IMG/VR virus record: IMGVR_UViG_3300045988_061146 | DNA from: a virus | Length of the DNA stretch: 37,258 nucleotides | Reading direction: 5' to 3' (one strand) | Part shown: positions 1 through 37,258 of the stretch, in pieces | Numbering within the stretch: position 1 is the first letter of the stretch | How the letters are laid out: the number at the start of each line of letters is the position of its first letter | Notes under the pieces: model-generated | Told to the model about the DNA's origin: nothing | The model's input: the letters and a program-made list of their open reading frames with translations, nothing else | Database searches by the model: none | Made by a program: the position numbers and the translations under genes

Positions 1-74
1 AACTTCTTCACGTCCAGACCAGCGGTCTTCACGACGATATTTTCAAGCATTTTCCGAACGGTCATTTTCTTCAT
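1..74 (-). CDS. 5' end (about 25 codons) of a hypothetical early gene. It is a duplicate of 37160..37233 caused by the circular-assembly overlap, and the gene continues off the left edge.
   Basis: Bases 1..99 are identical to 37160..37258. The reverse complement of 1..74 encodes MKKMTVRKMLENIVVKTAGLDVKKF, which matches the N-terminus of ORF 36967..37248. Confidence 0.5.
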   Translation of the reverse strand, partial: MKKMTVRKMLENIVVKTAGLDVKK

Positions 75-196
75 AACCGGGACCCCCACATAAAAAAATT
101 AGACTGTGCGAAGGCCGTTGACCTTTGCACAATCTAATATTAAATCCCGCCTACGCAAAAGTCAAGATTAAATTGTAAAAAACCTGAAAAAAGTTT

Positions 197-1249
197 TTAC
201 CCCAGGGCGGCCAGACCTTCGGCGAAGACTTCGTCAGCGGACCGGAAGCCCAGGATTTCGCGCGGGTAGGCGTTCAGCCAGTCTTCGACGGCCTGGATCT
301 CCTTCTTCGGGACCTGGCCGAAGTCGGTCCCCTTCGGAAACCAGCGCCGGATCATTCTGTTTATGTTCTCATTTGTGCCGCGTTCATAGGAAGAATACGG
401 GTGGCAGTAAAAGACCGTCGTCCGCTTGCCCTTCCGGCGACAGGACCGTTCCAGTCCTTCGACGTCGGCGAACTCGCTTCCGTTATCAACTGTAATCGTT
501 TGAAATATCTTGTAGAAAAGTGTTCCGTATCTGCGCTCAAGGCGATCAAGGGCCGCGACGACGCTTCCGGCGGTCTGGTCCTTCATTTTGATCATGATTT
601 CCTTCCGGGCCTTGCGTTCAGACAGGACCAGAAGCGTTTCCTTCGTCTTCTTCTTGCCTTCGACACAGTCCATTTCCCAGTGTCCGACTTCCTCGCGGGT
701 GTCGATTTCTGGGTCCCGCTTTTCAATGCTCTTTCCGGCCGACGCCCTGGCGGCCTTCTTGTTCTTCTTGACCTTCGTGTAGGGGCGCTTCTGCTTCCCC
801 TTGCATGGAAGGTGAACCATTTCCAGGGTCAGGAACACGCCCTTCTTGATGTAGGAATACAGGGTCGCTTCACAGATCGTTGTGTTGAACTGGATTCCCT
901 TCACCTTGATTTCGCCCAGGACGGCCGCCGGGGAATATCCGTCTTCGACGATCCGGCGTTCAATGTATTCGGCCAGTCGATAGTCCTTCCCGATCTTCAA
1001 GTCTGGACCCTTCGCGGCCAGGTGTTCACGGTATGCGGCTTCGGCTATGTCTGGGCTATACCGTTCTTCTTCGGTCCAGTCTGAATTTCTGTGGGTATAA
1101 CGCCCCCGCTTCAATTCGTTGTATATGGTGTTCCTGTGAACGCCGATTTCGTCGGCGATTTCCTGGACAGACTTTCCGCACTTCAAGAAGGCTTCGATCC
1201 GAAGGCGGTCATTCCAGGATAGATGTCTGAATCTGCGTCGCTTTGCCAT
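197..1249 (-). mobile_element. IS30-family DDE transposase CDS, 351 aa. The likely start is MAKRRRF at 1249, not the ORF-track M at 1378.
   Basis: N-terminal HTH (NDRLRIEAFLKCGKSVQEIADEIGVHRNTIYNELKRG) and a C-terminal DDE-type core (VDNGSEF ... YCHPYSSYERGTNEN) are typical of IS30 transposases. The RBS is GGGGGAAATACAC followed by ATG. The inverted-repeat ends of an IS could not be defined. Confidence 0.75.
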
Positions 1250-1269
1250 GTGTATTTCCCCCTTATAGC

Positions 1270-1313
1270 AAGAAAAAGGCCCCGCCCTCGCTGTTATGGC
1301 AAGGGTGGGGCCT
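1270..1313 (-). terminator. Rho-independent terminator downstream of the XRE repressor gene
   Basis: Stem ggccccgccct / agggtggggcc with a loop, and an A-run on the plus strand that gives a U-run on the minus strand. Confidence 0.55.
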
Positions 1314-1325
1314 TCGTGTGTATGT

Positions 1326-1538
1326 TCAAATAAGTTCGCGCGGGTGGACGCCCAGGGCGTCGGCGATCCGTAGGGCAACGGTCAGGGAAGCGCCTTCGAT
1401 TTTTCGTTCCCCGCTTTCGTACCTCTGGATCGCGCGGATATTGACGCCGGTTTTTTCCGCCAGGGCGGCCTGTGTCAGCCCCCGTTCACAGCGCAAGCGC
1501 GCGACTTTCGTTTCGCTTTTGGTGCTTCCGGATTTCAT
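1326..1538 (-). CDS. XRE-family HTH transcriptional regulator (CI/Cro-like), 70 aa
   Basis: LTQAALAEKTGVNIRAIQRYESGERKIEGASLTVALRIADALGV is a classic HTH_3 sequence. Confidence 0.8.
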   Translation of the reverse strand: MKSGSTKSETKVARLRCERGLTQAALAEKTGVNIRAIQRYESGERKIEGASLTVALRIADALGVHPRELI

Positions 1539-1629
1539 GTCGATCCCGCCTTCCTTTTTGTTCTGCCTACATATTACGACATTTTGGACGTAATGTCAAC
1601 AGAAAAAATCCCACGGTTCTTCCGTGGGA

Positions 1630-1878
1630 TCATTCTTCTTCCGGGTCCAGTAGGTCTTCAATGGGTACTTGAAGAACGGAAGCGAAGGCGCGAAGTTCGT
1701 AGTCCATGACCAGGCGCGCGCCTGATTCGATGTTGCTGATCGCGTCCTGGGCTATGTTCACGCCCTTTGTTTGCATTTTAGCGGCCAGGGTTTCCTGCGA
1801 AATGCGCTTCGCCAGACGTGCCATTCTGACGCGCTCCCCGCAGACATTCCGCCGGCCGTAATAGCCCAAATTCTTCAT
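1630..1878 (-). CDS. XRE-family HTH transcriptional regulator, about 82 aa from MKNLGYY. The ORF-track M at 1929 is an alternative start.
   Basis: The HTH is RVRMARLAKRISQETLAAKMQTKGVNIAQDAISNIESG. The RBS GGGAGGAGCTT sits before ATG at 1878. Confidence 0.7.
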   Translation of the reverse strand: MKNLGYYGRRNVCGERVRMARLAKRISQETLAAKMQTKGVNIAQDAISNIESGARLVMDYELRAFASVLQVPIEDLLDPEEE

Positions 1879-1904
1879 AAGCTCCTCCCTGATTATGGTC
1901 ATGT

Positions 1905-1960
1905 TCAATATTTTATTTGAAGTTACCATAAACTATGGTATTATATTATTGGCATGAACC
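1905..1960 (+). promoter_or_regulatory. Divergent promoter and operator region. A sigma-70-like TTGAAG-N16-TATTAT promoter on the plus strand overlaps a perfect palindrome, TACCATAAACTATGGTA.
   Basis: Read directly from the sequence, between the divergently oriented XRE gene and the plus-strand membrane-protein gene. Confidence 0.5.
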
Positions 1961-1986
1961 ATAATTCCAAAAGGGAGGATTGAAAA

Positions 1987-2643
1987 ATGGGCTGGAAAAT
2001 TGGCGGTGTTCTGACTTTGGTTCTGGCTGGTGTGGCCGCGCTTGTGTCTGCCACGACGCCGGCGGAGTACAAAACAGGGATTGAATGGGGGATCGCGGCG
2101 ATCTTCCTTGTCCTGGCGGTTTTGTGCTTCTGGCGTGGTTCGAAGGCAAGCGCAAGGAAGAAGGCAGAACAGGAAGACAGGAATGAAACGTATATGTCCG
2201 ACCAGGACCTTCAACAGATACAGGCGGGGGAACTCCCTGTTCTGTCTTCGGTCCCTGTGATCCTGGACGACGGCGAACAGGCTCACTTCTTCGCGCCGGC
2301 GCGACGTTATATCACGAAGAAGAAGGCCGTCGGCCGGACCGGTAGCGGCGGCGGGATCAGCGTTCGCGTTGCGAAGGGCGTGTCTGTCCGTTCCGGCGGC
2401 GGGGCCAGTCAGACGGTTTATGATGACGTCACTGACGCCTTCGCCGGCCGTGTGGTTCTGACGAACAGACGGATCGTGTTCCTGGCGGAACAGAACGGCT
2501 TCGAATGTAAACTGTCGGCGATCTCCGCGATCGCGCCGGAAGGCGGTCGGCTTCTGATCCAGGCTGGGTCGAAGTCTTATGGCCTGGCCGTAGCGCAACA
2601 GGGCCACTTCGCGAAGGTTCTTGAAATAGTCGCCAGAAAATAA
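1987..2643 (+). CDS. Membrane protein with two N-terminal TM helices and a bacterial PH (bPH_2-like) domain. It is a candidate superinfection-exclusion or lysogenic-conversion protein.
   Basis: The RBS AAGGGAGGA precedes the ATG. There are hydrophobic N-terminal helices, and the motif VVLTNRRIVFL resembles the bPH core. It is the only substantial plus-strand gene, it sits in the lysogeny module, and it ends at a bidirectional terminator. Confidence 0.6.
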   Translation: MGWKIGGVLTLVLAGVAALVSATTPAEYKTGIEWGIAAIFLVLAVLCFWRGSKASARKKAEQEDRNETYMSDQDLQQIQAGELPVLSSVPVILDDGEQAHFFAPARRYITKKKAVGRTGSGGGISVRVAKGVSVRSGGGASQTVYDDVTDAFAGRVVLTNRRIVFLAEQNGFECKLSAISAIAPEGGRLLIQAGSKSYGLAVAQQGHFAKVLEIVARK

Positions 2644-2684
2644 AAAAGGGCGGACGGGTGTTTCCCGTCCGCCTTTCTCATTTC
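2643..2684. terminator. Bidirectional rho-independent terminator
   Basis: aaaaaa GGGCGGACGGG tgtttc CCCGTCCGCC tttctcattt: a perfect 10-11 bp GC stem flanked by an A-run and a T-run. Confidence 0.8.
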
Positions 2685-3163
2685 ATGCGCTTGTTGATTT
2701 CCCTGGTGATCTTTCGGCTGACTCTGGCTTGCTGGTTGTTCTTTGTCCGCTTCACGGCTCGTTCCATAGTGAAATGGCCGCGCACATATCCGCCCTTCGG
2801 GCCGACGAACATTCCGCCTTCCGGGTCGTCCCGGTTATAGACGAATGTGTGGCCTTCCCAGTGACCAGGGACGAAGTGACTTCGGAATCCATGTTCCAGG
2901 TGGCTGGCATAGTCCAGGGGGTTGTAAAAACGGACGATGAACCGGCGGCCGGCGCGCTTCGCGGTCTGGTCGCTTTTCCAGTTCCGACGGTAGTCGCCAG
3001 TGTTGACGATGTCCGGAACGTCGGTTGTGCAAATTTTCCTTGCTTCTCCGACGGCGTACACGCCTTCGCCGACAGCGATCTTTGACATGATTTCCGGAAC
3101 TTCATCGGTCAGGGTTTGAAGGCCGCCGATAAACTGGACCAGGTCGTTCTTTTTTACGCTCAC
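2678..3163 (-). CDS. HK97 gp10-family phage protein, 161 aa, with a C-terminal extension
   Basis: TGDYRRNW and DYASHLEHG resemble the gp10 motifs (TGxLRNSI, EYAxYVEFG). It is the last gene of the late operon. Confidence 0.45.
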   Translation of the reverse strand: MSVKKNDLVQFIGGLQTLTDEVPEIMSKIAVGEGVYAVGEARKICTTDVPDIVNTGDYRRNWKSDQTAKRAGRRFIVRFYNPLDYASHLEHGFRSHFVPGHWEGHTFVYNRDDPEGGMFVGPKGGYVRGHFTMERAVKRTKNNQQARVSRKITREINKRMK

Positions 3164-3181
3164 GGCGCGCCCTCCTTTCTG

Positions 3182-4081
3182 TTAGACCTTGCGGAGATTG
3201 GCGGCGTTGACTGCCGCCGTGACGGTAGCGCCGATGCCGATCACGACGCGGGCGCCGCTGACCTGGATCACGTCGTAGGTGTCATAGTAGGTTCGGAACG
3301 GCTTCCCGTCATAGGTGACGGCGTTCAGGACCTTCACCCTGTCGCCCTTCTTCAAGGCCGCCGGCGCGGTGCTGGCCGGAATCTTGATCTTCTGGCCGAC
3401 GCGGATCGCGTTCGGGTTCTTGATCCCGTTGTAGGCCGCGATCGCCTGATAGGTGGTCCCATACTTGGCCGCGATCTGGGACAGCGTGTCGCCCTTCTTC
3501 ACTGTGTAGACGGTCACGCCCTGGGCGGCTCCGGCGTCAGGGGCGGTGTCTGCCACGCCCAGGCGGCGGTTCACTTCGGCCGCGATCTCCCCGTGTCGGT
3601 TATACAGATAGTCGCCAGGACAGGACTTGTTCGCGTAATCACGATGAACGGTCATATTACAGCCGTTTTTGTGGTTCACGCGGTCCGCCTTCTTGGTGGA
3701 CCACACAAGTTTCTTGATCCCGTTTCGCTTACAGATGTCGGTCACAAGGTCGAGAAGGGCGGCGAAGGCCCTGTTATTTACGGCGTAGGGGTGTTTGGTG
3801 TCACTGGCGACCTCGATCGTCACGGCGCGGTTATCGTTCGCGGCGTTGGAACTGCACCAGGAACGGTCCTTTTCCTCCACATACATTCCGATCTTGCCGT
3901 CGGTTCCGACCCCATAGTTCGAAGACGCCTGGCGCGACGTAGGGGCGAAGATATTCCCCAGGGTTTCGACCGTACACTGACCGTCTACACAATGAATTGT
4001 GATCGTGTCGATCTTGTGGTTTCTGGGGCTGTTCTTATTGGGTGAAATGCGGGTATAGTCCACAAGTGGGCTGTTACTCAT
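3182..4081 (-). CDS. Endolysin: N-acetylmuramoyl-L-alanine amidase (Amidase_2/PGRP) plus a LysM domain and a C-terminal SH3-like domain
   Basis: ITIHCVDGQ...NYGVG...CPG matches the amidase_2 signature. The LysM sequence is [44 protein letters not shown]. Confidence 0.9.
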
Positions 4082-4493
4082 AGTTGATCACTTCCTTTTC
4101 TTTTCCTTGGGCGTCGGACGTGCCGGCGTTCAGGATTTCGGTGAACTTCACGAAGGCTTCCTTGATGTACTTGCAGGACACCAGAAGAACCGCGCCGATG
4201 ATCACCAGGTCAGCGAAAAGGTCGGTGTACTCCTGGGGGATCGCCCAGCCGACTTCGTTCGCAAACAGGGGAAGTGTGGTCAAGGCCACACACAACAGGG
4301 TCAGGCCGATCACGAAGGTCGCGATCTTGTAGGCGCTGTTGATCAACTTTTCGCGGTCGAATGGCTCGTGAAGAAGTTTGATGTTGTACCACAGGGAGAA
4401 GGTGACGTTCGCCAGGTATGCAGACAGGAAGATCAGCATAGACCAGCCGATACTCACCAGATTTTCGACGATACTGTTAAACATAGGGGTCAC
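4074..4493 (-). CDS. Holin (multi-TM small membrane protein), 139 aa
   Basis: Three predicted TM segments and a position immediately upstream of the endolysin. Confidence 0.7.
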
Positions 4494-4759
4494 GCCTCCT
4501 TTGTGTCGTTGTAGATTTCCGGGCCATACTTCTTCCGAAGTTTGATCCGGTTTTCCGCTTTGGCTTTCGAATAATAAAAGCCGGTGGCGGCCGCAGTTTC
4601 AGCGAAGACAGCGGGGATCAGATAGGCAAGGGGCGACGTGTCGCCAGTCCTCCACACCATGATCAAGGTGAAGGCGGTCACGACGATCGTGACCGCCTTC
4701 ACGGTGGAAATGATGGTTTTGGAAAACTCCCGCTTTTTCGCGCGCCTTCCGCCTGTCAT
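4490..4759 (-). CDS. Small two-TM membrane protein, a second holin or antiholin candidate
   Basis: Hydrophobic helices (VKAVTIVVTAFTLIMVW, AYLIPAVFAETAAATGFYY) and an ATGA overlap with neighbouring lysis genes. Confidence 0.55.
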   Translation of the reverse strand: MTGGRRAKKREFSKTIISTVKAVTIVVTAFTLIMVWRTGDTSPLAYLIPAVFAETAAATGFYYSKAKAENRIKLRKKYGPEIYNDTKEA

Positions 4760-5001
4760 GCCCTGTTCTCCAGGTTTTCCAAATCTTCGATCCTGTGGTT
4801 CGCGACCTTGATTTTTTCTTCAAGGACGGCCTGGGCTTCTTCCAGACCGTAGGTTCGTTCGACCACAGAATTATGTTTGTCGACCTTCTTTTCCAGTTCT
4901 TCCAGGCGGTAGGCGATCAGGGCGGAACTTCGCTTATTTGCAAAATAAGAACCGCCCAGAGTCCCCAAAAGGGACAGGACGGCTATAATAATTCCTTCCA
5001 T
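4756..5001 (-). CDS. XhlA-like membrane-anchored coiled-coil protein (lysis accessory)
   Basis: An N-terminal TM helix followed by a coiled coil (ELEKKVDKHN...EEKIKVANHRIEDLENLE). Its position matches XhlA in PBSX-like lysis cassettes. Confidence 0.45.
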   Translation of the reverse strand: MEGIIIAVLSLLGTLGGSYFANKRSSALIAYRLEELEKKVDKHNSVVERTYGLEEAQAVLEEKIKVANHRIEDLENLENRA

Positions 5002-5063
5002 TTCATTTTCTCCCTTCGAAGAATAAGGGCGTCCCCGGTTGTGGGGACGCCCGTTCTTCCTGG

Positions 5064-5189
5064 TTACTGGGCGTCAATATAGCCCATTTCTACCAGGTAC
5101 GCCTTCACGCGCTCACGAAGACCGCGCGGGACGTCGTCGATCGTGATCTTTTCAAGGATCACTTCGCCAGCATACAGACGAACCAACAT
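5064..5189 (-). CDS. XkdX-like small protein, 41 aa from the internal M
   Basis: MLVRLYAGEVILEKITIDDVPRGLRERVKAYLVEMGYI. The RBS is AAGGAGGTG-N6-ATG. Confidence 0.5.
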   Translation of the reverse strand: MLVRLYAGEVILEKITIDDVPRGLRERVKAYLVEMGYIDAQ

Positions 5190-5248
5190 TTGAAGCACCT
5201 CCTTCCCAAACAGGATTTTCACAAGGAATATAAAAACGGCGGACCACA

Positions 5249-5386
5249 TTAGGCCACCCCGTTTTCCGTGTTATTCTCCGCCTTGATAGCGGATTCGACT
5301 TTCTCGCGAAGTCTGGCGGGAACTTCGTCGATCTTCATGTTCCCGGAAGACACTTCGCGGACGTACAATTCTACAAGTGCGCTCAT
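5249..5386 (-). CDS. Second XkdX-like small protein, 45 aa, paralogous to 5064..5189. It is not in the ORF track because it is under 60 aa.
   Basis: I translated it as MSALVELYVREVSSGNMKIDEVPARLREKVESAIKAENNTENGVA. It shares the motif I/K-IDxVPxxLRExV with its neighbour. Confidence 0.45.
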   Translation of the reverse strand: MSALVELYVREVSSGNMKIDEVPARLREKVESAIKAENNTENGVA

Positions 5387-5429
5387 TTTTGACCTTCTTT
5401 CTTTACGCGAACACGACGTCGCAGATTTC

Positions 5430-5540
5430 CATAATGCACCCTTTCAGAAGTTCATTTTCGGATTGCAGTTGTTCAATGGTCTGTTCCGACTCCGTTTTCG
5501 GGTTCATTGGTACGAAGTCACATTCTTTCGGATCAAACAT
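5430..5540 (-). CDS. Small hypothetical ORF, 36 aa, with a strong RBS
   Basis: GGAGGGAGAACC precedes the ATG. The translation is MFDPKECDFVPMNPKTESEQTIEQLQSENELLKGCH. Confidence 0.3.
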
Positions 5541-5553
5541 GGTTCTCCCTCCT

Positions 5554-7260
5554 TTATGCGAAACGGACCGTCGCCTGGATCACTTCGATCTGCTGGGTCC
5601 CCTTCGTCAGATAGAAGCGATAGGCCAGGCCGAAGCCCTTTGCGACGGTGGTATTCTTGAACGTGTGGACGAACTTCCCGACCTTGCTTGTGACGTCCTC
5701 CCAGACAGGGGCCGTGTCGAACGGGTTGTTCGTGACCTCGACGTGAAGGGTCGCGTCGGCCGGGTGGTCGGTGGGGTACAAGGACAGGAAGACCTTCGTC
5801 ACCTTCGCGTCGGTGGAGATCGCGCGGGACGCGGCGATCCTGTTGACGGTTCGGGTGAAGGTGATCTGGCGGGTTGCGCTTCCGCCAGCTCCGTCAGTGA
5901 CATAGATTTTCAGAACGTGGGTCCCGGTCAAAAGGCGAAGCCACACGCCGGACAGGTCCGCCGTGTTCTGGTGACCGCTGGTCGCCGTATAGGTCCGAAG
6001 GGTGATGGTTTCCGACCCGTTGGTCACGGTTTCCGTAACGGTCAACGTCTGGGACGCCGCTTCGCCGTCGGTGACGGTGTACTGGTGGGAGAACGGGGCC
6101 GTCTTCGCGCCGACATTCTGGTCGCTTCCGCTGATCACGGGGTTCGTGTTGTAGGAAATGGCCTGGGCGTTTCCGGTCCTGTATGCAGATTCAGCGCCGT
6201 TCGCGTCGACCGCCTTCACGCGGACCTGATAGTTTGTCCCACTCGACGGGACCGTGTCTGTGATGGATTTCGCCGACGTGATCCCGATCTGGGTGTAGGC
6301 TCCGGAATCGACCCGGCGTTCCCAGACATAACTGATCGCGTTCCCCTCCGGATCGGTGGACCCGCCGGTGGAGATCGTCAACTTCTGGCCGGCGCGCGGG
6401 GTCCCGTGGGAGATGGACGACGGGGTGGTGGGTGGCTGGTTCCATTGAAGGATATAAGCCCCGTCTGTATCCGTTGTATCAGATACCAGAGTGTCAGGGG
6501 CCAAAAATAAAGCCGGGCGAACGCCGTAGTCGCCGCCGCACGCACTGTTCCAGTACAGACTGCCGTCGGAATTGACATTCCGCACGTAGTACGCGTAGCC
6601 GGCGTGCGGGGTCAGAAGCCACCACCACCAGGGGGACGAAGTGTTCAGGTTGGAACTGGTATATTCGGACTTGCTGACCGCTTCCGCCGTCGGGTATGCA
6701 AGGCGGCTGTTGTTGTCGGTGAACAGGGGCCACTTCGTTCCCTCTGCGATCCCGTTTTCGTTGCCCAGGCCGACTTCGGTCATAGTCAGAAGACGGACCT
6801 TCCGCGTGATTCGCTCCGAACCGCCGCCGTCGGTGACGGTGTTTTTCGCGACGGTGATCGTGTCATTCAGAAGGGCGTTTCGGAAGTCGGCTTCGAAGAA
6901 GGACAGGAAGCCGGCTTCGGCCTGGTATTCGTTGTAGTTGGACCAGACGTTCGCGTTATCAGGCGGGGCGTCCTGTCCGTGCTGGGCGCTGTACCAGCCG
7001 CCAGGGCCGGCGGCACTGTTCAGCCATTGAAGAAGGTTCGCCACGGCGGCGCGGTTGTTGCCGTAATTTCTGCGGTCGCTGTTGCTGTTGTTCGGCTCTT
7101 TCGCGTCGAAGCATTTCAGGGAAATAATTCGCTCCGTCACCAGGCCAACGCGGTCGGAAGACTGGCGGCCGACTTTGAAGCGGATCACAGCGCCGTTATA
7201 CTTCGTGTTGACCGATTTCACCACCGCGCCGACGGGCAACGTCGACAATTTTTTCGACAT
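5554..7260 (-). CDS. DGR target protein 1. It has a C-type-lectin/DUF1566-like variable domain (residues about 60-255, VR1 at 217-250) followed by FN3/Ig-like beta domains. It is a putative tail fibre or receptor-binding protein.
   Basis: The motif SSPWWWWLLTPHAGYAYYVRNVNSDGSLYWNSACGGDYGVRPALFL (WW...VRP) is typical of lectin-fold DGR VRs. It contains VR1 (6513..6612). The RBS is AAATGGAGGAATACC followed by ATG. The gene sits in tail-fibre position between the baseplate genes and the lysis cassette. Confidence 0.8.
   Translation of the reverse strand: MSKKLSTLPVGAVVKSVNTKYNGAVIRFKVGRQSSDRVGLVTERIISLKCFDAKEPNNSNSDRRNYGNNRAAVANLLQWLNSAAGPGGWYSAQHGQDAPPDNANVWSNYNEYQAEAGFLSFFEADFRNALLNDTITVAKNTVTDGGGSERITRKVRLLTMTEVGLGNENGIAEGTKWPLFTDNNSRLAYPTAEAVSKSEYTSSNLNTSSPWWWWLLTPHAGYAYYVRNVNSDGSLYWNSACGGDYGVRPALFLAPDTLVSDTTDTDGAYILQWNQPPTTPSSISHGTPRAGQKLTISTGGSTDPEGNAISYVWERRVDSGAYTQIGITSAKSITDTVPSSGTNYQVRVKAVDANGAESAYRTGNAQAISYNTNPVISGSDQNVGAKTAPFSHQYTVTDGEAASQTLTVTETVTNGSETITLRTYTATSGHQNTADLSGVWLRLLTGTHVLKIYVTDGAGGSATRQITFTRTVNRIAASRAISTDAKVTKVFLSLYPTDHPADATLHVEVTNNPFDTAPVWEDVTSKVGKFVHTFKNTTVAKGFGLAYRFYLTKGTQQIEVIQATVRFA
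6513..6612 (-). repeat. DGR variable repeat VR1, cognate to the TR at 8492..8591
   Basis: It is a 100-bp copy of the TR. All 10 mismatches fall at positions that are adenine on the coding (minus) strand of the TR. Confidence 0.85.
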
Positions 7261-8323
7261 GGTATTCCTCCATTTCTTTTTTGAACAGGTCGTAGAACAG
7301 TTCGTTCGTCTGCCTGATCAAGTGATAACTGTTTCCGTGTTCAGCGTGGCCGGTCCAGGAAGAATATGACTGGACCACGGTTTCGAAGTCGATCCGCCCT
7401 TCGTCCAGAAGGTGACGGAACTTCTTCAACTTCCGCCTGATCCGATTCTTGCTGTCGCGGCGTATCTTGCGGACGACTTTCCCGCTGTCCGTCATGTACG
7501 TCCGGAAGCCCAGGAAGTCGATCCCCTGGGTCAGCGGGAACACGGCCGTTTTGTGATTCAACTCCAGCCCCAGCGGGACCAGGAACTTTTTGATTTCTTC
7601 CAGACAGTAAATCAGATAGTCCTTGTCCGGGTGGATCAGGAAGAAGTCGTCCATATATCGGCCGTAAAACTTGATTCCCAGACGTTCCTTGATCATGTGG
7701 TCCAGGCCGGACAGGTACAGGACCGCGAACCATTGTGAAGTGTGGTTCCCGATCGGGATTCCCGGTCCTTCCGTGGAGTCGATAATCAAGTCAAGAAGCC
7801 ACAACACGCCGGGATCGTCGATGATCCGGCGAAGTTGTGACTTCAAAACGTCGTGATTGATACTGTAAAAGTATTTTCTTATGTCACACTTCAAGACCCA
7901 GCCGTCCGCCCCGAACTGCCTGTAATATCGTTGCATGAACGCTTTCAGACGGTCCAGGCCGAAATGTGTTCCTTTGCCTTTCTGACTGGCGTAGTTGTCA
8001 AATATGAACGTCTTCGCAAGGCGCGGTTCCAGGACATTGTCGCATAGGCTGTGCTGAATAATTTTGTCCCGGAAGCCGTTATACATGATCAGGCGTTCCT
8101 TCGGTTCATGGACCAGGAAGTAATTGTAGGGCGAAGGGCGGTATTTCCGCGACGTCAGAAGGAAGTGAAGGGCCATTAGATTTTCCAACAGGTTCGCTTC
8201 GAAACGGACGACAGCGTATTTCCACCGCTTTCCCTTGCACGCTTCCAGATAGGCAGAATAAAGCCGGTTAAAATCTGCCATGACTTCAAAGTCAGAAGGC
8301 GGTTTCTGTTCAGTGTTCTTCAT
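7196..8323 (-). CDS. brt: DGR reverse transcriptase, 375 aa
   Basis: The RT palm motif YMDD (GRYMDDFFLI) and the DGR-specific IGNHTSQ motif are present, in place of the QGxxxSP of retron or group II RTs. It is adjacent to the TR and avd. Confidence 0.9.
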   Translation of the reverse strand: MKNTEQKPPSDFEVMADFNRLYSAYLEACKGKRWKYAVVRFEANLLENLMALHFLLTSRKYRPSPYNYFLVHEPKERLIMYNGFRDKIIQHSLCDNVLEPRLAKTFIFDNYASQKGKGTHFGLDRLKAFMQRYYRQFGADGWVLKCDIRKYFYSINHDVLKSQLRRIIDDPGVLWLLDLIIDSTEGPGIPIGNHTSQWFAVLYLSGLDHMIKERLGIKFYGRYMDDFFLIHPDKDYLIYCLEEIKKFLVPLGLELNHKTAVFPLTQGIDFLGFRTYMTDSGKVVRKIRRDSKNRIRRKLKKFRHLLDEGRIDFETVVQSYSSWTGHAEHGNSYHLIRQTNELFYDLFKKEMEEYHVEKIVDVARRRGGEIGQHEV

Positions 8324-8491
8324 AAAAATCTCCTTACCGCTTATAGTCTGGGCGTCGTACTGCCGAAGCCCTCGCGTCAGTAATCATGTGTTTACCCTGG
8401 CCTTTCCGGCGTCGGGAAGGATATGATCTCCTTTGTTGGGGTACTCTGTTTTCAGGTTCGTCGCCTTACTCGGTCGCGTTTTCCACCAAAT
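8324..8491 (-). ncRNA. Putative DGR spacer (Sp) RNA segment between the TR and the RT gene
   Basis: Its position is equivalent to the Sp region of characterised DGR RNAs and it holds no credible ORF. This is inference only. Confidence 0.3.
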
Positions 8492-8591
8492 CCGGGCGAA
8501 CGCCGTTGTTGCCGTTGTACGCATTGTTCCAGTTCAGACTGCCGTCGGAATTGACATTCCGCACGTTGTTCGCGTTGCCGGCGTTCGGGGT
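8492..8591 (-). repeat. DGR template repeat (TR)
   Basis: It is non-coding and AAC/AAT-rich on the minus strand, and would read TPNAGNANNVRNVNSDGSLNWNNAYNGNNGVRP in the VR frame. It is the consensus copy from which VR1 and VR2 differ only or mostly at adenines. It lies between avd and the RT. Confidence 0.85.
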
Positions 8592-8612
8592 ACAGATCAT
8601 ACCCTAATATCA

Positions 8613-9089
8613 TTAACCTTCCGTCTGGGTGGGCGGCTCCGCGACCGGCGCTTCGGCCTTTTCGGCTTCTTCGGCGGGCGCTTGCTCTGCCTTATACCAG
8701 GCGGCGGCCATGAACTTAACGTCCAGGGTGATCTTCGTCCAGTAGTCGAAGGTCCCTGTGTCGATATAGCCGCGCTTCTTTGACAATTCGATGAAGAACA
8801 GAAGCATTTTACAGGCCGTCAGGGCGTCCCGTTGAAGGGATAGCCGACGGACCTTGTCTTCTTCGTTCTGGATCGGGTAGATTTCATTCGCGGCCAGAAG
8901 TTTTTCATAGATCGACAGAACGTGATCCTGAATCCTGTTGACGATAGTGAAGCGGACCTTCTTCGGGAAGTGCTTCGTGTTGTCGGTCAGGTCCAGGGTG
9001 TAGTCGATCAGTTTTGACGCAACAGGAAGGACGTGAAGGGGACTTTCATTCCCATTCGCCTTCCGCTGATAGTTTTTCCGGGTTCCCAT
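8613..9089 (-). CDS. avd: DGR accessory variability determinant (Avd-like), about 158 aa from the internal M. The ORF-track M at 9188 is an alternative start.
   Basis: It is basic and helical with an Avd-like pattern (LIDYTLDLTDNTKHFPKKVRFTIVNRIQDHVLSIYEKLL ... LQRDALTACKMLLFFIEL). It is immediately upstream of the TR. The RBS is GCGAAGGTGTATCA followed by ATG. Confidence 0.6.
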   Translation of the reverse strand: MGTRKNYQRKANGNESPLHVLPVASKLIDYTLDLTDNTKHFPKKVRFTIVNRIQDHVLSIYEKLLAANEIYPIQNEEDKVRRLSLQRDALTACKMLLFFIELSKKRGYIDTGTFDYWTKITLDVKFMAAAWYKAEQAPAEEAEKAEAPVAEPPTQTEG

Positions 9090-9309
9090 TGATACACCTT
9101 CGCTTCCTGATTCTCTCGACGGTTTCACGCCGTCCGGAATAGTCGAAGCCATAGTCCCGAAGGACGACCGTCTGTTCTTCGCCTTCATAGGTCAAGCCGC
9201 ACAGGACGACGTTGTCGCCCTCACAGCGGCCGCACACGGGCCGAAGTTCCGTGAACAGGTTGGATAATAGGCACGACGTTTCCGGCGGCTTACAGGCGAA
9301 GCGGGTCAT
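9046..9309 (-). CDS. Cys-rich small protein, about 88 aa, a zinc-ribbon candidate. It overlaps the avd 5' end in another frame.
   Basis: MTRFACKPPETSCLLSNLFTELRPVCGRCEGDNVVLCGL. Its start overlaps the upstream stop as ATGA. Confidence 0.35.
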   Translation of the reverse strand: MTRFACKPPETSCLLSNLFTELRPVCGRCEGDNVVLCGLTYEGEEQTVVLRDYGFDYSGRRETVERIRKRRCINGNPEKLSAEGEWE

Positions 9310-10070
9310 AGATACAGCCGGTTCTTCGCGGCGTCCAGAATCCCTTCGGGAAGTCCGGTTCCGTCGTAGCCCTTCCATTGGTTCAGTTGGGCCGTGGCGA
9401 AGGTGTGGGTCACAGCCGTTCCGGCGAAGCCGGTGTCCAGTTGCTCCCGGATCGCGGAAATGTCGAAGTCCTGGCGGCGCTGTACGGATTCCACGCTTTC
9501 GCCTGTGCTTTCCTGAACGTCGGAAGCGGCGTGGCCGTGGACGATCGGCGCGGAGTAGGCGACCATTTGCGCGGTCGTGACGAAGGACCCGTTTCCGACC
9601 TCGACCGTGATCCCGCTGTTTTCCTGGTTGGTGACGACCACGGCGACGTCGTGAATGTGGACCGTGTCGCCTTCGCCGTCCATGCCAGCGCGGCCCAGGA
9701 AGGAATCAGGCGGAAGAATGTTGTCGCTGTCGGCTCCGTCCAGCCAGGAATAACTAAACATGAACGGGGCGTCTTTTTCGTCCAGGGCGAAGGTTGCCAC
9801 CTCTCGGACGTACTGGGCCGATTCCAGGCCGGCGTTCGTGACCTGGACAGGGATTCGCATATAGGACGGGTTACTTTCGACGAAGGTCTTTTCGCCGATC
9901 TGGGCGTTCACGTTGATCGGGTTCACAAGGGCGGTCAGCGTGTTCGGGCTGACCTGTGCGACACCGTCGCCGGCGGCCGCGCTGACCAGGACAAGGCGTT
10001 TCCCGGCCGCCAGAAAAGCGGTCAGGACTTCCGCGCCCCTGTCTGTGATTGTAGACTTAAATCGTGCCAT
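9306..10070 (-). CDS. Phage tail fibre or baseplate-associated protein (XkdV position)
   Basis: A 254-aa Thr/Val/Gly-rich beta-type sequence located after the XkdT/XkdU homologues. Confidence 0.45.
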   Translation of the reverse strand: MARFKSTITDRGAEVLTAFLAAGKRLVLVSAAAGDGVAQVSPNTLTALVNPINVNAQIGEKTFVESNPSYMRIPVQVTNAGLESAQYVREVATFALDEKDAPFMFSYSWLDGADSDNILPPDSFLGRAGMDGEGDTVHIHDVAVVVTNQENSGITVEVGNGSFVTTAQMVAYSAPIVHGHAASDVQESTGESVESVQRRQDFDISAIREQLDTGFAGTAVTHTFATAQLNQWKGYDGTGLPEGILDAAKNRLYL

Positions 10071-10605
10071 TCGTGTTTCCTCCTTCTGGGTGGTGTTCGT
10101 GGCGGACCATATTGACCATAGCGGCCCCCACGACCGAAGCCGGGCGAAGGACGGTCTGTGGGATTGCCGTTTGAAGCAACAGGACCAGGTTCGCCGGAAT
10201 CATTTGTTTCAGCGTTTCCGCCAGGGCGTCCCGCTGGGTGTAGCCGGACAGTCTGATCCGGACGAACAGTTCATAGGCGTCATTATCCAGGACGACCTTG
10301 AAGTCGTCGCTGACGGTGGACAGGTATTTTAGAAGCGCCCTGTATGTGTAGGGCAGTTGGTCCAGGTACGCGATCAAGATTCTTTCGCGTCTGGATTCGA
10401 CGGTGTCTTCTGCGGCCGCCACAAGGCCCAGAATCGCTTCCCAGCGCCGACAGCCATATTCAGACAGGCTCACCAGGAAGAAGTCGTCTGGCGCGCCCTG
10501 GACGTCCTGGACGGCCTTTGTGAACTCCGGCTGTTCTGCGGTTGCGATCTGGCCGAACTCGACCAGTTCTTGAAGGTGGCGGGGCCAGTATTCTTTAATT
10601 TCCAT
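10057..10605 (-). CDS. Phage tail protein, XkdU/YmfQ-like (DUF2313)
   Basis: Size, sequence character and its position after baseplate J. Confidence 0.5.
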   Translation of the reverse strand: MEIKEYWPRHLQELVEFGQIATAEQPEFTKAVQDVQGAPDDFFLVSLSEYGCRRWEAILGLVAAAEDTVESRRERILIAYLDQLPYTYRALLKYLSTVSDDFKVVLDNDAYELFVRIRLSGYTQRDALAETLKQMIPANLVLLLQTAIPQTVLRPASVVGAAMVNMVRHEHHPEGGNTNGTI

Positions 10606-11674
10606 TCGTCACCGCCCCCAGAACTGGGATCGCTTCGCCGCCCAGGGAAATATTCGCGGTTCCCTGGTTGATCTTCGTCCCTGTGATGTCAATGACGCCG
10701 TCAACATTCAGGACCTTCGTTTCGATCTGGCTGACGCGGACGATCAGGTTTTCGGTGTCGGCCCACGTCCGGGCCAGGCTGTCGAAGTAGGACTGGATCG
10801 CCGTCTTCACCGCGTCCTGGGTGCTGGTCCAGGACGCCCCGCCCTCAAAGGTCAGGTTGAAGGACACGTCGATCTTCGATCCCGTGACGCCGGCCACCGT
10901 GACGACATGGCCGATCGGGGCCAGGCCGACGCCGGTTCCCTGGGTATTCACAGGGTCGATCGCTTCCTGGACCTGTTTCACCAGTTCGGAAGATGGGACG
11001 CCCCATTCGCTGTCCACCAGAACAATTTTCACGGTTCCGCCGCCGTTCCAGACAGGAAAGACTTTGACGGCTCCCACGCCGGGAAGAAGTTCAACCTTGT
11101 TTTTGTAGTCGGCGATATTCCCGCCGAACGCCTGGGATTTCAGCGATTCAAAGTAGCGGGCGCGAAGGGCGTCGTCGCTTTCTTCGTCTTCGCCTGGGAT
11201 CAGAATGTCGGCCAGGCGCGCGGCCGCCAGTTCAGGGACGTAGTCGATCGGGAACAGGGTTCCGACATACTCGTTCCCCACAGTCCCGGCCGTTTCTGCT
11301 GTTAGGCTGTACTGGCCGGGGGCGATTCGCTCTGTAACGGTGAAGTTGATGTCACCGCCAGAAAAGCGCGTCCCGATCTCCATGTCACAGCCGCCGCCGT
11401 CCGCCTTCTCGAAGTAGCCCTTCCGGACTGCCTGGGTTGCGGCCGTCCGGAACACGCTTCTTTCGCGACACTTCTTCGTCAGGTCGTCGCCGGTTTCTGT
11501 GTCCGGGAAGGCCCGGTCCATAAGATAGGCCAGTTCAATATACAGGATCGCCAGTTCCGCCGCCGCCGGCGCGATCGCGTCGTAGACGATGGACCCTTCA
11601 CGCTTATCCACCGAAGCGGAAACGCGGGCCAGACAGCGGTCCATGATGTTTTCAAAGGTCATATTCTCATACAT
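10595..11674 (-). CDS. Baseplate J-like protein (XkdT-like)
   Basis: 359 aa, consistent with the Baseplate_J family by context and composition. Confidence 0.65.
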   Translation of the reverse strand: MYENMTFENIMDRCLARVSASVDKREGSIVYDAIAPAAAELAILYIELAYLMDRAFPDTETGDDLTKKCRERSVFRTAATQAVRKGYFEKADGGGCDMEIGTRFSGGDINFTVTERIAPGQYSLTAETAGTVGNEYVGTLFPIDYVPELAAARLADILIPGEDEESDDALRARYFESLKSQAFGGNIADYKNKVELLPGVGAVKVFPVWNGGGTVKIVLVDSEWGVPSSELVKQVQEAIDPVNTQGTGVGLAPIGHVVTVAGVTGSKIDVSFNLTFEGGASWTSTQDAVKTAIQSYFDSLARTWADTENLIVRVSQIETKVLNVDGVIDITGTKINQGTANISLGGEAIPVLGAVTNGN

Positions 11675-12095
11675 TGGTTGTCACCGTCCTTTCGACGGGG
11701 ATTTCCCCGAAGATTGTTTCGGCCGTGAAACTGACGCGGGCTGTCCTCTTGTCGATCTGCCCGACCTTGAAGTCTGTGACGCCGGTGATCCGGCTGTCCG
11801 CCAGAAGTGCTTCCGTGATAACTCGTTTGATTTCACTTGAAAACACATGGTAACTTTTCCCGACGACGGCGTTCAGTTCTGTCCCATAGTCCCAGGAATA
11901 GATCAGGTACGAAAACCGTTCCGTCATTAGGATTTTTATGATCGCCTGTTTCATGGCTTCCGTTTCGTCGACAAAACCAGCCACGCGACCGGTTTCAAAG
12001 TCTGCCTTGTAGGTTCTGGTCGGGTGGTCGGCGGCCGGCGTCACTTCGACGGCCTGTCCGATCGTGACCGAAGACTGGTTCGGTATTAGGGCCAT
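11667..12095 (-). CDS. XkdS-like tail protein (DUF2634), about 142 aa from the internal M
   Basis: ATG at 12095 with RBS GGGAAGGGTG. Conserved order XkdR-XkdS-XkdT. Confidence 0.5.
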   Translation of the reverse strand: MALIPNQSSVTIGQAVEVTPAADHPTRTYKADFETGRVAGFVDETEAMKQAIIKILMTERFSYLIYSWDYGTELNAVVGKSYHVFSSEIKRVITEALLADSRITGVTDFKVGQIDKRTARVSFTAETIFGEIPVERTVTTNV

Positions 12096-12099
12096 AGGA

Positions 12100-12504
12100 T
12101 CACACCCTTCCCAGGACCAGGAAGGACTGTCCGCCCTGGTTTCGTAGAAGGACCACCTTGTCACCCACAGCCAGGCCATAATAATATTCGGACGTCGGTC
12201 CCGTGTTGGTCAGGTAGTCATTTTTCAGTGTGTGGTCGTGGGAAGCGAAGGCCGGATCGCCGGACCCGCCGCCTTTGGGCTGGGTAGTCGGGGAATCGGC
12301 GAAGCCGCTGTGACGGTGCGTCGGATAATAACCGGCGCGGAACTCCTTCATGACGACGATCGCTTCGCCGGTGATGTCGAAGCGGTTGTCGACGCGGATC
12401 GTCAGCGGGGACGTAGCCGTCACGTTCCCAAAAAGGAAGGCCGCCGGAACGTTCGCGTTCTGCGACTGTTCAGCGACCTTTTTCATAGTTTCAAGAAGTG
12501 CCAT
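12100..12504 (-). CDS. XkdR-like tail protein (DUF2577)
   Basis: 134 aa, positioned between the XkdQ and XkdS homologues. Confidence 0.5.
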   Translation of the reverse strand: MALLETMKKVAEQSQNANVPAAFLFGNVTATSPLTIRVDNRFDITGEAIVVMKEFRAGYYPTHRHSGFADSPTTQPKGGGSGDPAFASHDHTLKNDYLTNTGPTSEYYYGLAVGDKVVLLRNQGGQSFLVLGRV

Positions 12505-12505
12505 G

Positions 12506-13459
12506 TCACACCACCTTCAATTTCAAAGTCATTTGTTCCTTCAAAAGATCGGCGCTGGCTTCCTCCACAATGAAGAAGGAACTTACGCCGACGTCCTTGA
12601 TCCCGATATACAGGGCGCGGCCGGCTCTGACCGACAGGTCCAGAAGGGCCTTCACTTCGAAGGACTTCTTCGGCCGGTTGTAAAGTTCCAGCATTTGACC
12701 GCCGCGTTCCTTGATCTGGGCTTCGTTCATGTCTTCGTCAACGGTTTCGTAATTCTGCAAAACGCCCCACAGTTTGATGTTCTTGGAGTCCTGGAAAATA
12801 TACACGTCCCGTTTTCCGGTCTTCTTGTTGTCGCGGACCAGTTTGATCTTGTTGTAGGATTCGGAATCTATGTCGGTTTCGTAGGTGTAGCCGGTCGCCA
12901 GGCTGGAATCTCCCACGAACAGGTCCAGTTTCGACTTCTCGACGTCTGTGATCCGAAGGGACCCGAAGTCGTCCCACAGGACGAACATTTTCCCGGAATT
13001 GATCAGGGTGTGATCCAGGGCCTTCAAAACGATGTCGAAAAGGGTCTGGCCGTCTTCAATCATGGAAGGGATCGCATAGCCGGTATTTTCAAGCGCCCCA
13101 CATTTCAGGCCGAAGTCGGCCGCGATCTGGGTCAGGATTTGATCGGCTCGTTTTCCTGTGAAGACATAGGTTTCCTTGTTCTTCTTCAAATACCAGGTCT
13201 GGTCGTAGGCTGTGACCTCGACCCGGTCTGTTTCCTTCTGGCGGATTTTCACGACGTAGCCGTAAAAAATGCCGGTTTTTCCGTCCTTTAGGGCGACGAT
13301 CCCCCCGTGGGTCCATGTCACGGAATCGTCGACGATCACGGTCAGTTCCAGGGAAGCGGGGGACCCGGACCGTTTTGTCGACCACTTCGCGCCGGCGCAC
13401 AACGTTGTTACGTCGAAGGCGTCGCCGGTCACGTTGTTCTGGTACAGGATAGAGATCAC
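12506..13459 (-). CDS. XkdQ-like tail protein (late control D-like), about 317 aa from a GTG start
   Basis: GTG (V42 of the track ORF) overlaps the upstream stop as GTGA. Starting at the track M would mean a 127-nt overlap. Confidence 0.55.
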
Positions 13460-14115
13460 GGGATTGTGAAAACCTGTCCGGGGTAGATCAGATTCGGGTT
13501 TGAACCGATTGTCCCCTTGTTGGCGTTGTAAATCTTCGTGTAGTCGCCCCCCTTGCCATAGAACTTCTTCGCGATATTCCACAGACAGTCACCGGCCTTC
13601 ACGGTGTACGTCTTCGCGGCGGCGGCCGGGGGTTTCCCTGGTCGCTTCGGTTCTTTGGCCTGTGCCGGTTTCTTCGGCTCCGGCGGAAGGACGATCCGGC
13701 GCGGCGAATAGTCCTTCCATTCCGACAGTTTGATCGAATAGTAGAAGTCGCCCAGTTCTCCGGACCGTTCTTCGTAGTCGAAGGTTTCCACGCCCATTCG
13801 AACGTTAATGTCCAGGTCCGTTCCTGTGATCAGGAAACGAACCGGGTCCAGTCCGTCGCGGGCGTCCTGGATCGCGCGGACGATTTCGACCGGGTCTGTG
13901 ATCCGGCCGGTCACGAAGGGCGCGTCATTCACAGGGAAAAAACTATCCCAGGCGACAGTCCGAAGTCCCTTCTTCCGAAGGATCAGAATGTCGCCCAGGA
14001 CAAGAACGGTCGCTTTGTCGTTGTTACCTGGCGACGTCACTTTCAGTTTTTGCGGAAGGACGGGGATTTCTATTTCCCGTCCCCCCGCGATTATGGTCAT
14101 TCCATAGTCGTTCAT
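13456..14115 (-). CDS. XkdP-like tail protein with a C-terminal LysM domain
   Basis: [51 protein letters not shown] matches LysM. Confidence 0.75.
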
Positions 14116-16028
14116 TATGCGTACACCCCCTCGGCGGCGGCTTCGAACTCGGTTTCCAGGCGTCTTTCGATCTTGTCGACCACTTCGTCGACGTCGACCT
14201 TCTCGCTGATCTTCGCGTCCACGGCCACAGTCGGGGTTAGTGTCACGAAGTTCTGAACGTAGCGCATTTCGGCCACGTCGCGAAGGAACTTCAAGTCTTC
14301 GTCGGCGATATTGACGTCTTCGTCGATGGACCCGACGGACCCGACGCGGTCCACGTTCCCGATGTCGCCGGGGTCTGTGTTCGCATAGGCGGACCAGTCC
14401 GGTTCGGTGCTTCCGTTGCCGGCGGCGGCGGATTCTGCCTTCGCGGTGGCGATCTCCGCTTCTCGCTGGGCGGTAGCGGCGCGCGCTTCTGCCTTCATAG
14501 CAGACAGGGCGGAATCCCTCTCCGCGATCTGGGAATTGATCTGGTCCTGGTATGCGGCCAGGTCTGCGGCTCTGGCCTGTTTCGCGGCGTCATTCTCCAT
14601 TTGTGCGGTTGTCCCGAACGTCACCTTCTCGATCGCGTCGATACTGACGCCCGGAATCTTGTTCAGGGTGTTTATGAAGCCGTTTATGATGTCAATCGCC
14701 CCGTTGACCATGTTTTGAAGGATCGTCAGGACGCCGGCCTTCATATCACCCATAAAGTTTTGAATGTTCACGCTGGCCGTGTAGAAGGCCAGTTGAAGTC
14801 GGTTCCACAGGTTCATAACGAAGTAGACGCCGGTCATGAATCCGATCTTCACCCAGTCCCAGGCGGTCAGAACCGCGTTGACGCAGATCAGCCAGGCGAC
14901 TTTCAGGCCACCGACGGACTGGACCCACTTATAAATCGCGGCCACCACGACGCCGATCGCAAGGGCGATCCAGAACAAGGGGTTCGTCAGAAGTGTCGTG
15001 AAGAACGCCTGGGCGGCTCCGTTGGCGATCCATGTCGCGGCCGTCTGGATTCCCAGGGCCACAGCATAGCCCAGGGCGGCGGCCGCCAGGCCCCAGAAAA
15101 CAGGGGCAATCATGGACCAGTTGTCATATATCCATTGTGCGCCCTGGCCGATCAGGGTCAAAACGGGCGTGAACGCTTCCAGGGCGATATTCTTCGCGAT
15201 TGTCCACACCTGGGAAAAGGTCATGGGCATAGCCGCGAACTTCGCGTTGATTTCGTCGGCGGACGCCAGCATGGCATTTTTCACGATCGTCGAAGTGATC
15301 TGGCCTTCGGCGGCCATTTCCCGGATTTTCCCGATCGGGACACCCAGGTAGTCGGCGATCGTCTGAATGATGGTCGGGGCCTGTTCGAAGACGCTGTTCA
15401 GTTCTTCACCGCGAAGGACGCCGGACGACATGGCCTGGGTCAACTGCAACATAGCCGCGTCGATACCGGCGGCCGATGTTCCGGCAATCGTGAACTGTTT
15501 GTTGATCAGTTCGGAAAAGGCGATCAGTTCTTCGTTGCTGGAAAAGGCGTCGCTGGCCATTATGCCCATTTTAGCCACAGCGTCGGCCGTGGTGGAGTAG
15601 GCCGCGCGTGACCTGTTGGCGGACTTCATGATCATATCTTGAAGTTCGGCCGTAGTTTGAAGGCCGTCGTTCATCAGGTCCAGCCGCGCGCGGGTGGTGG
15701 TCATGCCGTCAGCCAGTTCGACGATCTTTTTCACACTGAACGCCGCAAGGGCGGACTTGATAACGCCGCCCATTTTAGACCAGACGGACTTCACCCTGTT
15801 CGCCCCATGTTCCGCTTGCTCTTGGCGGTTGTTGAAGTTGTCAACCTGACGACTGGCCGCCCCGATGTCAGCGGCGCTTCGTTCGAAGGGCGCGCCGGGG
15901 TCGATCGTGTCCGTCAGGGCGTCGGTTGCGTCCAGGGTTCGGTTCAGGCGTTGGGCCGCGCCGATCATGGTGTTCAGGCGGGAAGTCATTCTGTCCTGGA
16001 TCGAAAACTGTGTAGATACGCCGGCCAT
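14115..16028 (-). CDS. Tail tape measure protein, 637 aa
   Basis: Long, helical and Ala-rich with an internal hydrophobic block. It lies downstream of the frameshifted chaperone pair. Confidence 0.8.
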
Positions 16029-16033
16029 TTTAT

Positions 16034-16646
16034 CACCTGCCCTTCTTGCCCTTCCGGCGCTTCGCTTTTGCCGCTTCCTTCTTTTCCTTCTCGATTTGAA
16101 GGTCTATGGAAGCATAAATGAAGGCCCGTTCCCGTCTGGGAAGGGCCAGAAGTTGTCCCGGAAGGATTTTCAGCCGGTGGAGGGCGTAATGGGCGTACAC
16201 CGATTCGCCGTCGGCGTCCGCCTCATTCCCGCCCCCCGTGATTAGTTTTTTGCTTCGTCCCTCAACTCGTTCACGTCGTCAGTGAAGCCGTTGATTTCCT
16301 GGACGGCCAGAAGAAGATCGGTGTACTGTCCAGGGTTCAGGACCAGGTTGATCAGGTCTTCCGCCCCACGGACGCCCTTCTTCGCCTGGAAGTCGGCGTC
16401 CTTGAAGTTGGGGTCAATGCAACAGGCCGCCACAAGGCGGGCGTTGTAAAGGTCAGTGTCGGTGTCGATTCGCTTCTGGCGGGTCTTCTTGTCGAACTCG
16501 ACCTTCTGACAGGTCTTTCGAATGGCCTTGTTCTCCGCTTCCGTAATGGAACGGATCACGAAGGGGAAGGGGAACGGCGCGATCTGGACTTCCGTCTGGG
16601 TCGTGCCGATCTCCGCGTCCATAAGGAACTCTTGCAATTTACCCAT
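16034..16646 (-). CDS. Tail assembly chaperone (XkdN-like). The short form is 16242..16646. A C-terminally extended form is made by a programmed -1 frameshift at the slippery heptamer A_AAA_AAC (plus-strand gtttttt, 16245..16251).
   Basis: The zero frame ends ...DEAKN*. The -1 frame is open for about 70 more codons (KKLITGGGNEADADGESVYAHYALHRLKILPGQ...KAKRRKGKKGR) and stops 5 nt before the TMP ATG. Confidence 0.7.
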
Positions 16647-16668
16647 AGTTTTTTACCTCGCTTTCAAA

Positions 16669-17127
16669 TTAGAACTTGGTGAAGGGGGTCAGAATGTCGA
16701 AGTCCTCGAAGGTGAAGTCGACGTCTTCGTCCAGGGGATCGTCGCTGTCGCCGTCCAGTTTTGCCAGGACGACGGAATCCAGGTTACAGCCGATCAGAAG
16801 GACCGACTGTTTCCCGGCGGAAGATTCCTGGTCGTCATTCTCGACCACCATGTCGAAATAGATGTCCTGGCCGGTTTCCTTCCAGGTCTTGACCATGTTT
16901 CGGAACAGGGGCGTCAGATAGTAAAGGGTCATGGACCCGGTTCCGTTGCCGCCGGTGGTCTTGTGGCCGGTCATGCGCTTTCCGATTGCCTTGACCTCGG
17001 ACTTCGACTTCTCGACGGTCGCTTCAATGGTCTTCGACATGAACAGTTCTTCGTTGTTGCCGTTGACCTTCGCATAGGCGCGGCCTTCCTTGCCGGAAAT
17101 GGTATCAGGCGCGTTCAGGGTTTTCAT
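16669..17127 (-). CDS. Phage tail tube protein (XkdM-like)
   Basis: 152 aa, located between the sheath and the chaperone. Confidence 0.7.
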   Translation of the reverse strand: MKTLNAPDTISGKEGRAYAKVNGNNEELFMSKTIEATVEKSKSEVKAIGKRMTGHKTTGGNGTGSMTLYYLTPLFRNMVKTWKETGQDIYFDMVVENDDQESSAGKQSVLLIGCNLDSVVLAKLDGDSDDPLDEDVDFTFEDFDILTPFTKF

Positions 17128-17147
17128 TTCGGTTCACACTCCTTCCG

Positions 17148-18482
17148 TTAGTTGACGACAGTCGTCATATACAGTTTTTCCATACTGTCGTTCGGTTTCA
17201 GGGCGGAGTCGACGGCGACGTCGCGTTTTCCGTTGCCCTGCTGAATGGTAATGTCTTCGGAAACGAAGTCGCTGATCGCGTCGATGTCCTGATACTGCAA
17301 GGCCAGGGACACCAGGTCAGCCTTGAACAGTTGACGGCCGGTGTCGCTGTTGGTCACTTTGCCGATATAGGAATCGCCGAAGATTCGGGCGACGTCGTTC
17401 GCCCAGCCGTCCAGGACGCGGATCACGCGGTTCGAAGTCCAGTCTTCGGTCACGCCGCCGCCGAAACTGGTCAGGCTGTTAATGTCGGTCAGGACACGGG
17501 CCTTCCCATAGTCGGCATAGAAAACGAACTCGCCGGCCTGGATCGCCGCTTCGAACTGGGACTTCGTATATTTAATGTCCACGTCCACGGCGTCGTCGTA
17601 GGCGGTATTGGTCAGGCTCTCGTTGATCTCTGCGCCGGCGGAAGCGCCGGACACCCACGCGACGGCCTTGTCGCCGGTCACGGTGGTTCCGTCGTTCAGG
17701 ACGACGCCATTCTTCACGTTGATCAGGCCGATATTGTCGCCCTTGTAGTCGTGAAGGACGCCGACGATCTTCTTTCCCTCGTCGTCGCGAAGACGCTTCA
17801 CGAAGGTCGCATACAGGGACTTGATTTCTTCATCGGTCCCAGGGTAGCCGACCACGTTGAAGGATTCCACTTCGAAGGCGTTCAGTGCGGCGGTGTGGGC
17901 CGCGCCGTTGACGGTTCCGTTCGTGCCGCCGGTCAGCGGGGTCGCCACGGCCGGGGTCAGGGAAGACGCGCTTCCGAAGGTGACGAAGTCGTTCGCTTTC
18001 AGGTTGGCCGATCCGGTGGCCTTTGCGACGGTCTGGGAATCCATGACCATTCCGTCAAGGTAGGTTACGACGTCAACGTTGGTCGCGTTGTCGGCGTTGG
18101 TCAGGATCGCGACGCTGATCGCATTTCCGCGCGTTCCGCCACAGGCGGCCGTAACGGTCACGCCGCCGACGGTCGCAGTCGCCTTCTTGCCGCCGGAATT
18201 GACACGATAGATCATAAGGGTTCTGGCGCGCTTCAATGCTTCTTTGACAAGAAGAATGTCGTCCGCCGTAGGATCATAGCCGAACACGGACAGGGCGTTC
18301 TTGTTGAAGTCCTCCGCATACACGGAAAAGACCTTGTTTTCAGGCCCCCAGTTCAATTCCAGGGGAAGGGCCGCGACGCCGCGCGTCCCCATTTTTACGA
18401 CGCTTCCCAGGCTGACGAAGTTAATATACGCGCCGGGAAGAATCTTGTTCTGTACGGTAAAAGTTCCGCCACCGATAGGCAT
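17148..18482 (-). CDS. Phage tail sheath protein (XkdK-like)
   Basis: 444 aa, immediately upstream of the tube gene. This indicates a contractile tail. Confidence 0.8.
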   Translation of the reverse strand: MPIGGGTFTVQNKILPGAYINFVSLGSVVKMGTRGVAALPLELNWGPENKVFSVYAEDFNKNALSVFGYDPTADDILLVKEALKRARTLMIYRVNSGGKKATATVGGVTVTAACGGTRGNAISVAILTNADNATNVDVVTYLDGMVMDSQTVAKATGSANLKANDFVTFGSASSLTPAVATPLTGGTNGTVNGAAHTAALNAFEVESFNVVGYPGTDEEIKSLYATFVKRLRDDEGKKIVGVLHDYKGDNIGLINVKNGVVLNDGTTVTGDKAVAWVSGASAGAEINESLTNTAYDDAVDVDIKYTKSQFEAAIQAGEFVFYADYGKARVLTDINSLTSFGGGVTEDWTSNRVIRVLDGWANDVARIFGDSYIGKVTNSDTGRQLFKADLVSLALQYQDIDAISDFVSEDITIQQGNGKRDVAVDSALKPNDSMEKLYMTTVVN

Positions 18483-18485
18483 GAC

Positions 18486-18680
18486 TTACACCTTCCTTTC
18501 CAGAAAATCAGTAACCAGGCGGACGGCCTGGTCCTTTGTGTAGACCTTCCCGTCTTCCAGGATCGCCGCGACGGCGTCACGGGGAAGGTTCAGGGTTTTC
18601 GATTTGACCAGTTGTTCCTTTGTGAAGGTCGGTTCCGCCGCCTGGTCTGCGGCCGGGGCCTTCTTCTTTGCGGTTGCCAT
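18486..18680 (-). CDS. Small hypothetical structural-module protein
   Basis: A 64-aa ORF between the neck and sheath genes. Confidence 0.4.
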   Translation of the reverse strand: MATAKKKAPAADQAAEPTFTKEQLVKSKTLNLPRDAVAAILEDGKVYTKDQAVRLVTDFLERKV

Positions 18681-19117
18681 TATTTGATTTCCTCCGTTTG
18701 TCCCAGGTTTTCCATGAAGGGGATTTCCGCCGGCGTCAGGACGAAGAAGAAGTCTGCGTCGAAGGTGAACTGATAGACGCGGGCGTTCTTGTCCGGTCTG
18801 GCTCTCTGGTTCGTCAGGCGGATCGTCCGGGTCTTCTGATCCGTTTCTTTCACGGTCAGCGTTTCGAACTGGTCGTACATTTCTTCGGCCCAGGCGTTGA
18901 ACTCCATATTCTCCTTCGATTTCAGGAAGTACAGGACTTCGATCTGGATCGACCTTTTCCGGCGGCGGTCCAGGTGGGCTTCCTGGCCCGATTCGATGAT
19001 GCCGACGAAGAACTGGCCGTCGGCGTCCTTCGGGATTTCGTCGACATAGACCTTCCGGTCAGGCCATACGCCAGCCAGTTTCCCGGCGATCGCTTCGATA
19101 AAATTGTTCAGGGTCAA
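18680..19117 (-). CDS. Tail completion / neck protein
   Basis: Position and size only. Confidence 0.4.
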   Translation of the reverse strand: MTLNNFIEAIAGKLAGVWPDRKVYVDEIPKDADGQFFVGIIESGQEAHLDRRRKRSIQIEVLYFLKSKENMEFNAWAEEMYDQFETLTVKETDQKTRTIRLTNQRARPDKNARVYQFTFDADFFFVLTPAEIPFMENLGQTEEIK

Positions 19118-19500
19118 GCCAGATCACCGTCCTTCACTTTGATCTCCTGGTGGGTCGCATAGACGGCCGGGCGGCCGACGACCTGGAACGCCAGAAGACG
19201 CCGGCTGTTCGGGTCCTCACGGCCGAACCGTTTCAGGGATATACTGTCGCCAGGAAGGACAAGAAGGTCGGGCGCGGCAAAGATAACGGCGTCATAGTCG
19301 ACTTCGTTCTGTGCGTCCGTCTGCTGGCTTTTGTCACTTCCTGAATACGACAGCGCGCAAATGATTTCAGAGTATTTCACAGCGGGGACGGCCCTTGTGA
19401 TGTGGTTCGCCCCCGTCGCGGGTTCCGTCCGGCTGATTGTGGCGGTGTCTTCGTAGGTCATTTCGATCGCCGCGCGCTCTGCGGCGGGGTTTCCGAACAT
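19114..19500 (-). CDS. Head-tail joining / head closure protein
   Basis: Position and size only. Confidence 0.4.
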   Translation of the reverse strand: MFGNPAAERAAIEMTYEDTATISRTEPATGANHITRAVPAVKYSEIICALSYSGSDKSQQTDAQNEVDYDAVIFAAPDLLVLPGDSISLKRFGREDPNSRRLLAFQVVGRPAVYATHQEIKVKDGDLA

Positions 19501-19504
19501 ACGA

Positions 19505-19954
19505 TCACCACCTTACTTTCCGGTATTCGTTCAGGACCGTTCGCCAGCCGAAGAAGTCCTGACCGTCAGCGCCCAGATTAAAGGTCGACGCCGATCCGGA
19601 AGCGCCGGAAGCATTGGCGAAGGACGTTGTGACGTCGCCACGCTTCACGGACGCGACCGGGCCGACGGCCGCCTGGGTGGTTCCCAGGCCGGCGGCCTTG
19701 TAGTAACTGACACACATGACGATCAGGGCGTTTTCCAGCGGGGCAGGAAGCGTGTCCTGATTGATGTAGGACAGGACCAGGTCTTCCACCGTCTGAGCGA
19801 CGAACAGAAGAACTTCGTCCTGGTCCGTCCCGTTGATCCCCAGAAGGGCCTTGACTTTTGCCAGCCGGTCTTCCTTCGACATAAGAACGCGAAGGACTTC
19901 CTTCTGTTCAAGGGCTGTCAGGCCGTCCAGGGAAGACAAAATCTGTTGAAGCAC
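19505..19954 (-). CDS. gp6-like head-tail connector protein
   Basis: 149 aa, the first gene after the capsid-associated genes. Confidence 0.5.
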   Translation of the reverse strand: MLQQILSSLDGLTALEQKEVLRVLMSKEDRLAKVKALLGINGTDQDEVLLFVAQTVEDLVLSYINQDTLPAPLENALIVMCVSYYKAAGLGTTQAAVGPVASVKRGDVTTSFANASGASGSASTFNLGADGQDFFGWRTVLNEYRKVRW

Positions 19955-19984
19955 GTTTCCACCACCTTTCGCCGGCCGCTTCGG

Positions 19985-20257
19985 TTATACGCCGGCGGCC
20001 TGGATCAACTCGACGATCTCCGCCTTTGTGGAACCGTCAGGAACGTCGATACCGGCGGCCTGGGCGGCCGCCAGAAGTTCGTCCTTGTTCATCTTGGACA
20101 GGGGCTTCACGCCTTCGTTGTCGCCTTCCTGGGCGTCAGGCTCGACGTCAGGGATCGCGGTATAGAAGGGGCTGTTCTTCATCTGTTCCAGGACGGTTTC
20201 GTCGTTAGGCTCGACGATCGACCCGGTTGTGTTGATTCTGAACTTCATGTCGGTCAC
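19985..20257 (-). CDS. Small protein with a C-terminal Rho_N/HeH-like motif
   Basis: KDELLAAAQAAGIDVPDGSTKAEIVELIQAAG. Confidence 0.45.
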   Translation of the reverse strand: MTDMKFRINTTGSIVEPNDETVLEQMKNSPFYTAIPDVEPDAQEGDNEGVKPLSKMNKDELLAAAQAAGIDVPDGSTKAEIVELIQAAGV

Positions 20258-20269
20258 GCTCCTTCCAGA

Positions 20270-21133
20270 TTAGGCCAGGGATTCTTCGATATAGAAGATC
20301 AGGTCAGGGGTCAGGGCCTTCGTGCCGTAGTCGTAGAACATGGACACGCCGTAGTCGTTGGACAGGGGAATCTTCTCCGGCTCTGCGTAGGGGTACATAA
20401 CGACAGGCTGGGCCATAGCACCGTCAACCATGCACAGGGCGCGGGTTGCGGTGGTTCCGGGGGCGACAGGAAGGTTGATGGAAGAATAGACGCGGACGCC
20501 GTGGAACATACGGAAGTCCTCGGCGGCGGTGTCAACGTTCGCGTTGTTGGTTCCCTTATCCAGATAGTTTCTGGCGCGGCCGTACATGACGGGGTCCAGA
20601 ACCAGACGGATCAGGTTGCGGGGTACGCCGCGAACATAGTCGTTCTTCACGGTTTCGACCGCCTGGATCAGTTCTTCCAACTGGTCTTCGACGGTGGTTC
20701 CCTTCGCGGTCAGTTTGGTTCCGGCGGTCTTCGCCTTTGCGAAGAAGTCGGCGTCCAGTTCGGCGGCCACGGTGTCGACGTGGTTGTCGGCGCGACGGGC
20801 CATGATGTTTCCGACGCCGAAGGTGTCCAGGTCGAACTTTGCGGCTTCCTCCACGATCTCGCGGTGAATGTCCAGGTTCACGGTAGTAGGGGGGACGGTG
20901 ATCGCCGCGCCCTTTCCGGCGGTTCTGGCGGTTCCGTATGCCTGGGACGCGCTGTTCTTGAATCGCTTATACTCAACAGAACCAGTCGCGGGGTTGCCGG
21001 TGTAGGACTGGGACTTCAAGCCGGCCGCCAGGGTTTCCTTCTGAATGTTGCTGATCACCAGGCCGGACAGTTCGGACAGTTCGACCTTAGTAGAACCGGT
21101 CTGGATCAGGCTGATCGCTTTCGTTCTTGCCAT
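20270..21133 (-). CDS. Major capsid protein
   Basis: 287 aa, between the scaffold and connector genes, with capsid-like composition. Confidence 0.7.
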   Translation of the reverse strand: MARTKAISLIQTGSTKVELSELSGLVISNIQKETLAAGLKSQSYTGNPATGSVEYKRFKNSASQAYGTARTAGKGAAITVPPTTVNLDIHREIVEEAAKFDLDTFGVGNIMARRADNHVDTVAAELDADFFAKAKTAGTKLTAKGTTVEDQLEELIQAVETVKNDYVRGVPRNLIRLVLDPVMYGRARNYLDKGTNNANVDTAAEDFRMFHGVRVYSSINLPVAPGTTATRALCMVDGAMAQPVVMYPYAEPEKIPLSNDYGVSMFYDYGTKALTPDLIFYIEESLA

Positions 21134-21170
21134 AAAATATCATTCCTTTCATTGTTGGCTGGTTGGTAGG

Positions 21171-21761
21171 TTAGATCACGACAGGGCCGTCGACCTTTGC
21201 GGCCGGCTCCTGGCGCGCGCCGGGGTCAGCGGGCTTCGCGCCCTTAATGTCGGGGTTCGCCGGGTCCTGGCTCTTGAACAGGTACGCCTTCGACTCCTTC
21301 AAGGGTTTCAGAAGGCCGTCAAGGTCAGTTTTCAGCGTCCCGGCGGCGTCGACCTCGATCTTGTCCAGGTCCAGAAGGGAAATAATGTCGGCCGGGTCGT
21401 GGGCCTGGTTCGCCAGGGCCATTCGAAGGGCCGTGTTCTTCTGAATCTTCGTGATCTCTTTCTGGTGGTTGGTTCGAAGGGTTTCAAGCGTGGTCTGGGC
21501 GGTCTTGACGTCGTCCGCGATCTTCGCCGGATCGCCGGACCCGCCGATCGCCTTCAATGCTTCGGCGGCGGCTTTCAGCGCATTTTCTGCGCTGGTCTTT
21601 CCGCTGTTGGCTCCGTTGTACTTATCGGCCGGGACGAAGGTTCCGTCGTTACCGACGACCAGGTCCACGTCCTTTCCGTCCTTGCCCTTGCCCTTCAAGG
21701 CCGCTTCGACCTGGTTCGACAGGTCGGCCCCCAGAATGGTTTTGACGCTCTCTGTGATCAT
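21171..21761 (-). CDS. Scaffolding protein
   Basis: Ala/Lys/Asp-rich and helical, immediately upstream of the capsid gene. Confidence 0.7.
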   Translation of the reverse strand: MITESVKTILGADLSNQVEAALKGKGKDGKDVDLVVGNDGTFVPADKYNGANSGKTSAENALKAAAEALKAIGGSGDPAKIADDVKTAQTTLETLRTNHQKEITKIQKNTALRMALANQAHDPADIISLLDLDKIEVDAAGTLKTDLDGLLKPLKESKAYLFKSQDPANPDIKGAKPADPGARQEPAAKVDGPVVI

Positions 21762-21849
21762 GGTTTGCTCCTTTCTCCGCTGTCTTTACCGTGACTTCCA
21801 CACGCTTTGCGGTCCCGCCTGGTCGCCGGGCAGGTGCGGCTGGATATGA

Positions 21850-21920
21850 AAAGACCCGCCGGAAGGCGGGTGATTTCCTGAAATGGGTATAAAAAAACGC
21901 CCCGTAGGGCGTTTTCATCT
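21850..21920. terminator. Two adjacent hairpin terminators. The first is cccgcc-ggaa-ggcggg with a T-run on the minus strand. The second is aaaaaaa-acgccc-cgta-gggcgt-tttt and is bidirectional.
   Basis: Read directly from the sequence. Confidence 0.5.
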
Positions 21921-21941
21921 GATTTCATGTGACTTCGTGTG

Positions 21942-22121
21942 TTACTGTTCGTCTTCGTGATACTGGCAGGCCAGGCAAGCCTTCCGGGCGTCGTCTGTCA
22001 GGGTGACGCCGGGGGGAAGGGCCTGTTCTGGCGCTTCTCCGTCGACCACCAGGACGACACAGTAACAGGAATCGCCGTCAATCTGCTTCCCGGTGACGGG
22101 ACAGTTTACAGTCTTCTTCAT
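21942..22121 (-). CDS. Small Cys-rich protein, 59 aa. It is not in the ORF track.
   Basis: MKKTVNCPVTGKQIDGDSCYCVVLVVDGEAPEQALPPGVTLTDDARKACLACQYHEDEQ. The RBS is GGAGGT. The ATG overlaps the minor-head stop as ATGA. Confidence 0.4.
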   Translation of the reverse strand: MKKTVNCPVTGKQIDGDSCYCVVLVVDGEAPEQALPPGVTLTDDARKACLACQYHEDEQ

Positions 22122-23668
22122 TCTTCGAATACCTCCATAGCCTTTTCGACGCTCTGGTCAAAGTCAGACCGGGCGAAGGAAGTGTTGATCTTCCCTTCTT
22201 CGTTGACATAGGTCGCCCCAGTCGGGGAATAATAATTCGTCTTTACGCCGTCCCAGCGCCGCCTTGTGACGCTGAACCGGGCTGTTCTGACATACTCCTT
22301 CGCCTGTTCAAGTGTGACGCCGTGGTGGCTTCCGTGGGCGTCCACGAAGGCAAGGGTCGAAGGGTCAATCGCCGCCGGCGGGACGCGAATTGTCCCCCGG
22401 AATCCGGTCGCCTTGATCCGGTTGTAGATGTCGAAGTCCGCCTTGGTGGCTTCCGGGACGCGCCCCTTGTAGGAATAGAAGGATTTCAGATTGGACCAGG
22501 CGTCCGGGTCTGTGTACTTCATTTCCTGGAAGGCGTCAAGGTCGGACGGCGCGTCAGCGCCCAGGCGTTCGGAATACCGGCCGAACTGCTCCGCGTCCTT
22601 GCCCTGATTATACGACTTCTGGCGTTCCTTTTCAACATAGCCGGGGCCGTGGGCGTCGACTTGCTGTCTGTACCAGTCCTCGTATGTCATATTTTCCGGC
22701 ATAGGCTGGCCGGAATTGTACCAGTCCAGGGCGTCGTCCGGGTCATATTCGACTGTGGTACAGCGGTCGTTCGGGTGCATAGGTGGGTAGTTCACGCCGG
22801 CCTGGGCGTCCTTCAACTTGAAGTGTTTCCCGTCCAGGGCCGCGCACGTTTCACAGGTCCGCGCGTCATGGGTGGCGATATATTCGTACTGATCCACGCC
22901 GGCGGCATTATAGGCCGCCTTGTCCGCTTCGCTGTGGAAATGCGTTGTTTCGGTCCGGATCAGCCGTTCGGCGGCCTTGTAGGACTGGCCCATTTTAGCG
23001 GACAGTTCCTTCGACATGGTCGCCACGCTCTTTCCTTGCATGACGCCTTGCGTGATGGTTTCCCGGACATGGAACAGAAGCGCCTGTTTGTTCCTCCACA
23101 GGCGATCGGAGAACATAGCCCCGGACCAGGGATAGGACAGAACGTTTTCAACTACGCTTTCGTCCAGTTTGGCGAACTCATGGATAAAGCCGGCGCGGGA
23201 CTGAATGTCATAGACCTTCTTGTAGTAGCCTTCCCGGAAGGTTTCGCCGAACTCCGCCTTCATCTGGGACACGCCGGTTTCCCACAGTTCATTAAGTTTC
23301 AGGTCGATTTGTCCCAGAAGGGCTTCCAGGCGGGAAATACGGCTGTTCGTGGACAGGGCGTCCAGTTGGGCCGTCAGAAGGGCCTTGACGCGGGGGTCAG
23401 GCTCCGCCGCGATCCTGGCGATATATTCGCCCAGGGTCGCCTTCCATTCCTGGAACTCCTTCCTGGTCAGAAGGCGGACGGCCTGATCGTATGTCAGGCC
23501 ATACTTCCCGGCGTACTTCGAATAGAAGTCGCCTATGTCGCGCCGGATCGCTTTCGCGGCCCGGTCGTATTCCTGGAACATTTTCGCCGTTAGCCCGACG
23601 CCGCGAAGATAGGCTTCATTCTCACGTTGAAGGGCGCGGGCGATCCAGTATTCCTTATTCCGTATCAT
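22118..23668 (-). CDS. Minor head morphogenesis protein (SPP1 gp7 / Mu F-like) with an uncharacterised C-terminal extension of about 200 aa
   Basis: The conserved HPNDRCT motif. It lies directly downstream of the portal gene. Confidence 0.75.
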   Translation of the reverse strand: MIRNKEYWIARALQRENEAYLRGVGLTAKMFQEYDRAAKAIRRDIGDFYSKYAGKYGLTYDQAVRLLTRKEFQEWKATLGEYIARIAAEPDPRVKALLTAQLDALSTNSRISRLEALLGQIDLKLNELWETGVSQMKAEFGETFREGYYKKVYDIQSRAGFIHEFAKLDESVVENVLSYPWSGAMFSDRLWRNKQALLFHVRETITQGVMQGKSVATMSKELSAKMGQSYKAAERLIRTETTHFHSEADKAAYNAAGVDQYEYIATHDARTCETCAALDGKHFKLKDAQAGVNYPPMHPNDRCTTVEYDPDDALDWYNSGQPMPENMTYEDWYRQQVDAHGPGYVEKERQKSYNQGKDAEQFGRYSERLGADAPSDLDAFQEMKYTDPDAWSNLKSFYSYKGRVPEATKADFDIYNRIKATGFRGTIRVPPAAIDPSTLAFVDAHGSHHGVTLEQAKEYVRTARFSVTRRRWDGVKTNYYSPTGATYVNEEGKINTSFARSDFDQSVEKAMEVFEE

Positions 23669-25172
23669 TCAGGCCACCAGCCTTTCCAGCGGCCCCTTCC
23701 TCGCCCTTCTGGGCCGTCTGTGGGACGTTTCCGGCTCCCAGGGTGTCGTCGAACAGACCTTCCCCAAACTCCGCCATAGCGGCCTTCTTTTCGCTGTCCA
23801 GTTGGGCCAGTTCTTCGTCGACGTCCGTCACCCAGGGGTGATTTTGAAGGATCGTCCGTTTGGAGATCAGGCCGTCACTGGTTCGGGCGTTGTTGATGAT
23901 GTCCGTTTCATTGACCGGAAGGTCCATGTTGAAGACTATGTCGAAGTCCTCGTTCGTGAAGTCGCCCTGGCCGGTGATCTGGAAGTAGACGTCAATGAAC
24001 AGTTTCAGGCGGTGGAAGGTGTCTTTCAGTTCGGTTCCCAGGGAATCACAGTCGGCGTCCAGGTCCATATATCGGAAGTTGATCGCCGATCCGCTGGCGT
24101 TCCCCAGTTCCGGGTCCTTCGTGTCCACGCCGGCCGCGAAGTCGTAAATGTCCCGGCGCTCATTGTCCAGGAAGGCCATGACAGCGTCAATGTTCAGGTC
24201 TGCCTGTAACTTATCCACGCCGCCGTCGGAAGTGACCTTGATCGCCATGTGTTCCTTCAAGTCCTTCAAGAACTCCGCCAGATCGGTTCCGCCGTAGTTT
24301 TTCAGGATATAAATGAACTTCGCCACGTCACGAAGGACGTCGGCCGTCACGCTGTTTTGCCAGTTGATGTCGTCGATCAGGTCCTTTATGAAGTAGCACA
24401 GGGGAAGTTCTTCTTCGTTGTACTTCAACCAGGCGATCGGAACTTCTTCCCAGTTGTAGGGCTTCCCGGCGACGGTGAAGTGTGGTTCAGTCCAGTCGTT
24501 TTCCTCGGTCCCGTGTTCCTTGTCGACGTAGAAGTCGCCGGCCCCGGTCCCGCCGAAGGCGTCCGTCTTGAAGTAGCGAACGCCGCCGGTCCACCAAAAT
24601 TCGGCGTGTGTGATCGTGTGCTTCCTGGTCCCGACATAAATGATCTGGTCATAGAAGCGAATGAAGGCGTCCAGTTTCGTTCGTTCGGAGTCGCGCCACA
24701 GGGGAACGACTTCGGTCGACGGGACACGCATGAAGGCCAGTTCGCCGGCGTCGTCGAAGTAGGGCTGAATCCAGGCGATCCCGGACTTGACCGCGCCTTT
24801 CCCCAGGCTCTTGATCTTCCGGCGGAAGGTCTGGTCAAAGACTTTGTTCAGGGCTTCGCCATATTCTCCGCTTTCGGTGTCCACAGTCCAGGGCTTCGAC
24901 AGAAGGTAGTTCGCCTTCTGGTCCACCAGTTTTTTCAGGATAGGCCGTTCGATCTTTGCGTTCGATCGGTTGGCGACGTCGACCGTCTTCTTCTGGACGG
25001 AAGACCTGTTCCTGTAATACGATTCGGCTTCCAGTATGATTTGATATTGTTCGGACTTCTTGAACTCCCGGATTTCCTCACTGACGATCTGGGCCAGGGT
25101 CATAGTCGCTTTTTCAGGGTCGGACAGGATCAGGTTGATCCGGTCCATGACAGACAGTTCCATTTCCTCCAC
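23655..25172 (-). CDS. Portal protein
   Basis: 505 aa, between the terminase and the minor head gene. Confidence 0.8.
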   Translation of the reverse strand: MEEMELSVMDRINLILSDPEKATMTLAQIVSEEIREFKKSEQYQIILEAESYYRNRSSVQKKTVDVANRSNAKIERPILKKLVDQKANYLLSKPWTVDTESGEYGEALNKVFDQTFRRKIKSLGKGAVKSGIAWIQPYFDDAGELAFMRVPSTEVVPLWRDSERTKLDAFIRFYDQIIYVGTRKHTITHAEFWWTGGVRYFKTDAFGGTGAGDFYVDKEHGTEENDWTEPHFTVAGKPYNWEEVPIAWLKYNEEELPLCYFIKDLIDDINWQNSVTADVLRDVAKFIYILKNYGGTDLAEFLKDLKEHMAIKVTSDGGVDKLQADLNIDAVMAFLDNERRDIYDFAAGVDTKDPELGNASGSAINFRYMDLDADCDSLGTELKDTFHRLKLFIDVYFQITGQGDFTNEDFDIVFNMDLPVNETDIINNARTSDGLISKRTILQNHPWVTDVDEELAQLDSEKKAAMAEFGEGLFDDTLGAGNVPQTAQKGEEGAAGKAGGLNDTE

Positions 25173-25173
25173 C

Positions 25174-26445
25174 TCACTTCAAAACTTCGATAGACGAACC
25201 GCGTCGCGGACGCTCCACGCCATAGCGAAGGGCCGCCATAGCGTCGTCCATGAACTCGACAGGTTCGTCGATATAAAGGCCCGTGGTCGGGTCCTTTTTC
25301 CACTTCCACTGTTGAACTTCTTTCAGAACATTCACACAGGAAGGGTGTATGTGTATCTTTCGGCCTTTCAGGAAGTCGATCTGGGCCTTCACGCTTCCAG
25401 GCTCCTTTTTCACGGGATAGGCGCGGAAGCCGGCCTTCTGCCATGTCCTGATCCGGTCCGGCTCCGCAGAATCGCAGAACATTTCAACGCGCGGGTCAAT
25501 CTTTGCCTGACGGGCCAGGCTGATAATTTCTTCGGTGTCCTTCTCGAAGACGTATATTTCCGAAGTGACGTAGATTTCGCCGTCCTTCCAGCCGACACCC
25601 AGGATCGCGTCGGCATGGTTGAAGCCGAAGTCCTGTCCGTAATAAAAGCCGTCGAAGTAGTCGCGCCTGGTAGGGAAGTTGTGGACTTCGAAGTTCGTCA
25701 GGATCAGGCCGCCCAGTTCGCCCCATTCACCCAGGCCATACACGCGGTAGCCGTCCGGGTCTTCTTCCTTGCGTCGCTCCATGCGGCGGGAATAGGCCGG
25801 GTCTATGAACCGGTTTGTCCTGTATGTCGAATGGTGGGTCAGAACGTCCGGATCGGACTTGTCGAAGTAGCGGGCCTTGATCCAGTGCGTCGCGCTGACC
25901 GGGTTGAAGGTCATTGTGATCTGATAATACAGATTCGGGTTCAGGTCGTCCAGGTTGCCACGAAGACGGTCGTCCAGAATGTCGACGTCTTCCGGAAGAA
26001 GTTCTGTCGCTTCCTCACACCATATCCAGACCAGTTTCCCGTTCTTGAAGGTGATGGACTTGATCTTCTCACGCTGGCGCTGGTCCTTGACGCCCCGGAA
26101 GATAATCCGGTTCCCGGTGATCTTACATTCCAGGGCAAGGGGGTTCAGGTTGACCTTCCAGAAGCGGTCGGCGTAGGGGCCGAACATTCGATAGATCGCC
26201 GCCTGTAACTCTGCGAAGGTGCTGTCGCGGTTCGTTTCTTCAATCTTCCGGACGACGACCAGGTTCGCGCCCTGGTATGCCGGATCGGACAGTTTCGCTA
26301 TGTAGTCCTGGGCGATATTCACAGACTTCCCAGAACCGGCGGACCCCTTCAAAATGCGGTAGCGGCCGCGCCATTCGTTGACAGGGCGGAAGACCGGGTT
26401 AAACTGGGCCGACGCCATGAACTCAACTGTCTGGGCCGTAGTCAT
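25174..26445 (-). CDS. terL: Terminase large subunit
   Basis: Walker A GSAGSGKS, 423 aa, downstream of TerS. Confidence 0.9.
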   Translation of the reverse strand: MTTAQTVEFMASAQFNPVFRPVNEWRGRYRILKGSAGSGKSVNIAQDYIAKLSDPAYQGANLVVVRKIEETNRDSTFAELQAAIYRMFGPYADRFWKVNLNPLALECKITGNRIIFRGVKDQRQREKIKSITFKNGKLVWIWCEEATELLPEDVDILDDRLRGNLDDLNPNLYYQITMTFNPVSATHWIKARYFDKSDPDVLTHHSTYRTNRFIDPAYSRRMERRKEEDPDGYRVYGLGEWGELGGLILTNFEVHNFPTRRDYFDGFYYGQDFGFNHADAILGVGWKDGEIYVTSEIYVFEKDTEEIISLARQAKIDPRVEMFCDSAEPDRIRTWQKAGFRAYPVKKEPGSVKAQIDFLKGRKIHIHPSCVNVLKEVQQWKWKKDPTTGLYIDEPVEFMDDAMAALRYGVERPRRGSSIEVLK

Positions 26446-26923
26446 AATTGATCACCACCGTCACAGGGGCGGTGCTGTCCGGGCTGTCCTTGAACATTCC
26501 CAGGTGCTTTCCGCACAGTTCCAGGGCCTTCAACTTGTCCGCCAGGCGGACTTCCCGTTCCACGCCGTCGCCGTCTTCTCCGGGGATCACTTTCACCTTC
26601 ACGGAAGCGATCGCGGCCGTGTCGTCGCGGGAAGCGTCAGTCAGGACTGTCGCGTCGGTCATGTTGATCACGTCGATCGCGTTCACGAAGGCGATTTTCC
26701 CCAGTTCCAACAGGACCCGGTCGGCGTTGATCCCGGTTCGCTTTGACCTTTCGGCCATAGCGCGGTCTATGCGCGCGCGGATTTCAGGTTTTTTCAGCAA
26801 TTCACTTCCGATACTCCCCGCAGATTCCACGGAATATCCGGCGCGGATCGCGGCCTGGGTCGCGTTCAGGTCGATCAGGTATTCGTCACAGAAGACTTCA
26901 TTCTTCTTCGTCAGTTTTCCCAC
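26423..26923 (-). CDS. terS: Terminase small subunit (P27 family)
   Basis: N-terminal HTH-like FCDEYLIDLNATQAAIRAGYS, 166 aa. Confidence 0.8.
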   Translation of the reverse strand: MGKLTKKNEVFCDEYLIDLNATQAAIRAGYSVESAGSIGSELLKKPEIRARIDRAMAERSKRTGINADRVLLELGKIAFVNAIDVINMTDATVLTDASRDDTAAIASVKVKVIPGEDGDGVEREVRLADKLKALELCGKHLGMFKDSPDSTAPVTVVINYDYGPDS

Positions 26924-26954
26924 GATTCTTCACCGTCCTTTCTGTGGGTGTCCA

Positions 26955-27135
26955 TTCCTTTTCGGGCAACAGAAAAGGAACGCCTGTGAAGACGTTCCTT
27001 TCTGCGCCCTATAAAAAGGAGGTCGGGAACTGGGCAAGGTTCCCTTGTAGCATTTTCGCACACTCTTATAGCCGTTACAAGTGCAAGTATGTGCAGACTT
27101 ATGCAAAGATGTGCAATCATGTGCAAAAAGTTTTC
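26955..27135. promoter_or_regulatory. Late-operon control region. It has a hairpin (aggaacg-N10-cgttcct) and direct repeats of ATGTGCA(A) (tatgtgcagac / atgcaaag / atgtgcaatc / atgtgcaaaaag).
   Basis: Read directly from the sequence, between the ArpU-family activator gene and terS. Confidence 0.45.
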
Positions 27136-27150
27136 CGCCGCCGGGAAGGT

Positions 27151-27666
27151 TCATTCGATATTCCCGTGAAGGCGGATATATTTCCGGACCAGGCGGTCGA
27201 CGGCCGTTTTCCTCTGGCGGCTGACGGTGGAACCGTCCATGTCCAGAAGTTCGGCGGCCTGGGCGTATGTCCGGCGCGGATAGTACAGGGTCAGAAGAAT
27301 GATCTTCGACTTCGCGTCCATTGTCAGGATCGCTTCGTGTACGTTTTCAATCTGGCGTTGTCGTTCTTCCAGGGCGTCGGTCGCTCTCTTTGTTCTGGCG
27401 GTCCGGCGCTGGATCGCGTCGGCCACCTTTACCAGAAGGCCGTCAGGGTCGGGGGACGACTGGACGCGGGGCGTATCATATCGGACGCCGCGCGGGTAGG
27501 CTCTGGCCCTGATTGCTTCCAGGTCTTCTTCCAGGGCGGCGCGCTCTGCGTCGATCTGCGCTTCAATAGTCGACATTTCCTGGTCGTGGTTCTTCAATAT
27601 GTCGTAGACGCGGCGGGCCGTCTGGTCCGCGCGGTCTTTCTTTTCTTTGGCGTCCATGCCGTTCAC
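27151..27666 (-). CDS. ArpU-family phage late transcriptional activator (sigma-70 region-4-like HTH)
   Basis: C-terminal TYAQAAELLDMDGSTVSRQRKTAVDRLVRKY, 171 aa, directly upstream of terS. Confidence 0.7.
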   Translation of the reverse strand: MNGMDAKEKKDRADQTARRVYDILKNHDQEMSTIEAQIDAERAALEEDLEAIRARAYPRGVRYDTPRVQSSPDPDGLLVKVADAIQRRTARTKRATDALEERQRQIENVHEAILTMDAKSKIILLTLYYPRRTYAQAAELLDMDGSTVSRQRKTAVDRLVRKYIRLHGNIE

Positions 27667-27683
27667 CTTCTTTCCTGCGGGCG

Positions 27684-28091
27684 TCAGAAGGGAAGTTCAC
27701 CGTCTTCCCCGTCAATCTCTGCGAAGCCCTCGTTCTCCATGTAACCGGCGGCCAGGCTCCCGGCCGGCTGATCCTCTGCGGCGCGGCGGGATTCCGCGAA
27801 CTCGACTTCATCGGCCACCACTTCGAAGCGGGTTCTTTTGTTCCCGTCCTTGTCAGTGTAGGGGTCGACCCTGATCCGGCCGGACGCGATAATCACGCGC
27901 TGGCCCTTGCGGAAATACTTCGCGACGAACTCCGCAGTCTTCCGCCAGGTCGTGACGGGTATGAAGTCCGCTTCCTCGCGGTTGAACTTTCGGTCGACGG
28001 CCAGGGCGAAGGTTGCCACAGGGACGCCGTTCGGCGTTTGCTTCAACTCCGGATCGCGCGTCAGGCGTCCGGACAGTTTCACGTCGTTCAT
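27684..28091 (-). CDS. ssb: Single-stranded DNA-binding protein
   Basis: OB-fold N-terminus (MNDVKLSGRLTRDPELKQTPNGVPVATFALAV...TTWRKTAEF) and an acidic C-terminal tail ...DGELPF. Confidence 0.9.
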   Translation of the reverse strand: MNDVKLSGRLTRDPELKQTPNGVPVATFALAVDRKFNREEADFIPVTTWRKTAEFVAKYFRKGQRVIIASGRIRVDPYTDKDGNKRTRFEVVADEVEFAESRRAAEDQPAGSLAAGYMENEGFAEIDGEDGELPF

Positions 28092-28369
28092 ATAGAATCA
28101 CCTTCCTTCCATGCTTGGGCGAACTTCGTGATCCGGTACAGTTCGCCCCAGGGGTCTTTCTTCTGGGCGCGGCCCCATAGGAACAAGGCCACGCCGATTT
28201 TCAATGATTGCCAGGTCGTGATCGGCCCGGTCCCGTTTGCCAGTTTGCGAACAAATGATTTCCCGTGATAGCGAAGGCAAGCGAACGCCACCACACAGGG
28301 AAGGACCTGGTCTTCGGGTATGTCCAGGGCTTCGGCCAACTTCTTCGCGGCTTCTTCGCTTCTGCTCAC
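28088..28369 (-). CDS. Hypothetical protein, about 94 aa, from a GTG start with GTGA coupling
   Basis: The RBS GGAGGTGACGCC precedes GTG. The N-terminal part of track ORF 28088..28684 is Arg/Pro-rich junk. Confidence 0.4.
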   Translation of the reverse strand: MSRSEEAAKKLAEALDIPEDQVLPCVVAFACLRYHGKSFVRKLANGTGPITTWQSLKIGVALFLWGRAQKKDPWGELYRITKFAQAWKEGDSI

Positions 28370-28857
28370 GGCGTCACCTCCGTCACGATATACAGGCGGA
28401 CCGCCTGGCGGCCGAAGACAAGGGCTTCGTGGTGGTCTTCGAAGTAGATGTCGACAGCGTTCCCCTTTATGGCTCCGCCGCGATCCTGGACCACTCGTTC
28501 GCCCAGGCCGTCTATGTAGACGACGGTCCCAGGGGGAAGAACGTCCCAGTCGGCCGCGATCGTGACGCCCTGTTCGGCGACAGCTCCGCTTGCCGTGTAG
28601 ACGATTCCGTCCGGGCGGTTCAGCGCCCAGGAACCACAGCACTTTTCGCAAGAACAGTACGCGGTCGCTTCGTATTCGATCCATTCCGGTTCTTTCGGTT
28701 CTGGTTCCGGGGCGGGCGGCTGTGCGGCCACGGCGGCGACTGCCGGCGGCTCTGTCGGCTCACTCTCTGCCGGCTGTGTCCCGGTTCCCTTCGCGGTCCA
28801 CGCACACGCGGTCAGGGCCACCAGGGCCAGCAGAAGGACGGTGGGTAGTTTCTTCAT
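28366..28857 (-). CDS. Lipoprotein with a 3D-domain (MltA/YuiC-like peptidoglycan-binding or lytic fold), about 163 aa from M45
   Basis: Signal peptide and lipobox MKKLPTVLLLALVALTAC. A Pro/Glu/Ala linker. The 3D-like core is EATAYCSCEKCCG...IAADWDVLPPGTVVYIDGLGERVVQDRGGAIKGNAVDIYF. Confidence 0.6.
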   Translation of the reverse strand: MKKLPTVLLLALVALTACAWTAKGTGTQPAESEPTEPPAVAAVAAQPPAPEPEPKEPEWIEYEATAYCSCEKCCGSWALNRPDGIVYTASGAVAEQGVTIAADWDVLPPGTVVYIDGLGERVVQDRGGAIKGNAVDIYFEDHHEALVFGRQAVRLYIVTEVTP

Positions 28858-28871
28858 AGGACCACCGCCTT

Positions 28872-29231
28872 TCACACGAACGCCTTTGGCGGCGTCACCA
28901 GGTCGGCCGAAGTCGGCCGCCACAGGTGCAAGCATAGGGCGTGGTTGTTGACGTAGTCTTCCTTTGCTGGGTGGTACTCGACAGCCCATTCGTCAGGCTC
29001 GAAGAACATATCCTTGATATGGCACATTTCTTCCCAGGTCGGACAGGTCTTTCGTTTTGTGTTACAAGGGGTAACGCTGACGTGATCCCAGCCGCCGCCG
29101 TTGCTGGCGATCACCATGAAGGACCTTCCGCCCACGAAGACCTTGAAGACGCCGTTATGTTCGTCGCCGGTGCTTCCGAATATATGGCGGGCGTCCACTC
29201 GGTACTTATTCAAATAATTTAGGTTTTTCAC
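28872..29231 (-). CDS. Conserved hypothetical phage protein, 119 aa
   Basis: Complete ORF with coupled start/stop (ATGA). The family was not recognised. Confidence 0.45.
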   Translation of the reverse strand: MKNLNYLNKYRVDARHIFGSTGDEHNGVFKVFVGGRSFMVIASNGGGWDHVSVTPCNTKRKTCPTWEEMCHIKDMFFEPDEWAVEYHPAKEDYVNNHALCLHLWRPTSADLVTPPKAFV

Positions 29232-29683
29232 TTCTTTTCCTCCGTTTTCACCAGCCGGGCCTGTTCCCAGAAGCCGCGCTCATGCGCGGCCTTCTCTTTT
29301 GCGCTTTCCATGACCTTTTCATAGTTCCGGTATCTGGCGCGCTTTGCTTCGGCTCCGGCCAGAATATCTTCAATAACCTGGTCGACCATGTCCGGCGGGT
29401 AGTAGTTCCGGGGGAACCGGCCGGATAGGTCGTTCTTTGGCTCCGTCAGGTTCAGAATGATATTGAACCGATAGGCCAGGTGTTTCTTCCCGGCGTGGTC
29501 TGCGATCCGAAGGCTGTTCGCCACGCCATAGTCGAACTTCAAATAAACGCTGTTAGTGGAATAGGCGTCGTAGCGGTGAATCAGGACCTTCCCGTCCAGC
29601 CGGTCGCACACATACGCCGCCAGGTCCCGGATTTTCTTCGTGTTCTTATTCACAGTCTTCACCTTCTCCATATTTTTGGTCAT
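29228..29683 (-). CDS. Hypothetical protein, about 151 aa from MTKNMEKV
   Basis: The internal start was chosen so the gene does not swallow the real zinc-ribbon gene upstream. The conserved-looking core is LIHRYDAYSTNSVYLKFDYGVANSLRIADHAGK. Confidence 0.4.
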   Translation of the reverse strand: MTKNMEKVKTVNKNTKKIRDLAAYVCDRLDGKVLIHRYDAYSTNSVYLKFDYGVANSLRIADHAGKKHLAYRFNIILNLTEPKNDLSGRFPRNYYPPDMVDQVIEDILAGAEAKRARYRNYEKVMESAKEKAAHERGFWEQARLVKTEEKK

Positions 29684-29915
29684 AGAAGACGCCGTCGAAA
29701 ATGTCGAAGTCGTCTGCGTCCCAGTACGCTTCGCAATCGGAACAAGCGGCGACAGCGACTTCCATTGGTCCGCCTTCGGCCTTTTTGAAGGTCTTCCGAA
29801 GGCGACCATTTCTTCCGACAACATGATCCAGCGAATACTGATACAGGAAGGACACGACGATTTTCCCGCCGCACAGCGGACAGCGGCTTCTTGGTGTGCC
29901 TTCATTTGATTTCAT
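29646..29915 (-). CDS. Zinc-ribbon protein, 89 aa
   Basis: CPLCGGK ... CSDCEAYW paired CxxC motifs. Confidence 0.5.
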   Translation of the reverse strand: MKSNEGTPRSRCPLCGGKIVVSFLYQYSLDHVVGRNGRLRKTFKKAEGGPMEVAVAACSDCEAYWDADDFDIFDGVFYDQKYGEGEDCE

Positions 29916-29921
29916 TCGGTT

Positions 29922-30284
29922 TCACGTCCTCCCCCAGTCTTGGTCCCCAGTTTCGCAAATATGGACGATGTGTTCGCACAGCGCCGGCGGTATTCGCGAC
30001 CGTTCCTTGCTCCCACTCAATCCCTGGGTCCCAGTCTTCGCCCCGCGCGGGGCCGGTATATGGCACGGGTCCCCATTGTGGCACGGTGGCCGGAACTCCG
30101 GGACCGGGTGATTTGTCCAGATGTCGGTCGGCTTCATACGGGTGTCCCCGTATTGGCAGTAGGTTACAGTGAACCGCCGAAGCCCAGACATAAAGTCCAT
30201 TTTCCGCATACCGCCGCGCGGGTTCTCGATGAACCACCAGGTCGGCGACAGCGACATGATCAGCCCGTGGACGTGCAGATTCAC
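29922..30284 (-). CDS. C-terminal half of a compact C5-cytosine DNA methyltransferase-like protein, motifs VI-X
   Basis: FIENPRGG matches the ENV motif. It is followed by RFTVTYCQYGDTRMKPTDIW and a C-terminal RIPPALCEHIV. Confidence 0.65.
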   Translation of the reverse strand: MNLHVHGLIMSLSPTWWFIENPRGGMRKMDFMSGLRRFTVTYCQYGDTRMKPTDIWTNHPVPEFRPPCHNGDPCHIPAPRGAKTGTQGLSGSKERSRIPPALCEHIVHICETGDQDWGRT

Positions 30285-30583
30285 GCGGTCGCAGAACTTG
30301 GCATATTCCGAAACTGCTTCCAGGTTCGTACCCCCCCCGCAGTGCGGCGGCGGTGTCTGCTGATTGCGGCGATACTGTACGTTGCACAGTCAGGGCTTGC
30401 CCAGATCACGTCAGGACGCCCAAACTTCTGAATAATTTCGTCCGGAGTTATTTGAAGGACATCTTTGTAAAGGTCGATATTTTCGAAGGACTTGTCCCAC
30501 TCGACAGAAAAGACTTCATGTCCACGCGCTTCGAACGCCTTCCCGATAGATCGCGTTCCGGCGAATAATTCAAGAACTTTCAT
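30281..30583 (-). CDS. N-terminal half of the same C5-methyltransferase-like protein (motifs I and IV, with an atypical SPDC instead of PCQ). It ends 50 nt after a G8 homopolymer, and its stop overlaps the downstream ATG as ATGA.
   Basis: MKVLELFAGTRS (motif I-like), SVEWDK, and DVIWASPDCATYSIAAIS (a motif IV variant). Confidence 0.65.
   Translation of the reverse strand: MKVLELFAGTRSIGKAFEARGHEVFSVEWDKSFENIDLYKDVLQITPDEIIQKFGRPDVIWASPDCATYSIAAISRHRRRTAGGVRTWKQFRNMPSSATA
30331..30338. repeat. C8/G8 homopolymeric tract inside the methyltransferase N-terminal half
   Basis: ccccccccgc on the plus strand, encoding A-G-G-V (gcg ggg ggg gta) on the minus strand. Confidence 0.6.
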
Positions 30584-30813
30584 TTTGAGTCACCTTCTTC
30601 CGGAATCGGTTCGTAGCAATCACAGCGGACGACGCGATCTTCTTCGTCTGCGCGGATCGGGCCTGGAAGGCCGGCGTCGGCCCTCTCGACCGCCTTCACG
30701 CAGTAGTCGCCTTCGCGCCCTTTGGCGTCGTCCTTGATGAACTGGACGTTCTGGCAGTTCCGACAGGAAAAGGCGTATTTCCACTTCGGAAGGGCCGGTT
30801 TTCTTCTTCTCAT
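30580..30813 (-). CDS. Small Cys-rich zinc-finger protein, 77 aa
   Basis: CRNCQN ... CDCYEP. Confidence 0.45.
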   Translation of the reverse strand: MRRRKPALPKWKYAFSCRNCQNVQFIKDDAKGREGDYCVKAVERADAGLPGPIRADEEDRVVRCDCYEPIPEEGDSK

Positions 30814-31082
30814 GCGCCCACCGCCTTTTCTCCGGCGGCCGTGATCTCCGCGTTCCTGATTTCACACCAGGCGGAAAAGGCCATTTCCCGGACTGTGTCA
30901 GCGGTCAGAAGGACCAGGTATTCGTCGCCGTAGCCGTCTTCGCCGTATATGCGGCCGGCGCGCTCGTTGCACATATCCAGTTTTCGGCGGGCGTACTGTT
31001 CGGCCTGGCCGAAGAAGTCTGGGTCCAGGACAGTTCCCAGGCTTTCTTCGACTCTGGCCTTCAACTCACAGGACCCGATCAT
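30810..31082 (-). CDS. Hypothetical protein, 90 aa
   Basis: A coupled ORF in the early operon. Confidence 0.4.
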   Translation of the reverse strand: MIGSCELKARVEESLGTVLDPDFFGQAEQYARRKLDMCNERAGRIYGEDGYGDEYLVLLTADTVREMAFSAWCEIRNAEITAAGEKAVGA

Positions 31083-31759
31083 TCGTCTTCGTTGTCCTCT
31101 CTGGCGGCGATCCGGCGAAGGACTTCGTTCACAAGTTGCTTCGACGTGAAGCCGGTCAACAGGGCTTCGTCAGACAGTTCGATTTCCTCCTGATCCAGCG
31201 ACAGGCAGATTTCAGAGTCCACGAAAAAAGCCGGGCGAACGCTGTTGTTGCCGTTGTACGCATAGGCCCGGCTCAGACTGCCGCCGGAAGAGACATACCG
31301 CACGCGGTTCGCGCTGCCGGCGGTCGGGGTGATCGTCCATTCCCAGTCGTCGATCTCCAACAGGCCCGCGTCGTAATACTTCCGGACCAGGGGTTCGGGC
31401 AACATGGCGACCTTGCAGACGGCGACGCCGTAACGGTTCGTTCCGTCGTGGTCCTCCAGGCTCCACTCGGCTTCCAGGACCTTGTTCGCCGGGATCACGC
31501 CGGCGTCGTCCAGGGCGGACAGGAAGTCTTCGTTCAGGTCGAACCGAAGGGTGGAGAAGGCGAAGTTATTCGCGGCCGGCTCCGGCTCCATGCGGTTATA
31601 GGTGAATGGCCGGACGGTGAAGGGGCGGTTCCCGATCGGCTCCTTCGCGGCCAGAAGGGTTCGGCCGTCGGTGAAGTGTTCCAGGACGACCACTTCCACG
31701 GGGCCGGCGTTGAAGTAGGCCCCAGGGGCCAGGTTCTTAATTTTTGCGCTTACTGCCAT
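31079..31759 (-). CDS. DGR target protein 2. It is a small stand-alone C-type-lectin-like protein of about 226 aa from the internal M, with VR2 followed by an acidic tail of about 50 aa.
   Basis: It contains the 100-bp VR2, which translates to TPTAGSANRVRYVSSGGSLSRAYAYNGNNSVRPA. The RBS is AGGGAGGAAAACAAA followed by ATG. It sits in the early/replication operon and overlaps the end of rusA. Confidence 0.7.
   Translation of the reverse strand: MAVSAKIKNLAPGAYFNAGPVEVVVLEHFTDGRTLLAAKEPIGNRPFTVRPFTYNRMEPEPAANNFAFSTLRFDLNEDFLSALDDAGVIPANKVLEAEWSLEDHDGTNRYGVAVCKVAMLPEPLVRKYYDAGLLEIDDWEWTITPTAGSANRVRYVSSGGSLSRAYAYNGNNSVRPAFFVDSEICLSLDQEEIELSDEALLTGFTSKQLVNEVLRRIAAREDNEDE
31231..31330 (-). repeat. 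DGR variable repeat VR2 (remote)
   Basis: It is a 100-bp copy of the TR. Twelve of the 14 mismatches fall at TR adenine positions. It shares with VR1 the IMH variant cccggCttt, where the TR has cccggAttt. Coordinates are ±2 nt. Confidence 0.75.
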
Positions 31760-32150
31760 TTTGTTTTCCTCCCTCATATTCTTCGATCGTGACTTCGACG
31801 CGCGGGTTCTTCGGGTCCAGGGCGAAGTCGTCGCTGAATCCTTCAATTTCCGACCAGCCGTCATTTCGAAGGACGCCGGTTTCGACCAGGGCGTCCTGAA
31901 TGAACTTTTTCGCAAAGGCGATATTGTCCTTGTCGCGGCGGCGGCTGGGTTCGACCCACAGGTAGCGGATCACCACAGGACGGGTGAAGCGGACGCCCCG
32001 AAGTTGTGTTCGGATCATGTAGCCGATCGCGTTCTGGGCCTGGCGCTTCATGGAAGCGGCCTTGTACTTGCCCTTGTATGACCGTTCCGCGTCGATGTAC
32101 TCATTCAGTCCCGGCAACAGGCCGGGGATTGTCAGTTTATATTTCTTCAT
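31737..32150 (-). CDS. rusA: RusA-family Holliday junction resolvase, about 137 aa from MKKYKL
   Basis: MKKYKLTIPGLLPGLNEYIDAERSYKGKYKAASMKRQAQN...RRRDKDNIAFAKKFIQDALVETGVLRNDGW. Confidence 0.8.
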   Translation of the reverse strand: MKKYKLTIPGLLPGLNEYIDAERSYKGKYKAASMKRQAQNAIGYMIRTQLRGVRFTRPVVIRYLWVEPSRRRDKDNIAFAKKFIQDALVETGVLRNDGWSEIEGFSDDFALDPKNPRVEVTIEEYEGGKQNGSKRKN

Positions 32151-33043
32151 TGGTCTTGTCCTTTCGTCAGGCCCAGGATTCGCCGGGCGGCGTCCCTTCG
32201 GTCGGTGGCGTTCGCTGTTCTGCGGGACGCTCCGACCATTTTCAGGCGGATCGGACACATTTCCAGGACCCGGTCGTAAATGCGCTTGTAGGCCAGGGAA
32301 GGCGGGTTTTCCAGGTCCTTCAAGGACAGGTTTGTCGTGATGATCACGGGCTTCCCGGACCTTGCCCTGGTGTCGACCACGTTGTAGACCTGTTCGACGG
32401 AATAGGACGTGTCCCGTTCGACGCCCAGGTCGTCGATCACCAGAAGGGAATAGTGTTGAAGGCGGTCGATCCGCTTCTGTCGTTCGTCGTCAAAGGACCC
32501 TTGAAGGCTGTTCAGGATTCGCGGGAAGTTGGTCACGCTGACACTGACCAGCCGTTCCAGAAGGGCGTTCGCGATTGCACAGGCCAGGAAGGACTTCCCG
32601 GTCCCGACGTCGCCATAGAACAGAATCCCGATGTTCTGGGCCTTCATTTCCTCCCAGTTCTCGACGTAGCGGCGACAGACGTCGCTGACCTTTGGGTTCC
32701 GCTGGTCGTCCTGGGCGAAGGTGTATTGCAAATAGGCCGGGTCCGTGATCCCGTCGCGGCGAAGCCGGTCCATTCGTTGCTCAAACTCCCGGCGCTCTCT
32801 GTCGGCCTTCTCTGCGTCGGCTTTTTCCTGGCCGCATTTGCACAGACAGCCGACGCGGATCGTCTTCGCGTCCCGGCCGATGGACGGGACCGCCGGAAGG
32901 GTGACGTCCATTTGCTTCCGTTCGTGGCAGTTGCCACAGCACAGGAAGCCTTCGTCGTCGAAGTAGTCGTCCGGTTCCTGGTTTTGAAGGCTTTTCTGGA
33001 CCATACCGGCCAGAACGTCGCCGATTGCGTTCATAGCGATCAC
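32147..33043 (-). CDS. DnaC/IstB-like helicase loader ATPase with an N-terminal zinc finger
   Basis: Walker A GDVGTGKSFLACAIAN, Walker B LLVIDDLG, and an N-terminal CCGNC...CLCKCG. Confidence 0.85.
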   Translation of the reverse strand: MIAMNAIGDVLAGMVQKSLQNQEPDDYFDDEGFLCCGNCHERKQMDVTLPAVPSIGRDAKTIRVGCLCKCGQEKADAEKADRERREFEQRMDRLRRDGITDPAYLQYTFAQDDQRNPKVSDVCRRYVENWEEMKAQNIGILFYGDVGTGKSFLACAIANALLERLVSVSVTNFPRILNSLQGSFDDERQKRIDRLQHYSLLVIDDLGVERDTSYSVEQVYNVVDTRARSGKPVIITTNLSLKDLENPPSLAYKRIYDRVLEMCPIRLKMVGASRRTANATDRRDAARRILGLTKGQDQ

Positions 33044-33819
33044 CGTCCTTCCAGGAAGTCTTCGTCGTCACCATAGTCCTTCTTCGGCACGGCTCCCTTC
33101 GGGGGCTGGGACGGTACGTCAGGCCGGTCGTCTTCCTCCCAGCGGCGGCCGCGAATGAACGTGGCCGGGTAGCAGATAAACGATCCGCCGTCCTTCGTCC
33201 ACTGGTCACAGGTCTTCCAGCGTTCCACGCCGGCGACGATCAGTTCGACCAGGTCGTCGTCCGGGTTCAGTTGGCCCCAGGCTTTCAGGGCGTCCTGTTT
33301 TCCGACCCGGCGCGGATATACAGCCCAGAAGCGATCAAAACCGCGCGGTGTCCCCGTCGCCCCGGTTGGGCGCGTTCCCGTTTCTCGTTCCTCGTTCTCG
33401 TTTACGTTTTCGTTCTCGTTTACGGGGACTTTTGATTTCATTTGATTTCCTTTCCTTTGATTGCAAGTGTTATCAAATGAAACAGGAAGGGGGAACTTGC
33501 TTTTCTTCGCTCTCTGTTGCTGGTGCTTGTCCCACGACATAAGTTTCAGGTATTGCTTCCCGTCCTCGCTGGCCGTGTAGGTTCCGACCATTCCGGCGGC
33601 GACCAGTTCAGACAGCCAGGCCCGGATTTTCTGTTCCTTCGGCGGGTCCAGGGGGAAGCACACGGACGCCAGGATTCGCGGATTTCCGTAGTACAGGCCG
33701 AAGTCGTCCGCCTTGACCACCAGTCGCCAGAAAAGGCGCTCGGCGTCCGCGCTCACCTCCGACAGCGATTCGCTGGTAGTGATTGATTCTTTGATTATGC
33801 GGCTCGGCACGTTTGCCAC
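33040..33819 (-). CDS. Phage replisome organiser / DnaD-like replication initiation protein
   Basis: A replisome-organiser-like N-terminal domain (FWRLVVKADDFGLYYGNPRILAS), a central low-complexity NENENVNENEE stretch, and a position upstream of the DnaC-like loader. Confidence 0.65.
   Translation of the reverse strand: MANVPSRIIKESITTSESLSEVSADAERLFWRLVVKADDFGLYYGNPRILASVCFPLDPPKEQKIRAWLSELVAAGMVGTYTASEDGKQYLKLMSWDKHQQQRAKKSKFPLPVSFDNTCNQRKGNQMKSKVPVNENENVNENEERETGTRPTGATGTPRGFDRFWAVYPRRVGKQDALKAWGQLNPDDDLVELIVAGVERWKTCDQWTKDGGSFICYPATFIRGRRWEEDDRPDVPSQPPKGAVPKKDYGDDEDFLEGR
33370..33430. repeat. Iteron-like direct repeats inside the replisome-organiser gene: cgttctcgtttacg twice with a 4-nt spacer, preceded by a degenerate copy
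   Basis: Read directly from the sequence. This is a candidate phage replication origin. Confidence 0.4.
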
Positions 33820-33825
33820 CTCCTT

Positions 33826-34677
33826 TTACAATGCTTTTTGACAGGTCCGACAGGCTTCGCGACCATATTTCCGGACGGAATAGTCCTGTTCGGCCTTTGT
33901 GATTGGTTTCCCACAGATCGGGCAGACTGCCCCGTTCTCTGCCTGGGGCGCTGGTGTACCCGCTGGCGCGCCCTGGCGGCCCCTGGGGGCCTGTTTGCCC
34001 TGTCCCTGGGTGTTTCCCTGGGTGGTTGTTCCCTGGCCGCCCTGGGCTGTCTGTGGCGGTCCCTGGACCCTCTTGTTCATGTCGAACCGGACGTTTCCGT
34101 TCCGGTCCGCGATCACCAGTTCGCAAATCTCCCGGCGGTCGTTATAGGCGACGTGGGTGACGGTGAAGCGGGTGTTCGAATAGCATTTCAGGACTTCCTT
34201 CCGTCCGTTCTGGCCTTCGAAATAGAACTCGTTGTCGGCCAGTTCGACATAGATGAAGGGGCCTGTGTAGAGTTCGCGGCCGATCCCCACGTTGAAGCCG
34301 GCGCGCTTGAAGGCGTCGGACGCCTGGCCTTTTTCTTTCTCGGTGTTGCTCTCGACGCCGACGTCCTGTTTCCGGACCCAGGCGCGCTTCTCTGCGTCCC
34401 AGATGTCGATATTACAAAACAGGTTCCCGTTGATCACTTCATGGGTTCGTTGCCAGTTCCCAGGGCCGAAGACCTGGTCAAGAATCCGCATATCGACGCG
34501 GGCGTCCTTGTAAAGCAACAGGACAGCACCGACGCGGCCTGTTTTCGCGCGGCTGACGCTCTGAACGCGACATTCGATGTCTTTTTCCGTCAGAAGGGGA
34601 ATGTCGTTCCTGACGGCCGCTGGCGGGTCCAGGGCGGCCTGTTCGGCCGCCTGGGTGGTCGTTTTCTTATCTGCCAT
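33826..34677 (-). CDS. Rad52/Sak-family single-strand annealing protein with a Gln/Gly-rich linker and a C-terminal zinc ribbon
   Basis: IECRVQS...VLLLYKDARVDMRILDQVFGPGNWQ matches the Rad52 N-terminal signature. The C-terminus is CPICGKP...CRTCQ. Confidence 0.7.
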   Translation of the reverse strand: MADKKTTTQAAEQAALDPPAAVRNDIPLLTEKDIECRVQSVSRAKTGRVGAVLLLYKDARVDMRILDQVFGPGNWQRTHEVINGNLFCNIDIWDAEKRAWVRKQDVGVESNTEKEKGQASDAFKRAGFNVGIGRELYTGPFIYVELADNEFYFEGQNGRKEVLKCYSNTRFTVTHVAYNDRREICELVIADRNGNVRFDMNKRVQGPPQTAQGGQGTTTQGNTQGQGKQAPRGRQGAPAGTPAPQAENGAVCPICGKPITKAEQDYSVRKYGREACRTCQKAL

Positions 34678-34690
34678 GATCCCGCCACCT

Positions 34691-35185
34691 TTACTTGATC
34701 TGAATGTTCCGGTTCTCGACCAGGGAAGCCCCGGTCACGTCTTCGCCGGCCTGGATTGCTTTCTTGATCGCGGTCTTGTCCGGCTTTGTGGTCACTGTGG
34801 TCGTGACGTAGTCAGCCGGAAGCGCCGCTTCGTCGTCGATCTGGACCTGGATAGACTTCCGGAAACTGATCCGGGCCTTTGCGGTTTCGACCTTGTCCTT
34901 CCCGACAGTCACCAGGCACGAAGACAGGTACTTCTTCACGCTGTCGACGCGGCGTTCGACGGCCTTACGGCGGGTCGACAGGTTTTCTTCCTCTGCTTTC
35001 AGGTCAGCGGCGAAGGCTGACAGGTTCTTAATGTAACAGGCCACGCTTTCGGCCTTGTCCTCGAACTGGGCGTCCAGTGCTTCCACGGCGTCGAAGTTCA
35101 TGATCTCGCCGGTTTCTTCGTCCACTTCCAGGCCGTCCAGGGCTTTCAGGAAGTCGGCGCTGATTTCATACAGGCTTACGTTCAT
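34691..35185 (-). CDS. Sipho_Gp157-family protein
   Basis: N-terminal MNVSLYEISADFLKALDGL. It is adjacent to the annealing protein, which is the conserved pairing. Confidence 0.65.
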   Translation of the reverse strand: MNVSLYEISADFLKALDGLEVDEETGEIMNFDAVEALDAQFEDKAESVACYIKNLSAFAADLKAEEENLSTRRKAVERRVDSVKKYLSSCLVTVGKDKVETAKARISFRKSIQVQIDDEAALPADYVTTTVTTKPDKTAIKKAIQAGEDVTGASLVENRNIQIK

Positions 35186-35484
35186 TCCGCTTTGCCCCCT
35201 TTCAGAATGTCCAGGGCGTCAGCGACGACCCGGTCAACGTCACGCCAACCGACTTCGACGCCATTTTTGCGGGCTTCAAGAAGGTTCGACAGGGTGGAGA
35301 TAGCGGCCGCGGTTGCGGCGTCTGCTTTGTCGGCGCGGGTTCTCTGCTCTCTGGCAGTTTCCCAGGCGGCCGCACTCTGGCGGCGCTCGAAGTCAAGGTC
35401 GCGGCGGGTTTCGACGCCTTCGACCAGGACGTCCAGGGTGAACGCCTTCACGGCGTCGGTATCATAAAAGTTCAGTTTCGGCAT
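35182..35484 (-). CDS. Hypothetical early protein, 100 aa
   Basis: A coupled ORF upstream of the Gp157 gene. Confidence 0.4.
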   Translation of the reverse strand: MPKLNFYDTDAVKAFTLDVLVEGVETRRDLDFERRQSAAAWETAREQRTRADKADAATAAAISTLSNLLEARKNGVEVGWRDVDRVVADALDILKGGKAE

Positions 35485-35485
35485 A

Positions 35486-35578
35486 TTGAAAACCGTTCCT
35501 TTCTCTGCTATAATGCAGTTAGTTCTTTTTGGAATGGGCCGTTTCGGTTGTTGTGGTGACGACGAAACGGTCCTTTTC
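35486..35578 (+). ncRNA. Candidate small plus-strand RNA. A consensus sigma-70 promoter (TTGAAA-N17-TATAAT) is followed about 25 nt later by an intrinsic terminator (ggccgtttcg ... cgaaacggtcc ttttct).
   Basis: The transcript would be about 55-60 nt and contains no credible ORF. It sits in a 100-bp gap between minus-strand genes and is antisense to the leader of gene 35182..35484. Confidence 0.4.
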
Positions 35579-35585
35579 TACTTCT

Positions 35586-35879
35586 TCAACGATAATTTTT
35601 CGCGCGCCCAGAAGGACAAGGGCTTTGACGACTTGTCCGACCTGTACGGGCGACAGGGTCTTCGCGGCGTACTTCACGCGGCTTCCTCCTTTCCGGTTCG
35701 GTATAGTCGAACGCGCCGGCCAGGTTGCAGAACAGGACCCACAAGGCCATAAGCGCGAACACGCGGACCATTCCGGGAAAAAGGGGAACTATGTCCTGTT
35801 CGATGGCTCCGACCGCGCCCAGCATTAGGAAAAACAGGACGAAGGCGATCACGCCGCACACGTTTTTGAACTTAGACAT
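35586..35879 (-). CDS. Small membrane protein with two TM helices and a basic C-terminal tail
   Basis: VCGVIAFVLFFLMLGAVGAI and VFALMALWVLFCNLAGAF. Confidence 0.45.
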   Translation of the reverse strand: MSKFKNVCGVIAFVLFFLMLGAVGAIEQDIVPLFPGMVRVFALMALWVLFCNLAGAFDYTEPERRKPREVRREDPVARTGRTSRQSPCPSGRAKNYR

Positions 35880-36245
35880 TTAAGCCACCCCCCCGCAGAA
35901 TTGAACGCCGGTTTCGACCAGGGCGTCCAGGGAAACGGTCAGGTCCCGCGCTCCGTAGGGCGCGCCCTTGATCCCGTACAGTTTCGCCGCGTCTTTGCAG
36001 TTCAGGACTTCATATTGCAGTTGGGCGAAGATGTGCTGTTCCAGGTCCTTTCCCTTGTCCGGGTCGTAGTTCTCGACGGCGCGGATCATGCGGATCGCTA
36101 ACTGCCGGAAGACGTCTTCGTCGTCCAGGCCGGCGGCACTGATCAGACGCCGGTTCTTGTTGATGGTCCACCAGATACAGCCCAGATGTGTTTCGACCAG
36201 GGCGTTTCGCTCCTGGGTGGTGATCGTCCACTTCAAGGCTGTCAC
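35880..36245 (-). CDS. Sigma-70 region-2-like domain protein, a putative early transcription regulator, about 121 aa from GTG
   Basis: NALVETHLGCIWWTINKNRRLISAAGLDDEDVFRQLAIRMIRAVENYDPDKGKDLEQHIFAQLQYEV resembles sigma region 2. The GTG start is coupled to the upstream stop. Confidence 0.45.
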   Translation of the reverse strand: MTALKWTITTQERNALVETHLGCIWWTINKNRRLISAAGLDDEDVFRQLAIRMIRAVENYDPDKGKDLEQHIFAQLQYEVLNCKDAAKLYGIKGAPYGARDLTVSLDALVETGVQFCGGVA

Positions 36246-36517
36246 CTTCCTTCCATGCGCGCCCTGACGGCGGAATAGAAGTCTTCCGGGGTCATGTCGG
36301 GCGGTACGGTTAGGGCGATCGTGTGGAACTGCTTCCGGCATTTCGTACATTCCCGGCGTTCAATCGCGCCGACCGTCCAGACATTCACGCTTCCGCCGCG
36401 TCCCTGGGATAGACCGATTTCCCCACAAAATGGGCAGATCACACGAAGGCCGTTCTTCGCGATTTTCCCGTCTTCACAGATCACACCGTTTGTCGGCTGA
36501 CTCACGATTTCCTTCAT
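36242..36517 (-). CDS. Zinc-finger protein (CxxC-N-CxxC), possibly an Ogr/Delta-like regulator, about 91 aa from MKEIV
   Basis: ICPFCGE...(22)...CTKCRKQFHT. Confidence 0.4.
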   Translation of the reverse strand: MKEIVSQPTNGVICEDGKIAKNGLRVICPFCGEIGLSQGRGGSVNVWTVGAIERRECTKCRKQFHTIALTVPPDMTPEDFYSAVRARMEGR

Positions 36518-36678
36518 TCGCCCACCGCCTTTTCTTCCCGCGCGTCGGTACGCTTGCCCTTTTTCTTTTTCTGGGGAAGGGTGATCCCCAGTTTCGCGGC
36601 GCACGTCCGGCCGTAACCGACTTCGCGGAAAAACGGGTCCTTCAATCGGCGGCCACAGCGCCCACAGGTATCAGACAT
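36514..36678 (-). CDS. Small CGRC zinc-binding protein, about 54 aa
   Basis: MSDTCGRCGRRLKDPFFREVGYGRTCAAKLG. The RBS is AAGGAGGGAAATGCAA followed by ATG. Confidence 0.4.
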   Translation of the reverse strand: MSDTCGRCGRRLKDPFFREVGYGRTCAAKLGITLPQKKKKGKRTDAREEKAVGE

Positions 36679-36973
36679 TTGCATTTCCCTCCTTCTTTCG
36701 TCCACGGCGGCGAAGGCCCTCCTGGACCCGCTTCTGGGCCAGTTCCGGGTCATACGCCGGGCGGAAGTTCTTGTCCAGGGTGACGCCGTCCTGGCCGCGC
36801 TTCAACTCGGTATAGACGGTGGTTCGCGACACGCCGATTTTCTGGGCGATTTCGCCGGCGATCGCCCCGTTCGCATACATGGAAGCGATCGTCTTTCGGT
36901 CGTCGAACTCGATCGTTTTGAACTGTCTTGCCACGTTTTCACCTTCTTTCTTTTCCTTTGGCGGCGTCACCAA
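36671..36973 (-). CDS. Stand-alone HTH_38-type DNA-binding protein that resembles the N-terminal HTH of the IS30 transposase. It may start at an internal GTG near 36934.
   Basis: IASMYANGAIAGEIAQKIGVSRTTVYTELKRG compared with the transposase sequence IEAFLKCGKSVQEIADEIGVHRNTIYNELKRG. Confidence 0.5.
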   Translation of the reverse strand: MVTPPKEKKEGENVARQFKTIEFDDRKTIASMYANGAIAGEIAQKIGVSRTTVYTELKRGQDGVTLDKNFRPAYDPELAQKRVQEGLRRRGRKKEGNANV

Positions 36974-37233
36974 AGGTTTTTGTCGGGGTCCCCGTTGGTC
37001 TGCTCAACGTCCGGGTTGTAGATTACAGTGACGACGTCTTCGTAACGCTTCGCGGCCACGATTTCGACTTCCCACAGGACATTCCACGTCGCGACCTTGC
37101 AGATCAAATCGACCGCAAAGTCAGCCGTGACGACTTCGCCGTCCATAGACACCAGGTAGAACTTCTTCACGTCCAGACCAGCGGTCTTCACGACGATATT
37201 TTCAAGCATTTTCCGAACGGTCATTTTCTTCAT
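36967..37233 (-). CDS. Hypothetical early protein, about 88 aa from MKKMTVRK
   Basis: Its first 25 codons are duplicated at window positions 1..74 because of the assembly overlap. Confidence 0.4.
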   Translation of the reverse strand: MKKMTVRKMLENIVVKTAGLDVKKFYLVSMDGEVVTADFAVDLICKVATWNVLWEVEIVAAKRYEDVVTVIYNPDVEQTNGDPDKNLW

Positions 37234-37258
37234 AACCGGGACCCCCACATAAAAAAAT

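Follow-up and report, generated by a model that had tools for sequence, protein, structure and literature searches.

Comparison of sequences indicates that the stretch of DNA analysed here, 37,258 nucleotides long and termed the window, very probably carries a complete temperate myovirus of gut Clostridia belonging to the Lagaffe/'IScream' class, in which an IS30-family transposase serves as the sole recombinase and the whole 37.16-kb genome is transposable. This estimate applies to the explanation as a whole, comprising the ends, the target duplication and the promoter spacing together with steps inferred from IS30 and from the anatomy of the element. The genome is a circle of 37,159 bp, with a direct terminal overlap of the assembly (99 bp, 1..99) that is an exact copy of 37160-37258; an earlier sequence-only reading had taken the window ends for the circular junction, which lies instead at 152/153. 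A six-frame Pfam scan found small and large terminase subunits, portal, capsid, sheath, tube, tape measure, baseplate, lysis and replication genes, and the genome also contains a DGR with its reverse transcriptase. The closest relatives of the phage are found in Oscillospiraceae MAGs. When 25 kb of the window was compared with deposited phages by megablast, the single match was a 494-bp lysin segment covering 2% of the query, and the phage therefore has no close sequenced relative among them.

The phage is a further member of a published class rather than a new one, the use of an IS30 transposase as integrase having been known since 2018 and the class having been named in 2025. In the Faecalibacterium phage Lagaffe the integrase is described as an IS30 transposase, and direct repeats flank the prophage (Cornuault et al., 2018; PMC5883640). 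The IScream phages include a circular, DNase-protected phage of B. hansenii, and about 1,780 candidates are reported from one gut virus catalogue (Wirbel, Hickey et al., Nature 2025; PMC12823448). As presented in their main texts, both papers define the class by gene content and liken it to composite transposons (PMC5883640, PMC12823448). Like the IScream phages, the present one is a temperate tailed phage of gut Clostridia without a tyrosine or serine integrase, with an outward full-length IS30 transposase within 1 kb of one end, an inward HTH-only gene at the other, a full set of structural, lysis and replication genes, a DGR with reverse transcriptase, insertion in diverse host contexts and, as noted for Lagaffe, flanking direct repeats. 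Gene order matches gp34-gp38 of Lagaffe, although identity between the transposase and Lagaffe gp37 ('Integrase, IS30 Transposase family') is only 59% and DNA similarity to deposited phages is almost nil.

The transposase gene (197..1249, minus strand) encodes a protein of 350 amino acids that matches the NCBIfam profile NF033563 (transpos_IS30) with 228.2 bits against a cut-off of 80 (E 1.5e-67), over profile positions 1-266 of 267. Pfam places an HTH_38 domain at residues 7-49 and an rve domain at residues 187-263, the latter with 29.0 bits, under the gathering cut-off of 32.6 (E 1.3e-6). The triad is kept, with D194, D255 and E294 each found in at least 97% of 111 homologues. An exact-protein look-up for the transposase returned no record. 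All stop-to-stop open reading frames of at least 100 amino acids in six frames (n = 148) were compared with Pfam; rve was found in the transposase alone, and Phage_integrase, Resolvase and Recombinase had no match at E ≤ 1e-3. Both the IS30 assignment and the lack of a tyrosine or serine recombinase had been proposed from the letters of the sequence, and both are borne out. The two XRE-family HTH regulators recognized beside the transposase gene are likewise upheld (1326-1538 and 1630-1929, minus strand), with HTH_3 matches and membership in PHROG repressor/regulator families; they lie upstream of the gene in a lysogeny-module context, and the order of the three genes is that of Lagaffe. A GC-rich, terminator-like hairpin (inverted repeat I3; 1275..1314, minus strand) separates the XRE gene from the transposase gene, and the promoter scan found no promoter-like site between this hairpin and the transposase start codon. 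The same hairpin (then 1270..1313) had been considered together with the region 190..215 as a pair of ends, an idea abandoned here, the former being terminator-like and upstream of the gene.

A full-length and typical IS30-family transposase could be the passenger enzyme of an ordinary IS of about 1.1-1.2 kb that landed in the lysogeny module and replaced or disrupted the integrase, much as IS30-like ISs ride in other phages such as phiPV83 and bIL311. This explanation, one of two offered by the sequence-only reading, is hardly credible, because the gene is bracketed by neither inverted repeats nor a target duplication. The best inverted match around it (75-196 against the reverse complement of 1250-1340) scores 8, while shuffled sequences average 6.7 ± 1.0 and 75 of 500 reach 8. 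The search of the flanks for a simple IS with inverted repeats and a 2-3 bp duplication thus gave chance-level matches only, and no target duplication bounds a 1.1-1.2 kb element at this gene. No integrase remnant was seen in the six-frame scan of open reading frames of at least 100 amino acids. Moreover, the order XRE, XRE, transposase, element end, HTH-only gene is kept among phages whose transposases are 41-100% identical, and in dozens of independent insertions the prophage boundary lies 43 nt past the transposase stop codon. The other explanation offered, a DDE-transposase-based system of integration and excision, is supported by these boundaries, by the many host sites and target duplications of the relatives, and by the same gene layout in the published Lagaffe and IScream phages.

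The tips of the element are set by 48 junctions with host DNA (19 right and 29 left). Homology to integrated relatives ends at 152-157; at the right end 19 distinct host flanks start directly after ...CTTGACTTTTGCG, while 29 distinct integrated junctions start at the left terminal repeat, and both ends are present in a deleted derivative (L012). The right terminal inverted repeat (154..183, tip base 154), toward which the transposase gene reads outward, holds copy C of an end motif (168-181) and a -35-like TTGACT (160-165). The left terminal inverted repeat (122..151, tip base 151) holds copy B (124-137) and a -10-like TAATAT (137-142). Between the abutted ends lies a 2-bp spacer, TA (152..153), forming an IR-IR junction equivalent to attP, in which the tips are constant and the dinucleotide varies. 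Among circular relatives the spacer is TA, AA, AC, TT, CG, CT or GG, and in three other clades it is AA/AT/CA/AG/GT, AA/CA and GA/TC, so that a variable 2-bp spacer is found in four clades in total. An automatic junction classifier missed clade 1 and let in four integrated sites, and its output was used for the other clades only. Assembly closes the window and several relatives into circles at the IR-IR junction, and this phage presumably circularises and produces virions.

In register, the left and right ends match at 18 of 30 bases, a score reached by 3 of 500 shuffles; the inverted repeat of this clade is weak, and other clades have clearer ones. The earlier remark that no clean terminal repeats could be defined stands for the surroundings of the transposase gene, where matches are at chance level, and falls for the element, whose end repeats lie at 122-151 and 154-183. 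A palindrome at 95-114/122-141 with a 7-bp loop was also tried as the abutted ends and was ruled out, the integrated relatives placing the tips at 151 and 154; it is an internal hairpin of the left end. Alignment with free ends reveals a second likeness, GCAAARGTCAA, found at the right tip and in the loop of the left hairpin.

The gene for a paralogue of the transposase N-terminus (36671..36934, minus strand; 87 amino acids) lies some 375 nt in from the left tip and is directed inward; its product contains HTH_38 (E 2.3e-9) and lacks the rve domain. It is 35% identical to transposase residues 5-81 over 77 amino acids (E 6e-12) and matches phrog_11420 (E 4e-27), as well as the N-terminus of the transposase family phrog_4646. 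The likeness between the two proteins had been noted before and is confirmed, while the start formerly placed at 36973 is moved to a GTG at 36934. The position of the gene is that of Lagaffe gp38, and it corresponds to the 'inward-directed truncated IS30' reported in the main text on the IScream phages (PMC12823448).

Such an arrangement might suggest a composite transposon, in which two IS30 copies flank the phage, one has decayed to an HTH-only stub, and mobility depends on the outer ends of separate ISs. The HTH-only gene does lie just inside the left end, as the N-terminal part of the transposase gene does in an IS30, the full gene ends beside the right inverted repeat, as in an IS30, and outward full-length and inward truncated IS30 genes are described as a pair in the main text of the IScream paper (PMC12823448). 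Inner inverted repeats are absent, however, the end motif occurring three times in the whole genome, always within 99-181, a distribution that also counts against an IS having replaced the integration module. With 35% identity to its partner and a PHROG of its own, the HTH-only gene is evidently old and maintained rather than a decaying copy, and in functional terms a single enzyme works with a single pair of ends. The composite arrangement is accordingly unlikely as a description of the present element, and a composite origin is possible as its history. The reading in which the whole phage moves as one unit between a single pair of ends is preferred.

Integrated relatives end exactly at the tips, at dozens of different host sites, and genes in the flanks encode a LacI-family regulator, a Gfo/Idh/MocA oxidoreductase, LexA, tRNA-Arg, EF-G and MetK. 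The target duplication is 15 bp in four of four cases (L012; L098/L153; L035; and L115 with L157, two contigs from one sample), three of which involve a deleted derivative or sequence on two contigs, the set including no full-length prophage that has its two ends on a single contig. To the question of whether prophage junctions would resemble attL/attR or transposon ends, the relatives give a transposon-like answer, with 15-bp duplications at varied sites.

What the sites share is a promoter. At 22 of 29 distinct left junctions a sigma-A-type host promoter is directed away from the prophage, its -35 box starting 24-28 bp from the left tip (a match of at least 9/12 at that offset being the criterion) and exactly 26 bp from it in 15. 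Shuffled left flanks gave a mean of 0.27 matches and a maximum of 2, and no match was found in left flanks at other 5-nt offset windows from 0 to 64. The position table of the left flanks shows TTG at 26-28, TG at 46-47 and TAnAAT at 49-54. Outward from the left tip the layout consists of the 15-bp duplicated target, about 11 A-rich bp, the -35 box, 17 bp and a TG-extended -10 box. The host gene beyond is transcribed away from the prophage; insertion is oriented, and the joint lies near -61 of the promoter. In three other clades five of five informative flanks fit the rule, L196, L201, L207 and L208 having been discarded as unrelated sequence and the flank of L195 being too short to inform. 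Right flanks showed no positional promoter enrichment, and the promoter was absent from three of the 29 left flanks (L165, L169, L185). Survivorship could contribute to an intergenic bias but cannot explain the exact spacing.

These data also bear on the idea that the enzyme recombines site-specifically at one defined attB, as has been engineered for IS30 in phage lambda. The IS30 transposase is in fact capable of site-specific recombination, reportedly between the IR-IR junction and hot spots. Nevertheless, the 48 distinct flanks hold no sequence common to them, the duplications vary between insertions and are missing from the circular junction, and the position table contains no conserved core common to attP and the insertion sites. 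The sites have in common a promoter architecture at a fixed distance and not an attB sequence, which makes recombination at a single attB very improbable, and transposition next to promoters is the reading retained here.

Joining of the ends creates a promoter-like site, TTGACT-17 nt-TAATAT (137..165, minus strand), detected by promoter scan with its -35 in the right end and its -10 in the left end. Only the circle contains this site, which is directed into the early genes. Clades with diverged ends keep a -35, 16-17 nt and a -10 at their true junctions (TATTAT, TAACAT, TAGAAT, TATCAT and TATAAT), and the site probably acts as a promoter, although the conserved TTGAC and TAATAT could instead be sequence bound by the transposase. 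Immediately within the left end lies a terminator-like hairpin with a T7 run at 91-97 (inverted repeat I2; 91..138, minus strand), whose arms, 122-138 and 98-114, are copies B and A of the end motif. The RNA fold has a predicted energy of -24.1 kcal/mol (z -4.2), and seven close relatives carry compensatory changes in 3 of 14 pairs, with further pairs becoming G-U on this strand. Five other clades again have a hairpin and U-run with different stems (z -3.4 to -6.2), the covariation coming from the close clade alone and the folds of the other clades from single sequences. The palindrome could be a protein-binding site instead of a terminator.

Several of these features parallel IS30 itself, and the nearest true bacterial IS30 elements are those of C. 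thermocellum, T. denticola and Halanaerobium. The element shares with IS30 the HTH_38 and DDE architecture, a transposase gene reading toward the right inverted repeat, terminal inverted repeats of about 20-30 bp that abut over 2 bp in the circle, and a junction promoter-like site with -35 in one end and -10 in the other. Classical IS30-family elements are 1-1.7 kb long and generate target duplications of 2-3 bp, whereas the present unit is a phage of 37,159 bp with a duplication of 15 bp. Long duplications have precedent in the family, those of IS1630 being 19-26 bp (PMC2853133). IS30 transposes by a copy-out-paste-in mechanism through a circle in which IRL and IRR are abutted with 2-bp spacing, and its IR-IR junction contains a strong promoter, Pjunc (PMC9333248). 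The targets of IS30 are palindromic hot spots or inverted repeats, in contrast to the upstream edge of promoters here. Further differences are that the junction promoter is directed into the HTH-only and early genes rather than a full transposase gene, and that a separate HTH-only paralogue is present.

By analogy with IS30, the transposase is probably active in this phage, and copy-out would yield a circular copy with joined ends and 2 bp taken from a flank, the IR-IR junction then being the reactive substrate for paste-in. Judging from the anatomy, the joined ends would form a promoter that fires into the early genes in the circle only and is dismantled by integration, while the left-end terminator hairpin would stop transcription entering from outside. 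Transcripts from the junction promoter would start within the 5' arm of the hairpin and hence escape the terminator. The HTH-only paralogue may be a regulator or targeting cofactor acting on end-like or promoter DNA.

The TnGBS elements, reportedly conjugative, are like the present phage large mobile elements of Firmicutes with a DDE transposase in place of an integrase and a circular intermediate. TnGBS and the ISLre2 and ISKra4 ISs contain prokaryotic Mutator-like DDE transposases; in TnGBS the distance from the inverted repeat to the -35 box is 15-17 bp, and docking on promoter-bound RNA polymerase has been proposed as the means of promoter targeting (Guerillot, 2014; PMC3942029). Here the -35 box is instead 26 bp from the tip, that is, 11 bp past the duplicated 15 bp, and TnGBS and ISLre2 are conjugative elements or ISs and not phages. 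The transposase of this phage belongs to the IS30 family and is not of the Mutator-like kind, which has a signature motif associated with the targeting of promoters, so the likeness to TnGBS and ISLre2 is functional only. As in the TnGBS proposal, promoters are most likely recognized by docking on promoter-bound RNA polymerase; alternatively, the HTH_38 domains would read the promoter DNA directly. Searches by term of the main texts of the Lagaffe and IScream papers (PMC5883640, PMC12823448) gave nothing on a promoter-distance rule, a 15-bp duplication length, terminal inverted repeats, a variable 2-bp spacer, a junction promoter or a left-end terminator. A search for promoter targeting by IS30-family elements in a limited literature collection gave nothing relevant, which leaves its absence unproven.

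Taken jointly, the chances are about even that IScream phages are promoter-homing transposons whose transpososome, possibly helped by the paralogue with HTH alone, settles on sigma-A promoters, with RNA polymerase bound there as its most likely docking partner. The transpososome would insert 37 kb near -61 in one orientation, with a 15-bp duplication that spares the host promoter and its upstream A-tract, and the joined ends would constitute a topology-sensing promoter whose action on the early genes is confined to the circle, excised or infecting. The comparison offers a testable mechanism in which a single IS30-type end pair is joined across a 2-bp spacer and the target is cut with a 15-bp stagger. 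A promoter 'safe harbour' of this kind exists in any Firmicute and would help explain the reported broad host range and how these phages, with no specific attB, settle in many host families. If confirmed, promoter homing by these phages would be convergent with that of TnGBS elements and Ty3-type retrotransposons, and would represent a second, independent bacterial case of a DDE enzyme homing to promoters. It would likewise define what an attB-free system for integrating large cargo in gut Clostridia needs at minimum, namely a pair of ends of about 30-50 bp each and one or two proteins.

Phages of the Mu type, including the Faecalibacterium phage Mushu, also use a DDE enzyme, insert at many sites and generate target duplications, and Mu-like morphogenesis proteins (Mu F, Gp48) were found in the genome by Pfam. 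Unlike Mu, the present phage has a circle with a defined junction, small and large terminase subunits and replication genes of its own, its 148 six-frame open reading frames contain no Mu-type transposase or MuB domain by Pfam, and its relatives assemble as circles and not with variable host ends. Given these differences, the phage does not replicate by transposition. An open reading frame of 88 amino acids (36967..37233, minus strand) with no PHROG match comes first inside the left end, and the terminal overlap repeats its start at window position 74. This frame is missing from many relatives, and in L012, L087, L091 and L101 the HTH-only gene directly follows the left end.

Comparison of the window with its integrated relatives gives good support to a phage mobilized by one pair of IS30-type ends, with a 2-bp spacer at 152-153 in the circular form, a 15-bp target duplication, and insertion in one orientation at a point 26 bp upstream of a host -35 box. 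A terminal overlap of 99 bp (1..99 = 37160..37258) makes the genome a 37,159-bp circle, and the ends of the window are therefore an assembly artefact and no biological junction. All stop-to-stop ORFs of at least 100 aa in six frames (n = 148) were compared with Pfam, the three resulting family lists (19, 20, and 14 families) being complete. No Phage_integrase, Resolvase, or Recombinase domain was found among these ORFs, in agreement with the sequence-only reading that the genome lacks a tyrosine or serine recombinase, and the sole rve match was the transposase. The same scans returned a complete contractile-tailed phage gene set, comprising packaging and head genes (terminase small and large subunits, SPP1-type portal, Mu F-like protein, scaffold, capsid), tail genes (sheath, tube, tape measure, baseplate J), lysis genes (amidase, XhlA), and replication and other genes (SSB, Gp157, a DnaC/IstB-like loader, a methylase).

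The transposase (197..1249, minus strand, 350 aa) matches the curated IS30-family model with 228 bits (cut-off 80) and consists of an N-terminal HTH_38 domain and an rve-type core (Pfam). Residues D194, D255, and E294 are each at least 97% conserved in an alignment with 110 relatives, indicating an intact catalytic triad. The observation of an IS30-family transposase at this place is confirmed. The stand-alone HTH protein (36671..36934, minus strand, 87 aa, with its start placed at GTG 36934) had been likened to the transposase N-terminus, and the resemblance is real: the protein aligns with transposase residues 5-81 at 35% identity across 77 positions (E 6e-12). This HTH-only protein is a member of a separate phage protein family, phrog_11420.

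An IS insertion that replaced the integrase had been proposed as one explanation of this arrangement. This proved wrong: the gene is no simple IS, as it has no inverted repeats pairing its two sides. In the flanks, where a search for IS30-type repeats had been proposed, 75-196 matches 1250-1340 no better than shuffled sequence does. The hairpin near 1270..1313, once considered as an IS end, is a GC-rich terminator-like structure (1276-1314) between the upstream XRE gene and the transposase gene. The other proposal, a DDE-transposase-based integration system, was right: integrated relatives end at defined tips, are bracketed by 15-bp duplications in the four cases with both junctions, and are inserted in one orientation. 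Relatives of the transposase were collected from 80 loci in Clostridia genomes and MAGs and from 60 viral contigs. DNA similarity to the closest integrated relatives spans the tail, lysis, XRE, and transposase genes and always stops at window 152-157, and each of these loci terminates in ...ACAATTTAATCTTGACTTTT(G/T)CG, the equivalent of window base 154. Beyond this tip lies unrelated DNA (19 distinct right flanks). Ordinary host genes are encoded in the flanks of the integrated relatives, namely those for a LacI-family regulator together with a Gfo/Idh/MocA oxidoreductase, for LexA, and for a tRNA-Arg. Searches with the left-end sequence yielded 29 distinct left junctions, all starting GGCGGGATTTAATATT... 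or a close variant, which is the window read downward from 151.

Circular assemblies, the window among them, have the two tips side by side with just a dinucleotide between them, and this dinucleotide varies (TA in the window; AA, AC, TT, CG, CT, and GG elsewhere) while the tips are constant. Three more distant clades likewise have a variable dinucleotide between constant tips of their own. At the circle or dimer junction of IS30, IRL abuts IRR with 2 bp in between (PMC9333248), and a variable dinucleotide between constant tips is, as a sequence pattern, the hallmark of such a junction. Aligned in register from the tips, the ends have 18 of 30 bases in common with a core ATTA(A/G)ATTGT, and other clades have clearer terminal repeats than the window's. 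Genome-wide the core motif has just three copies, at 99-112, 124-137, and 168-181 (0.19 expected), so that the inner ends of a composite transposon of two complete ISs are lacking and such an arrangement is unlikely.

A 15-bp direct repeat, differing in sequence each time, brackets the element in all four independent cases with both junctions. Two of these are internally deleted derivatives. The first, L012 (276-6618, 6.3 kb, repeat TCTTTCTTTTCTTTT), adjoins a tRNA-Arg gene and has kept both ends, the duplication, the HTH-only gene, and the transposase; the second, L098/L153 (contig IMGVR_UViG_3300029761_000189, about 3.6 kb, repeat TCAAGCAGATCCCCT), has kept both ends and the duplication, and the L098 transposase is missing its first 53 residues. 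Such derivatives may have been deleted in place or may be mobilisable in trans like miniature elements. In another clade, the 3.9-kb prophage remnant L035 (7209-11089) contains a transposase, part of a lysin gene, and a pair of HicA/HicB-like genes recognized by eye only; its duplication is perfect (TCCCATCCAAAAAAC) and a host promoter lies at the usual 26-bp distance. Its left repeat, though intact, runs straight into internal phage DNA, without a recognisable left end. The fourth case joins two contigs of one sample (L115 and L157) from the clade of Faecalibacterium phage FP_Lagaffe, with repeat CGCAATCCAGGCGAT. Prophage junctions had been named as the place to distinguish att sites from transposon-like ends; the 15-bp repeats are not present at the circular junction and thus represent duplicated target DNA rather than an att core. 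The duplications of classical IS30 are 2 bp long (PMC9333248), whereas those of the IS30-type element IS1630 measure 19-26 bp (PMC2853133). In their account of Lagaffe, Cornuault et al. remarked on flanking direct repeats as a surprise (PMC5883640).

Left flanks were read outward from the tip, and a simple -35 / 16-18 nt / -10 match was scored at every offset. Of the 29 distinct left flanks, 22 matched at 9 or more of 12 positions with a -35 box that starts 24-28 nt beyond the tip, 15 of them at exactly 26 nt; in shuffled flanks such matches averaged 0.27 and never exceeded 2, and the other 5-nt windows between 0 and 64 gave zero. Four further flanks have a weaker promoter at an equal position, one being the tRNA-Arg promoter in L012, and three (L165, L169, L185) have none. 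By position, the duplicated 15 bp (offset 0-14) are without consensus, followed by an A-rich stretch (16-21), TTG at 26-28 (in 25, 23, and 20 of 29 flanks), TG at 46-47, and TAnAAT at 49-54. Together these signals make up a full sigma-A promoter of the Firmicutes, extended -10 box included. It faces away from the prophage in every case, and wherever gene calls exist the next host gene is divergent (e.g., EF-G, S-adenosylmethionine synthetase, aminotransferase); neither the right flanks nor the opposite orientation carry a positional signal. Three other clades provide five informative left flanks, and all of these keep the rule (offsets 26, 26, 26, 27, and 29). A -35 box 26 bp from the left tip places the joint near -61, and the duplicated 15 bp cover about -61 to -47, leaving the promoter and A-tract intact on the host side. 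How the promoter is recognized, and what role the HTH-only protein plays, are matters of inference. The HTH_38 domains of the transposase (residues 7-50) and of the HTH-only protein (residues 13-60) give weak, sub-cut-off matches to sigma-70 region 4 and ECF sigma models, and Sigma70_r4_2 is also listed in precomputed Pfam matches of homologues. Because insertion is keyed to promoters these matches are a lead, which may reflect merely generic HTH similarity.

Joining of the ends also creates a promoter-like arrangement. On the transposase strand the right end supplies TTGACT (165-160) and the left end TAATAT (142-137), with 17 nt between them across the junction. True junctions in clades with diverged ends again show a -35 / 16-17 nt / -10 layout, with -10-like hexamers TATTAT, TAACAT, TAGAAT, TATCAT, and TATAAT, and only a minority of integrated flanks give a -10-like hexamer at that place. 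The IS30 IR-IR junction makes a strong promoter, Pjunc (PMC9333248), and the anatomy of the ends suggests a junction promoter here. It would be present in the circular form only and would read into an 88-aa ORF (36967-37233, minus strand), the HTH-only gene, and the replication genes. The 88-aa ORF, which separates the HTH-only gene from the left end, has no family match and is missing in many close relatives (L012, L087, L091, L101), in which the HTH-only gene comes directly after the left end.

Directly downstream of the promoter-like site lies a hairpin (arms 137-122 and 114-98, then seven T; -24.1 kcal/mol, z -4.2). Among seven close relatives 3 of 14 pairs are changed on both sides, and a hairpin and U-run with different stems occur at the equivalent place in five other clades. 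A protein-binding palindrome is a possible reading of these arms; several other pairs change to G-U on the transposase strand only, which fits an RNA hairpin, and the structure is here taken as a putative terminator. Such a terminator would block transcription entering from outside, whether transposase read-through in the circle or host read-through in the prophage, while transcripts from the junction promoter would start within the 5' arm and so escape termination. The inner arm and loop of the hairpin (116-128, TGCAAAGGTCAAC) also show a second, out-of-register similarity to the right tip (154-166, CGCAAAAGTCAAG).

Phages of this kind have been described, by Cornuault et al. for Lagaffe (PMC5883640), whose gene order (HTH, regulator, transposase, HTH DNA-binding) is the same as the window's. 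Wirbel, Hickey et al. (Nature 2025; PMC12823448) named them 'IScream phages', with a full-length outward IS30 at one end and a truncated inward IS30 without catalytic domain at the other, reported some 1,780 candidates from a single catalogue of gut viruses, and showed a B. hansenii example to be circular and DNase-protected. The window has every sequence feature that marks this published class and is a new member of it. The Nature paper likens the phages to composite transposons, and its main text does not mention inverted repeats, target site, direct repeats, integration site, intergenic location, or promoters; the end anatomy and target rule thus appear, within the literature searched, to be additions to the published description. 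Promoter targeting is shared with TnGBS conjugative elements and the ISLre2 and ISKra4 ISs, which enter their targets in a single orientation, 15-17 bp upstream of a sigma-A promoter, and for which interaction with the RNA polymerase initiation complex was proposed (PMC3942029). Their transposases are Mutator-like DDE enzymes (PMC3942029), whereas that of the window is of the IS30 family, so the targeting would be convergent.

Two overlapping opposite-strand ORFs of about 220 aa each adjoin the XRE genes (1987-2643, plus strand; 1933-2607, minus strand); neither has a PHROG match, the plus-strand ORF has only a weak DUF3180 match, and in Lagaffe the equivalent position is taken by a hypothetical gene on the opposite strand. 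The window also carries a diversity-generating retroelement (5554-8591, minus strand), with a reverse transcriptase gene (7196-8323), a template repeat (8488-8591), and a variable repeat (6509-6612) within a DUF6273 gene (5554-7260). The repeats are 104 bp long and 88% identical, with 12 of 12 differences at adenines of the template copy, and a reverse transcriptase is likewise found in Lagaffe and other IScream relatives.

Follow-up and report, generated by a model that had tools for sequence, protein, structure and literature searches.

The 37,258-nucleotide stretch of viral DNA analysed here (IMG/VR record IMGVR_UViG_3300045988_061146; hereafter the window) carries on its minus strand avd, a template repeat (TR), a reverse transcriptase (RT) gene and a target gene with a variable repeat (VR1), all at the coordinates first proposed for them (Table 1); the spacer between TR and RT, given earlier as 167 nt, measures 168 nt. 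Together they make up a diversity-generating retroelement (DGR), a reverse-transcriptase system by which one short section of a binding protein is rewritten. Its originally assigned extent, 5554..9089, holds for the core, but the element reaches further, to a conserved small ORF that precedes avd and to a second target at a distance of 22.7 kb. The preliminary description had also contrasted the order avd-TR-RT-target with the textbook target-avd-TR-RT: the order is present but not unusual, as Wu et al. (PMC5758913) list it as architecture B1 and it is kept in 41 of the 41 related viral loci examined, in phage nd12 and in FP_Brigit. A GGAGGA site 5 nt ahead of the target ATG at 7260 confirms the 65-nt overlap between RT and target 1, as does homology to both phrog_10993 and the nd12 protein from the first target residue onward. 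Some gene callers choose an alternative start for target 1, a TTG 21 nt downstream.

Table 1. Components of the DGR and the adjoining tail-fibre-like gene in the window.
Feature	Coordinates	Strand	Size and remarks
Target 1, 'tentaclin'	5554..7260	-	568 aa; N-terminal DUF6273 lectin-like domain (putative fold), then Ig-like domains
VR1	6513..6612	-	codons 217-250 of target 1
DGR reverse transcriptase	7196..8323	-	375 aa
TR-RT spacer, presumed DGR 'Sp' priming/RT-binding region	8324..8491	-	168 nt; conserved structured RNA
TR	8492..8591	-	100 nt; 28 adenines; 12 AAY (Asn) codons in VR reading frame
avd, Avd-like four-helix bundle accessory protein	8613..9089	-	158 aa
Conserved Cys-rich ORF	9046..9309	-	87 aa; phrog_21058 at 8e-22
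Short tail-fibre-like protein	9306..10070	-	254 aa; phrog_7037 'tail fiber protein' at 6e-35
Target 2, small single-domain DUF6273 protein	31079..31777	-	226-232 aa; start 31777 or 31759
VR2	31231..31330	-	in target 2

The surroundings agree with the contractile-tailed, temperate phage of a Clostridia-type host that had been suggested: sheath, tube and PBSX-like baseplate genes were found, the host is Faecalibacterium, and prophage copies are embedded in bacterial contigs as long as 250 kb. The claim that the cassette sits exactly in the tail-fibre slot is right approximately, but the separate tail-fibre-like gene adjoins it upstream. This gene comes after baseplate-J-like and Mu gp48-like genes, and its phrog_7037 match is limited to 267 of the 480 profile positions, those at the N-terminal end.

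Target 1 matches Pfam DUF6273 over residues 40-254 (5e-31) and phrog_10993 over its full length (7e-208), and shares 44-45% identity with the tentaclins of phages nd12 and nd4 over 98% of its length. A profile built from its alignment matches the N-terminal region of the T. ramosa IgA protease (9qa6, E 1.5e-11). In the AlphaFold model beta-rich modules occupy residues 290-568, and pLDDT stays below 50 for residues 1-288; the N-terminal lectin fold is putative and is drawn from the Pfam match and from published models of 45%-identical proteins. Target 2, which is homologous to target 2 of nd4 and nd12, matches DUF6273 (9.6e-6) and, over its full length, phrog_9958 (1e-40). It is not adjacent to the cassette but lies in the replication/recombination module, where RusA directly precedes it and DnaC-like, replication-initiator and Erf-like genes are found upstream of RusA.

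The name of the target 1 family, 'Hoc-like head decoration' in phrog_10993 and in the annotations of FP_Brigit and FP_Mushu, points to another reading, which we regard as possible though rather unlikely: the DGR would be real, but target 1 would decorate the surface of capsid or tail instead of serving as a tail receptor-binding protein, and the ligands of its diversified lectin-like tip would be mucus glycans, bacterial capsule or others from the environment, not the entry receptor. Mucus binding was proposed by Cornuault et al. (PMC5883640), and Baykov et al. (PMC10743442) leave possible a binding to intestinal or immune cells. The 'Hoc-like' label, however, is based on Ig-like domains only, and T4 Hoc has no lectin domain and a different anchoring domain (Baykov et al., PMC10743442). 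As to position, that of the fibre is already taken by the separate tail-fibre-like gene; against this, the target 1 gene lies outside the head module, between the tail-fibre gene and the CD1375-like/XhlA/holin/lysin genes, and for its Ig-like region the alignment profile hits a solved 'Tail fiber protein' (E 1.5e-6).

The repeats themselves bear out the preliminary description, which mismatches spread over all four bases would have refuted. TR and VR1 match at 89 of 100 positions, with all 11 mismatches at TR adenines (hypergeometric P = 1.5e-7); TR and VR2 match at 86 of 100, with 12 of the 14 mismatches at adenines (P = 1.8e-6) and two at non-adenines in the window genome. The TR holds 16 variable codons, equivalent to ~3e16 possible peptides, and no adenine substitution in it can create a stop codon. 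It lies within a 44-codon open frame in VR register and is plausibly non-coding. A fixed A-to-C difference at position 8491 ends the TR/VR homology in all the VR copies that were compared. Neither VR1 nor VR2 is followed on its 3' side by a stable hairpin or cruciform (z -0.1 and -0.4).

Natural populations show the same pattern. Among ~30 contigs 92-99% identical to the window, which supplied 18 TR, 19 VR1 and 8 VR2 copies, the TR occurs in three alleles (adenine-site diversity 0.03). All 19 VR1 copies are distinct (diversity 0.55 at adenine sites vs 0.04 at others), as are all eight of VR2 (0.58 at adenine sites). Differences between a VR and its own TR fall on adenines in 223 of 232 cases, and 27 of the 28 adenines are seen mutated. 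Where a locus has TR allele 2 or 3, its VR1 bears the non-adenine bases of that allele, and VR2 of L006 and L018 bears those of allele 2. Such matching is direct evidence for a flow of information out of the TR and into the VRs. At the protein level, variability among 56 homologues of target 1 is confined to residues 219-245, where column entropy is highest and a single column holds as many as 12 different residues.

Such diversity could alternatively record past activity of a recently inactivated DGR, or recombination between lineages, which we consider improbable. The analogous prophage CP11 showed no read-level variation (PMC11792537), the close relative L029 still carries a diversified VR1 although its RT has an internal deletion, and the two non-adenine changes in VR2 of the window point the same way. 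However, the parts in the window are intact: the RT is full-length and retains YMDD, the ribosome-binding sites are good, and the TR is unmutated; all 27 sampled VRs are unique despite 92-99% genome identity, and the VRs track their own TR allele.

The RT, of which the ATG is preceded by an AAGGAG ribosome-binding site 7 nt away, contains IGNHTSQ (residues 191-197, nt 7733..7753), a motif of the IGxxxSQ type, and YMDD (residues 223-226, nt 7646..7657). Its best match in the PDB is the DGR RT of Bordetella phage BPP-1 (8ub7_A, residues 17-339, E 4.5e-43, 151 bits), followed by retron-type and group II intron RTs at ~45 bits (group II intron ~1e-10). By this ranking the enzyme falls, as foreseen, with DGR enzymes and not with those of group II introns or retrons. 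It also matches Pfam RVT_1 (1.7e-15). In the profile search that had been proposed, no DGR-RT model matched in NCBIfam, where the top match was a group II intron RT/maturase (E 5e-29, 101 bits, under the 300-bit cutoff), then Drt3a. This NCBIfam result and the 'retron-type' label of homologues in several GenBank phage records might suggest an enzyme of the retron, group II intron or defence kind, with the three repeats arising from ordinary paralogy of lectin-domain genes. Such a reading is scarcely conceivable, being contradicted by the PDB ranking, by the adenine-specific mismatches, by a template copy that is nearly invariant in the population, and by one repeat that belongs to no target gene and directly precedes the RT.

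For Avd, in the profile search proposed earlier, NCBIfam DivGenRetAVD is matched over the full profile (1-104/104) at E 5e-7, but with 30 bits against a curated cutoff of 80, and Pfam bAvd with 19.9 bits against 40; sequence and profile searches of the PDB did not reach bAvd. The AlphaFold model has four helices (core pLDDT ~90) and in Foldseek resembles Bordetella phage Avd 4dwl (target-normalised TM 0.87, rmsd 1.9 A) and the Avd chains of 8ub7 (TM 0.76-0.83), at weak E-values of 1e-3 or higher. The NCBI entry of a near-identical protein bears the title 'four helix bundle protein [Faecalibacterium prausnitzii]'. The start at 9089 proposed at the outset is preferred to that of the longest ORF at 9188: an AAGG site precedes 9089, the stretch 9090..9188 lacks the coding GC3 pattern, and 158 aa is the commonest length among homologues. 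Directly upstream, the Cys-rich ORF overlaps avd by 44 nt in a frame that does show the coding GC3 pattern. Searches of Pfam and the PDB with this ORF gave no match. In all 41 of the related loci a homologue is the immediate upstream neighbour of avd, even where the tail-fibre gene further upstream has no detectable relationship, and FP_Brigit carries an unannotated one: the ORF is co-inherited with the DGR cassette.

The spacer between TR and RT encodes a conserved RNA fold, backed by covariation. Blocks of its sequence are conserved among relatives with RT identities of 59-87%, and 7 of the 20 pairs predicted by RNAalifold show compensatory changes; 96.7% of alignment cells are paired vs 35-58% in slid controls, and 25 cells are changed on both sides vs at most 5 in the controls. 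Rfam RT-2 is matched weakly (19.5 bits against a gathering score of 40 bits, E 0.012). The start of the spacer at the fixed A/C boundary is a candidate IMH*.

The cassette is thus a genuine, complete DGR of a Faecalibacterium prophage, and we are highly confident that it is intact, with an avd-TR-RT core and two targets, in a temperate contractile-tailed phage of ~37 kb. DGRs of this type have been published for human-gut phages since 2018 (PMC5883640, PMC10743442, PMC11792537). The two-target tentaclin DGRs of the gut phages nd12 and nd4 (GenBank OR777946, OR777945; Baykov et al. 2023, PMC10743442) share the succession of small ORF, avd, TR, RT and a tentaclin with its VR near the 5' third of the gene, a second, non-adjacent small DUF6273 target in a non-structural region with its VR near the 3' end, an AAY-rich TR, a VR motif ending in GVRPA, and a small genome of comparable size. 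RT identity, however, is 62% to nd12 and 47% to nd4, that of the tentaclins 44-45% and that of Avd 46%, and the upstream tail-fibre gene of nd12-like loci has no detectable relationship. Baykov et al. (PMC10743442) detected a prophage for nd4, in Flavonifractor, but none for nd12, whereas the window phage is a Faecalibacterium prophage. Nucleotide-level similarity between the window and nd12/nd4 is confined to the amidase gene.

CP11, a 35.7-kb prophage of Faecalibacterium sp900539885 HTF-128 (PMC11792537, 2024), likewise has one TR, two VRs and a large and a small DUF6273 target, and many cognate IMG/VR genomes with adenine-specific variation at both VRs are reported for it (PMC11792537). Its TR-to-VR spacings, 1933 and 22822 nt, compare with 1979 and 22739 nt in the window; CP11 and the window genome are not the same, because these spacings differ by 46 and 83 nt (compared by published description). 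FP_Brigit (MG711465; Cornuault et al. 2018, PMC5883640) also infects Faecalibacterium and has the same succession of tail protein, Cys-rich ORF, Avd-like protein, TR, RT and 'Hoc-like' target, followed by lysis genes. It differs in RT (45% identity), in a target with four Ig-like domains (PMC10743442; 34% identity over 77% of length), in an Avd-like protein of 264 aa, not recognised as Avd by Cornuault et al. (PMC5883640), and in a 61.7-kb genome of a different genus.

With the mechanistic prototype BPP-1 (mtd-avd-TR-brt) the window shares a homologous RT, the Avd fold, adenine-specific TR-to-VR differences, a lectin-type variable domain and a structured TR-RT spacer, which is of the RT-10 motif in BPP-1 (PMC5737381) and a weak RT-2 match here. 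In contrast to BPP-1, where the target lies upstream of avd and carries its VR at the C-terminus, the target of the window lies downstream of RT, with the VR in the N-terminal third of a multidomain protein; its family is DUF6273 and not of the Mtd/FGE-sulfatase type, there are two targets, and the VRs have no detectable 3' hairpin.

Following the BPP-1 paradigm, TR and structured spacer would be co-transcribed, the RT-Avd complex would bind the spacer RNA and reverse-transcribe the TR with misincorporation opposite template adenines, and the cDNA would replace the homologous 100 nt in VR1 and VR2; the priming chemistry and the role of Avd are taken by analogy. Transfer would be one-way because the 3' ends of TR and VR differ from 8491 onward. 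What the present analysis adds to the published DGRs of this type is the conserved Cys-rich ORF upstream of avd and the covarying spacer RNA. For the phage, the outcome would be the rewriting of 16 codons (12 of them AAY) that encode the end of the DUF6273 lectin-like domain, and both targets would probably serve to bind a ligand or receptor.

The diversity-generating retroelement (DGR) recognised in the preliminary description of the window is real and complete, that interpretation was correct, and all coordinates reported for its cassette hold. The template repeat (TR) and VR1, the copy within the first target gene, are 89% identical, and all 11 mismatches fall on TR adenines, of which there are 28 in 100 nt (P = 1.5e-7). 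The third copy, VR2, is 86% identical to the TR, with 12 of 14 mismatches at adenines (P = 1.8e-6); neither copy has its mismatches spread over all four bases, the pattern that had been named as an argument against a DGR. The homology ends at position 8491, where a fixed A in the TR stands against a C in the VR in every copy examined. Translated in the VR reading frame, the TR reads TPNAGNANNVRNVNSDGSLNWNNAYNGNNGVRP, a design with 12 AAY codons and 16 changeable codons from which no stop codon is reachable and about 3e16 peptides are possible. The TR also sits within a longer frame that is open in the VR register; its equivalent in L029, a close-relative locus, was annotated by one gene caller and has a weak DUF6273 match. 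This open frame is probably a remnant and not a gene.

Coordinates of the features discussed in the text
Feature	Position	Strand	Remarks
Terminal direct repeat	1..99 = 37160..37258		exact, 99 nt
Integrase	197..1378	-	IS30-like DDE transposase (HTH_38 + rve; phrog_4646)
HK97 gp10-like tail-component gene	2678..3163	-	after the lysis cassette, apart from the tail module
Two small paralogous ORFs	5064..5386	-	45 and 61 aa; downstream of target 1
Target 1	5554..7260	-	tentaclin
VR1	6513..6612	-	in target 1
Reverse transcriptase (RT)	7196..8323	-
TR-RT spacer	8324..8491	-	168 nt
Open frame around the TR	8465..8599	-	44 codons
TR	8492..8591	-
avd	8613..9089	-
Cys-rich ORF	9046..9309	-	87 aa; phrog_21058; overlaps both the stop codon of the tail-fibre gene and the start of avd
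Mosaic region	28874..30590
C5 cytosine methyltransferase	29922..30583	-	apparently split by a frameshift into two ORFs
Methyltransferase ORF with ENP motif	29922..30284	-
Methyltransferase ORF with FAGxG and SPDC motifs	30281..30583	-
Target 2	31079..31777	-	phrog_9958, E 1e-40
VR2	31231..31330	-	in target 2

About 30 viral and metagenomic contigs with 92-99% identity to the window were collected by searching with a degenerate TR/VR pattern and by looking up exact protein matches. In these close relatives the TR is represented by only 3 alleles in 18 copies, whereas every copy of VR1 (19/19) and of VR2 (8/8) is distinct. Compared with their own TR, the VRs differ at adenines in 223 of 232 cases (A>G 111, A>T 78, A>C 34), and 27 of the 28 adenines are mutated somewhere in the VR population. 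Nucleotide diversity accordingly reaches 0.55-0.58 at VR adenine sites, against 0.04 at the other VR sites and 0.03 in the TR. The strongest point of the population evidence is that the VRs track the allele of their TR: TR alleles 2 and 3 differ from the window's allele at non-adenine positions, and exactly those non-adenine bases are found in VR1 of the same genomes, and in VR2 of the loci L006 and L018. Since the VRs share the non-adenine bases of their own TR allele, information must have flowed from the TR to both VRs after the alleles diverged. Comparison between genomes thus shows the one-way pattern of a near-invariant TR and hypervariable VRs in natural populations. The close relative L029 provides an example of a recently disabled cassette: its RT gene (10767..11537 of that locus) is internally deleted, leaving 256 aa, and its VR1 is retained with 17 of 18 differences at adenines.

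By sequence comparison, the RT appears to belong with DGR RTs and not with those of group II introns, retrons or defence systems. In the PDB it matches the DGR RT from phage BPP-1 of Bordetella (bRT, 8ub7) with 151 bits (E 4.5e-43), whereas retron-type and group II intron RTs reach about 45 bits at best, which speaks against the grouping with the latter that the preliminary description had allowed for. The motifs IGNHTSQ and YMDD occupy residues 191-197 and 223-226. The top match in NCBIfam is a group II intron maturase model, at 101 bits against a cutoff of 300 bits, and no DGR-RT model is among the NCBIfam matches. A good ribosome-binding site precedes the RT ORF. That the RT overlaps the first target by 65 nt is borne out by a GGAGGA site 5 nt ahead of the ATG at 7260 and by homology that begins with residue 1 of the target; an alternative TTG start is less likely than this ATG.

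The product of the first gene of the cassette core is very probably Avd, with sequence scores that lie below the curated thresholds. It aligns end to end with the NCBIfam model DivGenRetAVD (E 5e-7), but with 30 bits against a cutoff of 80, and reaches 19.9 bits against 40 in Pfam. PDB searches with the single sequence or with a profile did not reach the Avd of BPP-1 (bAvd), which was reached by fold comparison alone: AlphaFold confidently predicts a four-helix bundle, and this superposes on bAvd (4dwl) with a TM of 0.87 and an rmsd of 1.9 Å, and likewise on the Avd chains of the RT-Avd-RNA complex. Homologues carry PF22296/PF05635, and the NCBI title 'four helix bundle protein' of a near-identical protein likewise supports the assignment. 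A near-identical protein is recorded on at least 1000 public contigs. The start at 9089 is preferred over that of the longest ORF; a start at 9188 is ruled out, as 9090..9188 has no coding pattern, most homologues have 158 aa, and an AAGG site favours 9089.

The spacer between TR and RT, which is one nucleotide longer than the 167 nt first reported, is, by comparative analysis, a conserved structured RNA with compensatory changes. Among relatives with RTs of 59-87% identity it contains long conserved blocks and 20 predicted pairs, for which 96.7% of the cells are paired compared to 35-58% with slid partners, and both sides have changed in 25 cells compared to at most 5 in controls. The alignment draws on three clades only, so that the independent compensatory events are few. 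One helix forms between the bases immediately 3' of the TR and those just 5' of the ribosome-binding site that precedes the RT. The structure is visible only by comparing relatives, as the single-sequence fold of the whole TR and spacer is not significant (z -1.45). The spacer has a weak, sub-threshold match to Rfam RT-2 (19.5 vs 40 bits), and an Rfam scan of the loci of the published phages nd12 and Brigit gave no matches. Weinberg et al. 2017 (PMC5737381) count RT-2 among their RT-associated motifs and place another of these, RT-10, at the same position in BPP-1.

No stable hairpin or cruciform of the BPP-1 type was found 3' of VR1 or VR2, where the sequence folds no better than when shuffled; downstream of the VRs there are only short, non-homologous inverted repeats at 44-60 nt. 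As a consequence, target recognition may rest on the GC-rich VR end and the adjoining sequence. Beyond the boundary at 8491, VR1 and VR2 match each other at 15 of 22 nt, compared to 7 of 22 with the TR (counted by eye), a likeness that could be explained equally well by the GVRPA(L/F)F motif shared by the two proteins. By homology with BPP-1 (structures 8ub7-8ube), the TR and spacer would be transcribed together, RT-Avd would bind the spacer and make an adenine-mutagenised cDNA, and this cDNA would replace the VRs.

Target 1 can be identified as a tentaclin, a family named by Baykov et al. 2023 (PMC10743442) for proteins with an N-terminal C-type-lectin-like domain that carries the VR and is followed by Ig-like domains. 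It possesses a DUF6273 domain over residues 40-254 (Pfam, E 5e-31) with the VR at residues 217-250, Ig-like domains behind it, and full-length homology to the family: it matches phrog_10993 over its whole length (E 7e-208) and shares 44-45% identity, across 98% of its length, with the first targets of nd12 and nd4, another published phage (E 5e-131). Variability among 56 homologues is limited to residues 219-245, with up to 12 residues per column. An AlphaFold model based on an alignment of 56 close homologues has a mean pLDDT of 49.8, with values below 50 for residues 1-288. Since the model of the N-terminal domain is too poor, the lectin fold is taken from the assignment to the family. For residues 290-568 the model shows beta-rich modules, and Pfam Big_9 matches weakly. 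In the PDB, the target 1 profile matches the N-terminal region of the Thomasclavelia ramosa IgA protease (9qa6, E 1.5e-11), and the Ig region matches a solved 'Tail fiber protein' (E 1.5e-6).

The tentaclin may act as a distal receptor-binding protein, or it may decorate either the tail or the capsid. The position of its gene after the baseplate and fibre genes, together with the match of its Ig region to the solved tail fibre, favours the tail. The database label 'Hoc-like' for this family rests on the Ig-like domains only. In the account of PMC10743442, a seven-residue consensus in the C-terminal Ig domain of tentaclins is proposed as a virion anchor; the C-terminal 200 aa of target 1 align with proteins of FP_Mushu, FP_Toutatis and FP_Brigit at 33-37% identity.

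VR2 lies inside a small protein with a single DUF6273 domain, which is homologous to the second target of nd4 and nd12. The gene follows RusA closely within the replication module, at 22.7 kb from the TR, and nd12 has the same remote placement of its second target. An N-terminal hydrophobic signal-like segment is not obvious by eye in target 2. Its location among replication genes and the lack of such an obvious segment make a role outside the virion possible, and target 2 could be an intracellular binder diversified by the DGR, for example of variable host defence or takeover targets.

The exact direct repeat at the window's ends indicates either a circular assembly or a terminally redundant genome, with about 37.16 kb of unique sequence. 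Essentially all genes lie on the minus strand. In the direction of transcription, early genes come first, then an Erf-like protein, a replication initiator, a DnaC-like loader and RusA, followed by terminase, portal and head genes, tail sheath, tube, XkdN-like chaperone and tape measure, then by LysM, YqbQ, baseplate-J and Mu gp48-like baseplate genes and a 254-aa tail-fibre-like protein. Behind the cassette come three small ORFs (two of them weakly CD1375-like), an XhlA-like protein, holins and an amidase, and finally regulators and the integrase. This layout bears out the proposed PBSX-like, contractile-tailed temperate phage. The placement of the cassette in the tail-fibre slot is only approximate: the slot itself holds the short tail-fibre-like gene (phrog_7037, N-terminal half of the profile only), and the cassette comes after it.

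The small paralogous ORFs between target 1 and the XhlA-like gene are linked by a 39-nt direct repeat of 72% identity, and their Pfam CD1375-like match is weak and sub-threshold. In several close relatives that are otherwise 96-99% identical (L005, L011, L014, L018), the region around the split methyltransferase is swapped for unrelated sequence of different length, and represents a mosaic hotspot of the early region. The host genes flanking near-identical prophages (L025-L032) differ and include DegV, SpoIIP, an MscS-type channel and an ABC transporter, a pattern suggestive of transposition-like integration into many sites. Faecalibacterium is assigned as the host from the title that NCBI gives to a near-identical Avd protein, 'four helix bundle protein [Faecalibacterium prausnitzii]'; the G+C content of 57% and prophage copies embedded in bacterial contigs are consistent with this. 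Species-representative genome contigs gave zero matches to the TR/VR DNA pattern.

The gene order had been regarded as a departure from known DGRs, which is not the case. Wu et al. 2018 (PMC5758913) list an avd-TR-RT core with variable target position as architecture B1, and also documented non-adjacent second targets within prophages. The order of small ORF, avd, TR, RT and tentaclin, in which about 600-760 nt separate the RT gene from the VR downstream of it, is kept in all 41 related viral contigs examined, and nd12, nd4 and FP_Brigit share it. Cornuault et al. 2018 (PMC5883640) found that 10 of 18 Faecalibacterium phages have DGRs, the targets in Brigit and Mushu being 'Hoc-like'. CP11, a candidate prophage of Faecalibacterium sp900539885 (35.7 kb; PMC11792537, 2024), likewise has one TR, two VRs, and a large and a small DUF6273 target, and both VRs vary among 37 cognate IMG/VR genomes (PMC11792537). 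It occupies 179,869-215,597 of HTF-128 NODE_4. Its TR-to-VR spacings, taken from supplement coordinates, are 1933 and 22822 nt compared to 1979 and 22739 nt in the window; being similar and not identical, they point to a shared layout in a different genome. A megablast of 25 kb against GenBank phages matched solely the amidase gene of nd12, hence no sequenced close relative has been deposited as a phage record. The element is ordinary for Faecalibacterium and gut phages and reveals no new mechanism; its architecture, target family and host association are already published.

The best lead in the window for something new is the Cys-rich ORF. In 41 of 41 relatives, a homologue of about 60-127 aa immediately precedes avd and overlaps it. 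These include the nd12-like clade, in which the upstream fibre gene is not detectably related, and the ORF is inherited with the cassette. FP_Brigit also has a homologue upstream of avd, in the form of an unannotated ORF. Pfam and PDB searches with the 87-aa protein gave no match, and a word-indexed homologue search returned only relatives of at least 65% identity. The protein might work together with Avd and RT as an accessory factor that has gone unrecognised in this DGR lineage, or alternatively serve the tentaclin as a dedicated adaptor. That the conserved unit exceeds the textbook DGR altogether, with the Cys-rich protein as a fifth component and a non-structural second target, we consider improbable.

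The two-target DGR of the window is thus a clean, complete and abundant example from a prophage of Faecalibacterium, an important bacterium of the human gut. With dozens of natural VR alleles and tracked TR alleles at hand, it is a convenient natural system for asking which ligands the tentaclin and the small second target bind, why one template serves two different proteins, and whether the small ORF contributes to the mechanism.

Follow-up and report, generated by a model that had tools for sequence, protein, structure and literature searches.

Two-target diversity-generating retroelements (DGRs) of the tentaclin type have been published for the gut phages nd12 (OR777946) and nd4 (OR777945) (PMC10743442). 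DGRs with one large and one small DUF6273 target are also described for the Faecalibacterium phages Lelie and CP11, and for Toutatis and Brigit (PMC11792537). The two-target DUF6273 DGR is an already described type, and the element analyzed here is a further example. It is carried by a stretch of 37,258 nucleotides (IMG/VR record IMGVR_UViG_3300045988_061146; hereafter, the window), the complete 37.2-kb genome of a temperate gut myovirus with an IS30-like transposase as its integration enzyme. The region very probably constitutes a complete DGR with two targets that operates by the mechanism proposed below. The cassette is complete and comprises an Avd gene, a duplex-bracketed template repeat (TR), a reverse transcriptase (RT) gene, a 568-aa tentaclin target and a remote 226-aa DUF6273 target. 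The features are as follows.

8613–9188, minus strand: avd, accessory variability determinant, an ORF of 191 aa (PHROG phrog_3206 'Avd protein of DGR', E 2.2e-27)
8594–8605, minus strand: 5' arm of a 12-bp long-range RNA duplex, AGGGTATGATCT, ending 2 nt upstream of the TR
8488–8591, minus strand: non-coding TR of 104 nt with avd on one side and the RT gene on the other; the IMH* marker is the A at 8491
8324–8487, minus strand: spacer from the TR to the RT start (alignment, RNAalifold and pair counts)
8418–8429, minus strand: 3' arm of the 12-bp long-range duplex, AGATCATATCCT, in the spacer
7196–8323, minus strand: DGR reverse transcriptase, 375 aa (Pfam RVT_1, E 1.7e-15; phrog_1423, E 3e-135)
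5554–7260, minus strand: target gene 1, 568 aa, 'tentaclin' type, with a 65-nt overlap between its start and the end of the RT gene
6509–6612, minus strand: variable region VR1, encoding aa 217–251 of target 1 (repeat search and per-base tally)
31079–31759, minus strand: target gene 2, a small DUF6273 protein of 226 aa (Pfam DUF6273 in its C-terminal part, E 9.6e-6; phrog_9958, E 1.9e-40)
31227–31330, minus strand: variable region VR2, encoding aa 144–178 of target 2 (repeat search and per-base tally)

The best PDB match of the RT is the bRT protein of Bordetella phage BPP-1 (8ub7_A, E 4.5e-43). In an alignment with bRT, the GIPIGNHTSQ (IGxxxSQ) and YMDD motifs and the equivalent of R74 are conserved. 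The avd product matches Pfam bAvd at an E value of 0.0011, under the family cut-off, and has no PDB sequence match. The Avd-like part of the ORF spans residues 41–179, and the true avd start may therefore be the internal methionine at residue 34.

As in the window, the RT genes of nd12 and nd4 are followed by a tentaclin target gene, whose start overlaps the RT end, and then by holin and amidase genes (PMC10743442). The second, small DUF6273 target is likewise encoded many kilobases away. Target 1 is 45 and 44% identical to its nd12 and nd4 counterparts, respectively, over 98% of its length, and the corresponding identity of target 2 is 31–36%. However, megablast detects no nucleotide-level similarity to these phages, and the window phage is a 37-kb myovirus with probable Flavonifractor-type hosts. 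The host lead consists of a Flavonifractor plautii MAG protein that is 86% identical to target 2 and an integrated relative. The nd12 system also differs in its TR sequence and in the TR/VR 3' boundary, which is C/T at +5 in nd12 but A/C at +1 after GCCCGG in the window. The Faecalibacterium phages are temperate phages of gut Oscillospiraceae whose two VRs share a single TR, and in both of their targets the VR occupies the C-terminal end of DUF6273, as in the window (PMC11792537). Those phages carry phiC31-type or lambda-type integrases instead of an IS30-like transposase. Their protein similarity to the window phage is only distant (FP_Brigit, 34% identity over 77% of target 1). In contrast to the prototype, the DGR of BPP-1 (mtd-avd-TR-brt), the adjacent target gene of the window lies downstream of the RT gene rather than upstream of avd, two targets are present, the VR is internal to the protein and no cruciform is detectable 3' of the VR. 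A megablast search of positions 5400–9300 against INPHARED phages returned no match, and relatives came only from protein searches and IMG/VR.

The original prediction had aligned the TR (8492–8591) with VR1 (6513–6612) and counted 10 mismatches, all at TR adenines. A repeat search located the repeat at these positions within a three-copy family (6509–6612, 8488–8591 and 31227–31330). A per-base tally of the 100-mers on the coding minus strand yielded 11 mismatches rather than 10. The confinement to adenines stood, with 11 of 11 mismatches at TR adenines (A>T in five cases, A>G in five and A>C in one) and none at a TR C, G or T in the pairwise alignment that had been proposed as a check. The earlier figure of 10 equals the count of codons affected, as two of the substitutions share a single Asn codon (AAC to GGC). 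Given the composition of the TR 100-mer (28 A, 32 C, 28 G and 12 T), the chance of finding every one of the 11 mismatches on A is 1.5e-7. Over the full 104 nt, VR1 and the TR differ at 12 positions, all of them TR adenines, including a fixed C at 6512 opposite TR 8491.

The translations quoted earlier for the TR, TPNAGNANNVRNVNSDGSLNWNNAYNGNNGVRP, and for VR1, TPHAGYAYYVRNVNSDGSLYWNSACGGDYGVRPA, are correct, and the listed VR1 amino-acid changes match those derived again here. The predicted Asn-codon tract is present, as 12 of the 34 TR codons in the VR frame are AAY. Adenine occupies no third codon position, and no TR codon can be converted to a stop codon by adenine substitution. The 3'-flank difference at position 8491 (cccggAttt in the TR and cccggCttt in the VR) is also real and recurs in VR2 and in every related contig. 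The 3' end of the TR is GC-rich and devoid of adenine (GGCGTTCGCCCGG), and the base that follows is C in every one of the 11 VRs and A in every one of the 7 TRs. Position 8491 never behaves as the other adenines do, which supports its reading as the IMH/IMH* distinction. The IMH and IMH* of BPP-1 differ at 5 positions in 21 nt, whereas a single position differs here, within a 4-nt tail.

The third copy, VR2, was absent from the original prediction. Of the 14 differences between VR2 and the TR, 12 are at adenines (P = 1.8e-6 for at least 12 of 14 differences on A), and counting the fixed C opposite TR 8491 raises the adenine figure to 13. The two non-adenine differences correspond to TR positions 8531 (T>C) and 8504 (G>A) and are explicable by ordinary drift since the last homing event or by rare RT errors. 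The last six TR adenines are unchanged in VR2.

A search with the adenine-masked TR pattern recovered 10 IMG/VR contigs that are 95–99% identical to the window; the same pattern had no match in one-genome-per-species bacterial contigs. Eleven contigs at this level of identity contributed 7 TR copies without a single difference and 11 VR copies (7 of VR1 and 4 of VR2) that all differ from one another. TR adenines account for 150 of the 158 substitutions in these VRs, leaving 8 elsewhere, and 28 of the 29 TR adenines vary. At the protein level, the 16 highest-entropy columns of target 1 all fall within residues 219–245 among 121 homologues, and the hypervariable columns are those whose TR codons contain adenine. 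The high-entropy columns of target 2 coincide with the TR adenine codons in 121 sequences (the window protein and 120 homologues). The 90%-identity clusters of the target 1 and target 2 families contain 6067 and 3809 distinct sequences, respectively. Ungapped comparisons of the flank upstream of VR1 were distorted by indels and were set aside.

The substitution pattern bears on whether the three copies merely diverged as an ordinary repeat, through diversifying selection and recombination between lineages and without reverse transcription. Three repeat copies do exist, their targets are plausibly under diversifying selection, and a second TR allele in close relatives indicates that the repeat family is not absolutely static. 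However, neither selection nor recombination can account for 150 of 158 substitutions at positions where a non-coding third copy has A, and the adenine tally effectively refutes ordinary divergence, to which we assign a vanishingly small probability. It would also leave unexplained the invariance of the TR and its construction from AAY codons without a path to a stop codon, and a DGR-clade RT gene and an Avd gene flank the TR. The original preference for adenine-specific mutagenic homing over ordinary repeat divergence is thus supported by the recurrent pattern in relatives and by the adjacent intact machinery.

Within the mutagenic-homing reading, VR1 could be the sole live target and VR2 either a former target in decay or a paralogous segment matched by chance. 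The two non-adenine changes in the VR2 of the window and the location of VR2 in the replication module, far from the cassette, favor this possibility. However, no two of the four VR2 copies from near-identical contigs are alike, 57 of their 59 substitutions lie at adenines distributed along the whole TR length, and the same hypervariable columns are found in the 121 target 2 sequences. Moreover, all 11 VR copies, including the four of VR2, retain the recipient-type C opposite TR 8491 and the GC-rich 3' end. A single live target is therefore very improbable, and both VRs are regarded as recipients below.

The same set of genomes addresses whether the element is a relic that diversified in the past, undergoes no homing in this genome now and displays VR differences as frozen history. 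The non-adenine substitutions and the six unchanged terminal adenines of VR2 are compatible with a relic. No cruciform-type inverted repeat was found directly 3' of VR1 or VR2, the nearest being weak ones ∼40–60 nt downstream; a hairpin or cruciform at this location is present in BPP-1 and many other DGRs but is not universal. On the opposite side, the element retains an intact RT, Avd and TR, seven contigs share one TR sequence, and VR1 and VR2 are completely different between genomes that are 95–99% identical overall, which indicates homing within the very recent history of the phage species. In addition, active DGRs are reported for two induced Faecalibacterium phages on the basis of read-level variation (PMC11792537). 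A relic is improbable, and a functional DGR is the preferred reading.

The TR is embedded in an RNA with conserved secondary structure. RNAalifold predicts a 12-bp long-range duplex that brackets the TR, and in 45 distinct related loci, whose RTs are 58–99% identical, 99.6% of the cells of this duplex are paired. Compensatory double changes occur in 8 of the 12 pairs, and slid controls pair at only 42–52%. An upstream/downstream 'cPRT Stop' duplex is known for BPP-1 and many other DGRs and is matched by the TR-bracketing duplex of the window (bioRxiv 10.1101/2023.10.23.563531). The spacer additionally contains a hairpin at 8466–8454, followed by GAAAACAGAG (3 bp with 2 covarying pairs), and a 4-bp helix between 8383–8380 and 8337–8334 in which all four pairs covary. 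Both the core of the spacer RNA and the duplex around the TR are preserved in nd12 and nd4, where compensatory changes occur.

Comparative analysis alone was informative for this RNA, as the single-sequence fold of the TR-spacer segment is indistinguishable from those of shuffled sequences (z −1.45). A stem just 3' of the TR (8490–8485 with 8474–8469) has one covarying pair and one pair that is broken in 21 of 45 sequences, and it is not claimed. A pairing between the TR 3' end and the spacer noted by eye (GGCGUUCG with CGACGCC) is not conserved in nd12 and was dropped. None of the priming site or adenosine, a TR:spacer template-primer duplex and an Avd-binding stem-loop could be placed confidently in the TR-spacer RNA, and Rfam searches at gathering thresholds found no family in the window.

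The gene for target 1 lies between tail-fibre and lysis genes. The protein consists of a DUF6273 C-type-lectin-like domain (residues 1–275) and Ig-like β domains (residues 280–568). Target 1 thereby has the N-terminal C-type-lectin domain with the VR on a β-hairpin that is characteristic of tentaclins. Tentaclins also possess a C-terminal 'anchor' Ig-like domain with a family consensus motif; the alignment of target 1 to the nd12 and nd4 tentaclins extends to residues 554–555 of 568. In an AF2 model of full-length target 1 built with 121 homologues of 81–94% identity, residues 280–568 are all-β with pLDDT values mostly of 70–95, and the N-terminal domain has a pLDDT below 50. A weak match to Big_9 (E 6e-4) and a full-length match to phrog_10993 'Hoc-like' were also obtained. 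With a diverse alignment seeded from the Bacillus phage AR9 homologue, the target fold was modeled at a pLDDT of 94.7. The modeled fold is CLec/FGE-like and places the variable residues C-terminally in the domain, as in the C-type-lectin DGR proteins Mtd and TvpA. This high-confidence model links DUF6273 both to the C-type-lectin fold and to a domain of known structure in an IgA peptidase from a gut bacterium. Identity to Treponema denticola TvpA (2Y3C) and other FGE/C-lec-fold DGR variable proteins is 11–15%, and the Pfam family differs, being DUF6273 here; TvpA is a bacterial lipoprotein and not a phage protein. We know of no reported DGR link for the DUF6273 domain of the Thomasclavelia ramosa IgA peptidase. 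In that enzyme (9QA6), the domain is N-terminal within a secreted bacterial metallopeptidase, unlike the phage DGR targets of the window, and has no significant effect on catalytic efficiency (PMC12402451).

Target 2 has homologues of 225–227 aa. The distance to its gene is 22.7 kb within the window and 14.4 kb when taken around the circular genome. The start of the target 2 gene overlaps the end of a RusA-like gene inside a replication/recombination module and adjoins an accessory-gene hot spot, and this position is kept in relatives. When the two target families are compared as profiles, the only similarity detected surrounds the VR (target 2 residues 128–191 and target 1 residues 200–264), so that whole-domain paralogy of targets 1 and 2 is not shown by sequence. 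By eye, target 2 has no obvious signal peptide or membrane segment. It is doubtful that target 2 is a soluble protein expressed with the replication/recombination module rather than a virion or receptor-binding protein. If it were, the DGR would diversify an effector that acts inside the cell or is released, such as a protein that binds a variable host defence or takeover factor. To our knowledge, such use of a phage DGR is undescribed.

By analogy with the BPP-1 paradigm, we infer cis-primed cDNA synthesis, a role for the duplex, IMH-directed homing and present-day activity. The avd-TR-spacer-RT cassette would be transcribed from the minus strand, and the RNA would fold such that the 12-bp duplex closes the TR into a loop. 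An RT-Avd complex would reverse-transcribe the TR, copying C, G and U faithfully and inserting any base opposite adenines. The mutagenized cDNA would then replace the homologous 104-nt variable region in either target gene. The GC-rich 3' end and the VR C at the position of TR A 8491 would mark the VRs as recipients and keep the TR invariant. The outcome may be up to ∼3e16 peptide variants on the β-hairpin region of the C-type-lectin-like (DUF6273) domain in two proteins.

The present element leaves the understanding of how DGRs work unchanged, and it was correctly recognizable as a DGR from the raw sequence alone. It provides a well-delimited two-target tentaclin-type DGR with exact TR, VR1 and VR2 boundaries and a fixed IMH/IMH* marker, together with a covariation-supported TR-bracketing RNA duplex in a lineage distant from BPP-1. 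The phage lineage is very abundant in human-gut data, and thousands of distinct VR variants exist in public collections, which makes the element a convenient natural system for the study of DGR target-site choice between two VRs.

A 104-nt direct repeat is present in three copies in the window (6509-6612, 8488-8591 and 31227-31330), all read on the minus strand. The template repeat (TR; 8591..8488) is rich in adenine, with 28 A within the 100-mer 8492-8591, and translates in the frame of the variable repeat (VR) as TPNAGNANNVRNVNSDGSLNWNNAYNGNNGVRP. A per-base tally of this 100-mer against VR1 (6612..6509) gives 11 mismatches, all 11 of which are located at TR adenines (5 A>T, 5 A>G and 1 A>C), and the probability that 11 random mismatches would all land on 28 adenines is 1.5e-7. 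The restriction of TR/VR1 differences to adenines proposed in the original prediction is thus borne out. Its count of 10 mismatches corresponds to the number of changed codons, one of which is altered from AAC to GGC; the quoted translations and amino-acid changes are correct on re-translation. An additional A>C difference is observed in the 3' flank at 8491. The third repeat copy, VR2 (31330..31227), which was absent from the prediction as written, displays 12 adenine and 2 non-adenine differences from the TR, in addition to the A>C already noted for 8491. The TR contains 12 AAY codons, lacks adenine at third codon positions and cannot yield a stop codon through adenine substitution. Its theoretical repertoire is ~3e16 peptides.

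The VR variation that deep sequencing had been expected to reveal was found in a cross-sample equivalent. A search of IMG/VR with the TR pattern, in which adenines were replaced by N, retrieved ten contigs that are 95-99% identical to the window where they overlap. The window and these contigs contain seven identical TR copies, and their seven VR1 and four VR2 copies are all different. Relative to the TR, 150 of the 158 substitutions in the 11 VR copies occur at adenines (74 A>G, 38 A>C and 38 A>T), and 28 of the 29 TR adenines vary in at least one VR copy. Position 8491, unlike the remaining adenines, is invariably A in the seven TRs and C in the 11 VRs; it is therefore outside the transferred tract as a fixed donor/recipient marker, in agreement with the IMH/IMH* assignment made earlier for this flank. 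The transfer boundary must lie within the adenine-free GGCGTTCGCCCGG directly upstream of 8491. The few non-adenine substitutions in VR1 tend to adjoin mutated adenines, as in two related contigs (L001, 3087-3190; L008, 1508-1405). In the VR1 copies of these contigs, TR index 41 (the T of an AAT codon) is altered independently, and the T of a TAC codon is altered jointly with its A.

Diversification at the same sites is also observed in more distant homologues. Target 1 was aligned with 121 homologues (81-94% identical) and target 2 with 120 (121 sequences in total), and in both alignments the highest-entropy columns are found only in the VR, at codons with adenine in the TR. The corresponding 90%-identity clusters contain 6067 (target 1) and 3809 (target 2) distinct sequences. 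As judged from these comparisons, the pattern shows that both VRs have recently diversified in the phage species, and the element of the window genome itself may be active. The template itself is also altered within the species. In relatives with a 99% identical reverse transcriptase (RT; loci L016 and L018, columns 101-120 of the 45-locus alignment), a second TR allele replaces CTG AAC TGG AAC with TTG AGC AAC AAC. This allele encodes Asn in place of Trp and adds one diversifiable codon, which accounts for an additional variable column.

The repeats belong to a diversity-generating retroelement (DGR) with the following features.

9188..8613, minus strand: Avd homologue (PHROG 'Avd protein of DGR', E 2e-27; weak Pfam bAvd match)
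8591..8488, minus strand: TR, after avd
Between TR and RT gene, minus strand: spacer, 164 nt
8323..7196, minus strand: RT, 375 aa
7260..5554, minus strand: target 1 gene, 568 aa, overlapping the RT gene end by 65 nt
6612..6509, minus strand: VR1, coding for target 1 residues 217-251
Downstream of target 1, minus strand: small ORFs, holins and LysM amidase
31759..31079, minus strand: target 2 gene, 226 aa, containing VR2

Baseplate and tail-fibre genes are located upstream of avd, and nearly every gene of the window is on the minus strand. The two ends of the window (1-99 and 37160-37258) form an exact direct repeat of 99 nt, and its genes include those for terminase, portal, sheath, tape measure and baseplate proteins. 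Together these features indicate that the window represents the whole genome, assembled as a circle, of a small myovirus of ~37.16 kb (~37,159 bp). The 304-nt 'gap' after target 1 (5250-5553) contains two small ORFs of ~45 aa that are absent from the 50-aa ORF list, and a good ribosome-binding site precedes the first of them (AAGGAGG...ATG at ~5539). Further downstream, in the holin/lysis cluster, a perfect GC-rich palindromic hairpin (5027-5052; GGGCGTCCCC...GGGGACGCCC) has a terminator score on both strands.

The best PDB relative of the RT is the RT of Bordetella phage BPP-1 (bRT; 8ub7, E 4.5e-43), and the DGR-specific GIPIG-x-x-TSQ motif, YMDD and the arginine equivalent to bRT R74 all match. 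RNA structure around the TR was compared using 80 loci with RTs 58-99% identical, from which 45 distinct regions between the avd end and the RT start were aligned. RNAalifold predicted a 12-bp duplex in which AGGGTATGATCT (8605..8594), separated from the TR by 2 nt, pairs with AGATCATATCCT in the spacer (8429..8418), and counts of paired positions confirmed it. In the 45 regions, 99.6% of the cells of this duplex are paired, compared with 42-52% in slid controls, and compensatory double changes are found in 8 of the 12 pairs. The duplex brackets the TR and corresponds to the 'cPRT Stop' element of the BPP-1 ribonucleoprotein, in which the segments on either side of the TR pair and which has been predicted in 207 other DGRs (bioRxiv 10.1101/2023.10.23.563531). 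Two further covarying elements are conserved: a short hairpin in the spacer (8466..8454), after which comes the A-rich run GAAAACAGAG, and a helix close to where the RT gene begins. The comparison yielded no assignment for the priming adenosine, the template-primer duplex or the Avd-binding stem-loop.

Target 1 matches Pfam DUF6273 at residues 40-254 (E 5e-31) and, over its full length, a PHROG annotated 'Hoc-like head decoration'. The named proteins most similar to it are the first targets of nd12 and nd4, with 45% and 44% identity, respectively, across 98% of the length. With a diverse alignment, AF2 gave a model with a pLDDT of 94.7 and a pTM of 0.90, after an initial model had failed in the N-terminal domain. 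Residues 1-290 (window 6391-7260) were set against the N-terminal DUF6273 domain of the Thomasclavelia ramosa IgA peptidase (PDB 9qa6; PMC12402451).

In a profile comparison, the similarity between the two targets is confined to the surroundings of the VR; the identity of target 2 to its counterparts in nd4 and nd12 is 31-36%. At its start the target 2 gene overlaps the end of the gene for a RusA-like resolvase, and its neighbours are DnaC-like, replication-initiator and Erf-like genes and a split DNA methyltransferase (29922-34677). A replication/recombination module is an unusual site for a presumed receptor-binding protein. The methyltransferase ORFs (30583-30281 and 30284-29922) overlap in GTGA and look like either a frameshifted or a two-part enzyme. 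Region 28875-30589, which holds these two ORFs and a 225-aa ORF without a PHROG match, has little or no match in three otherwise 95-99% identical contigs, one of which (L002) matches 29247-29667 only, at 91%; the region looks like an accessory-gene hot spot. Because its gene is inside the replication module and beside this hot spot, target 2 may not be a virion protein.

One contig (267 kb) of a Flavonifractor plautii MAG carries a target-2 homologue with 86% identity, and the position of target 2 is conserved in a prophage of a Flavonifractor plautii MAG (L012). A bacterial contig of 299.6 kb carries another relative with the same DGR layout (L013), integrated beside GntR and ABC-transporter genes. 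The sole recombinase found in the window is an IS30-like transposase (197-1378; phrog_4646, with HTH_38 and rve in relatives), and the phage probably integrates by this DDE transposase rather than by a tyrosine or serine integrase. The N-terminal region of the transposase gene (1104-1162) and a 100-aa ORF at the opposite genome end (36795-36853) share a 59-nt direct repeat at 73% identity, which may reflect two related DNA-binding domains.

The defining DGR features testable in silico are all present except the cruciform, which is non-universal; an inverted-repeat search found no cruciform-type repeat directly 3' of VR1 or VR2. Beyond the sequence pattern, cis-primed cDNA synthesis, a role for the duplex, IMH-directed replacement and present-day activity would follow by analogy with BPP-1. 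The avd-TR-RT-tentaclin order with a remote small DUF6273 target is the same as that published for nd4 and nd12 (PMC10743442), and the published Faecalibacterium phages Lelie and CP11 likewise combine a large with a small DUF6273 target (PMC11792537). Megablast found no nucleotide similarity to INPHARED phages, and the lineage is not yet described by name. The original identification of a DGR is therefore correct, and the element is of an already published type in a new phage lineage. Its least conventional feature is the position of the second target.

Follow-up and report, generated by a model that had tools for sequence, protein, structure and literature searches.

DNA methyltransferases that turn ON and OFF through changes in a repeat tract are well documented among the host genes of a few pathogens and in pglX of Streptomyces. 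In Streptomyces coelicolor, where pglX supplies the Pgl/BREX system with its DNA methyltransferase, this gene undergoes poly-G phase variation (Sumby & Smith 2003, as cited in PMC4365076). Measured switching rates for Pgl are 1e-2 to 1e-4; the gene described here was studied in assembled sequences. It lies in a 37,258-nt stretch of viral DNA (IMG/VR record IMGVR_UViG_3300045988_061146), the whole of which is called the window below. As in pglX, a G tract within a DNA methyltransferase-like coding sequence expands and contracts between ON and OFF lengths, and both genes share a Gram-positive host, G+C-rich DNA and a setting of phage-host conflict. However, pglX is a host defence gene coding for an N6-adenine enzyme of >1000 aa, whereas the window gene is phage-carried, orphan, and codes for a 220-aa protein of the C5 type.

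Another known case is hpyAVIBM of Helicobacter pylori (PMC3411764), an orphan C5-methyltransferase (C5-MTase) gene whose frame is set by a simple-sequence repeat, with in-frame and out-of-frame natural alleles. There the repeat is an AG dinucleotide, not a homopolymer, and the gene is chromosomal in a pathogen and codes for a normal-sized enzyme with a target recognition domain. The Type III mod phasevarions (ModA, ModH and ModM) of Haemophilus, Neisseria, Helicobacter and Moraxella likewise show random methyltransferase ON/OFF switching by repeat-tract slippage (PMC6902483, PMC5700931, PMC13076061), but the Mod proteins are Type III, N6-adenine enzymes found in host-adapted pathogens, with a documented role in the epigenetic regulation of host genes, and the window gene is phage-borne. 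A limited literature search for phase-variable methyltransferases encoded by phages, or for phasevarions of prophages, found only host-encoded examples. A paper on the CJIE1 prophage was considered as a precedent and rejected, as it concerns host homopolymeric tracts and not a prophage methylase.

The described members of the same family (phrog_757) are the genes annotated as 'C-5 cytosine-specific DNA methylase I' in Bacillus phages Bcp1, JBP901, Deep Blue, BCP8-2 and Bc431v3, and in Haloferax tailed virus 1 (HFTV1). Identity to the Bacillus phage proteins is 58-63% over 96-98% of the protein, and to that of HFTV1 34%. These genes, which are annotated by homology only, resemble the G9 form of the window gene in being single ORFs of about 210-220 aa. 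When the locus and 25 kb of the window were compared by megablast with cultured phage genomes no relative was found, the sole match being one of 494 bp to an amidase.

A methyltransferase-like gene broken at a poly-G tract

The first-pass annotation had described a compact C5-methyltransferase-like gene split over two minus-strand ORFs beside a G8 homopolymer. Reading of the sequence confirmed ORF1, with LELFAGTRS, SVEWDK and ASPDCATYS, ORF2, with FIENPRGG, and the G8 tract. The junction had been given as an ATGA overlap with the tract 50 nt upstream; the overlap is GTGA (ORF2 starts with GTG), the end of the tract lies 47 nt upstream of it, and the ATGA sits at the start of ORF1, which there overlaps a 77-aa ORF. 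The features of the locus are:

29922..30583, minus strand: whole methyltransferase-like gene, phase-OFF allele (phrog_757 profile match; exact G9 product in public assemblies)
30281..30583, minus strand: ORF1, 100 aa, product of the G8 allele (ORF reading)
30331..30338, minus strand: poly-G tract, hypervariable, G8 in the window (C8 on the plus strand)
29922..30330, minus strand: C-terminal two thirds of the coding sequence, read in frame -1 with respect to ORF1 (phrog_757 positions 115-218)
29922..30284, minus strand: ORF2, 120 aa, GTG start at 30284 (ORF reading)
30580..30813, minus strand: upstream Cys-rich small ORF, 77 aa, context only (ATGA overlap with the ORF1 start)

ORF1 is preceded by an SD-like AAGGTG, and its ATG overlaps the stop codon of the 77-aa ORF, to which the methyltransferase-like gene is predicted to be translationally coupled by this ATGA. 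Residues 1-84 of ORF1 are the genuine N-terminus, with motif I (FAGTRS) and motif IV (SPDC, including Cys66), and are followed by a 16-aa out-of-frame tail, VRTWKQFRNMPSSATA, and then TGA. The post-tract frame carries ENPRGG (motif VI-like), TYCQYGDTRMKPT (motif VIII-like), the Cys/His cluster CHNGDPCH and RIPPALCEHIVHIC. ORF2 as listed is simply the stretch of this frame from its first possible start codon onward, and on inspection no SD-like sequence was seen before its GTG or before the first ATG of the post-tract frame. Conceptual translation with one G added to the tract gave, as the first-pass annotation had foreseen, an unbroken 220-aa ORF reading ...RRRTAGGGTNLEAVSEYAKF..., and this exact product is present in public assemblies (P0121 / UWI22557.1).

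In a profile search the fused protein matched phrog_757 with E=2e-41 over profile positions 15-218 of 247, and the two halves were contiguous on the profile (positions 15-99, then 115-218). ORF1 and ORF2 are two halves of one gene broken at the G8 tract. This tract is the longest homopolymer in the window. From a back-of-envelope estimate, about two G or C runs of at least 8 are expected in 37 kb at 57% G+C, and a G8 tract is not improbable by composition alone; more than chance is needed to explain why both halves are homologous to a single family and why the tract is polymorphic in length, as described below.

Family, predicted fold and motifs

The phrog_757 family is very large and consists of phage 'DNA methyltransferases' of about 215 aa; >8000 homologues of 210-220 aa are single ORFs, and in some members inteins are inserted at about Cys66. 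With PF00145 the fused protein scored 20.3 bits and ORF1 alone 22.7 bits against a cut-off of 22, over profile positions 1-88 only, and many homologues carry a precomputed PF00145 match. The NCBIfam profile search gave sub-threshold dcm matches only (TIGR00675, 16.8 bits against a cut-off of 100.65), and no meaningful match came from searching the sequence against PDB chains. No biochemical characterisation of any phrog_757 member was found in the literature search, so that the label 'methyltransferase' is by homology and fold only.

The protein was modelled with AF2 (pLDDT 95.7, pTM 0.91), and the model was compared with the PDB using Foldseek. The top 50 matches were all DNMT3A/B/C, M.HaeIII or M.HhaI (E 9e-10 to 2e-7, probability 1.0). 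The predicted fold is that of a class I SAM-methyltransferase, nearest to the solved C5-MTases. At a sequence identity of 15-18% to canonical C5-MTases and DNMT3, the model shares with M.HhaI, M.HaeIII and the DNMT3 catalytic domain a Rossmann-type fold (query-normalised TM-score 0.5-0.6), a catalytic Cys in a P-x-C context, an E-N-x motif VI and the same order of motifs. Cys66 and Glu120-Asn121-Pro122 were invariant in 55 diverse members of the family.

Several features differ from those of canonical C5-MTases. Motif I is FAGTRS and not FxGxGG (LFAGTRS in the window, family consensus LFxGTxS, with only F7 and G9 conserved), and its beta1-loop-helix geometry is present in the AF2 model. The Gln of PCQ is missing from motif IV, which reads SPPC in the family consensus; the window's subclade has SPDC, with Asp in place of the Pro that adjoins the Cys. 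Motif VI has ENP where canonical enzymes have ENV, the Glu of which contacts the target cytosine. The protein has 220 aa, ~110 residues fewer than M.HaeIII or M.HhaI (chains of 324-328 aa), and is predicted to lack a canonical target recognition domain, the variable region that in C5-MTases separates motif VIII from motif IX: after the last core strand and before the helices of the C-terminus the model has ~35 residues (158-190) of coil, without regular secondary structure but with conserved Cys and His (C168 and H175 invariant, C174 nearly so). An earlier suggestion, of a non-canonical base-modification enzyme on the grounds of the SPDC variant and the weak Gly loop, finds no support in the SPPC consensus, the invariant Cys and ENP, and the fold match to DNMT3, M.HaeIII and M.HhaI.

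Tract-length alleles, recurrent switching and selection

The allele spectrum was taken from exact-protein look-ups, because scans with DNA patterns were nearly empty: the exact DNA pattern of the tract flanks had no match in IMG/VR or GTDB genomes and a single one, G9, in JGI metagenomes. In public copies of the gene the tract ranges from 6 to 13 G among otherwise near-identical phages. The G6, G8, G9, G10, G11 and G12 alleles were read directly from DNA, with identical flanks; G7 and G13 alleles probably exist, as judged from exact 226- and 228-aa protein products. The exact G8 product (100 aa) was found in 51 index blocks (Logan, MEGAHIT and SPAdes assemblies of different samples), G9 in 81, G10 (P0324) in 93 and G11 in 35 blocks, and G12 in 11, G6 in 4, G7 in ~20 and G13 in 4 contigs. 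Since blocks and contigs are mixed these counts are approximate; they total ~320 contigs or index blocks, ~30% of them in frame. The products of other lengths occur in the same phage, with gene order unchanged; samples that carry the phage include ERR13992217, ERR13989912 and ERZ27236850. Several G9 contigs span the whole phage (about 37.2 kb), and sampling of the locus is not unbiased.

The tract encodes a Gly run at the tip of a hairpin after motif IV, and the frame is kept whenever its length is a multiple of 3. Tract lengths follow a bell-shaped distribution around G9-G10, with no excess of multiples of three. An in-frame share of ~30% is that expected from a neutral distribution, and hence there is no direct sign of selection for ON or OFF in the sampled populations (mostly gut metagenomes). 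G6 tracts elsewhere in the phage (at 20889 and 22011) are invariant in length, which argues against generic assembly noise. A second poly-G tract (35888..35894) varies from 7 to 13, with a short C-terminal tail change as its effect. As this variation has a small consequence, long G runs may simply be highly mutable in this phage and its host, with no evolved switch behind it. The tract in the methyltransferase-like gene is polymorphic in length on an otherwise near-identical background, and the first-pass suggestion of a phase-variable gene split by a slippage-prone tract is supported by these alleles.

On a neighbour-joining tree built from ±4 kb of flanking DNA of 19 contigs, G8 and G9 alleles were interspersed. 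The nearest neighbour of the window was a G9 contig, at 0.78% divergence, and nearest neighbours often differed in tract length. Fitch parsimony on this tree gave at least 8 G8/G9 changes, a count that recombination could inflate. In another sublineage an independent OFF allele was found (L088; G10, frameshifted). Switching is recurrent, and not a single ancestral event.

Conservation was measured as dN/dS between sublineages. This replaced a comparison within L002-L011, which offered too little variation (two substitution sites only) and was biased, the set having been chosen by exact ORF1 identity. For the whole gene dN/dS was 0.035 (window against L092) and 0.072 (window against L001), and for the post-tract half alone (residues 90-212) 0.025-0.115, or about 0.03-0.1 for both halves, with dS between the compared sublineages large to saturated (≥0.9). 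All 11 of the 11 variable sites in the gene fall at third positions of the true frame, and in the listed wrong-frame G7, G10 and G13 products we read five distinct substitution sites as synonymous in the true frame. The whole reading frame is under purifying selection; low dN/dS after the tract and third-position variation indicate that the gene is needed often enough to stay intact.

The long G tract is also retained across sublineages. All five further sublineages checked have one (G9, G12, G12, G10 and G6AG8), and GGG accounts for 21% of the phage's Gly codons. Of the family loci first examined, 147/171 have no run of at least 4 G at the hairpin loop, where the typical sequence is RRKNPETGNL.

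Competing explanations and the proposed switch

We propose, with a probability of about 0.8, that the methyltransferase-like gene is prophage-borne and orphan, that its poly-G tract works as a slipped-strand switch of hypervariable length, and that the window carries the OFF allele (G8). The two ORFs would be one gene for a compact 220-aa protein of the C5-cytosine-methyltransferase family, and its carrier would be a temperate siphovirus-like phage of gut Oscillospiraceae; host genes from different Oscillospiraceae genera are seen beside this phage. The uninterrupted poly-G tract within the coding sequence would change length by slipped-strand mispairing at DNA replication, keeping the frame at lengths 6, 9 and 12 (ON) and breaking it at 7, 8, 10, 11 and 13 (OFF). 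Because the window carries G8, it would yield a 100-aa truncated fragment only, with ORF2 as the stranded remainder of the gene.

A neutral fragile site shares this DNA mechanism and differs in that the tract has no role as a 'contingency locus': a poly-G hot spot would repeatedly knock out, and sometimes restore, a dispensable accessory gene with no adaptive switching. An ON fraction near the neutral expectation of one third, the bell-shaped lengths without an excess of multiples of three and the variation of the tract at 35888..35894 speak for it. The constraint on the post-tract half, with variable sites confined to third positions, speaks against it. Furthermore, a harmful hot spot would be interrupted by synonymous changes, and the persistence of a pure G tract in six sublineages, despite large-to-saturated synonymous divergence and GGG being a minority codon, counts against a neutral site, as does the lack of a G run at the hairpin loop in most of the family. 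We consider this explanation unlikely.

Recoding, by which the G8 allele would give the full-length protein through -1 ribosomal frameshifting on G_GGG_GGG or RNA-polymerase slippage, is very unlikely. Read in the zero frame, gcG GGG GGG has the form of an X_XXY_YYZ heptamer; slipping by -1 on G8 yields exactly the G9 product, and the gene is intact downstream of the tract. However, a 116-nt stretch that starts shortly before the tract folds no better than shuffled sequences (z=+0.61; 138/200 shuffles at least as well), and the in-frame G6, G9 and G12 alleles are common. The opposite-shift alleles (G7, G10 and G13) are as common as G8 and G11, so that no configuration requiring a frameshift is conserved. 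Programmed frameshifting is without support, and some unprogrammed slippage may occur on any allele.

That G8 is a sequencing or assembly error, the real phage being G9, had also been raised. Homopolymer indels are a known class of error, but recovery of the exact G8 product by several assemblers from different samples, the recurrence of each discrete allele from G6 to G12 in many samples and the invariance of the other G6 tracts make this extremely improbable.

A genuine two-subunit methyltransferase, formed from coupled ORF1 and ORF2 in the manner of M.AquI / M.EcoHK31I, can be set aside as having next to no chance of being correct. In two-polypeptide C5-MTases of this type the split is conserved in homologues and falls in the variable region that follows motif VIII and precedes motif IX. 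Here the 4-nt GTGA overlap would suit coupling, but the homologues are single chains, and the same phage has intact G9 alleles; ORF1 ends with the out-of-frame tail, no SD-like sequence precedes the GTG, and the break cuts the catalytic domain after motif IV and before motif VI, in a beta-hairpin of the model, and not at the target-recognition boundary. A decaying pseudogene is ruled out by the dN/dS of 0.03-0.1 on the post-tract half.

If the poly-G tract acts as the proposed switch, the ON protein would be expected, from its family and predicted fold, to methylate cytosine C5 in phage (and host) DNA, protecting it against restriction. Switching would be fast and reversible within a single population, and ON/OFF heterogeneity might serve as a bet-hedge, for example between classical restriction-modification and methyl-dependent restriction, or alternatively against a cost of methylation in the lysogen. 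A stronger version is tentative, and we find it possible but doubtful: that the switch is evolved and selectively maintained and releases mixed methylated and unmethylated progeny as a phage-side bet-hedge against classical and methyl-dependent restriction, the enzyme belonging to a minimal (~215 aa) class of C5-methyltransferases without a target recognition domain and with a Cys/His cluster, possibly non-canonical in specificity or chemistry.

The slippage mechanism itself is ordinary; its place is unusual. In gut Clostridia, invertible promoters are the better-known switching mechanism, and a limited literature search found no description of methyltransferase repeat switching in a phage-borne orphan gene or in gut Clostridia. 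Many 'split' or 'truncated' methylase calls at this locus in gut viromes, such as DAR98208.1 and DAR98209.1, are allelic states of one gene. Very abundant, very small and intein-invaded at conserved sites, the family lends itself well to defining a minimal C5-MTase. If the switch works, gut phage populations would be epigenetically heterogeneous by design, with effects on host range, on the evasion of restriction and on how metagenomic methylomes are read.

A split methyltransferase-like gene

The locus was examined on the minus strand of 29700..30800 together with the ORF list, which bore out the two-ORF layout and the motifs proposed in the first-pass annotation:

30281..30583, minus strand: ORF1, 100 aa, start MKVLELFAGTRS, with SVEWDK and ASPDCATYS inside
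30331..30338, minus strand: G8 on the coding strand (C8 on the plus strand), the longest homopolymer of the window
29922..30284, minus strand: ORF2, 120 aa, GTG start, with WWFIENPRGG, TVTYCQYGDTRMKPT, CHNGDPCH and RIPPALCEHIVHIC

The ORFs overlap by GTGA; the ATGA overlap previously assigned to them sits at the start of ORF1 itself, shared with an upstream 77-aa ORF, and the distance from the end of the tract to the junction is 47 nt rather than 50 nt. An SD-like AAGGTG lies upstream of ORF1, and in the region read no SD-like sequence was found before the GTG or the first ATG of ORF2. When the tract was edited in silico, one added G gave a 220-aa fused protein, so that G9 joins both halves in one frame as had been predicted, and removal of two G gave a 219-aa fused protein.

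On either side of the gene, at 29646..29915 and 30580..30813 (both minus strand), is a small ORF whose CxxC-type motifs come in pairs (CPLCGG...CSDCEAYW; CRNCQ...CDCYEP). From their motifs they look like zinc ribbons; they had no family match on record, and are kept in all related contigs.

A compact C5-methyltransferase-like family

The fused protein matched PHROG 757 ('DNA methyltransferase'; E=2e-41), covering positions 15-218 of the 247 in the profile. Since ORF1 matched positions 15-99 and ORF2 positions 115-218, the two are contiguous pieces of one profile. With Pfam PF00145 the similarity was confined to the N-terminal third and near threshold (cut-off 22 bits; the fused protein scored 20.3 and ORF1 22.7), and the NCBIfam dcm score was far under its cut-off. 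Among 5.8 billion protein clusters at least 8000 matched the fused protein, the best 120 of these being nearly all 208-228 aa long, with 95-100% coverage and 73-85% identity; an exhaustive HMMER search of cluster representatives returned 2594 clusters at E≤1e-3. Cultured-phage members carry the annotation 'C-5 cytosine-specific DNA methylase I', and Bacillus phages Bcp1, JBP901, Deep Blue and BCP8-2 (58-63% identity) and Haloferax tailed virus 1 (34%) encode proteins of the same family. Members located in genomes were overwhelmingly in prophages of gut Clostridia. UniRef lists one G9-type protein (P0123, P0001 sublineage) with the archaeon Methanomethylophilus alvi as its organism, and one genome match lies in a Methanomicrobiales MAG (L075); these archaeal records, beside which stands the member carried by Haloferax virus HFTV1, may come from gut phage contigs that were binned wrongly or be true cross-domain occurrences.

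In an alignment of 55 members, reaching down to ~37% identity, C66, S70, E120-N121-P122, Y142, C143, Y145, K151, T153, C168, H175 and P199 were invariant. The family consensus of motif IV is SPPC, and the SPDC of the window, once read as a hint of non-canonical chemistry, is only a subclade variant of it. The AlphaFold2 model obtained from this alignment had a pLDDT of 95.7 and a pTM of 0.91, and the 50 PDB entries that Foldseek ranked highest for it were all C5-DNA-methyltransferase catalytic domains (DNMT3A/B/C, M.HaeIII, M.HhaI; E 9e-10 to 2e-7, query-normalised TM-score 0.5-0.6, identity 15-18%). M.HhaI and M.HaeIII are ~110 residues longer, and the compact protein lacks a canonical target recognition domain. 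In the model a coil at residues ~158-190 bears conserved Cys and His, which may form a metal site. Judged from the model, the protein would resemble C5-methyltransferases in fold and way of working, and belong to them in the strict sense only partly. The poly-G tract codes for a Gly run that the model places at the tip of the beta-hairpin formed by strands 78-80 and 88-90, right after motif IV, a loop that differs in length and sequence among sublineages of the subclade.

Family members P0173, P0175, P0176 and P0179 (530-600 aa) contain inteins (Intein_splicing, Hint and LAGLIDADG domains), with one site at ~residue 65, right at the SPxC catalytic Cys, and another at ~residue 152, adjoining the invariant K151/T153. 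Inteins usually occupy functionally critical sites, and these therefore give indirect support for the importance of the residues at ~65 and ~152.

Tract alleles and their interpretation

Publicly available Logan, MEGAHIT and SPAdes assemblies contained the exact 100-aa ORF1 product in 51 blocks. All ten contigs read with this product had G8, and in nine the 120-aa ORF came next after ORF1; the remaining one (L008) is a mosaic without an ORF2 call there. For the other alleles, the proteins predicted for each tract length were looked up exactly and DNA was then fetched for the flanks, which were identical around the tract (CACCGCCGCCGCACTGC-Gn-TACGAACCTGGAAGC).

Poly-G alleles in public assemblies (tract; frame; product; occurrences; basis)
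G6; in; P0122; 4 contigs; DNA
G7; out; 226-aa products; about 20 contigs; protein products only
G8; out; P0135; 51 blocks; DNA
G9; in; P0121 (= GenBank UWI22557.1); 81 blocks; DNA
G10; out; P0324 and 3 variants; 93 blocks and about 20 contigs; DNA
G11; out; P0338; 35 blocks; DNA
G12; in; P0347; 11 contigs; DNA
G13; out; 228-aa products; 4 contigs; protein products only

Exact protein look-ups found no G5 or G15 product. The window carries an OFF (out-of-frame) allele, and in-frame alleles account for ~96 of ~320 occurrences (~30%), an approximate figure that mixes blocks and contigs. Control G6 tracts at 20889 and 22011 had the same length in every covering contig.

Flanking DNA (+/-4 kb) was aligned for 19 sequences: the window and nine contigs each with G8 and with G9. 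Tract length often differed between nearest neighbours: the window (G8) was nearest to L173 (G9; 0.78%), and L006 (G8) to L174 (G9; 0.17%). Fitch parsimony on a neighbour-joining tree of the flanks gave at least eight G8/G9 changes, a count that recombination could inflate; these changes rule out one ancestral frameshift.

Whole-gene dN/dS
window (made G9) versus L092 (98% aa, G9): 0.035
window versus L001 (85% aa, G12): 0.072
L001 versus L092: 0.109

For residues 90-212, 3' of the tract, the same three pairs gave 0.025-0.115. All 11 variable sites of the gene in the 19 contigs, which were partly picked by exact protein identity, fell at third codon positions of the true frame; five distinct substitution sites among the listed out-of-frame G7, G10 and G13 products, not picked in that way, were also synonymous in the true frame. 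Five more sublineages have a long G tract at the same loop, namely G9 (L185/186), G12 (L187), G12 (L001), G10 (L088, an independent OFF allele) and G6-A-G8 (L182-184). GGG makes up 21% of the phage's Gly codons, and dS among the compared sublineages ranged from 0.9 to saturated. The interruption in L182/L183 (P0004 sublineage) should stabilise the tract. Of the 171 family loci that were looked at first, 147 lacked any G run of at least four at the loop, and other sublineages in the protein collection showed in-frame variants in Gly number (GG, GGG, GGGG) and stranded C-terminal fragments.

The same phage has a second hypervariable tract:

35888..35894, minus strand: G7 on the coding strand (C7 on the plus strand)

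Among related contigs its length was 7, 8, 9 (the mode), 10, 11 or 13, with one interrupted copy (TGGGGGG). It occupies the last codons of a ~120-aa ORF, immediately before the start of the next gene (GGGGGGGTGGCTTAAATG), and a length change swaps only a short C-terminal tail (...CGGVA*, ...CGGGGLNV*, ...CGGGWLKCLSSKTCAA*), so that the called gene varies from 118 to 139 aa between loci, and also alters the G-rich stretch before the downstream ATG.

This second tract and the near-neutral in-frame fraction of 30% make a neutral fragile site a serious alternative, although one that shares the DNA mechanism and concerns only why the tract varies; strong purifying selection and the long-term retention of a pure tract argue against it. 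Programmed -1 frameshifting is formally conceivable, G_GGG_GGG being slippery, but a 116-nt stretch starting just before the tract showed no folding advantage over shuffled sequences (z=+0.61), alleles needing the opposite shift are equally common, in-frame alleles are abundant, and no conserved feature requires recoding; unprogrammed slippage may occur on the tract at a low level. The two-subunit enzyme considered in the first-pass annotation was rejected: homologues and sister alleles are single-chain, the break lies within the catalytic domain, and ORF1 ends with out-of-frame residues. Homopolymer sequencing error fails, as the tract alleles recur across samples and assemblers.

The phage and comparable switches

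The first 99 nt of the window recur exactly at its end (1..99 and 37160..37258), which makes it a circular assembly; the phage genome measures 37,159 bp and is apparently complete. Lengths of 37.1-37.6 kb were seen for several related contigs. Read along the coding strand, the genes are HTH genes, Sipho_Gp157, a DnaC-like loader (IstB_IS21), DUF6273, two small ORFs, the methyltransferase gene, small Cys-rich ORFs, DUF7694, a 3D-domain protein, SSB, small and large terminase subunits, an SPP1-type portal, a Mu F-like protein and scaffold. The DUF6273 gene lies three genes upstream of the methyltransferase; in L008 (11834..14213) a reverse transcriptase (RVT_1) adjoins a 563-aa DUF6273 protein, a pair that is possibly a diversity-generating retroelement.

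Related contigs have host flanks, with exact proteins named from Dysosmobacter (L173, 1..3300: HPF, PIN protein), Gemmiger (L003, 500..2300: sigma-70 factor) and, for the mosaic relative L008 (1..3700), Flintibacter/Pseudoflavonifractor (S15, YbaB). The phage DNA beside these genes is near-identical (97-99%), and the flanks from different genera could reflect broad host range, different integration sites, metagenome mis-assembly or mis-naming. In the P0004 sublineage (L182/L183, 1..1251) three consecutive methyltransferase genes overlap, with a 402-aa PF00145 methylase on one side of the compact 216-aa gene and an MT-A70 methylase on the other; this placement fits a role in anti-restriction methylation.

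By analogy, switching through tract length appears to match the mechanism of classic simple-sequence contingency loci in DNA methyltransferases: Streptomyces pglX, with a G tract switching at 1e-2 to 1e-4 (PMC4365076), H. pylori hpyAVIBM, an orphan C5-methyltransferase with AG repeats (PMC3411764), and the Type III mod phasevarions (PMC6902483, PMC13076061). Methyltransferases encoded by prophages, such as PamA, and phase-variable ones encoded by hosts are known; a limited full-text literature search, which cannot prove absence, found no phage-borne repeat-switched orphan methyltransferase. The switching mechanism itself is unsurprising to specialists. What makes the locus a tractable case is its carrier, a gut temperate phage, together with the broad allele series in public data and a minimal, uncharacterised enzyme.

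Follow-up and report, generated by a model that had tools for sequence, protein, structure and literature searches.

The window analysed here is the whole 37,258-nt stretch of viral DNA with the IMG/VR record name IMGVR_UViG_3300045988_061146, with a G+C content of 57%. A repeat search found bases 1-99 to be an exact repeat of bases 37160-37258, hence the window is a circular, complete genome of ~37.16 kb. It is the genome of a small temperate gut myovirus, and every convincing gene, together with the repeat described below as it is read, lies on the minus strand. Genes were annotated using PHROG and Pfam and are listed along the direction of transcription, from high to low coordinates (Table 1). 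The boundary between pre-late and late genes was set at the sigma-70 region-4-like regulator upstream of terS.

Table 1. Genes and repeat elements of the window, in order of transcription
Feature	Coordinates	Strand	Basis or remarks
DNA-binding and sigma-like genes	36973..35880	-	PHROG/Pfam
Mu Gam-like gene	35185..34691	-	PHROG/Pfam
Erf-like single-strand annealing protein	33826..34677	-	PHROG/Pfam
Replication initiation protein	33040..33819	-	phrog_270, E 8e-32
DnaC/IstB-like helicase loader	32147..33043	-	PHROG and Pfam
RusA-like resolvase gene, 3' end over the tgt2 start	31737..32258	-	phrog_1682, E 2e-38
tgt2, 226-aa stand-alone DUF6273 (predicted C-type-lectin fold) variable protein	31079..31759	-	Predicted parts: lectin domain, ~aa 1-189; helical acidic C-terminal tail, ~aa 197-226
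VR2	31227..31330	-	Codes for aa 144-178 of tgt2; variable sites between 31323 and 31243
IMH-like 3' end of VR2	31227..31243	-	GC-rich block GGCGTTCGCCCGG, then C (A in TR), TTT
90-aa ORF, start overlapping the tgt2 stop (ATGA)	30810..31082	-	Without family matches
Exported 3D-domain protein	28860..28366	-	PHROG/Pfam
SSB	28091..27684	-	PHROG/Pfam
Sigma-70 region-4-like regulator, just upstream of terS	27151..27666	-	phrog_36; weak Sigma70_r4 match
terS	26923..26423	-	
terS, terL, portal, head, sheath, tape measure, baseplate, short tail fibre	26923..9306	-	
Avd-like accessory protein	8613..9188	-	Pfam bAvd-like, E 1e-3, under curated cut-off
Template repeat (TR)	8488..8591	-	29 adenines; 11 AAC/AAT codons in the VR reading frame
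DGR reverse transcriptase (RT)	7196..8323	-	Pfam RVT_1, E 1.7e-15
Target 1, 568-aa tentaclin or 'Hoc-like' protein	5554..7260	-	phrog_10993, E 7e-208
VR1, inside target 1 (aa ~216-250)	6509..6612	-	Repeat search
Endolysin	4081..3182	-	PHROG/Pfam
Transposase-like gene	1378..197	-	PHROG/Pfam

The gene under study, tgt2, is preceded by a Shine-Dalgarno sequence (GGGAGG) that stands 8 nt before the ATG. It shares 23 nt with the rusA-like ORF, and its stop codon overlaps the start of the next ORF. Upstream of it are the genes for the RusA-like, DnaC-like loader, replication initiator and Erf-like proteins; after it come two small ORFs, a truncated C5-methylase and further unannotated ORFs, with the SSB, the sigma-like regulator and terS downstream. 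A crude consensus scan of the minus strand between 27327 and 37110 returned no promoter-like or terminator-like sites. The coupling to replication genes described in an earlier, sequence-only reading of this DNA was evident in the overlap and in the neighbouring loader and initiator genes. Hence tgt2 sits in a pre-late replication/recombination gene block, for which the term 'early' is read from gene order.

The host of this phage is probably Flavonifractor plautii. A 267-kb contig of an F. plautii metagenome-assembled genome (MAG) carries a tgt2 homologue of 86% identity in unchanged gene order, representing a prophage copy. A scan of GTDB species-representative genomes found no close relatives, and the host assignment is therefore based on this one contig and on the nd4-like prophage described in F. 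plautii by Baykov et al. 2023 (PMC10743442). INPHARED has no close relative of the window, with tblastn giving four hits, each below 60% identity.

The window encodes one DGR, comprising Avd, TR, RT and a tentaclin-type target with VR1. A 104-nt repeat was found in three copies, namely TR, VR1 and VR2, and the TR is AAC/AAT-rich, as is usual in DGR design. The RT ORF, for which 206 relatives were found in IMG/VR, sits 165 nt downstream of the TR. The Avd-like ORF gains support from its position directly upstream of the TR, and in phmmer searches queried with Avd proteins from the window and from Toutatis, an ORF of locus L136 was labelled Avd-like as well. Target 1 has Pfam matches to DUF6273 (E 5e-31, aa 40-254) and Big_9 (aa 371-469), and thereby the tentaclin layout of an N-terminal DUF6273 lectin domain with the VR followed by Ig-like domains.

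Relative to the TR (read 8591..8488), VR1 differs at 12 positions, all 12 being TR adenines, whilst 13 of the 15 differences in VR2 are at TR adenines and the remaining two are T60->C and G87->A. The 13 include an A->C change at repeat position 100 that is common to VR1 and VR2; the '12 of 14' of the sequence-only reading is exact when this position is left aside. A chance repeat was ruled out for VR2 by its adenine bias (hypergeometric P = 4e-7 for at least 13 of 15 on 29 A's in 104 nt). TR and VR2 are 22,739 nt apart start-to-start or, as the genome is circular, ~14.4 kb the other way round.

In the 22 nt located 3' of the repeat, VR1 and VR2 are identical at 15 positions, compared with 7 of 22 for TR and VR1. 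This fits a putative VR-type IMH common to VR1 and VR2, as had been proposed from the sequence alone; part of the flank similarity is owed to protein homology (ALFLAPD vs AFFVDSE). Across five genomes compared, position 100 is C in all ten VRs and A in all five TRs, and the GC-rich IMH-like block is common to TR and VRs. No BPP-1-type hairpin or cruciform was seen just downstream of VR1, VR2 or TR, and the only hit, one 6-bp inverted repeat, lies ~60 nt downstream of VR2.

Variability of VR2 was assessed in 117 tgt2 homologues (82-94% identity) from public assemblies. The hypervariable columns, at positions 146, 149, 151, 152, 155, 157, 161, 163-166, 169, 171 and 172, had 9-14 residue types each and entropies of 1.6-3.4 bits. 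Two other positions within VR2, 159 and 168, varied less (1.1-1.3 bits), and the remainder of the protein did not exceed 1.6 bits, mostly with 2-5 residue types per site. When tgt2 sequences were clustered at 90% identity, up to 3,809 distinct sequences fell into one cluster. Between the window and the near-identical locus L003, 4 nt differ in 191 scaffold codons and 22 nt in 35 VR codons. The tgt2 scaffold has a dN/dS of ~0.43, and the ORF is intact in 16 of 16 aligned copies.

Comparison with cognate TRs was possible for four contigs of IMG/VR on which the RT locus and the tgt2 locus are both present. The differences between VR2 and its own TR were at adenine sites in 14/16, 22/22, 12/13 and 13/15 cases. 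The TRs of these contigs differ from that of the window at non-adenine sites (for example, AACAACAACAACGCCTGGAAT for AACTGGAACAATGCGTACAAC), and both VR2 and VR1 of each contig bear their own lineage's non-adenine version. Such tracking of a lineage-specific TR is expected only if VR2 is repeatedly overwritten from it. The sequence of VR2 thus derives from the TR, and these comparisons indicate that VR2 is not decayed and that the single DGR of this phage currently acts on it as a second target.

The established DGR mechanism is the mutagenic retrohoming of Bordetella phage BPP-1. By analogy, the Avd-TR-RT cassette would yield adenine-mutagenised cDNA, which would replace VR2 in trans through mutagenic retrohoming directed by the IMH. 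Homing at VR2 would then consist of RT/Avd cDNA being integrated via the IMH.

The tgt2 protein is matched over its whole length by phrog_9958, a PHROG family without an assigned function, and by Pfam DUF6273 (PF19789) at residues 139-182, just over threshold. An AlphaFold2 model built on 80 diverse relatives (pLDDT 92.6, pTM 0.83) predicted a compact alpha/beta domain, followed by two short helices in the acidic tail. On this model tgt2 is a stand-alone single-domain DUF6273 protein with a C-type-lectin fold, in agreement with the lectin-like character first ascribed to it. The hypervariable residues are placed in and around a hairpin of strands 152-156 and 162-166, near the C-terminal end of the lectin domain, an arrangement also described for the nd4/nd12 homologues (PMC10743442). 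Judging from this secondary structure and from the nd4 and nd12 models of Baykov et al., the VR2 residues are probably surface-exposed.

No strongly hydrophobic segment or hydrophobic N-terminus was found in tgt2, nor was a signal peptide, the absence of which the sequence-only reading had noted. A strongly hydrophobic segment occurs in 4 of 96 family representatives, each a long (513-2,344 aa) multidomain protein, and is absent from every small family member tested. That reading had gone on to call the protein probably cytoplasmic; this is overstated, because virion proteins such as Mtd likewise lack a signal peptide and the call is drawn from context, although a cytoplasmic role is plausible. 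The beta-prism and beta-sandwich N-terminal domains of Mtd-like attachment were not found in tgt2, and the C-terminal extension is variable or missing across the small DUF6273 family. PADLOC models gave no match for tgt2 or nine neighbouring ORFs.

tgt2 and the tentaclin of the same phage resemble each other solely in the part that the VR encodes (45% over 49 residues), and BLAST detects no similarity elsewhere. The two targets are therefore old paralogues whose VRs have been homogenised by the shared TR, and not recent duplicates. Taken together, tgt2 is best regarded as a soluble ligand-binding module whose specificity would be continually re-drawn, and whose ligand presumably varies between hosts or over time.

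A motif search retrieved 391 tgt2 relatives from IMG/VR. As the whole-family profile was too diverse for the locus search, a sub-alignment was used, and the 55 loci with the most flanking DNA were analysed, representing 19 lineages at <70% identity. Among 149 PHROG-annotated proteins encoded within six genes either side of the small target in 18 lineages, the leading families were replication initiators, helicases, Holliday-junction resolvases, DNA methyltransferases, DnaD-like loaders, SbcCD and regulators, and no capsid, portal, tail-tube or baseplate family was among the 25 most frequent. A marker map of the 19 lineages placed the small target after an integrase or transposase and before or among replication genes, and the order Avd - RT - tentaclin - amidase - integrase - ... 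- small target was complete in two loci. A Pfam scan of 87 family representatives for fusions found DUF6273 only, bar single RecJ_OB, fn3 and Ig cases.

The early/replication position is thus seen in 19 lineages besides the window, in nd4 and in Toutatis, and is retained in the F. plautii prophage. Comparative gene order hence indicates that it is a property of the family and not an accident of the window genome. This counts against the suggestion, made in the sequence-only reading, of a fibre-like protein expressed from a misplaced locus.

What the sequence-only reading observed is borne out, and its interpretation is supported in part. The explanation that best accounts for these observations, to which we assign a probability of roughly 0.6, is that tgt2 is an active second DGR target and a binder encoded in the pre-late block, acting more likely off the virion than on it. 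The weak Avd match and the two non-adenine differences in VR2 fit this explanation less well. For the narrower claim, that tgt2 is a non-structural binder made before the late genes and acting off the virion, we consider the chances to be about even. We lean towards it because the early position is conserved, because tgt2 lacks an attachment domain and its C-terminal extension is not conserved, because tentaclin already fills the tail-adjacent slot, and because gene order in small temperate phages follows timing and function. Against the off-virion role, both the 'early' and the 'non-virion' calls derive from gene order, transcripts of an early operon may last into late infection, and published analyses of the homologues favour receptor binding (PMC10743442; 10.1101/2024.10.15.618418).

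The foremost alternative, a serious contender to which we give somewhat better than a one-in-three hearing, is that tgt2 is an Mtd-like virion adhesin or receptor-binding protein encoded in the early region by happenstance, docking, perhaps via its C-terminal helices, on the short tail fibre or another part of the virion. To our knowledge, the only phage DGR target to have been studied experimentally is Mtd of BPP-1, a virion receptor-binding protein that likewise has no signal peptide. The annotated tail fibre of the window (10070..9306) is only 254 aa long and aligns with no more than the N-terminal half of its PHROG family, and a separately encoded tip adhesin is therefore conceivable. However, the gene lies in a replication or early block in ~20 diverged lineages and never beside structural genes in the gene neighbourhoods examined, the attachment domains seen in Mtd are wanting, the C-terminal extension is not conserved and is sometimes absent, and the more obvious virion adhesin is tentaclin, whose gene directly follows the tail genes.

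It is improbable that tgt2 has a fixed function and that VR2 is diversified merely as a by-product of carrying an IMH. Such hitch-hiking would accord with the Toutatisvirus genomes, of which 98.8% carry the small gene and 68% a DGR (10.1101/2024.10.15.618418), but VR2 stays matched to the TR in several lineages with diverged TRs and the IMH has been lost in no lineage examined. Moreover, the variable positions occupy a hairpin and loops towards the C-terminal end of the lectin domain, a part that published models of the nd4/nd12 homologues place on the domain surface (PMC10743442).

It is very unlikely that the ORF is a piece of a tail fibre or tentaclin gene that has been displaced, or that it arose by recent duplication of the lectin domain of tentaclin. 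The two targets do belong to DUF6273 and have the VR-encoded stretch in common; yet the end-to-end phrog_9958 match, the complete compact domain in the predicted fold and the restriction of tentaclin similarity to the VR contradict a fragment, which the sequence-only reading had raised as a possible undoing of its proposal. Among the matches listed (306 clusters at 50% identity), most relatives also have the stand-alone form of ~200-260 aa, the synteny of which is conserved.

That VR2 is an inactive relic of a former target, as its two non-adenine differences and its distance from the cassette might suggest, can be dismissed with near certainty, given hypervariability limited to VR2 codons in the 117 homologues, VR2 sequences that follow lineage TR changes (with all differences at adenines in one lineage) and are unrelated in near-identical genomes, and the uniformly intact ORF; the invariant VR2 that had been named as the sign of decay is contradicted by the homologue set, the cognate TRs and the comparison with L003 alike.

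Phage DGRs have been understood mainly as tropism switches on virion tips. The window adds a highly active example in which one TR feeds two very different lectin-fold proteins, the smaller of which is reproducibly encoded with replication and recombination genes across many Oscillospiraceae phage lineages. If tgt2 proves to be a fibre-tip adhesin, it would be an ordinary second receptor-binding protein in an odd location. If it is instead non-structural, phage DGRs would also diversify an intracellular or other off-virion binder, offering a testable way into new functions in counter-defence or host takeover and a natural source of scaffolds for intracellular binders. With the early placement conserved, the hypothesis that a phage DGR target is non-structural can be tested directly.

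A wider proposal, which we advance tentatively and consider doubtful, is that small stand-alone DUF6273 proteins constitute a family-wide class of pre-late, non-virion DGR targets serving as soluble intracellular binders, made ahead of particle assembly, whose specificity can be re-drawn. Such binders could neutralise or sense variable host factors, for instance defence proteins, or could alternatively act with the exported 3D-domain wall hydrolase, a recurrent neighbour in these early regions. The small DUF6273 targets would, if so, represent a phage-side intracellular 'adaptive binder' and not a tropism switch.

Amongst known systems, tgt2 resembles the prototype DGR variable proteins, namely the Mtd protein of Bordetella phage BPP-1 and Treponema denticola TvpA. 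The predicted C-type-lectin fold of tgt2 is a shared trait, as are a VR that encodes the C-terminal end of the domain, mutagenesis at AAC codons and an IMH with which the VR closes on its 3' side. The N-terminal DUF6273 domain of the Thomasclavelia ramosa IgA protease has a determined structure (PDB 9qa6; PMC12402451), but belongs to a secreted 137-kDa peptidase that is probably anchored by sortase, and is not a DGR target.

The view that DGR targets are almost always surface-exposed, from which the sequence-only reading set out, is dated. A non-structural second DGR target was proposed by Benler et al. 2021 for ORF 80/84 of Quimbyvirus (PMC8008677). Intracellular targets have been reported from cyanobacteria (PMC7517822), and from multicellular bacteria targets that are putative antigen sensors in conflict systems (PMC10907252). 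Quimbyvirus resembles the window in having one DGR and two C-type-lectin targets, one by the tail genes and the other distal to the structural module. It infects Bacteroides, however, and belongs to an unrelated family; its second target lies on the opposite strand in a defence/counter-defence island, whereas tgt2 belongs to a co-directional replication operon. Non-adjacent DGR targets are, more generally, common inside prophages (Wu et al., PMC5758913).

Closer parallels are found in Faecalibacterium, a host genus different from that of the window. Egorov et al. described a second DUF6273 target in Toutatis, separated from the TR by 17,480 nt, and suggested receptor binding (10.1101/2024.10.15.618418), and the prophages Lelie and CP11 have large and small DUF6273 targets whose function was left open (PMC11792537). 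In all three, as in the window, a small DUF6273 target lies at a remote site, and its partner is a Hoc-like/tentaclin target encoded just after the RT. In FP_Toutatis, gp24 is neighboured by methylases, a 3D-domain protein, a replication initiator and antiterminator Q, and the Avd-TR-RT cassette comes after the tail genes. The small gene of Toutatisvirus stays core even in genomes without a DGR. The small targets of these three phages have diverged too far to be recovered by tblastn with tgt2 at 1e-5.

Small targets of which tgt2 is a distant homologue, as it is of the Toutatis one, were described in the gut phages nd4 and nd12 by Baykov et al., who named the large target 'tentaclin', modelled the small one as a lone C-type-lectin domain with flanking helices, placed the variable positions on the domain surface and proposed an Mtd-like role (PMC10743442). 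In tblastn searches, tgt2 matched the nd4 CDS 30965..31669, which carries the nd4 VR2, at ~31% identity (E 7e-14), and the small target of nd12 at E 1e-7. As in these phages, tgt2 is a stand-alone DUF6273 lectin domain with flanking helices and the VR near the 3' end of the gene, is of similar size (226 aa, compared with ~230-290 aa) and is diversified from the same TR as tentaclin. It thus belongs to the type of small target defined by a single lectin domain, ~200-300 aa and a tentaclin on the same TR.

In nd4, whose TR spans 19658-19763, VR1 21731-21836 and VR2 31387-31492, the small target is non-adjacent to the cassette (11.7 kb from the TR); it lies past the lysis genes amid early genes, and SSB and DnaC follow downstream. 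The 37-kb backbone of the window differs from that of nd4. The nd4/nd12 report treats both targets as one 'cassette' and does not contain the word 'replication' (PMC10743442). The two-target architecture is hence already published for nd4/nd12, Toutatis and Lelie/CP11, which tempers the 'unusual' of the sequence-only reading, and the window is a further member. What is new is that this member is highly active and that the early/replication position of the small target, a point without discussion in the papers on its homologues, is conserved in ~20 lineages.

In the DGR of the window, the order of elements was found to be Avd-TR-RT-target, with the tentaclin target gene situated downstream of the RT, the two reading frames sharing a 65-nt overlap (7196-7260, minus strand), and with VR1 located in the 5' half of the tentaclin gene. 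Comparison with three related loci (L028, L033 and L035) revealed that the TR (8488-8591 in the window) diverges among lineages at non-adenine sites, and that its codon blocks have been rearranged between lineages, for instance by the shift of a Trp codon. In each of these lineages, as in the window, both VR1 and VR2 track the TR of their own lineage, and hence provide a natural record of information flow from TR to VR.

An exact 99-nt direct repeat at the termini (positions 1-99 and 37160-37258) identifies the contig as a complete genome of ~37,159 bp that is circularly closed (or terminally redundant), such that the distance between VR2 and the TR, when counted through the junction, is 14.4 kb. 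The annotated tail fibre apparently lacks a distal receptor-binding part, as read from its partial family match (see table), which would leave room for a tip adhesin that is encoded separately.

Features of the window and of related loci
Feature	Location	Strand	Details
Sigma-70-like promoter match	35486-35514	+	TTGAAA-17-TATAAT with TG, 11 of 12
Exported 3D-domain protein, early region	28366-28860	-	Pfam 3D, E 2e-14; N-terminus MKKLPTVLLLALVALTAC, lipobox-like
Counterparts near small DUF6273 gene	L099 7828-8358; L105 1319-2017; L160 6160-6957; others besides
Annotated tail fibre	9306-10070	-	254 aa only; matches phrog_7037 positions 4-267 of 480 only
C5 cytosine methyltransferase region	29902-30583	-	ORF 30583..30281 matches PF00145 positions 1-86 only
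phrog_4646 'transposase'	197-1378	-	Occupies expected integrase place
Paralogue of phrog_4646 'transposase' N-terminal DNA-binding domain	36671-36973	-	100 aa; repeat D3, 73% identical

The 'transposase' paralogue sits where the early region begins, and a Mu Gam-like gene is also encoded in the window. The promoter-like site was the top such match in the 26-37 kb region, though the called genes are all on the minus strand; close to where the early operon starts, it may belong to a divergently oriented regulatory gene or give rise to an antisense transcript. The C5 cytosine methyltransferase appears to have been truncated or to carry a frameshift; the next ORF (30387..29902), which overlaps ORF 30583..30281 in another frame, had no family matches.

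Among 87 representatives of the small DUF6273 family scanned against Pfam (alignment A6), one also carried a RecJ OB-fold domain (E 2.5e-13); either the two are genuinely fused, the partner being a recombination protein, or adjoining genes were wrongly called as one by read-through. In the prophage copy from a Flavonifractor plautii MAG (L180), the portal gene was called as three pieces (16505-18030) and several genes of the window were missing, as would be expected if the prophage is in decay or the assembly contains errors.

Eight of 18 other lineages encoded a signal- or TM-anchored, peptidoglycan-hydrolase-like protein of ~200-270 aa no more than six genes from the small DUF6273 gene, and a functional tie between the exported 3D-domain proteins and the lectin-fold DGR target is possible. 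In FP_Toutatis, a phage of Faecalibacterium that harbours a related target, a 3D-domain gene lies eight genes from the small DUF6273 gene.
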